Part shown: positions 1 through 39,361 of the stretch, in pieces
How the letters are laid out: each line of letters opens with the position of its first letter
Numbering within the stretch: the stretch's first letter is position 1
NCBI RefSeq assembly: GCF_004010195.1
Contig: NC_057758.1
Coordinates: forward strand, 9,689,033-9,728,393
Length of the DNA stretch: 39,361 nucleotides
Reading direction: 5' to 3'
Origin: Chiloscyllium plagiosum
Taxonomy: Eukaryota
Made by a program: the position numbers and the translations under genes
The notes under the pieces: model-generated
Told to the model about the DNA's origin: nothing
The model's input: only the letters and a program-made list of their open reading frames with translations
Database searches by the model: none

Positions 1-771
1 GCAAGAACAGGAAGGTAGATTACTACCTAAATGGAATCAATGTAGGTAAAGGGGCAGTACAGGGAGATCTGGGTGTTCTTGTACACCAGTCAATGAAGGT
101 AAGCATGCAGGTAGTGAAGAAGGCTAATAGCTTGCTGGCCTTCATAACAAGAGGAATTGAGTACAGAAGCAAAGAGGTGCTTGTGCAGCTGTACAGGGCC
201 CTGGTGAGACCACATCTGGAGTATTGTGTGCAGTTCTGGTCTCCAAATTTGAGGAAAGACATTCTGGCTATTGAGGGAGTGCAGCGTAGGTTCACGAGGT
301 CAATTCCTGGAATGGCGGGATTACCTTACACTGAAAGACTGGAGCGACTGGGCTTGTATACCCTTGAGTTTAGAAGACTGAGAGGGGATCTGATTGAGAC
401 ATATAAGATTATTAAAGGATTGGACACTCTGGAGGCAGGAAACATGTTTCTGCTGATGGGTGAGTGCCGAACCAGAGGACGCAGCTTAAAAATACGGGGT
501 AGACCATTTAGGACAGAGATGAGGAGAAACTTCTTCATCCAGAGAGTGGTGGGTGTGTGGAATGCTCTGCCCTAGAGGGCAGTGGAGGCCCAGTGTCTGG
601 ATTCGTTTAAGCAAGAGTTGGCTAGAGCTGTCAAGGATAGTGGAATCAAGGGTTATGGAGATAAGGCAGGAACAAGATACTGATTAAGGATGATCAACCA
701 TGATCGTATTGAATGGTGGTGCAGGCTCGAAGGGCAGAATGGCCTACTCCTGCACCTATTGTCTATTGTCT
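1..771 (+). mobile_element. CR1-clade LINE 3' fragment (ORF2 C-terminus + tail)
   Basis: ORF 93-575 with [19 protein letters not shown]...RRLRGDLIETYKI...[16 protein letters not shown]; ends in short-repeat tail ctattgtctattgtcta. Confidence 0.93.
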
Positions 772-1057
772 AGATTAATTGAGGATCTCTGGTTGGGATG
801 AGTTGGACCAAAGGCTCTGTTTCAGTGTTGTACATCTGTGCCTCTAAAGAGTCTGAGAGTTCCTTTCTCTTAAGGAAGAGAAAAGAAAACAAAGCACATT
901 TTTATCAGTCTTGAAAGTTGTGGAGGTGTATTCAAGGAAGACTGACTTCGTGATTGCACTCTTGGTATCTGTATTTTCAAGTTGTCACAATGTTTAATGA
1001 AACAGGGTGATCAAGGGTGTCTGGGTCAGGTAAGTTGAAAGTAAATCACAATTGACA

Positions 1058-1109
1058 AATCTCTCTACTTTTTAAGCTGTGATAATCTCTCTACTTTTTA
1101 AGCTGTGAT
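1058..1109. repeat. Perfect 26-bp tandem duplication
   Basis: aatctctctactttttaagctgtgat x2 (1058-1083, 1084-1109). Confidence 0.95.
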
Positions 1110-1335
1110 CATACTAGTGACCGTCTCTCCCCCTGCTCCCAGACTGTTTCACTGCCTGGGTAGACCTGGCTTGCTCATCGATGTGTGTGTGTGAGCGGGC
1201 GGGTGTGAGGTGTATATTAGTTCAGTGGAGTATACAGAATTTCAGAAGGCACCTAATGTGATTTATGGTTATTCAGAATTATAGCCAATTCGGTAGAAGT
1301 TCAATGATATATTTCATGTTGATTTGTCCCCTTAG

Positions 1336-1502
1336 ATCCAAACTCCACAATCATGAAGTTCTTGGTAAAGTGTGAGGATTACCAGCTGTTCCAGTTCACA
1401 AAGTTCTTCTGGGACAGACTAGAACAAGCAATCAAAGATTGTGTGGGTGGACTCAGTTCATTGTTAACCTACGAGAGGATTTTCAGTGGACAAGAGCATC
1501 AG
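1336..1502 (+). CDS. NLR exon 1: first half of N-terminal domain ([55 protein letters not shown])
   Basis: Acceptor tccccttAG at 1334-1335, ATG at 1353, donor CAG|GTAAGT at 1503 (phase 0). Confidence 0.85.
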
Positions 1503-4500
1503 GTAAGTAGGAGAGTTATGGAAAGTGTTAAAATATTAGGCAACTAACAAAATAATAACAAATAAATTGCTGGATGATGAAAAAGACCAATTGTCTATCT
1601 GGATTACTGTCTTAATAACCTGGCTGCTCTATGCTGCGATTGTATTGATGTTAGTAACTAATCATATCAGTCAGTTGATCCACAGACAGATATGAAGTAT
1701 GGAAAATCCAGTGGTATAGTGCTTTCGGAATATCTGATTATAGAGTCATTAATATTGCAATCACATTGGAGTGTTATGGACCAGGCCAGACCCCCCTCAA
1801 AGCATTTTTAGAAGGTAGCCCAGAACCTAACTTTTCTAGTAGTTTTAGGCAGATATAAGGTGGATATCCCAGGACTGATACAGCTGGTCAAACCACTTGT
1901 CTTTGTGTAAAACAGAATTAATTTACACAGCACCGGATGAAACTCAAACAAATGAAAATAGAGTTTAGAGTAACGATATGAAAGCACGACATTCCCTGCA
2001 ACTTAACAAATAACTGTTCTGATTTCCCGCAACATTCCATAAACGCACACCTTGGCAAAAAAACTCTAAATTCAAACCCAAGTTCTTGTAGAAGAGATAT
2101 CAAAGAGAACGAGGATCAACCAGGGATTATTTACTGAAGCATGAAATCTCTTTCTACTCTGTCCCCAGCAATTTCTAACTGCTAAAACTAAACCAACTAG
2201 AAAAATCACTGAACTGGGAGAACTGGCCATTCCCCTTTCATTGTACAATTGTGTTTTTTTTAAGAAACACCTGAAAACCCTTCTCCTGATGGTTGCCTTG
2301 GACAGTATCAGTTAGCCGTTAGGAAAGCGCCCAGACCCCAGACAATTCGGAACCACTTCCTTTCAAAACCCCTCTTGAAAAAAGCCAAGGACAACATTAC
2401 CTTTTTAAAGAAGCAATATTGTCAAAGAAAGCAGTGGGGCACAGGGCTTTGGCACAGAATCTGTCCCTGCTGCTCAGAAGAGAAGGAGGAAGAGGAGCAG
2501 AGCAGCAGTCATTGGGGACTCCATAGTTAGGGGACAGATAGGAGGTTCTGTGGGGATGAGAGAGACTCACGGTTGGTGTGTTGCCTCCCAGGCACCAAGG
2601 TTCGTGATGTCTCTGATCATGTTTTTGGGATCCTTAAGGGGGAGGGGGAGCAGCCCCAAGTTGTGGTCCACATAGGTAGGAAGAGAGATAGGGATTTAAG
2701 GCAGAAATTCAGGGAGCTGGGATGGAAGCTTAGAGCTAGGACAAACAGAGTTGTTGTCTCTGGTTTGTTGCCTATGCCACATGCTAGTGAGGTGAGGAAT
2801 AAGGAGAGAGAGGAGTTGAACACGTGGCTACAGGGATGGTGCAGGAGGGAGGGTTTTGGATTCTTGGATAATTGGGGCTCTTTCTGGGGTAGGTGGGACC
2901 TCTACAAGTAGGATGGTCTTTATCTGAGCCAGAGGGGTACCAATATCCTGGGGGGGATATTCGCTAAGGATATTGGGGTGGGTTTAAACTAATCCAGCAG
3001 GGGGATGGGAACCAAAATTGTAGTTCGAGTATAGAAAAGGTTGAGAGTAAGGAGGTCCGAAATCAAGTTTGAGGGATGCAAGATGGCACCGGCAAGCAAG
3101 ACGTTGGTTTGAAGTGTGCCTACTTCAACGCCAGGATCATCTGGAATAAGGTGGGTGAACTTGCAGTATGGGTTGGTACCTGGGACTTCGATGTTGTGGC
3201 CATTTCGGAGACATGGACAGAGCAGGGACAGGAATGGTTGTTGCAGGTTCCAGGATTTAGATGTTTCAGTAAGAACAGAGAAGATGGTAAAAGAGGGGGA
3301 AATGTGACATTGTTGGTCAAGGACAGTATTACAGTTGCAGTAAGGCTGTTTGGGGACTCATCAACTGAGGTAGTATGGGNNNNNNNNNNNNNNNNNNNNN
3401 NNNNNNNNNNNNNNNNNNNNNNNNNNNNNNNNNNNNNNNNNNNNNNNNNNNNNNNNNNNNNNNNNNNNNNNNNNNNNNNNNNNNNNNNNNNNNNNNNNNN
3501 NNNNNNNNNNNNNNNNNNNNNNNNNNNNNNNNNNNNNNNNNNNNNNNNNNNNNNNNNNNNNNNNNNNNNNNNNNNNNNNNNNNNNNNNNNNNNNNNNNNN
3601 NNNNNNNNNNNNNNNNNNNNNNNNNNNNNNNNNNNNNNNNNNNNNNNNNNNNNNNNNNNNNNNNNNNNNNNNNNNNNNNNNNNNNNNNNNNNNNNNNNNN
3701 NNNNNNNNNNNNNNNNNNNNNNNNNNNNNNNNNNNNNNNNNNNNNNNNNNNNNNNNNNNNNNNNNNNNNNNNNNNNNNNNNNNNNNNNNNNNNNNNNNNN
3801 NNNNNNNNNNNNNNNNNNNNNNNNNNNNNNNNNNNNNNNNNNNNNNNNNNNNNNNNNNNNNNNNNNNNNNNNNNNNNNNGTCTGTTTCCATGCTGTACAT
3901 CTCTATGACTCTATGATAAAAGTGTCATCCATATAGTGGACCCAAAGTTTGGGTTGGATGCTTGGCAGAGCTGTTTGTTAGAGTCTCTGCATTACTGCCT
4001 CTGCTAAGAACTCTGATAACGGAGATCCCATGAATGTTCTCTTGGTTTGTCTGTTGGGGTTTTTGTTGAAGGTGAGGTGGATGATAAGGCATGGGTCCAC
4101 GAGATTTTAATATTGCACTTGTGGATGATGTTGATGGTGTTGGTGTTTGTGTCTTTGGTTCTTCTAATAGTGTAGTCAGTGTTTCCTTGGCCACGTTGAT
4201 GTTGATGGATGTGAATAGGGCTGTTACGTCAAAGGAGATAATTATTGCATCCTCTTCTATATTGTTGTCTTTGGTCTCTAGGAACTCTTGGCTGGAGTGG
4301 ACGGAGTGGCATGAATCTTTCACAAAGTGTTTTATTCTTTGGTATAGCTCCTTGGCCAATCTGTAATTTGGTGTTCCAGGTAGCGAGATTGTGGGTCTGA
4401 GGGATGTTCCTGATTTGTTGATTTTGGATAATCTGTAAAAGCGTGGTGTGTTGGATCCATCTCAACTTTGGAAGTCTGTTTTATTTATTTCTTCAGATTT

Positions 4501-7500
4501 CTGAAGTTGAGATGGATCCAACACACCACGCTTTTACAGATTACCCAAAATCAACAAATCAGGAACATCCCTCAGACCCACAATCTCGCTCCCTGAACAC
4601 CAAATTACAGATTGGCCAAGGAGCTATACCAAAGAATAAAACACTTCGTGGAAGACTCTTGCCACTTTGTCCACTGCACCCAAGAATTCCTGGAGACCAT
4701 CAAAGACACCAAGGTAGAAGAGGATGAAATAATGGCCTCCTTTGGTATAACAACCCTGTTCACATCCAACAACATCAACCTGGCCAAGGAAACACTGACA
4801 ACACGATTTGAACAACCAAAGACACACATACCAAACACCACCAACTTCATCAGCAAGGACAATATTGTCAAGCTAGTGAACCTATGCCTTACTACCCACT
4901 GCATTTTCAACTGCAAAACCTACAGACAAACCATGCGGTCTCCGATATCGGGGTTCTTAGCAGAGGCAGTAATGCAGAGACTTGAACAAACAACTGTGCC
5001 AAGCATCCAACCTGAACTTTGGGTCGGCTATGTGGATGACACCTTTGTCATCACTAAACGAAACAAATTAGACAAAACCTTCAAGACCATCAATAATACC
5101 CTTACTGGCATAAAAGTCACTAAAGAGGAGGAAAACAACAACAAACTGCCATTCCTAGATGTCGCAGTGAAGCGAACAGTCAATAGGGAGCTTCAAACCA
5201 GCGTCTACGGGAAAACAACACATACGGACCAAATATTGAATACAGAAGCAATCATCCCAACATCCACAAACGAAGCTGCATTAAAACATTATTTCAACGA
5301 GTCACCACGCATTGCAGCACAGACGAACTACGAAGAGCAGAGGAAAATCACCGATACAATGGATTGAAAAAGAACGGATACCCAATGAACACAGTCCACC
5401 GATTTCTCAACAACAAACCCAAACAAGCAGACAAAACGTGTCCAGAAACTCTAGCCACTCTCCCCTACATCAAAGACATGTCGAAAATGACTGCCAGACC
5501 CCTTGGCATCATGGTAGCCCACAAACCCACCAGCATGCTAAAACTGCAGCTCATGAACTTGAAAGACCCTATACAGACAACAAGCAAACTAATATCATTT
5601 ACAAAATACCTTGTAAGAACTGTATCAAACACTACATTGGACAAACAGGCATAAAAGTAGCCACCAGGATACATGAGCATCAGCTACAAAAAGACATGAC
5701 CCACTGTCACTGTTATCTTTACATAGAGATGAGGAAGGAAACCACTTTGACTGGGACAACACATCCATCCGAGGACAGACCACGCACGAGAATTCCTAGA
5801 AGCATGGCATTCCAAGCAGAACTCTATCAACAAACACATGACTTGGATCCCATTTACCACCCCCGAGAAAAGGAATGGGAAATGACATCACCACAAGAAA
5901 TGACATCACCAACCTAAGGAAACCCAAACACACAAATAGAAAGCAGGTCAAACCACCTGCACTTCATCTGGAGGCTCACTGATGATGTTACCTAGTATGG
6001 TGACTCAACGTCTGAAAATGAACCTTCCAGCTCAGCGAACAAACCTACATCTATGTTCCAATATCACTTTAATTGTTGAGATATTTTATTAAGGCACCTG
6101 CTGTTAAATTAGTGTTTGCCTTCAGGTAAACAATGAGATGGTGCAGGTCTTCAGTCTCCAGCATTGTCTGCTGTTGAAGATACTGTCCCTCATCGGAAGA
6201 TACAACTGTATTGAACCTAGATACTCGCTTTAGCACATATTTGTCTCTTTTTGTCCACTGCACAATACCTATTTTTAGTTACAACAGTTCATATTCTGCT
6301 GAGCCATCTTACTTAACTTTGAGAGTTCCTGGCCAGTCTGCCATCTTTTCTCATTTTGAGGAATCCTCAAATTATGCTGTTTAAATTCCTCACTTCTCAA
6401 AGTCCTGTACAAATGTTACAATAATGGCATTTTGTTTTGTCCATTATGACATCTGAGCCTTGAAAAACTCCAGTTTAAAACTTTCATCATAGTATCTATG
6501 TGTCTTTCATGGCCTTGATGCTGCCAATCTCTATGGCTTCCTCTAGCACAGCAACATTCCCATAGCTCTGAAATTCCATGTTGTACACTTCACCATTCAC
6601 ACCACCATTGTGGACAAGCAATCAGTTATTGCTTGCAGTCTGAAAATCAGTCCACATTTAACCCTTTCTTTGCTCCTCAGTATATCCAGTTTAGCACCAG
6701 TTGCATTGTCTGATTTCAGCTCTGAGAATAGCCATGCAAATTTTTACTGCAGCAAAAGTTGTAAGGGTAAGCAGCTCATAACAGGCTTACATTACAGTGT
6801 TCACTGCTGGACATTGCCAAGAGCAGATTTCCAAAACCAAAGTTGTCTTGCTGTTTCATAGTTTTCAGAGGAAATGTGGATTGAATTGGTTGAGTTTCCA
6901 ATGCTGTTCTATCTGATAATAATTAGTGGGTGGCACAGTGGTTCGCACTGCTGCCTCACAGCGCCAGAGACCCGGGTTCAATTCCCATCTCAGGCGACTC
7001 TCTGTGTGGAGTTTGCACATTCTCCCTGTGTCTGCGTGGGTTTTCTCCGGGTGCTCCAGTTTCCTCCCACAATCCAGGTTAGGTGAATTGGTCATTCTAA
7101 ATTGCCCGTGGTGTTAGGTGAAGGGGTAAATGTAGGGGAATGGGTCTGGATGGGTTGCACTTCGGCAGGTCGGTGTGGACTTGTTGGGCCGAAAGGCCTG
7201 TTTCCACACTGTAAGTAATCTAATCATAACATTGGTCATTACAGTTAGTTTCTGGGAATTTCTAAAACAGTTTATCTGCCTCATTTCAGAATCCTAGCTT
7301 TCCTCTTACCTGAGGCCATCCTTCGCAGCAGTTTTATTTCTACAGTGAAGTAGTGTCAATATCATTAGAATAGTTGGTCAGTCATCCAGGAAAACTGGAA
7401 GATCTCATTACTGAGCCAATGCTTTTCTGCTTATTTTCAGTGTTTGTCTTTTACTGACTCCTCAATGTTCTTCACAGAAAATCATTGAGCTTGTGGAGAA

Positions 7501-10500
7501 GCATATGTGTGCAGACAGTTCCAAACTGCTCCTAAATCTGGTGATGGAGAAAGGATCTCCTGCCCGAAGGGTGATGTGGAAGTCCTTCGTGAAAATGCGC
7601 CATGTGGTACCAAAGTTGGACAAAATACTGAAACAAATACAAGAGCTTGGTACAATATCACTTACTGAATTCAATTTCTGATTCAATATTGCCGCTTTCA
7701 CCATTACACGGTTGAATTTCATAAAAGTCTTTTGATTTTTAAACAGGCTTGAATCCATTTGATACGGTGAAACTTACCCAAAGTTTGTCCAAAATACCCA
7801 ATCACCTGAAAGGTAAGAAATGAAATGTTGCTCTTAAACTGCATCTTGACTTCTGAAAACCAGAATGTTTGCCAGAACTGGGAATAGGGGAATTAATCTT
7901 ACCACAAATTCTCAGTGGCATTTTTATGAGATTCATGGGAGCTTTATTCCTGTGACCCCTCATGGGTTTTTTTGCATTCTTACCAAAATTAATTTATTAG
8001 CCATTTGCTTTGGTACCATCTGATGCTAGCCCAGTTCTCTCAATCACCATATATACCACTATCAAGATATCCTGGGATCCCTGGAACTGACCTTTGAACT
8101 GCAGCCATGCACCTTGTCATGCCATGGCAGTTTGGAGTTACTCTTTAATATGAACATCACAGGATTAATCGTAAATGAATGCTGCTCAGGCCACATGGCT
8201 GGCATAACAGAAACTTCCTTGAACATGGATCTGCACGTTTTTTTCATCCACAGGATGTGGGCATATTTGGCTCGGCTAGCATTTATCGACCGTCCCTAAT
8301 TGCCCAGAGACAATTTAAGAATTAACCACGTTGCTGTGTTTCTGGTCACATGTCGGCCAGAGCAGTTAAAGTTGACAGACTTCCTTCTCTAATGGATATC
8401 AGTGAACAAGACAGGTTTTCCCGACAATTGGCAGTGGTCATCATGATACCCTTAATTCCAGATTCTTTATTGATTTCAAATTCTGCCATCTGCAATGGTG
8501 GGATTTGAGCTGAATTTCCCAGAACGTTAGTTAAGTTTCTCGATTAATTCTCCACTGGTAATACCACTAGGTTATTGTCTCTCCTCTTATATGTCGCAGT
8601 TTAAATACCAAGCCAAACAATTCCTAATCACATCTCACTTTACAATGTTTTTTAAGTCACTTCTACTCTTTCTTCATGTTCTCATTGCCTAGTATCTTCT
8701 CATTGCTTAACGTAGGACCAACACATAAGGAGAGCCTTCAGTCGCTTCAGCAATCATTTTTATTCACCAGCAGGAAAAGTGAGTTATAAAAAAACCAAGC
8801 TATATTTGTGTCTCTGTGCAGAACTGCAGTGCTTGCCTTTTGAGCGCAAAAGTTTAGCAGTAAACGAAGATCATTTTCCCAGTTCTTGTCTACTGAAACT
8901 GAGTGACAACTGAGACCTGTCTGTCTTTTTGTGCCTAACACTGCCGCAGTCTTCCATTAGTACAATAAAAGAAGGTGATGTTCCTCCTACTCCATATCCT
9001 CATCTTCCTGCTTGGAAGACTGCTCCCACTCTCCTCGCTCAACAGACTCAGTCACATACCCTCCTATTCTGCCTCATTTGAGCAGACCATAGCATGCTAA
9101 GATTATGTGGCATAATGTGTACTGTACATGCTGTAAAGAACCCACAGACCAATCAAACAGCAAAACCTCACCTTCAGGCCTATTATCTGCTTTCATAAAG
9201 ACCCTGGTAGGAGAGTGGGATGCTTTGTATCTATGCTATACCTTAGTGGATCAGGGGATTTCCCTAACTATATTATTAGCCATTGTTAGAGTGGGTGCCT
9301 TAGTCTCCCATAACCATTCTTGTAAGGTCCCTCAAACATAAGAGAAACATGAGTTTCCAAGGATATATGCAGCAAATCAGTTCCAAGGATACCTAGCACA
9401 GGCTTGTAAGAAGATATACTAATGATCACGGGTAACCTTTTTGACTGCATTCTGATATGGCGCCCTCGAATCAACATGTGTCAGTATATCACACCTGCCA
9501 CCAGGGGAAAGGCAGCTATATTGCCAAAGCATACAGTGCAGGCTGCAGCACAGACCTCATCACAGGGAAAGGATATTATGCACTGTATGCTGGCACAAAT
9601 GGTATTGCTGGAGGCCTTAATACATTTACTGGTACACGGCTGAGAGATTTCTCACTGGTCCCCTTGGCTCTTTGGGATCCTCCTTGGTTAGAATAAACAA
9701 ACTTGTTGAGTCAGAGTCAGAGATGTACAGCATGGAAACAGACCCTTCAGTCCAACCCGTCCATGCCGATCAGATTTCCCAACCCAATCTAGTTCCACCT
9801 ACCAGCACCCGGTCCATATCCCTCCAAACCCTTCCTATTCATATACCCATCCAAATGCCTCTTAAATGTTGCAGTTGTACCAGCCTCCACCACATCCTCT
9901 GGCAGCTCATTTCATAGGAGAAAGTGAGGACTGCAGATGCTGGAGATCAGAGCTGAAAATGTGTTGCTGGAAAAGCGCAGCAGGTCAGGNNNNNNNNNNN
10001 NNNNNNNNNNNNNNNNNNNNNNNNNNNNNNNNNNNNNNNNNNNNNNNNNNNNNNNNNNNNNNNNNNNNNNNNNNNNNNNNNNNNNNNNNNNNNNNNNNNN
10101 NNNNNNNNNNNNNNNNNNNNNNNNNNNNNNNNNNNNNNNNNNNNNNNNNNNNNNNNNNNNNNNNNNNNNNNNNNNNNNNNNNNNNNNNNNNNNNNNNNNN
10201 NNNNNNNNNNNNNNNNNNNNNNNNNNNNNNNNNNNNNNNNNNNNNNNNNNNNNNNNNNNNNNNNNNNNNNNNNGAACCTGCACTCCAAGGTCTCTTTGTT
10301 CAGCAACACTCCCTAGGACCTTACCATTAAGTGTATTAGTCCAGCTAAGATTTGCTTTCCCAAAATGCAGCACCTCGCATTTATCTAAATTAAACTCCAT
10401 CTGCCACTTCTCAGCTCATTGGCCCATCTGGTCCAGATCCTGTTGTAATCTAAGTTAACCCTCTTCGCTGTCCACTACCCCTCCAATTTTGCTGTCATCT

Positions 10501-13500
10501 GCAAACTTACTAACTGTACCTCTTATGCTTGCATCCAAATCATTTATGTAAATGACAAAAAGCAGAGGACCCAGCACCGATCCTTGTGGCACTCCATTGG
10601 TAAATAACCAGAATTGTACATAGATTACACAAAGTGCACAACCTTGCTGCAAATAAGAAAATCAACAGGGTTTAAACCCTGCCTCCAAAATCTGAATTCA
10701 AGACCCCAGTATCAAAAAGTTTTTCAATGACCTTAGATTTTCTCAACTTTTATTGGCATGACCCATGTTGCTCAGGGGCTACAGCAATTCCACCCCAGAA
10801 GTTAAAAGGCCCTTCAAAAATGTGTTGAATATTTCTTGGATTTATCATTAATCCTAAATGCTGCTTCATAGAATTAAACTGCAAATCACACATATCCTTC
10901 AACAAAGAAAGTCTGCCATCCTCACCTGGTCTGGCCTACATCTAACTCCAGAGCCACAGCAATGGTTGACTCTCAACTGCCCTCTGAAATGGCCAAGCAA
11001 GCCTCTCAGTTGTGTCAATTGCTACAAAGTCTCAAAAAATAAGTAAATCTGATGGACCACTTGACATTGACGAAGGCTCTGGAAAAGACAGTGGCTGAAA
11101 CAGCCTTATTGATGCTGCAAAGTCCTCCTTACCAACATCAAGGAGCTTGTGCCAAAATTGGGAGAGCTGTCTCACATACTAATCAAAACAGCAGCCTGAT
11201 GTAGTCTTCCTTCTGAAATCATACCTTCAAGACAATGTCCCAGGCACCACCATCCCTACCCCTAGATATGTCCTGTCCTTCCAGCAGGGCAGACTCAGCA
11301 GCGGTGGTAGCAAATTGATCTACAATCAGGAGGGAGTCTTCAACATTTAATCAGGACCCTATGAGGTCTCGTGGTTTCAGGTTTACATAGACAAGGGAAC
11401 CTCCTGCAGATTACCACAAACCAACCTCCCTCAGCTAATGAGTAGATACTCCTCCATGTTGAACCCCTCTTGGAGGAAGTACTGAGGATAGCAAGGGAGC
11501 AAAACTGTATTCTGGGTGGTGGATTTCAGTGTCCACCACCAATAGTAGCTCGGCTGATGGAGCTCATTAGATCCTACAATATCCACTGGAGTAGGTCTGG
11601 GTGGGTGCAGAGGGAACCAACAAGAGAGAAAAAAATGTACTTGAATGAATGAATTAAGGAATAAATGAATTTGCTTTATTGTTACATGTACTTGATTGAG
11701 TACAGTGAAATGTTTACAAGTCACTACATACACTGCCATTTTAGCGACAAAGGTACCTAGGTGCAGATTCTTCAGTACAAATTCTGAAAAGGTAAACAAA
11801 GAAATATAAAAAAAAGTCCAGCATTACATTGTAAAATCACGGTGAAATTAGAATAAAGAAAGCTGCTATTAAAATTTCAGTGAAATGAATAAATTTTGAA
11901 TATAAGGCTATTCTTGGTGGTGGTGACCAAGGAATTGTCATTGATTTGTTGGAGGAAGCCATTCAGTTCATTAATCTCAATGATGGAAGAATATTTGCCA
12001 TCTTTACCTGTTCTCAGCCTACATGTGACTCCACACCCACAGCAATGCAGCTGACTTGGAACTGTCCTGATTTGACCCAAAACCAACTATTCAGTTCAAA
12101 GACAATGAGGGACTGAAAACAAATGCTGGCCTTCCGAGTGACTGGGGATGTAGGGATGTGCTGCCAGAGGAAGTGATGGAGCCTGGTACAGTTACACCAT
12201 TTAAAAGGGATCTGGTTGGATACATCAATAGGAAGAGCTGAGAGGGATTTGGACAAAATGCTGGCACATGGGATTAGAATAATTTAGGATATCTGGTCAT
12301 CTTGCACGAGTTGGATTGAAGGCTCTGTTTCTGTGCTGTACATCTCTGACTATAAATAAACAAAATTTAGAAATACAGAATTTTAGAGTTTCATGGCTCT
12401 GGAATCTAATGTGATCCCCCTCCACCCCCAACTTTTGGGACCCTGGACTAGCATGATACTGAAGAAAGTCTGCATGGATCACAGACCAATGCCAAAGCTG
12501 CCATAAGGAGACCCAGACCAATGCTGACAAAAGCCACTGCCAAAAAGAAGTCCCAGGCCAGTCTTTGGAATAGAGGGCCAGGACCCACTCATCTTCAAAG
12601 CAGCTGCTGAAGTAGCCTCGTTGAAGAACCCACCAGGACATTGCCTGAGGAATGACCAGATCCACATGACATTCTCTACTGCGGCAGCCTCACAAAGCTT
12701 CCTTCTTTTAGTGCACTTAATCTGACGTTGCTGCTCAGGATGTTGCTCTCATAAGACCCGAGTTAATGTTCACCATATTCACAGGAGTCCACAGCATGTA
12801 CTTGATCTCGTCCTTATCAAACTGCCGGCTGCAGATACATCTGTCTGTGACAGTATTGGTAAGAGTGATTACCACAGAGTCCTATGGAGACGAAATCCGG
12901 TTTTCACATTGTGAATAATCTCCATAGTGTTGTGGGACACAAGTACCGTGCTAATTGGAACAGACTTTAAAAGATCTAGCAATTCTAGACTGGGCATCCA
13001 TGAGGCACTGTGACATATCAACGGCAGCAGAATTGTACTCTAGCATATTTTGCAACCCTCACTGCCCAGTATATCCCCCACTTGACCATTACTATCAAGC
13101 CAGAGATTAACCCTGATTCAATGGAGACAGTAGGAGGGTATGCCAGGAGCAGCATTAGGCATACCTGAAAATGAGATGTCTACCTGAAATGGGCTACCAA
13201 ACAAGATTACTTGCATGTCAAACAGCATAAGCAGCAAGTGATAAACTGAGATAAGTGATCCCATAACCAACAGATCAGATCGAAGCTTTGCACTGTTGCC
13301 ACATCCAGTTGAAAGTAGTGGTGGACAATTAAATCGCTCACTGGAAGAGCATGATAAAAGAGCCCAGCACATTAGTACTAAAGGCAAGGCTGAAGCATTC
13401 ACAACAATCTTCAGCCAGAAGTGACAAGTGGATGGTCCAACTCAGCTGCCTCTGGTGGGCCCGAACATCAGAAATGTCCGTTTTCAGCCACTAAAGAAAC

Positions 13501-16500
13501 GATTGCAGGGACTGGATACTGCAGAAGCTATGGTCTGGCAATTGTACAGCAGACTTGTGCTATAGAACTTGTTGCATCCCTAGACTTGTTTACAAGGACA
13601 GTTACAATATTGGCACCTACTCAACAATGTGACCTAGGACCATTTGTCTTCAAGCGCTTCATCAATGATCTTCCCTCCATCAGAAGGTCAGAATTGAGGT
13701 TGTTCACCAATGATTGTGGAATGTTCAGCACCATTTGCATTTCACGTGCTGAAGCAGTCAATTTCCAAATGCGACAAGACCTAGACAATATCCAAGGTTG
13801 GTCTGAAAAATGGCATGTAGCAGTCACACCACACAAATGTCAGACAATTATCATCTCCCATAAAGGACAATCTACCTACCTTCTCCTGATTTTCAATAGC
13901 ATTGCCATCAATAAATCCACTATTACCAGCATCCTCGGATTTACCATTGACCAGGAATTCAACTCAATGGCCCATGTAAACACTGGTTACAAGAGTCGGT
14001 CAAAGGCTACTGTGTTGTGGACCAGGTCAGACCCATTAAAATATTTTAAGAAGGTAACCTAGACCCTAACTTTGCTTATTTTAAAGACCAGTGTGAAGTG
14101 GATATTCCAGGTGTGATGCAGCTGGTCAAACCACTCGGCTTTAAGCAAAACAGAATTAGTTTAAACAATACATTGATTAGGGATAGTCACCATGGCTTTG
14201 TGAGTGCGAAATCATTTCTCACTAACTTGAATGAGTTTTTTGAAGAAGTAACAAAGAAGATTGATGAGGGCAGAATGGTGGACGTGTTCTATATGGGCTT
14301 CAGTAAGGTGTTTGATAAGGCTCCTCATGATAGATGAGCTAGCAAGGATAGATCGCATGGAATACAGGGAGAACTAGGCATCTGGATACAGAACTGGCTC
14401 GAAGGTAGAAGAGAGAATGTGGAGGTCTGTGACCAGTGGTGTGCCACAAGAATCAGCGCTGGGACCATTGCTTTTTGTCATTTATATACAGTGTAAGTGA
14501 TTGGTTGGTTGTGGACAAGAAGGTATAGTTAGTAAGTTTGCAGAAGACACCAAAATTGTAGGTGTAGTAGACAGCAAAGAAGGTTACCTCAGAGTACAAT
14601 GGGATCATGATCAGATAGGTCAATGGACCGAGGAGTGGCAGATAGAGTTTAATAGAGATAAATGTGAGGTGCTGCATTTTGGAAAGGCAAATCAGGGCAG
14701 GACTTAATGATGAGGTCATGGGGAGTGTTGCAGAACAAAGAAACCGTTTGAGTGCAGGTTCATAGTTCTTTGAAAATGGAGTCGCAGGTAGATAGGATAG
14801 TGAAGAAGGCGTTTGGTATGCTTTCCTTTATTGGATAGAGCATTGTGTATAAGGGTTGGGAGGTCATGTTCAAGGGCATTGGTTAGGCCACTTTTTAAAT
14901 ACTGTGTGCAATTCTGGTCTCCATCCTATCTGAAGGATATTGTGAAACTTGAAAGGGTTCAGAAAAGATTTACAAGAATGTTGCCAGAGTTGGAGGGTTT
15001 GAGTTATAGGGAGAGGCTGAACAGGCTGGGGCTGTTTTCCCTGCAGTGTTGGAGCCTGAGGGGTGATCTTATAGAGATATGTAAAATCATAAGGGGAATC
15101 CATAGGATAAAGAGACAAGGTTCTGGGGTGGGGAAGTCCAGAAGTAGAGAGCTTAGGTTTTGGTTGCGAGGGTAAAAACGTACAAGCGACATAAGAAGCA
15201 ATTTTTTCACATACAGGGTGGTGCGTGTATGTAATGAGCTGCCAGAAGAAATGGTTGAGGCTGGTACAATTACAACATTTAATTGGCATCTGGATGGGTG
15301 TATGAATAGGAAGTTTTCTATGGAGATGGGTCAAATACTGACAAATAGGACTAGATTAGTTTAGGATATCAGGTCGGCATAGATGAGTTGGATCGAAGGG
15401 TATGGCTACAGTTGAAACAGGAACAAAAGAAAACAGAATTTAGAATAAATTAACTATTTGAAAACTCAACCAACTCAATACTGCATCTTAACTAAGGAGC
15501 TGTTCCAACTCCCACAACATCCCATAAACACACCCCTTGGCAAAAGGTAAATTCAAACACAGGTTCTTACAGGCAGGAGAGATTTCAGACCTTGTTCACC
15601 CTAATCCAACACTGGCACCTCCACGTCAACACTTTAAAAATTTACAAGAATTTGATTCCTTCGCCTTTTGAAGAATTGAGATTCAATGACAAGTGCCTTT
15701 GCGAGAAAATAGAAATTCTCCTTATCTATGTCTTAAATGGGCAATCATTCATCTTTAAAAGTGCCCAGATTCCAAGTTTGCCTACAATAGGAACCAAGCT
15801 TCCTGAAGGCAAACTGACAAGATACCTTAACACCTTTCTAGGTTTCAATTCTGTCACTTTATTCTCCATCCTGATAAAAGGGGAGCCAAAATACCTGCCC
15901 AGTCCAAATATTAGATGAGTGAAACAGCTGTAAACAGCCTCCAATGTATTTACATTCTTCATTCCATAAGTAGACCACTACTGTACAAAGTACACAAGTT
16001 CCCTGTATAACTGAAAAATAGGTTTCCGGCATGTACGCTCCATTTCTGATTTATTGCAAGGGGAATGCATTTATTTATTCTGATTTCCCTCTCACCTCAG
16101 AGCTCAGCAAACTGCTACCATTTAGATGCTTGGTTTTCTTATCTGCTAAAATTTCATACATTCTCACGTCATGCTGTGTTTGCCAGAACATAGGCTAAGC
16201 GAGTGGGAAATCAGTATCTGCTTGTAACGTCCCTTTATCATCAGCAAATTCAGCAATCATATGTTCAGTTCCTTCATCCTAGTGATTTATACAATTTGCA
16301 AAGCACTAATCCCAATGGCAGAGCATGTGTTACATATTGCAACAGAGCATGTGCACCATTTGTATTGACTCTGTTACCTGTTCGTTTGCCAATTTTCTAT
16401 CTGTCCCAATGTACTGTCCACAGACCATATCATGTAACATTGAATGTTTGATTTAAGTATTGTAATGCTGCAGTCAGGTCTTTATAATAGTGTTCAGATT

Positions 16501-19500
16501 CTGCATATTTAATATATTTATGCTGTCAATTCAGATACATTATGAAAACCGCATGCATTCACAAACTGCCTTGTTGGTTGTTTTTGTCACCTCTGGCCTG
16601 AATTGCCTGTCACCTAACAAACTCTTTACCTTGCTGCAATGTTGATATCGATTCCCATTATTGCTATCTTCCATTCTTGCTTCATTCTATGTGATTTATC
16701 AGCTCTTTAAAAGCTGATTCTTGGACGGTGCAGCTTTGTTTGAAGTTGTGCAAACCTGTACATACCTGGCAGGATCCTGATACAGTATGAAACCCTGTAG
16801 ACACCTGGCAGGAGTCTGACACTGAAATTCTCTTCGCACACGACAGGATTGAGAGGCACTGTCAAACAGTGTGCAAAGCCAGCAAGATCCTGATACCCTG
16901 GGAAACCCTGTACACACTTGGCTGAATCTTAACCCACTGTGAACCACTATCTGCACCCAGCAGGACCCTGACCACTGTGAAACCCGGCAAATGAAGTTTA
17001 ATATAGTTAAGTGTGAAGTCTTGCATTTTGGAAAGTCAAATCAAAGCAGGAGTTTTATGGTGAATGGTAGGGCTTTAAGGAGTGTCATGGAACAGAGGGA
17101 CCTTGGAGTTCAGATGCACTGGGTCTCTGAAAGAGGAGTCACAGGTAGAGAGCTGTGAAGGAGGTCTTTAGCACACTGGCCTTCATCAATCAAGACATTG
17201 AGTTTAAAAGTTGGGAAGTTATGTTGCAGTTGTACAGGATGTTGGTGAGGCCGCACTTGGAATATTGTGTTCAGCTTTGGTCACCTTGCCATAGGAAGGA
17301 TGTTATTAAACTGGAATGAGTGCAGAAGACATTTACAAGGATGTTGCCAGGACTCAAGGGTTTGAATTGTCGGGAGAGGTTGGATAAGCTAGAACGTTTT
17401 TCTTTCGAGTATAGGAGCATGAGGGGAGATCTTACAGAAGTGCATAAGATCATGAGAGGCATGAATAGGGTGAATGCACTCTGTCTTTTTCCCAAGAACG
17501 AGAACGAGAGTACATCAATTTAAGGTTAGCGAGGAAAGAATAAAAGGGAACCTTAGGGGCAATGTTTTTACAGAGTGGTACGCACTTAAAATGAGCTGCC
17601 GGCAGATGTAGTTGAGGCGTGTGCATTAACAGCATTTAAAAAGTATTTGGAGAAGTACATGGATAGGAAAGGATTATAAGGGTATGGGTCAAGTACAGGG
17701 AAATGGGGTTAGTGTGGATGGACATTTTAGTCAGCATGGACCAGTTTGGGCCAAAGGGCCTTCTCCGTGCGGTAGGACTATGACTTTGTGACCCGTTGTG
17801 GACACCTGGCAAGATAATTTTGTTCATTTTGAGTCCATTTACTGAATATTATTATTAATGCTTTGCTATCTGTCAATATGAATACACATAGAGTACCTCA
17901 AACTCCCTCATTCTTCCCTTTTCTTCTCTTATCCTTTTTATTTCCTTTTGACAACTGATTGAGATTCGGGTAATAGCCCTGATAATAGTCCAGTAACTTG
18001 AAACAGCAGCAATTTAACAATTCTTTCTACACTGTTCTCAAACCTACAGTGTGTTCTGTGTTACAGATGAATTGGCCTCGTTCTGAATCAGCATTAATTT
18101 AACGTTTGACTGTTTGTAGTCTGTTCAATCCAAGTATAAACTATCCCCCAGATGAACCATCTTGCACCACCATGTATAGACCAAGGTGTGGGCATGCTTT
18201 TCATTACTTACTTACCAGGAAGATGACTATATTACAATTGCTGGCAGTGGAAATGTGGGTTCTGTAATTATTCTGGAACTGAAGGACTATGGAGATCTTT
18301 TCAGACTGCAGGACTGGAGTAAGTTACAGAGATAGGGAGCTTAGATTATTTACAGTGTGGAAACAGGCCCTTCGGGCCAACAAGTCCATACCGACCCTCC
18401 GAAGCGCAACCCACCCAGACCCATTCCCCTACATTAACCCCTTCTCCTAGCACTGCGGGCAATTTAGCATGGCCAATTCACCTAACCTGCACGTTTTTTG
18501 GACTGTGGGAGGAAACCGGAGCACCCGGAGGAAACCCACGCAGACACGGGGAGAATGTGCAAACTCCACACAGTCAGTCGCCTGAGGCGGGAATTGAACC
18601 CAGGTCTCTGGCGCTGTGAGGCAGCAGTGCTAACCACTGTGCCACCGTGCCGCCCACGGCTGTCCCCTGGCTAGAGGTTATTTTTGAAAAATATGTACAA
18701 TTTTTGAACTGAGATGTTGTCAAATCAAGAGGTAGCATTGAACAGTAAGTGCAAGTGAAATGAGTGAACATGTGAATTAAGATGTGTGGTTACTGATTGC
18801 CGTTTCCTACACATTTAAAGAAGGTGCATGTTGAGATGTGGACCAGGAGAGGATTCAAGGCTCAAGATAACAAAAAGACTCTGATGGATTCATCAGCAGA
18901 TAGCAGCAGTTCATCCCTGTAATACAAACATGAAGGTTAACAGCGAAGGAAATTACGTGGGTCTGAAATTTCCGGGAATAGTGGAAATGGTACTTGGAAT
19001 GCAACCTACACATGCTGTCATTTTATTACTTTTCTATGACACAGATATCTGTGTGAGCTTCCAAAGTCTCATTGAACTAGCAGTGGAAATTCTATCCACC
19101 CACAGGCTGTTTCTCTTCCAAACATATTATCGTATAGCCTACCCAAAGTCTGTCTCAATTATATGTGTAAGGAGACACTCAAATGCTCCAAACTAAAATA
19201 TTATTCCAGAAAGGAAAAAAAGATTGAGAGAGAGAAGTAAAAACACCCATGTATAAGCATAGAATTTAAGGCTATATAAGGAGAAAAACTAAGACATACG
19301 ACATTGCAAAGGGGAGTGGCACATTAGAAATTTGGGAACTTCCCAAAAACAAATAAAAAAGAGCAAAGGTAAATTATGGAAGAAAACTAAGTGCAAAATG
19401 TAAAACTGAATAGCAAAAGCTTCTTTAAGTATTTAAACAGAAGACAATAGCTTAAATGAGGAGGAAAAGTGAAGTCTGCAGAAAGTAGGAAATCGTGGAC

Positions 19501-22500
19501 CAGTTAGTTCAATATGTGTCCATCAGAATCAACAGGCTTTCTAAAGGGTAAATCATAATTGACTGATTTTGCGAGAGTTCCTCTAATAAGTTTGCGTCAC
19601 AGCTGGTTAGGTTGTTTAAAAAGGTGTTCAGCACGCATGCCTTTATTGCTTAGTCTTTTGAGTAAAGGAGTTGGGAAAAAGTGAGGACTGCAGATGCTGG
19701 AGATTAGAGTTGAAAAGTATGGCACTGGAAAAGCACAGCAGGTCAGACAGCATCCTTGGAGCAGGAGAATTGACATTTCAGGCATCAGCCCTTCTTCAGG
19801 AATGTGGGTGTTTTGGGAGGTGGAAGGGAGGTGCGAGATAAATAGAAGGGTGAGTAGGGGTGAGGTAGCTGGGAAGGTGATAGGTACATGCAGGTTGGGA
19901 GGGATGAAGGTGATAGGCCAGAGGGGAGGGAGGAGCAGATAGATGGGAAGGAAGATGGACAGGTAGGACAGTTCAAGAGGGCAGTGTGGAGTTGGAAATA
20001 TTATTAAGCTCGAGAGAATTCCGAAGGGATGAACCAGGATGTTGCCAGGTATGGTAGGTTTGACTTATAAAGAGAGGCTGAATGGCCTCGGACTTTTTTC
20101 ACTGGAGTGTAAGAGGTTGAGAAGTGACCTTATGGAAGTGTATGAAATCATGAAAGGTGTATATAGGCTTTTACCTAGATAGGGACTGGAAGATGAAGGG
20201 GCATGTTTTTAAGATTAGAGGAGGGAATTTTTTTTACAGAGGGTGGTTTGAGTGTGGAATGTACTTCCATCAGAAGTGGTGGATGTGAACACAGTTGCAA
20301 TGTTTCATAGACACTTAGCAAAGCACATGAATCCAAAACGTTTGGAAGGATATGGACCAGGAGCAGGCGGGTGGGACTAGTTTAGTTTGGCAGTGACTGG
20401 TTGGACCGAAGGGTCTGTTTCCATTCTGTATGACTCTAATAACAAGCAAAGTGAATAATTGAGATTCTGTAGATCTAGTATTTGGACTTCAAGAAGGCAT
20501 TTGATAAGGTGCCCCACAAAAGGTTTAAACACAAGGTGAAATCACATGGGGTTTGAGCTAATTTATTAGCTTGGAAACAAGATTGGCTAATCAACAGCAA
20601 GCAGAAAGTCTAGATAAATGGGGCTTTTTTCTGGTTAGCAAGACTTAACTCGTGGTGTACCACAAGATTTGGTCAACGGGCCCTAACTATTTACAAACTA
20701 TCTTGACAACTTAGATGCAGGGATAAAAAGTAAGAAGGCTATATTTGTAGGCCACACTAAAATAGATGGGAAACTTAGAATGAAGAAAGAAGATTTTTAT
20801 GAATGGATATGGATAAATTAAGTGAATGGACCAAACTTTGGCAGGTGAAGCTGAACATGGATAAGTGTGAGGTTATCCATTTTGATCAGGAGAATAGAAA
20901 GACAGATTATTATCTAAATTGAGAGAAACTTAAGGAAAACTCAGTTTTTTTTCTCTGTGGAGAAGCGAAGGTTGAAGGGAGACTTGATGGAAATATATTA
21001 AACCATGTGAGACATAGATAGTCTTGACGGTCAGAATCTTTTTCCCAGAGTTGAAATGACTATAAGTAGGGGTATGCATTTAACGTGAGGGGGGAAAGTT
21101 CAAAGGAGATGAGCGGGGCAAGATTCTTACACAGATATGTAGGTGTATGGAATGCACTGCCCGGGGTGGGGGTGGAGGCAGATACAATAGGGGCCTTTAA
21201 GAGACTTTTAGTTAAGCATATGAATCTTGAAGGGAATGGAGGGATGTGGACCAAGGACAGGCAGATGGGATTATGTATCATTTTCAGCACAACATTGTGC
21301 ACTGAAAGGCCCATTCCTGTGCTGTAATGTTCTATGTTCTAGTGCTTATGTAGCCCCATTCCAAGTTACTGAGGGAAGTGACAGAGGAAATAGCTAGGGC
21401 GTTAACAAATACCTTTGCAGCACGGGTGAGGTACTGGAGGACTGGAGAATTATTAATGTCCCCTTGTTTAAGAAGAGGAGCAGGGATAATCTAGGTATTT
21501 ATAGACTGGTGAGCATGATATCAGTGGTAGGGAAGTTGCTGGAGAAGATACTAAAGGATAGCATCTATTCCCATTTGGAAGAAAATGAACTTATCAGTGA
21601 TAGGCAACATGGTTTTCTGCAGGGAAGGTCATGTCTTAACCACATAATAGAATTCTTTGAGGAAGTGACAACGTTGATTGATGAGGGAAGGGTTGTAGAT
21701 GTCATGTACATGGACTTCAGAATGCATTTGATAAGGTTCCCCATGGTAGGCTGATGCAGAAAGCAAAGTCGCATGGGGTCCAGGGTGTACTAGCTAGAGT
21801 GATAAAGAATTTGCTGGGCAACAGGAGAAAAAGAGCAGTAGTGGAAGGGTGTTTCTCAAAATGGAGAACTGTGACCAGTGTTGTTCCACAGGGATCCATG
21901 TTGGGAACATTGTTAAAAATCACACAACACCAGGTGATAGTCCAACAGGTTTAATTGGAAGGACACTAGCTTTCGGAGCGACGCTCCTTCATCAGGTGGT
22001 TGTGGGGGACACAATTGTAAGACACAGAATTTACAGCAAAATTTCTTTAAATTCTGTCTTACAATTGTGTCCTCCACAACCACCTGATGAAGGAGCGGCG
22101 CTCCGAAAGCTAGTGTCCTTCCAATTAAACCTGTTGGACTTTCACCTGGTGTTGTGTGATTTTTAACTTTGCACACCCCAGTCCAACACCAGCATCTCCA
22201 AATCATGGGAACATTGTTGTTTGTGATATACATAAATGATCTAGAGGAAGGTATAGGTGGTCTGATGACACCTAAGATTTGCAGATGACACCTAAGATTG
22301 ATGGAGAAGCAGATATTGAAGGAGACTGTCGAAGAATATGGATAGATTGGAGATTTGAACGAAGAAATGGCAGATGAAGTTCAGTCCAAGCAAATGCGAA
22401 GTGATGCGTTTTGGAAGATTCAATTCAAGAGCAAATTATACAGTAAATGGAAAAGTCTTGGGGAAAATTCATGTACAGAGCGATCTGGGTGTTCAGGTCC

Positions 22501-25500
22501 ATTATTCCCTGAAGGTGGCAACACAGGTCAATAGAGTGGTCAAGAAGGCATATGGCATGCTTTCCTTCATTGGACAGGGTATTGAGTGAAAGATATGGCA
22601 GGTTACGTGACAGTTGTATAAGACTTTGGTTCATCCACATTTGGAATACTGCGTACAGTTCTGGTCGGTACATTACCAAAAGGATGTGGATGCTTTGGAG
22701 TGGGTGCAAAAGAGGTTCACCAGGATGTTGCCTAGTACGGAGGGTGCTAGCTCTAAAGAAAGGTTTATTTTCATTAGGATTAGGATTATTTTCATTAGAA
22801 AGGTGGAGGTTGAGGGGGAACCTGATTAAGGTCTACAAAATCATAAGAGGTATACACAGGGTGGATAGCCAGAAGCTTTTTCTCGGAGTGTCGGACTCGA
22901 TTACTAGGGTCACGGGTTCAAGGTGAGAGTGGGAAATGTTCGAGAGATATGCATGGCAAGTTCTTTACACAGAGGCTGGTGGGTGCCTCGAACACGTTGC
23001 CAGTGGAGGTGGTAGAGGCAGAGGCAGGCACAATAGAGTCATTTAAGATGCATGAATTGGCAGGAAGCAGAGGGATACAGATCCTTAGAAATAGGTGACA
23101 GGTTTAGAAAGAGGTTCTGAATCGGCGCAGGCTTGGAGCGCTGAAGGGCCTGTTGCTGTGCTGTAATTTTTCTTTGTTCTTCTGGGTGTCATCATGCATG
23201 AATCATAAGAAACTTGTATGTGGATACAGCAGATAATGAGAGGCGCAAATGGAATAGACAGGATAGATAGATATAAGCTTTTTCCTTAGGTGAGGGATTC
23301 AATAATAAGAGGTGAGAGGTGAAAAGTTTAAGGGGGATATACGTGGCAAGTACTTTATACAGAGGGCGGTAGGTGCCTGGAATGCATTGCCAGCAGAGGT
23401 AGTATTCATTTAAGGTGCGTCTGGACAGATGCATGAGTAGGTGGGGATACAGATGCTTAGGAATTGGGCAATATGTTTAGACAGTGGATTTAGGTCAGCT
23501 CAGGCTTGGAGGGATGAAGCACCTGCTCCTGGGCTGTAAATTTTCTTTGTTCTCTTTGTTCTTTGGAATTTTGGCATGTATTGCTAAAGGAATAAAATGT
23601 AAAAGTAAGAAAGCATTGCTGCAACTGTTTGAGGCATTAGTGAGACCTCATCTGGAGTAGTGCATACAACTTTGGTCACCTTACTTTATGGATTTATTTT
23701 ACTTGGAGCACTCCAGAGAAGGTTCACGAGATGGATTTCAGATAGGTGAGGTTTGTCTTATGAAGGCAGATTGAGCAGTACAAGTATATTATCCGGAATT
23801 AGAAAAATGAGAGGAGATCTAATTGACGTGATACTGAAGGGGATTGTCAAAATACATCGAGAGGATGCTTCCTTGTGGGGCAATCTAATGAGAGGTCATA
23901 GTTTTAGGATACATATAGCGCAATTAAAATCACGATGAGCAGTCAACATAATCGAAGACCCTTCCAACCCAGTATTGCTCTTCCATCCTCTTCCATCAGG
24001 CAGGAGATACAAAAATTTGAAAACACATACCAATAGATTCAAGCACAGCTTCTTCCCTGCTGTTTTCAAACTTATGAACAGACCTCACAATATTCAAGTT
24101 AATCTTTCCCTGCACATTCTGTGCAGCTGTGACATTGTATTCTACAATGTTTCTCTGATGTATTTCTGTAAACTATTTGTCTGGTTAGCATGCAACACAA
24201 TACTTTTCTCCGTATCTTAGTACATATGACGATAGTGAATCAAATCATCAAATCAATTACTTCTCTCGAATGATTGAAAATCAACGGAATTCACAATCCT
24301 AGAGTGAGGTGGATGCAGGGACAGTGAATAAATTAGGAGATTAAGAAAGAAAATCATATTTGTTCAAATTTCCATGATCAATAGAAATTTGAATCAAAAC
24401 TTTTTTGCCATCACTGACTTTCAATTGAGATTTCAAAAACATTTACATTCCTAGACCCACTTGGGTTAAATCTGTGACTTAAATTTTGTAACATTTTATC
24501 ATGTCATGAAATAGCATTGAGAACTACTTTTAATAACATTGCAACTAACATTGAGAATCACTTCCTCCCTGTTCGAATTACAGTTCTTCAACAGAAACAC
24601 AAGGAGACGCTACAGATCCAAACAGAAACGCTGAGAGTGAACACGATCCAAATAAAAGAGAAAGTGAAGACTTTCCAGCTGGTTGATCGGTATGCTGAGC
24701 TAACGATCATTTCTACTGTTCGGGATCGAACCCTTGTAGAACATGAACTGCTGGCAAGAGGCCGAGACCATGAAGAGTGGAGAGAGAAACACCTCTGGAG
24801 AGAACTGGAAAAAATCCAAACTGATCAGTTGTTCCAGAGCAACTTTTCCCAGAAAAAGTTCACTTCTGGGAGAACAGTGGCAGTGAGTGGGGTCCCAGGG
24901 ATTGGAAAAACAACAATGCTCCAAAAGATAGTTTATGACTGGGCCACCGGGAAAATCTACCAACACTTTCAATTTGTTTTCTATTTCAAGTTCCGAGATT
25001 TGAACACTATTAACTGTAGTATAAACCTGAAGAATCTGATACTGGAACAGTATCCTTATTTTCAGAATGTTCTGGGAAATCTTTGGAAGAACCCAGAGAA
25101 TTTACTGTTTATATTTGATAGTTTGGATGAATTCAGGGAGAGGATAGATTTTTCTGACAACCTGAGGCCTCAGTCTGTATGCACAGATCCCGAATATTGG
25201 TGTGAAGTGTCTGACATTGTGTACAGTTTAATCCAACACAAGCTGCTTCCAGGGTGCTCAGTGTTGGTGACCACTCGTCCGACTGACTTAGTTTTATTGG
25301 AAAAGGCTGAAATCAGTATGTGGGCTGAAATCCTGGGATTTGCTGATGATGATCGGAAGGAATATTTCAACAAGTTTTTTGAAGATCAGACAGTGGCAGC
25401 AGCTATTTATAACCACCTGAAGGAGAACGAAATCTTGTACACCATGAGCTATAACCCTTCGTACTGCTGGATCCTCTGTCTATCACTGGGTCCCTTCCTT

Positions 25501-28500
25501 GCACAATGTGACAGGAAAGAACAAAAAGTTCCCAAAACCATCACCCAACTGTATTCCTACTATATTTACAACATTCTGAAACACCATGGCCGAGAGATTG
25601 AAAACCCCCGTGGTGTGTTACTGAAGCTCGGTGAGATGGCCTTCAAAGGAATCTCTGAGAAAAAGATTGTCTTTAGAAATGGAGAGTTGATCCAATACGA
25701 TCTACAACCTTCTCAGTTCCTGTCTGGGTTCCTGATGGAACTTTTGGAGAGAGATGATTCAGTCCAGAGTGTGATTTACACATTCCCACACCTCACCATC
25801 CAAGAGTTTGTAGCTGCACTTGCACAATTCCTGACTCCAGATCCCACGGACATTCAGAAACTCCTCAGCATTGCTTACAGTGAGGCAGATGGCCGTTATC
25901 AGATATTTCTCCGTTTTGTTATTGGTCTGACCTCCCCACAGTCAGCTTGCCCCCTGGAGGAATTTCTGGGTCCATTTCTTCATCAGACAACCTGCCGAGT
26001 GATTGACTGGGTGAAGGAGATGGCTGAAGGACAGGTTCGAAATACAAGGAGCAACACTGGTAAAAGGGACTTTCTGAACATATTGCAGTACCTCTTTGAA
26101 TCTCAGAATAAAGCATTAGTTTGGACCACAGTGAGATCCATGGAAACACTCGCATTTAGTAGATTGCAACTGACACCAGTTGACTGCTTTGTTCTGTCAC
26201 ATGTCATTGGACTATGTGAAACAATAAAACTTCTTGATCTCGAGAACTGTTATATTCAGCATGAAGGACTGCAGCGACTGGCCTCAGTACTGTACAAATG
26301 CAGGGAGCTGAGGTAAGTTTTTTTTTACTCTTTCGGATAAGTTGTAGAGCAATCATGTGATGTTCATTTTCCTTCTCCATGGATACATTTTACTGAAAGC
26401 AGAGGGAAACAGATTGAGCACAAATATAACCCATGTAAAACAATCAGTTTGTAACTCGGTTCATAACTGAACATGTGAAGCTGATTTTTCAGAACAATTA
26501 GAAAGTTTGCCCGAAAGGCAATGAACCATTTAAATTAAATTGTATTAAGTACAGTTGAAAAATGGACAGGAAATAGGAATATTACATGGCTGAATAACAA
26601 TTAATTTAAAATATATTCCACATCTCCGATTTTAAGTAGAAACAATGGGAACATAACATTATAAAATGGTTTGATATTTATTGCAGTGTTTTTAATTGTC
26701 TTGTTGGAAGAGTGAGGGGGGTGAGGGCTAAAAAGAGAAAGCGATGGCCTAGTGATATTATTATTTGACTGTTAACCCAAAGATGCAGATAATATATGGG
26801 AGACCCAGCTTCAAATCACACCATGGCAGATGTTGGAATTTGCATTAAATAAATATCTGGAATTAAAGAGCTTAATGATGACCATAAGTCCATTGTTGAT
26901 CATCAGAAAACTCCTCTACTCCACTAATGTCCTTTCGGAAAAGAGACTGCCGCCCTTACCCGCTCTGCTGTACACGTGACTTCAGACCCACAGCAATGTG
27001 GGTAACTCTTAACTCTCCTCTAGGCAATAAATGATAGTCCAGCCAGTGACACCCAAATTCTGTAAATGAATAAAGAACAATTATTGGGAAAATATGACAA
27101 GTTTCAGCTCTAAGTCTATATAATTATTGAATTTATTTACTTTTCTAAACTAAAATACATTTGGGAGTTTTAAGTATACAGGTATAATGGCTCATGATGC
27201 ATTGTCCCAGGATTTCAGACGTACACCAGCTAGCATTGGAGCCTCATGCATTGTGAGTATATACTGACCAGAATGGGGAAGTGAATCTGGCAATCACCCT
27301 TTATCCAGACCTGCATGTGAGATGCTGATCACACAGGCAACTTCTGAAAATTTCCCAATAACTGTCAAGACAGCTGTACCCGAAATACATGTATAACCAT
27401 TCTAATGGGACCAGAATAACATTGTCCTGATGCAGTTTTGAACTTGCGGAACTGGGCACATTTAAAACACATACTGGGAAAATGAACAACCTTGTAAGAT
27501 AAAATCCTCAATAATAATCTTGAAGCAACAGTTTGCTCCATTTCTCAAAGTAACACAAGCCTCAGTCATTTTAAAGGTCAAATACTTTTTATAATTAAAT
27601 TCAGAGATGCTCACGTGACCCAATAAATCTACTATTTAAGGAGCAACAGATATTGTTACATTGTTGCCGATGTGAAAACTGAGTCACAATTAAGTAGAAT
27701 GAATGGCTTTGAGGTATGTAGGGAAGAGGTGTTGGAAATTCTGGAAAGGGTGAAAATAGATAAGTCCCCTGGGCCTGATGGCATTTATCCTAGGATTCTC
27801 TGGGAAGCAAGGGAGGAGATTGCAGAGCCATTGGCCTTGATTTTTATGCCCTCTTTGTCTACAGGAGTAGCCCCAGAAGACTGGAGGATAGCAAATGTGG
27901 CTCCCTTGTTCAAAAAGGGGAGTAGGGATAACCCCAGTAACTATAGGCCNNNNNNNNNNNNNNNNNNNNNNNNNNNNNNNNNNNNNNNNNNNNNNNNNNN
28001 NNNNNNNNNNNNNNNNNNNNNNNNNNNNNNNNNNNNNNNNNNNNNNNNNNNNNNNNNNNNNNNNNNNNNNNNNNNNNNNNNNNNNNNNNNNNNNNNNNNN
28101 NNNNNNNNNNNNNNNNNNNNNNNNNNNNNNNNNNNNNNNNNNNNNNNNNNNNNNNNNNNNNNNNNNNNNNNNNNNNNNNNNNNNNNNNNNNNNNNNNNNN
28201 NNNNNNNNNNNNNNNNNNNNNNNNNNNNNNNNNNNNNNNNNNNNNNNNNNNNNNNNNNNNNNNNNNNNNNNNNNNNNNNNNNNNNNNNNNNNNNNNNNNN
28301 NNNNNNNNNNNNNNNNNNNNNNNNNNNNNNNNNNNNNNNNNNNNNNNNNNNNNNNNNNNNNNNNNNNNNNNNNNNNNNNNNNNNNNNNNNNNNNNNNNNN
28401 NNNNNNNNNNNNNNNNNNNNNNNNNNNNNNNNNNNNNNNNNNNNNNNNNNNNNNNNNNNNNNNNNNNNNNNNNNNNNNNNNNNNNNNNNNNNNNNNNNNN

Positions 28501-31244
28501 NNNNNNNNNNNNNNNNNNNNNNNNNNNNNNNNNNNNNNNNNNNNNNNNNNNNNNNNNNNNNNNNNNNNNNNNNNNNNNNNNNNNNNNNNNNNNNNNNNNN
28601 NNNNNNNNNNNNNNNNNNNNNNNNNNNNNNNNNNNNNNNNNNNNNNNNNNNNNNNNNNNNNNNNNNNNNNNNNNNNNNNNNNNNNNNNNNNNNNNNNNNN
28701 NNNNNNNNNNNNNNNNNNNNNNNNNNNNNNNNNNNNNNNNNNNNNNNNNNNNNNNNNNNNNNNNNNNNNNNNNNNNNNNNNNNNNNNNNNNNNNNNNNNN
28801 NNNNNNNNNNNNNNNNNNNNNNNNNNNNNNNNNNNNNNNNNNNNNNNGGTTGACAGTGAGAATCTTTTTCCACGTATGGAGTCAGCTATTACGAGGGGGC
28901 ATAGCTTTAAATTAAGGGGGGGGGGGGTAGTTATAGGACAGATGTTAGGGGTAGGTTCTTTACTCAGCGAGTTGTGAGTTCATGGAATGCCCTGCCAGCA
29001 GCAGTGGTGGACTCTCCCTCTTTATGGGCATTTAAGCGGGCATTGGATAGGCATATGGAGGATAGTGGGCTAGTGTGGGTTAGGTGGGCTTGGATCGGCG
29101 CTACATCGAGGGCCGAAGGGCCTGTACTGCGCTGTATTCTTCTATGTTCTATGTTAAACATGTCTGTGAACAATGCAGGCATCGGTCACCAAAGCGCAAT
29201 GAACTCTGTCTGCTCAAGGAGATAAAGTTTGGTCATAGGAAATCATACTGGACTGAAGGATATTAAACAACTTCACATGGACAGGACAATATGATGAAAC
29301 GCTGTCATAGATGGTGCTTGAACATTTTGAGAACTGAACAGCATAGAATAGTTCGTCATTGACATGAAAATCTGAGTATTAATTTCCTTAAGTTTGTTCA
29401 ATGTTTTACAGCTGAGAGCAAAATAACATCAGAGGCAGAATTTCATTCACAGTGTTTCTCATTATTTCTTTGCATTTAGATTGAGGAACAATGATCTGGG
29501 GAATCCAGCAGTGAAACTGTTGTCTGAAGCACTGAGGAGCTCAGATTGTCAAATAGAAAAACTGCAGTAAGCATCAAATTGTGTATGATTTTTCCGAAGC
29601 AGGAAATCTAATAATGTGCATTATCACCAGTTGGAATGTTATTAATAGCTACTGCCCATCATTCTTAACATCTGAATTCCATTCTGTCCATCTGTATTAG
29701 TATCAATAATAATGTTAACAATAAACACCAAGGACGTACACTTCTGTTATTCCTATCTGTTTTGATCACTAGGCTGAATGATAATGACCTCACCGCTTCC
29801 TGTGCCCAGGATCTTGCCTCAGCTCTCAGTACAAACCAGTCATTGATAAGTCTGAATCTGGGTGAAAATAAATTAGGAGATTTTGGAGTAAAACAACTGT
29901 TTGGGGTTCTGAGGAATGTGAACTGCAAACTGCAGGAACTGGTGTAAGTACCAGACAGAGAGATTGTATTAAGAATAACTGGAGGTCTAACACTAAGCAT
30001 TATTATCATTATGAATCATAAAGTTTTGAGCAAACAATCGGAATTATCCTAATTTATGTTATTTGTTTCTCTCGCTCTCCATTACCCTCTCTTCCCAACC
30101 CTCCATATTCCCAGGCTGCATGATAATCATCTCTCACATTCTTGTATTGAAGATCTCACCTACGCACTCATTACAAATCAGTCATTGACTGTTCTAAACC
30201 TTGGTAACAATAAACTGGGAGATACAGGAGTGAAACTGCTAAGTGTGGCATTGAATAACCCAACTTGCAAAATTCTGGAACTGGGGTAAGAATGACAATT
30301 TGTTCTTGTGTTTATCTTCTCTAATAGAATCGTACGGGAATCCCTGGGTGGATCCAATACCACTCTTGTTCCTTTTTATTGTTAGTCTAAGCTACTGATC
30401 CTAAGGATGGCCACATTAGGTCTTTGTTCAAGGAAAGGCTCAATTGTGATAAACAAATGGAATTGTAACTTGGTACTTAATAGCTCATCACAAATAATGA
30501 AAATAAAAAAGAATCTGAGGTAATACGTCAGGCTATACTTCAAAGTACACCAGCTTCTACTGAAGCATTATGGTTACAGCTTAGAAACAACTAACAGCTA
30601 GATAGCTGCTCCCAGGAACAAAGTTAAAAATCTGGCAACACTAGATTATAATCCAACAGGTTTAATTGGAAGCACTAGCTTTTGGCGCACTGCTCCTTCA
30701 TTAGGTTGTTGTGAGCCTGGTGTTCTGTGATCCCATTGGTGTTTTTAGATAACCATTGGGAGTTTTGTCTAAATCTTGCTATTATTCATGTTTTCTCTCT
30801 CTCTCTCCTTCTGGTGTGTAGTCTGTGGGGTGCCAGTCTCTCAGATTCTTGTACTAAGGATCTTGCATGTGCTCTCAGTACAAACCAGACACTGACCACT
30901 CTGAAATTGGGAACGAATCTCTTCACAGACCAATCTGTCCCAGCCATCAGCCATCTCATTCTGAACTGCAGGAGTTTGGAGCGGATTGAGTGAGTCTTTA
31001 TAACGTTCAATGTAATGAATAACATATAAGTAGGATTCATTCTCTTCTGGACTGTATTTGTTTGTAGTTATTGTTGAAGTATTAACCCATATTTTTCTTT
31101 TCTTGACTGTTTAGCTCCCTAGTTTTAATTCCTAAAACATCTTTAATCTGTTTCAGACTGTGGGAAAACCAATTCACTCCAACTGGAAAGAGACACCTAG
31201 AGTCAATGCGGGAATCCAGGCGCAAACTGAAGGTGGTCGTGTGA
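1353..31244 (+). CDS. Multi-exon NOD-like receptor (N-terminal helical/death-fold-like domain + FISNA-like + NACHT + LRR; 'NLRP3/NLRC3-like' elasmobranch type), ~933 aa
   Basis: Joined exons 1353-1502, 7478-7649, 7747-7812, 24584-26312, 29480-29566, 29773-29943, 30115-30285, 30822-30989, 31157-31244. All introns are GT-AG with matching phases; total 2802 nt, open to TGA at 31242-31244. The true start codon may lie in an upstream exon. Confidence 0.9.
1772..2424 (-). mobile_element. Solo-LTR-like repeat, copy 1
   Basis: Begins TGTTATGGACCAGGCCAGACC and ends ...atattgtca; non-coding; homologous to 14013-15590, 33012-33505 and 35122-35695. Confidence 0.65.
2425..3916 (+). mobile_element. Long CR1 LINE: ORF1 SGNH-esterase domain, start of ORF2 APE endonuclease, assembly gap, 3' tail
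   Basis: VIGDSIVRG (2508-2534), VCCLPG, DGLYL; ORF2 start [13 protein letters not shown]...DVVAISETW; tail catctctatgactctatga follows the gap. Confidence 0.88.
3913..4478 (-). mobile_element. Penelope-like element RT fragment, inverted arm
   Basis: Minus ORF with [14 protein letters not shown]; reverse complement of ~4494-5051. Confidence 0.9.
4494..6051 (+). mobile_element. Penelope-like element (RT + GIY-YIG endonuclease + 3' pLTR), 5'-truncated and frameshifted
   Basis: [55 protein letters not shown]...RIHEH; hammerhead-like motif near the 3' end. Confidence 0.93.
5977..6014 (+). ncRNA. Degenerate minimal hammerhead ribozyme motif in PLE 3' end
   Basis: CA-CTGATGA-tGTTACC-tagtat-GGTGAC-TCAAC-GTC-TG; the expected GAAAC reads TCAAC, so probably inactive. 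Confidence 0.7.
6927..7226 (+). mobile_element. tRNA-derived V-SINE (HE1-like) with CR1-type tail
   Basis: A-box tggcacagtgg, B-box gggttcaattccc, V-domain gtgtggagtttgcacattctcc...gggtgctccagtttcctccc, tail gggccgaaaggcctgtttccacactgt. Confidence 0.88.
7478..7649 (+). CDS. NLR exon 2: second half of N-terminal domain ([57 protein letters not shown])
   Basis: Acceptor ttcttcacAG at 7476-7477, donor G|GTACAA at 7650; phase 0-1; amphipathic helical peptide. Confidence 0.85.
7747..7812 (+). CDS. NLR exon 3: 66-bp linker ([22 protein letters not shown])
   Basis: Acceptor tttttaaacAG at 7745-7746, donor AAAG|GTAAGA at 7813; phase 1-1, open frame. Confidence 0.8.
8240..8580 (-). mobile_element. 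Second tRNA-headed SINE family, degenerate copy
   Basis: Reverse complement aligns by eye with 26741-27075. Confidence 0.7.
9708..10600 (-). mobile_element. CR1 LINE fragment (RT to 3' tail), interrupted by a PLE-derived repeat (9915-9989) and a gap
   Basis: Minus ORFs [21 protein letters not shown]...SKFADDSKI and [14 protein letters not shown]; tail at 9708-9760. Confidence 0.88.
10905..14010 (+). mobile_element. Old non-LTR retrotransposon of a second lineage (APE + RT), split by a nested insertion
   Basis: APE remnants ([30 protein letters not shown]; resumes [25 protein letters not shown] at ~12800) and RT remnant [14 protein letters not shown]...LFTNDC...[13 protein letters not shown]. 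Confidence 0.75.
11645..12795 (-). mobile_element. Non-coding retroposon with 10-bp TSD and (ATTC)n tail; contains nested SINE (~11880-12150) and CR1 3' (~12158-12352) fragments
   Basis: ATGTACTTGA direct repeat at 11635-11644 and 12796-12805; minus-strand end ...tttcactgtactcaatcaagtacatgtaacAATAAAgc...ttcattcattca. Confidence 0.7.
14013..15590 (-). mobile_element. Solo-LTR-like repeat, copy 2, split by a CR1 insertion and truncated
   Basis: TGTTGTGGACCAGGTCAGACC at 14013; homology resumes at ~15405 (acaacatcccataaacacaccccttggcaaaaggtaaattcaaacacag). Confidence 0.65.
14173..15403 (+). mobile_element. CR1 LINE RT/3' fragment
   Basis: [48 protein letters not shown]; stops and frameshifts. 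Confidence 0.9.
16750..16990. repeat. Degenerate ~38-39-bp tandem minisatellite (~6 units, plus one more at ~17785-17815)
   Basis: Recurring gaaaccctgtacacacctggcaggatcctga(c)cactgt variants. Confidence 0.75.
16986..17785 (+). mobile_element. CR1 LINE 3' fragment
   Basis: [42 protein letters not shown]; tail ggactatgact. Confidence 0.88.
18341..18656 (-). mobile_element. tRNA-derived V-SINE (HE1-like), well preserved
   Basis: Reverse complement: gggcggcacggtggcacagtggttagcactgctgcctcacagcgccagagacctgggttcaattcccgcc...; homologous to 6927-7226. Confidence 0.9.
19677..19995 (-). mobile_element. PLE-derived repeat (family also at 9915-9989) with hammerhead-like motif at 19767-19804
   Basis: Shared aaagtgaggactgcagatgctggagat...ggaaaagc(a/g)cagcaggtcag; minus strand reads ATTC-CTGAAGA-aGGGC-tgat-GCCT-GAAAT-GTC-aatt. 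Confidence 0.7.
21964..21998 (-). ncRNA. Minimal type I hammerhead ribozyme motif (intact core)
   Basis: Minus strand CAC-CTGATGA-a-GGAGC-gtc-GCTCC-GAAA-GC-TA-GTG. Confidence 0.85.
22081..22115 (+). ncRNA. Minimal type I hammerhead ribozyme motif (intact core)
   Basis: CAC-CTGATGA-a-GGAGC-ggc-GCTCC-GAAA-GC-TA-GTG: stem I CAC/GTG, stem II GGAGC/GCTCC, palindromic AGCT stem III. Confidence 0.85.
23938..24255 (+). mobile_element. Rex1/Babar-like LINE 3' fragment inserted into CR1
   Basis: [46 protein letters not shown], then tail ...tcttagtacatatgacgatagtgaatcaaatcatcaaatcaa. Confidence 0.8.
24584..26312 (+). CDS. NLR exon 4: FISNA-like region, NACHT NTPase, HD1/WHD/HD2 and first LRR
   Basis: Lies within the 599-aa ORF. 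Walker A GVPGIGKT (24889-24912), Walker [12 protein letters not shown] (D at 25117), sensor-1 VLVTTR, winged-helix [12 protein letters not shown]. Acceptor ttacAG at 24582-24583, donor AG|GTAAGT at 26313. Confidence 0.97.
26741..27075 (+). mobile_element. Second tRNA-headed SINE family copy
   Basis: A-box-like tggcctagtga, B-box-like gcttcaaatc, body cttacccgctctg...gtgacttcagacccacagcaatgtgg, A-rich end gaataaag. Confidence 0.72.
27685..29155 (+). mobile_element. CR1 LINE ORF2 fragment spanning an assembly gap
   Basis: [14 protein letters not shown]...[26 protein letters not shown]; after the gap, [14 protein letters not shown] and (tctatgt)n tail. Confidence 0.92.
29480..29566 (+). CDS. 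NLR exon 5: single LRR ([29 protein letters not shown])
   Basis: 87 bp, phase 2-2, tttAG acceptor and GTAAGC donor; RI-type LRR. Confidence 0.9.
29773..29943 (+). CDS. NLR exon 6: double LRR
   Basis: 171 bp, phase 2-2 ([42 protein letters not shown]...), GTAAGT donor. Confidence 0.93.
30115..30285 (+). CDS. NLR exon 7: double LRR
   Basis: 171 bp, phase 2-2 ([42 protein letters not shown]...), long pyrimidine tract + cccAG acceptor, GTAAGA donor. Confidence 0.93.
30621..30714 (-). mobile_element. Single-arm degenerate copy of the hammerhead-bearing element, in NLR intron 7
   Basis: gttaaaaatc...ccaacaggtttaattggaagcactagc...gctccttcattagg; minus-strand core mutated (CTAATGA; GAAA reads AAAA). 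Confidence 0.8.
30822..30989 (+). CDS. NLR exon 8: double LRR
   Basis: 168 bp, phase 2-2 ([55 protein letters not shown]), GTGAGT donor. Confidence 0.92.
31157..31244 (+). CDS. NLR exon 9: terminal LRR cap ([28 protein letters not shown])
   Basis: tttcAG acceptor at 31155-31156, phase 2 entry, TGA at 31242-31244. Confidence 0.88.
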
Positions 31245-31324
31245 ACATTTCACTTTATAACAACTGTGCTGTCAATAATTTTACTGTGCTAGAAGACCCA
31301 TGTCCGTGTTCCTGGATCAGAACA

Positions 31325-33012
31325 TGATGTGCTGTATGTGCATTTCAGCAAGGCGTTCGATAAGGTTCCCCACAGTAGGCTATTGTACAAAATGCGGAGG
31401 AATGGGATTGTGGGAGACATAGCAGTTTGGAGCAGTAATTGGCTTGCTGAAAGAAGACAGAGGGTGGTGGCTGATGGGAAATGTTCATCCTGGAGACCAG
31501 TTCCCAGTGGTGTACCACAAGGGTCGGTGTTGGGTCCACTGCTGTTCATCATTTTTATAAACTACCTGGATGAGGGCGTAAAAGGGTGGGTTAGTAAATT
31601 TGCAGATGACACGAAGGACGGTGGAGTTGTGGATAGTAACGAAGGATGTTGTAGGTTACAGAGAGACATAGATAAGCTACAGAGCTGGGCTGAGAGTTGG
31701 CAAATGGAGTTTAATGCGGACAAGCGTGAGGTGATTCACTTTGGTCGGAGTAACCGAAAGCAAAGTACTGGCCTAATCATCAGATTCTTGGTAGTGTAGA
31801 TGAGCAGAGAGATCTCGATGTCCAGGTACACAGATCCTTGAAAGTTACCACCCTGGTTGACAGGGTTGTTAAGAAGGCATACAGTGTTTTAGCTTTTATT
31901 AATAGAGGGATCGAGTTCCGGAACCATGAGGTTATGCTGCAGCTGTACATAACTCTGGTACGGCCACACTTGGAGTATTGTGTACAGTTCTGGTCACCGC
32001 ATTATAAGAAAGAGTTAAACTTTGGAAAGGGTGCAAAGGAGATTTACTAGGATGTTGCCTGGTATGGAAGGAAGGTCTTACGAGGAAAGGCTGAGGGACT
32101 TGAGGCTGTTTTCATTAGAGAGAAGAAGGTTGAGAGGTGACGTAACAGAGACATATAAGATAATCAGAGGGTTAGATAGGGTGGACAGGGAGAGCCTTTT
32201 TCCAAGTACGGGGACGGTGAGCATGAGGGGGCATAGCTTTAAATTGAGGGGTGATAGATATAGGACAGATGTCAGAGGTAGTTTCTTTACTCAGAGAGTA
32301 GCAAGGGTATGGAATGCTTTGCCTGCAACGGTAGTAAATTCGCCAACTTTAAGTACATTTAAGTCTTCATTGGACAAGCATATGGATGTACGTGGAGTAG
32401 TGTAGGTTAGATGGGGTTCAGATTGGTATGACAGGTCGGTGCAACATCGAGGGCCGAAGGGCCTGTACTGCGCTGTAATGTTCTATGTTTTATGTGTTCA
32501 GTTTTGGTCGTCTTGGTATAGGAAGCATATTATTAAATTGGAAAGAGTGCAAAAGAAATTTATCAGGATTTTGCCAGGACTCAAATGTCTGAGTTATAGG
32601 GAGAAATTAGACAAGCTAGGATTTTTTTCTTTACAGCGTAGTAGGAGACTGAGGGGGTGTGGGTATCTCCTAGAAGTGTATAAGATCAATAGAGGCATGG
32701 ATAGGATGAATGCAGTCTTTTTCTCAAATCAAAGACTTGAGGGCATCAGTTTAAGATTAGAGAGGAAAGAATAAAAGGGAACCTGAAGGGCAACATTTTT
32801 ACCGAGGATCGTACACATATGGAAGGAGCTGCCAGAGGCGTGTACACAAACAACATTTAAAAGGCATTTGGAGAAATACATGGATAGTAAAGGATTACAA
32901 GGATATGGGCCAAGTGCATGGAAATGGGGTTAGCATTCATGGACATTTTGGTCAGTGTTGGTTGTTTCGGGCCAAAGGGCCTGTCTCCCTGATGTAGGAC
33001 CCTATGACTCTA
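31325..33012 (+). mobile_element. Two adjacent CR1 fragments (31325-32492, 32493-33012) starting ~80 bp after the NLR stop codon
   Basis: [46 protein letters not shown]; two 3' tails. Confidence 0.92.
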
Positions 33013-33505
33013 AGATAGCCAAGACCCGAACTTTTTCTTATTTGAGGGGTGAATGTGATGTGCTGTGTTCCAGATACAAAACTAAACAGAGTAATAGATT
33101 GTTTTACTACTAAACAGTTACTGTTTCAATATTGTAACATCCCATAAACACACCATTGGCAAAAGGCAAATTCCCAAAACAGATTAGCTCAGATGCAGTT
33201 CTCCAATCCAGGAGGAAAGAACATGAAAAGACAATTTTGAGATAAAACTCAGCGTATCAGCTGAGAGATAATCACTGCTGTCAACACTCCTGAGATTCCA
33301 TCAACAACTGCTGAAAGCTAAATAAAAATCGTTGATCTGAGATACCTTGACAACACCCACTCAGTCTGCTTCTGTTGTTCCAACTTTAAGTAAACACCCC
33401 AACACCTCAAGTTGTTTATCTTCTCAAGAGACTACTCTCCACCTGTCCTCCTCCAATCCACCTTTTAAATGGAGCCCGGACAAAACATACCACAGGCTCA
33501 TCACA
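33012..33505 (-). mobile_element. Solo-LTR-like repeat, copy 3 (diverged, left end lost)
   Basis: aacatcccataaacacaccattggcaaaaggcaaattc; ends ...catcaca. Confidence 0.6.
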
Positions 33506-34430
33506 CTTGTGAGTCACTACCTCTAATTTTATTAAAATGCTATAAGTAAACACCACAAATGTTTCTTTCCTGTATGACATGTGTTACATGCTTGTATTTA
33601 CATATTTTATTATTTACTTTAACTTTCTCAAATTGAACTTGTTACAATGCTGGCCATATATTCTTTAAGGGTGTTTTGTTCATTGAAACAGGTTAATTCT
33701 AGTTCTGGTTAATGCTCATCCGTGCTTGGCATTTGTTCTCATTGTGGCTTTGGATAAGTGGTTTAGTGAGAGCAAAGTGTTGCAGATGCTGCAAGTCTAC
33801 AATTAAAAAATAATACACAGCAAACAGTCTACTCCAATTAACTGTTGCAAAAATATTTGCATCATCTATAACTACAGGTGAGGTGCCTGATGACTGGAGG
33901 GTGACTCATCGTGTACCTTTGTTTAAGAAAGATTGTCAGGAGAAACCGGGGACCTATGGACCAGTGAGTCTGACTTCAGTTGTGGGTAAATGCTTGGAGG
34001 TGATCCTAAAAGATAGGATTTATGAATATTTAGAGAGAGGCAAAAAATGATTTGGGATGGTCAGCATGGTTTTGTGCAAGGAACATCATGTCTCACAAAA
34101 TTGATTGAATTTTTTGAGGAAATTACCAAAAAGATTGATGGGAGAGCAGTATTTTATTTGTTGTTTATTTGGATTTTAATCAGGCTTTTTGACAAGGTTC
34201 CGCATGATAGAATAATCAGCAAAATGAGGTAATGTGGGATCCAGGATGACCTTGCCAATTAGATACATAATTGGTCAAAGACAGAGTAATAATGGAGGGT
34301 TGCTTTTCAGACTGTAGGCCCATGACCAGCAGTGTTCCACAAGAATCTAGGTTCTCTTCTGCTTGACATTTATATAAATGATTTGGATGAGAAAGCATGG
34401 TTAGTAAGTTTGTGGATGACACCAAAATTA

Positions 34431-34632
34431 GTTAAAAATCACACAACACCAGGTTTAATTGGAAGCACACCAGCTTTCGGAGCGTCGGTCCTTCATCAAG
34501 TGATAGTGATCACCTGATGAAGGAGAGACGATCCGAAAGTTAGTGTGCTTCCAATTAAACCTGTTGGACTATAATTTGGTGTTGTGTGATTTTTTTCAAC
34601 TTTGTACACCCCAGTCCATCTCCAAATCATGG
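34431..34632. mobile_element. Second palindromic hammerhead-bearing element with TSD
   Basis: CCAAAATTAGT repeated at 34422-34432 and 34633-34643; + strand motif CAC-CTGATGA-aGGAgagacgaTCC-GAAA-GT-TA-GTG at 34511-34545; minus-strand core reads TTGATGA. Confidence 0.88.
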
Positions 34633-35121
34633 CCAAAATTAGTGGCATAGTAGACAGTGAAGAAGGTGTTCAAAGATTACAGAGGGACCTCGATCAAATG
34701 GTTCAATACTGAAAAAATCTGTATAGATGTGAGATATTGCATTTTGATTCAACAAACAAGGCTAGGGCATGTACAATTAATCGTAGTGCCCTGGGTAGTG
34801 TTGTAGAAGAGAAGGACCCCAGCGGTGCAGGTACACAATTCTTTGAAGTTTGCATCAGATACAAACAGGGTGGTCAGAAAGAGGTTTGACACACCACTTT
34901 ATTTCTTGGTCCTTTGAGTATAGGAGTTGGGAAGTCATGTTGAGGTTGTACGGGACATTGGTGAGGCCTTTTCTGGAATATTGTGTCCAGTTCTGGTTAC
35001 CCTGTCGTAGGAAGTACATTATCAAGCTGGACAGAGTTCAGAAGAGATTTACCAGGATGTTGCTGGGTAAGGAAGGTTTGAATTATAAAGAAAGGCTGGA
35101 TAGGCTGGGACTTTGCTCACT

Positions 35122-35695
35122 TGTTATGGACCCGGCCAGACCCTTCAAAATATTTTAAGAAGATTGCCTAGACCCTAACTTTTCTTATCTTAAAGGCAGA
35201 TGTGAAGTGGATTTTCCAGGTGTGATGCAGCTGGCCAGACCATTCAGATTTAAGCAAAACCGAATTTATTTAAAGACTGCAATTGAAATGCGAACAAAAC
35301 AAAATGGACTTAAGTATTTGAAAACATAACAGACGTAATGCAGTAACTATTATTAATTAACAGCTTCTGTACAGCAACATCCCACAAACATACCTCTTGG
35401 CAAAAAAGTCAATTCAAACACAGATTCTTACTGGCAGGAGGGAATAACATCCAAAGAGATTTCAGAAGAAGGTCAAAGGAGTTCTTTACTGAAGCTTGCC
35501 AACTCCCCTCGACTTGCACATCTTGACAACTGCTACAGCTGAAACAAACTAGAAAAACCTGCACTGGGAGAACTGGACACTCCCTTTCCATTGTTAATCC
35601 AGCCTCTTCCTAGATTCTTTGACACCGATGCATTTTTGACCTCTCCGGGAAAAAAAGGACAAAATAACCTTTTTAAAGTGAGAACATCGTCTCGC
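35122..35695 (-). mobile_element. Solo-LTR-like repeat, copy 4, inserted in CR1
   Basis: TGTTATGGACCCGGCCAGACC start; interrupts CR1 between ...tcact and ggagtgtag; minus-strand AATAAA at 35265-35270. Confidence 0.7.
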
Positions 35696-36429
35696 ATGGG
35701 AGTGTAGTAGATTCAGAGGTGACCTGATAAAAGTTCATAAAATAATAGAAGTATTGATAGAGTTAATGGTAGTTGTCTTTTCCCTAGAATGGGGGACTTC
35801 AAGACTAGGGAGCACATTTTTAAGGTGAAAGGAGAGAGATTTAAAATAAATGACATGAGCCTTTTTTTTACACAGAGGGTGGTTTCCATGTGGAATGAAC
35901 TTCCTGAGGAAATAGTGGATACGGGTGCAACTACAATGTTTAAAAGACATTTAGATAGATATATGAATAGGGCAGGTTTGGAGGGATATCGACCAGGAAC
36001 AGGCCGTCAGAACTAGTTTAGGTTGGGATGATGTTCTGTTTCCATGCTGGATGACTCTATAAATGCTCTCTGCCAGTTCAGTGCATGTCAATTCTCAAGT
36101 ACCTCATTCACCAAATCCAACATTTCCTCCTTAAATTGGAAATATACTGAAGAAAGTCCTGCTGAAAATGCACAAGGGAAGACTTTGCCTCACACCCTTT
36201 GCAATAATCCTACCTCAGTCTATATAGTTCTATTATAACTAATCGATAGTTCATGTACCTGACCAATTTCCTTACAAATATATTATGCTATATATTTCTC
36301 ATAAGTTGGTAACAGGGAGGATACACCAAGTGACATTATGTGATCTCTACTGCTTCTGAGCTCTAACCTGTAGTGTTGATGATGCTTCCTGACACTCTGT
36401 TTATCTTGTCTTTGAACTCCTGGCAATTG

Positions 36430-37038
36430 AATCTGACTGCTGTCCACCAACATTGTGAGTGCAGGCCCAGTCAATGAATGGGAATCAGATCTGGGGTCAG
36501 GCAGAGCTGCCCACTCTCTGCTGTCTTTTTTTAATGTGTCGTATAGAGCCTGTTGCGAATTGCATCCGGAAGGATGCAAGCCTGAAAAAGGTAACTATTC
36601 CAGGCAGCAGAGGCCTGCAGGTCATGAATGGCGTCACTGTTTTCTACTTGGATATGCTGTCAGTGTGCAGATTCATGAGCATCTGTAAGCACTTCGAACT
36701 GGCCTGGAGAACCAAGGCAGATCAAGTCAAGAGCAAGGCCATATTCTTTGGAAACTGGGCTGACTAATCCTTTATCCACTTCAGCATCAGAACAGATTAC
36801 TCAAAGATGTTGGGAATAAGGTTCTGAGGGGGCAGGGGATATACCAGAATTTGGAAGAGCATATCACCAAAGTGAGGCAGAAACTGGGCTTTTGGGAGCT
36901 TTTACTCCCAGGCAGTGAGAAATTCTAATGATTGTTCTTCCTTTGTATGCAAATATTGTACAGAACTGTTTTTGTACCTGTGTATGTATATGAAGATTTT
37001 CTTTATGAATAAAGTATATTTTTGCAATAAAAATAAAA
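36430..37038 (+). mobile_element. Tx1/L1-clade retrotransposon RT remnant with polyA-type end
   Basis: SGVRQ-like motif, IEPVANCIRKD, ICKHFELAWRTKADQVKSKAIFFGNWAD; ends gAATAAAgtatatttttgcAATAAAaataaaa. Confidence 0.72.
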
Positions 37039-37289
37039 TTTTGTATCCAGTTTTAATCACTTAACCTCTCCCCTCCTCCCTGAACCAGCTGTACTGATGC
37101 AAGCCCCTGGAGCAGGCTTGGTCTCCCATGGGGGTGCTGGAGTGTGTGAGACCAGCAAGAGAGCTGGGACTAAATGCAATGGTGAGGATCACCTCTTCAG
37201 TCTCTCCATGTCTTTCCTTATCTCCTGTTTTTCTCTGACTTTTGCTCGTTTTGCTATTTGCCTGTCTGTCTCAGCCTGTCTTGCACTGC

Positions 37290-38580
37290 AAGGTCCTTCA
37301 TGGTATCAGGGGTGAGCTGGCAAAATGGATACAGAACTGGCTTAGAGATAGGAGACAAAGGGTAGCAGTGGAAGGATGCTTTTCAAACCAGAGGGTTGTA
37401 ACCAGTGGTGTTCCACAGGGATCAGTGCTGGGACTTCTGCTGTTTATGGTCTATATAAATGATTTGGAAGAAAATAAAGCTCGTCCAATTAGTAAGTTTG
37501 TGGATGAAACAAAGATTGGTAGAGTTGCAGAAAGTGAGGATTGTCAGCGGATACTGCAGGATATAAATCAGTTGGAGGCATGGGCAGAAAATTTGCCTTT
37601 GGAAGTTAATCTGGACAAATGTGAGTGCATTTTGGAAGGTCAAGTGCAGATAGGAATTGCGCAGTAAATGGGAGTTTTATAAAGTAGGGGTGGACTCCCT
37701 TCTGAGAACTAAAACCAAAACACCCAAGAGGAACACATGATCTGTTTAAAGAATGTGAAAAGCAGTGTACCCTGCTTTTAGCAACGTGTAGTGGTTAATT
37801 TTATTTTTAAAAATTCCCTGCCACTCCCTTTAAAATGAACAAGTAACAGTTTAATTATCTAACTCTAACAGTGATCAAATTAACTAAACTATTAACAAAC
37901 CAAATAAATCCCTTGGAACTACTAACTATTCCTGAATAAAACAAGATTCTAGTGGTCTACTGTTCCAATATCGACGAGTCCCACTCATACAAAAAAAATT
38001 AGTCTCTAAATTGAAGCCAGGTTACATCTTCCGGAATGTTCTGTCAGAATATTAGCTAAGTTTGCTGCGATATACAGATGGTCCTTTCTCTAAGAACTGA
38101 GCGTTATTATCTCTAGTGGATGGTGGTTGTGTATTATGGGGAATTTTAGCTATAAAAAGCGGTGGATAGACGGGGTTTGTTTTCACTGGAATGCAGAAGG
38201 TTGAGGAACAACCTGATCAAAGTTTATAAGATTTTGAATGGCATGGATAGAGTGGAAAGTATGAAACTTTTTCGCAGGGTGGAGGGGTCAATTACTCTGG
38301 GACACAGGTTTAAGTTGCAGGGTTGGGAAGAGCAGTTTGAAAGAAATGTACAAGGCACAGTTTTCCCGCAAAGGGTGGTGACTGTAACCCACTGCCAGGA
38401 GAGGTAGTGAAAGCCAACACAATGGCAGCATTCAAGAAACACCCGGGTTAATGCATGAATAAGAAGGGAATAGAGGGATATGGATTGTATAAGTGAAGGC
38501 AGTTTTCATGTGGAAGGGCAAATGTGTTTGTGTAGAGTTGGAGGGCCCAATGGACTGTTCCTGTGCTGTATTGTTCTTGC
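37290..38580 (+). mobile_element. CR1 RT/3' fragment interrupted by an unrelated AT-rich insertion (~37670-38135)
   Basis: [36 protein letters not shown]; resumes [20 protein letters not shown]. Confidence 0.85.
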
Positions 38581-38784
38581 TGTCTCGCTTACACAGACTC
38601 TCACTCCCTCTCTCTCTCACTTTCACTCTGTCTTTCCCTCCCTCCCTTAATCTCTCTGTCTCTCTCCCCCTCCCTCCCTCAGTCTTTCTCAATAAACTCT
38701 CCTGCATTCTGCACTCTTACCTCTTCCTTTACTTTGGTTTTTTTAATGTCCCTATAACTGAGCTCCCACCTCCCTCCATCCCAA

Positions 38785-39090
38785 TTTAGATTAAAGCCCT
38801 GTCTACATCCCTAGTTATGCAATTTGCTAGGACTCTCGGCCCGGTATGGTTCAGATGAAGACTATCCCATTCAAACAGGTCCATTCTTCCCCAGTACTGG
38901 TGGCAATGTCCTATGAATTCAATCCTATTTCTCCCGTGCCAATCTTTGAGCCACACATTTACCTGCTTAATCTTATTGAAACTGTGCCGATTAGCTTGTG
39001 ACTCAGGTAATAATCTGGAGATTATGATCTTTTTGCTTCTGATTTATAGTTTAGCTCTTAGCTGTTTATATCACCTTAGCAGAACCTCAG
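38785..39090 (-). mobile_element. CR1 ORF1 SGNH-esterase C-terminal fragment
   Basis: Minus translation IIISRLLP...VNVWLKDW...YWGRMDLFEWDSLHLN, homologous to the ORF1 at 2750-2990. Confidence 0.75.
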
Positions 39091-39361
39091 TGAGGGAGAT
39101 GGATGAGTGACAGGTGAGGGAGTGAGGAAGATGGGAGAGTGAGAGAGATGGTAAGGGTGTAGATGGGGAGGTGATAGGAGGGAGAGGGCGTAGGGAGCTT
39201 AGGGGGAAGGGTAAGGAGGTGAGTGGGAGGGGATAGGGAGTCCAAGATAGGGAGGTGGGCAATATGGGATAGCAGGTGAGGGAGATGGGTATGAGAGGTG
39301 AGTGAGGAGAGGGGGTATTGAGATAGTGATAGGAGAGGGAGTGAGTGGACAGGATTAAGGA
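39090..39361. repeat. Purine-rich (G/A) low-complexity tract
   Basis: Almost C-free GGGAG/GTGAG-rich sequence; a CT-rich tract lies at ~38595-38700. Confidence 0.85.

Follow-up and report, generated by a model that had tools for sequence, protein, structure and literature searches.

A palindromic insert with a minimal hammerhead motif in Chiloscyllium plagiosum as a probable truncated Penelope-like element stub

Within a stretch of 39,361 nucleotides from Chiloscyllium plagiosum, hereafter the window, a palindromic insert carries a minimal hammerhead motif on each of its strands. We conclude that this insert is very probably a severely 5'-truncated stub of a high-copy Penelope-like element (PLE), presumably of the Neptune type, which was built in place at its target and not copied as a unit. 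The locus itself is ordinary: both its insertion layout and its ribozyme variant are known, and only the host family is new.

The insert is bracketed by a perfect 13-bp direct repeat (21902-21914 and 22206-22218, both on the + strand) and consists of two inverted arms and a tail at one end only. The left arm (21912-22040, - strand) is an inverted, 5'-truncated and tail-less copy of a PLE 3' end, and the right arm (22041-22167, + strand) is a likewise 5'-truncated copy in direct orientation. Over 21912-22024 and 22055-22167, i.e. 113 nt each, the arms are 97% complementary; with one 2-nt gap allowed, they can be followed to the centre near 22040 with 6 mismatches in 127 aligned positions. At the fold-back junction (22024-22057), the centre is formed by a short run of A and T near 22037-22043 that is self-complementary. 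On the right side, the arm continues into an AC-rich tail of 38-40 nt (22168-22207, + strand; 38 nt when counted to 22205), to which the left side has no counterpart. As up to three bases per end may belong to the element, as indicated by copy 2 (see below) and by the family termini at 22205-22207, the last three bases of the left repeat copy are possibly the element's left terminus, and the target duplication, at most 13 bp long, was refined to 7-13 bp.

The insertion is hosted by the decayed RT region of a CR1-type LINE (+ strand; approximate span examined 21398-22500; RVT_1, E 2.5e-6). Once the insert and one repeat copy were deleted, the CR1-type RT motif continued in one frame across the flanks, and the reconstructed empty site aligned over the junction with other CR1 copies of the window, e.g. 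10601-10276 (65%) and 31491-31546 (75%). A first-pass annotation of the sequence had described a tailed palindromic insert, a flanking direct repeat of 10-13 bp and a clean split of a CR1 RT motif, and all three are confirmed by these data. Just 3' of the insert, the host CR1 also bears a small tandem duplication (22264-22299) with 16-nt copies 20 nt apart.

A generic minimal-hammerhead descriptor matched the window at exactly two places, 22081-22115 (+) and 21998-21964 (-), compared to a chance expectation of 0.03 on average and 1 at maximum in 100 Markov-1 simulations. The annotated presence of a hammerhead motif on both strands was thus borne out, as was its description as a minimal hammerhead with a palindromic stem III; the two type I motifs are mirror copies of each other and count as one observation. 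In the + motif, a helix I of 3 bp (22081-83/22113-15) encloses the core (22084-90), an unpaired A (22091), a helix II of 5 bp (22092-96/22100-04), the stretch 22105-08 and a palindromic helix III remnant (22108-11). Following standard hammerhead numbering, cleavage would occur after 22112. The motif thereby displays the traits of PLE hammerheads, namely the conserved core, the unpaired base before helix II, the G10.1-C11.1 pair and the palindromic positions 15.2-16.2. Helix I, with 3 bp in the shark copies and 5 bp in two metagenome relatives described below, is shorter in the shark than the 4-5 bp looked for, which narrows the assignment to a short-helix variant. Helix II together with its loop forms a near-perfect palindrome, and at the loop centre (22098) T and A variants, both of which occur in the family, mirror each other.

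An Infernal search had been proposed as a check of the motif; with Rfam it returned no hammerhead family up to E 10, whether the query was 2 kb or 81 nt long, which we attribute to the missing helix III. On the insert, only microRNA matches far below the gathering scores were obtained, and these are explained by the hairpin shape. None of the 10 helix pairs showed compensatory changes in seven sequences, among which there is too little variation, and the other three shark arms each fail the hammerhead descriptor. The family consensus retains the hammerhead core: among family variants of at least 4%, the list includes a single core position, G12, which is part of a CpG (9-12%), and the variation is located in loop II and at CpG sites. 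We rejected the quiet core positions as a sign of selection, as non-core, non-CpG positions are equally quiet.

Across 241 million metagenome records, the hammerhead pattern was matched only twice, by L001 and L002, which represent one family from marine metagenomes (99.6% identical over 677 nt). Upstream of the hammerhead, L001 contains an inverted RT piece (RVT_1, E 1.5e-5) and L002 a GIY-YIG-like ORF with a CX3CxxC linker. The latter ORF was not recognised by Pfam and was assigned by its motifs and its relatives P0001-P0003, among which P0003 joins a GIY-YIG-like domain to an RT. A CX2-5CxxC linker before a C-terminal GIY-YIG was seen in L002, P0001 and P0003, all of which are tied to the shark family by terminus similarity only. 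Such a linker marks Neptune and Nematis and is absent in Penelope/Poseidon (PMC8557442). The shark motif and those of L001 and L002 are identical at 34 of 35 positions, with 24 of these bases fixed by the pattern itself, and the 3' ends stay colinear past the motif, so that the link spans about 35-75 nt. As judged from this similarity, the shark parent element is probably a Neptune-type PLE. The near-identical hammerheads with a 5-bp helix I at L001 969-1003 and L002 1331-1365 may point to strong constraint or to horizontal transfer.

The window also contains a decayed PLE remnant of its own (3913-6050), which has RT motifs and a weak GIY-YIG match (E 0.043) and is probably of the Penelope/Poseidon type. 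Its 5' part is present as a long inverted pair (3913-4478 vs 4494-5051), the layout of the insert at a larger scale, and a decayed, different hammerhead-like motif is located near 5976. We rejected this remnant as the partner of the insert, as its hammerhead differs, it has no nucleotide match to the insert and no CxxC linker was seen.

Two further copies of the shark family were identified in the window. Copy 2 (34422-34643, + strand), which likewise lies inside a CR1 RT, has a tail, a different centre and shorter arms, which differ at 10 of 76 positions, and it is flanked by an 11-bp duplication (34422-34432/34633-34643). Copy 3 (30619-30731, - strand) is older and consists of an inverted arm of about 95 nt and a very short direct piece; it had no clear tail or duplication. 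All three copies begin their left arm at the same tail-less point and have three different centres. In addition, a 43-nt piece at 15581-15623 resembles the tail (74%, E 0.032) and is perhaps the end of a related subfamily.

Part of the insert sequence was present in 20 of the 24 listed sequencing runs (12 studies, four organism labels). Contigs from runs of this set were aligned to 22030-22280 at 80% likeness, a level at which misalignment occurs, and 42,072 (X1, DNA), 41,724 (X4, DNA) and 8,417 (X15, guessed to be RNA) of them aligned, including some on the CR1 flank. In the raw single-cell RNA run X22, no read aligned among the roughly 6% covered, too small a share to count against expression. 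Behind 22205-22207, 1,808, 1,419 and 375 contigs continued in flanking sequences that are unrelated to each other (agreement 0.35-0.39), and the family terminus is thereby fixed at this site. The summed contig depth was not taken as copy number; extrapolation from three copies in 39 kb suggests that the family is in the order of 1e5 copies. Among the 15 joints listed out of 50, a change of strand occurs in 13, no two of which use the same pair of places, and the insert's own centre was matched by none of the 15. As de Bruijn contigs under-report symmetric palindromes, these joints are no full census, and a sub-family with a fixed centre is conceivable. A low-depth signal (about 6.7) over the centre bin 22039-22047 occurred in X1 and X4 and may stem from this locus or from a second copy.

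The contigs also provided information on how the arms relate to each other. Both arms have a C at 22143, where the family has an A in 96% of the depth in X1 and X4, and a C at 22117, where the family has a G in 72-93%. These two minority variants, being common to both arms, suggest that the arms likely come from one template lineage. Scans of viral contigs and of prokaryote genomes gave no match, nor did a scan of metagenomes with the terminus pattern. In the literature we found no description of this shark family, leaving aside a possible existing Dfam/Repbase name or an unseen supplement entry.

According to the first-pass annotation, a transcript of the insert from either direction contains a ribozyme, which turned out to hold for the letters but not for the predicted fold. 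When 22078-22120 is folded by itself, helices I and II are predicted to form with probabilities of 0.83-0.93, and in the context of a single arm with tail the hammerhead fold costs 4.2 kcal/mol. In the full insert, this penalty amounts to 61.9 kcal/mol on both strands, and the whole sequence is predicted to fold into one hairpin (MFE -227.9 kcal/mol, z -30.6, 0 of 100 shuffles as stable). During transcription of the + strand, the predicted fraction of hammerhead bases that pair with the arm made before them, as they emerge, is 94-99.9%. As the complementary arm is transcribed first on either strand, the ribozyme would be trapped, and as each transcript holds one sense motif, the motifs being on opposite strands, no dimer would form in cis. 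Self-pairing of the helix III remnant is predicted to yield only -4.5 kcal/mol; a fold computed for two copies resulted in a duplex other than the hammerhead and was left out of account. In read-through RNA, the folding models thus predict a ribozyme that is locked in a hairpin of about 125 bp and would not cleave.

Different routes may lead to such a palindrome. As the earlier annotation had proposed, the insert might be a palindromic, non-autonomous derivative of a PLE whose full length is transcribed and then retrotransposed. Non-autonomous PLE derivatives exist, and the clean duplication, the near-perfect arms and the minority variants common to both arms would be in line with this, as would the low-depth signal over the centre in X1 and X4, if derived from a second copy and not from the locus itself. 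However, the centres differ in all three window copies and in all 13 listed strand-switch joints, no listed joint lies at the insert's centre, and the RNA of such an element would be one -228 kcal/mol hairpin that hides its ribozyme. We therefore consider propagation as a whole unlikely, and the window copies together with the listed strand-switch joints do not support a mobile 'unit'. A single PLE end might instead have been inserted, with the palindrome made later by local DNA fold-back or repair. This would agree with centres at short self-complementary runs and, again, with the minority variants that the arms have in common, but both arms of copy 1, and likewise of copy 2, are enclosed by one target duplication, and the tail-less start of the left arm is the same in three of three window copies. 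A single bracketing duplication and a common left start point to a single insertion event, which renders a later fold-back very improbable.

Mutator/Foldback-like MITEs have long inverted repeats and a duplication of 9-11 bp; in MITEs the inverted repeats lie flush with both duplications, the duplication has a constant length and the interior is uniform. A DNA transposon of this kind, with a hammerhead motif present by chance or by capture, would account for the long inverted arms, the lack of an ORF, the high copy number and the compatible duplication size. Yet in copies 1 and 2 a 38-nt tail lies between the right arm and the duplication, neither the duplication length nor the centre is constant, and the motif closely matches the hammerhead at the 3' end of a PLE, so that this origin appears the least probable of all. 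The one-sided tail, the duplications of 13 vs 11 bp and the variable centres support the annotated view that the insert was retrotransposed and is no DNA-transposon MITE. Its annotated PLE origin is likewise supported, by a layout that fits published PLE insertions and by the near-identity to the hammerhead of a metagenome PLE. As to retrozymes, which consist of head-to-tail units with same-strand hammerheads, we found one motif per strand in a head-to-head arrangement.

The favoured reading, a truncated PLE stub built in place, agrees with the features of PLE insertion units that are present here: an inverted 5'-truncated copy adjoining a direct copy, a tail at one end (38-40 nt in copy 1, also present in copy 2), a variable duplication with maxima of 13 bp and 11 bp in the two copies, and a hammerhead motif in the terminal repeat. 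Such a stub may have been assembled in the following way. The GIY-YIG endonuclease of a partner element would make staggered cuts in A/T-rich DNA, as the duplication suggests, and the RT would then start at two sites flanking the tail, which would yield one tailed and one tail-less end. Synthesis would halt early, soon after the hammerhead has been passed, and a short self-complementary run, where the centres are indeed seen, would serve to join the two copies. The hammerhead would be a passenger from the parent's terminal repeat. Cutting of both strands in vitro and two RT start sites flanking the tail have been shown for an anole element (PMC11167929). With regard to priming, we slightly favour a start from both cut target ends, with the cDNAs annealing mid-way, over fold-back self-priming, to which we assign a little less than an even chance. 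Priming from both target ends directly explains why the tail occurs at one end only; the minority variants common to the arms are explained equally well by fold-back self-priming or by later arm-to-arm conversion. Both-end priming has a parallel in the twin priming of L1, and our literature search found no paper that applies twin priming to PLEs.

Among the 13 listed strand-switch joints, nine leave at 22072-22083 and three resume at 22118, near the predicted cut. The latter position lies five bases past 22113, with which the predicted 3' cleavage product begins. We regard this as no more than a lead, and the signal at 22118 is confounded by a 2-nt subfamily deletion at 22116, which breaks the alignment at the same place. 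We tentatively put forward, as a rather doubtful extension, that the stubs are primed from both target ends and that the hammerhead sets the cDNA stops, so that one arm would often end at the ribozyme cut and the other 1-12 bases before the core is reached, on its upstream side. If true, the shark genome would hold a huge natural record of this step of PLE integration, and cleavage by a minimal hammerhead of a PLE would for the first time have left a trace in vivo.

With the mutation rate of the epaulette shark, 7e-10 per generation (PMC10587355), the three mismatches in 113 nt translate into about 1.9e7 generations (Poisson 95% range 3.9e6-5.5e7) and, over both uncertainties, into a range of 1.9e6-2.8e8 generations, assuming that the arms were identical at insertion and underwent no conversion. 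For the dating we disregarded the low-depth signal that covers the centre bin in two organisms. Copy 2 is older than the insert, which itself is not recent; the earlier characterisation as 'recently active' is not upheld, as the three arm mismatches imply millions of generations.

Regarding the genomic surroundings, a large exon (24478-26316) encodes a NACHT domain, the best relatives of which are NLR proteins of Chiloscyllium punctatum (96%), Hemiscyllium ocellatum (90%) and other sharks. Upstream exons of the NLR gene were located by tblastn at 1326-1532, 7475-7669 and 7746-7811, and the window thus holds a multi-exon NLR (NACHT-LRR) gene on the + strand (1326-31241). Going by these exon positions, one of the gene's introns, a long one, probably contains the insert, and copy 3 is probably intronic in this gene as well. 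The two tailed copies, whose left duplication copies are at 21902-21914 and 34422-34432, lie at nearby motifs within the RT core of a CR1 remnant. ATT, the preferred site of the anole PLE endonuclease (PMC11167929), is present in both duplications; these are two cases only, and CR1 is abundant.

These results have some practical consequences. Stubs of this type resemble MITEs or microRNA hairpins, which calls for caution in annotation, and if many such hairpins were intronic, much double-stranded RNA might arise from them in sharks. The family may also serve as a data set with tens of thousands of short junctions to count. Counting them could answer by which route inverted PLE ends arise and which role the hammerhead of PLEs plays, questions that were posed by PMC11167929, PMC3846280 and PMC8557442.

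PLE insertions have been described as strongly truncated at the 5' end, in many cases next to a truncated copy in inverted orientation, and with a tail of 30-40 bp at one end (PMC8557442, Craig et al. 2021). For PLE units with duplications of 8-10 bp and palindromes at the inverted junction, self-priming was proposed (PMC3846280, Arkhipova et al. 2013). The insert is like these endonuclease-positive units in having an inverted and a direct copy, a one-sided tail, a short duplication and a junction palindrome (PMC3846280, PMC8557442). It is unlike them in that its copies are cut to about 125 nt, are non-coding and look like a MITE, and its duplication measures 7-13 bp as compared to 8-10 bp in the rotifer examples (PMC3846280).

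Minimal hammerheads of metazoan PLEs occur as opposite-strand pairs 100-700 bp apart, and a PLE minimal hammerhead did not cleave as a monomer and cleaved at a low level as a dimer (PMC4209133, Cervera and De la Pena 2014). The insert's motif agrees with these hammerheads in its intact core, the unpaired base before helix II, the G-C closing pair, the palindromic 15.2-16.2 and the lack of a stable helix III. Its helix I has 3 bp as compared to 4-5 bp in the schistosome consensus and 2 bp in D. virilis, and its helix II has 5 bp as compared to 7-8 bp in the hammerheads of PMC4209133. Sharks are not named in a portion of the main text and one supplement file of that study, and the accessible part of PMC6155905 mentions them only regarding the ribozyme's name.

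In Anolis carolinensis, the hammerhead of the Poseidon element PAc cleaved only in the presence of the protein and is dispensable for insertion, and no RNA reads ended at the cut (PMC11167929, Frangieh et al. 2024). PAc and the insert are alike in an AC-rich tail between two ends, an A/T-rich target and a hammerhead just upstream, and the insert's tail corresponds to the stretch between the two RT start sites of PAc. They differ in that PAc belongs to another clade and has another hammerhead sequence; its inverted products were left unexplained in the part of the paper cited here.

The Neptune-type ends from marine metagenomes resemble the insert in their hammerhead and their colinear 3' end. 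L001 and L002 differ from the insert by their longer helix I, by RT or endonuclease coding sequence and by a long 3' non-coding region, and the sequence downstream is only loosely similar. In sharks, an expansion of Penelope-like elements has been reported for whale-shark introns (10.1101/443036). Non-LTR retrozymes, which occur in the one cartilaginous fish sampled, are like the insert small, non-coding, hammerhead-bearing and related to PLE terminal repeats (PMC7229834; bioRxiv 10.64898/2026.07.22.740005). They form head-to-tail arrays with same-strand hammerheads and give rise to circular RNAs (same sources), whereas the shark insert is built head-to-head with one motif on each strand.
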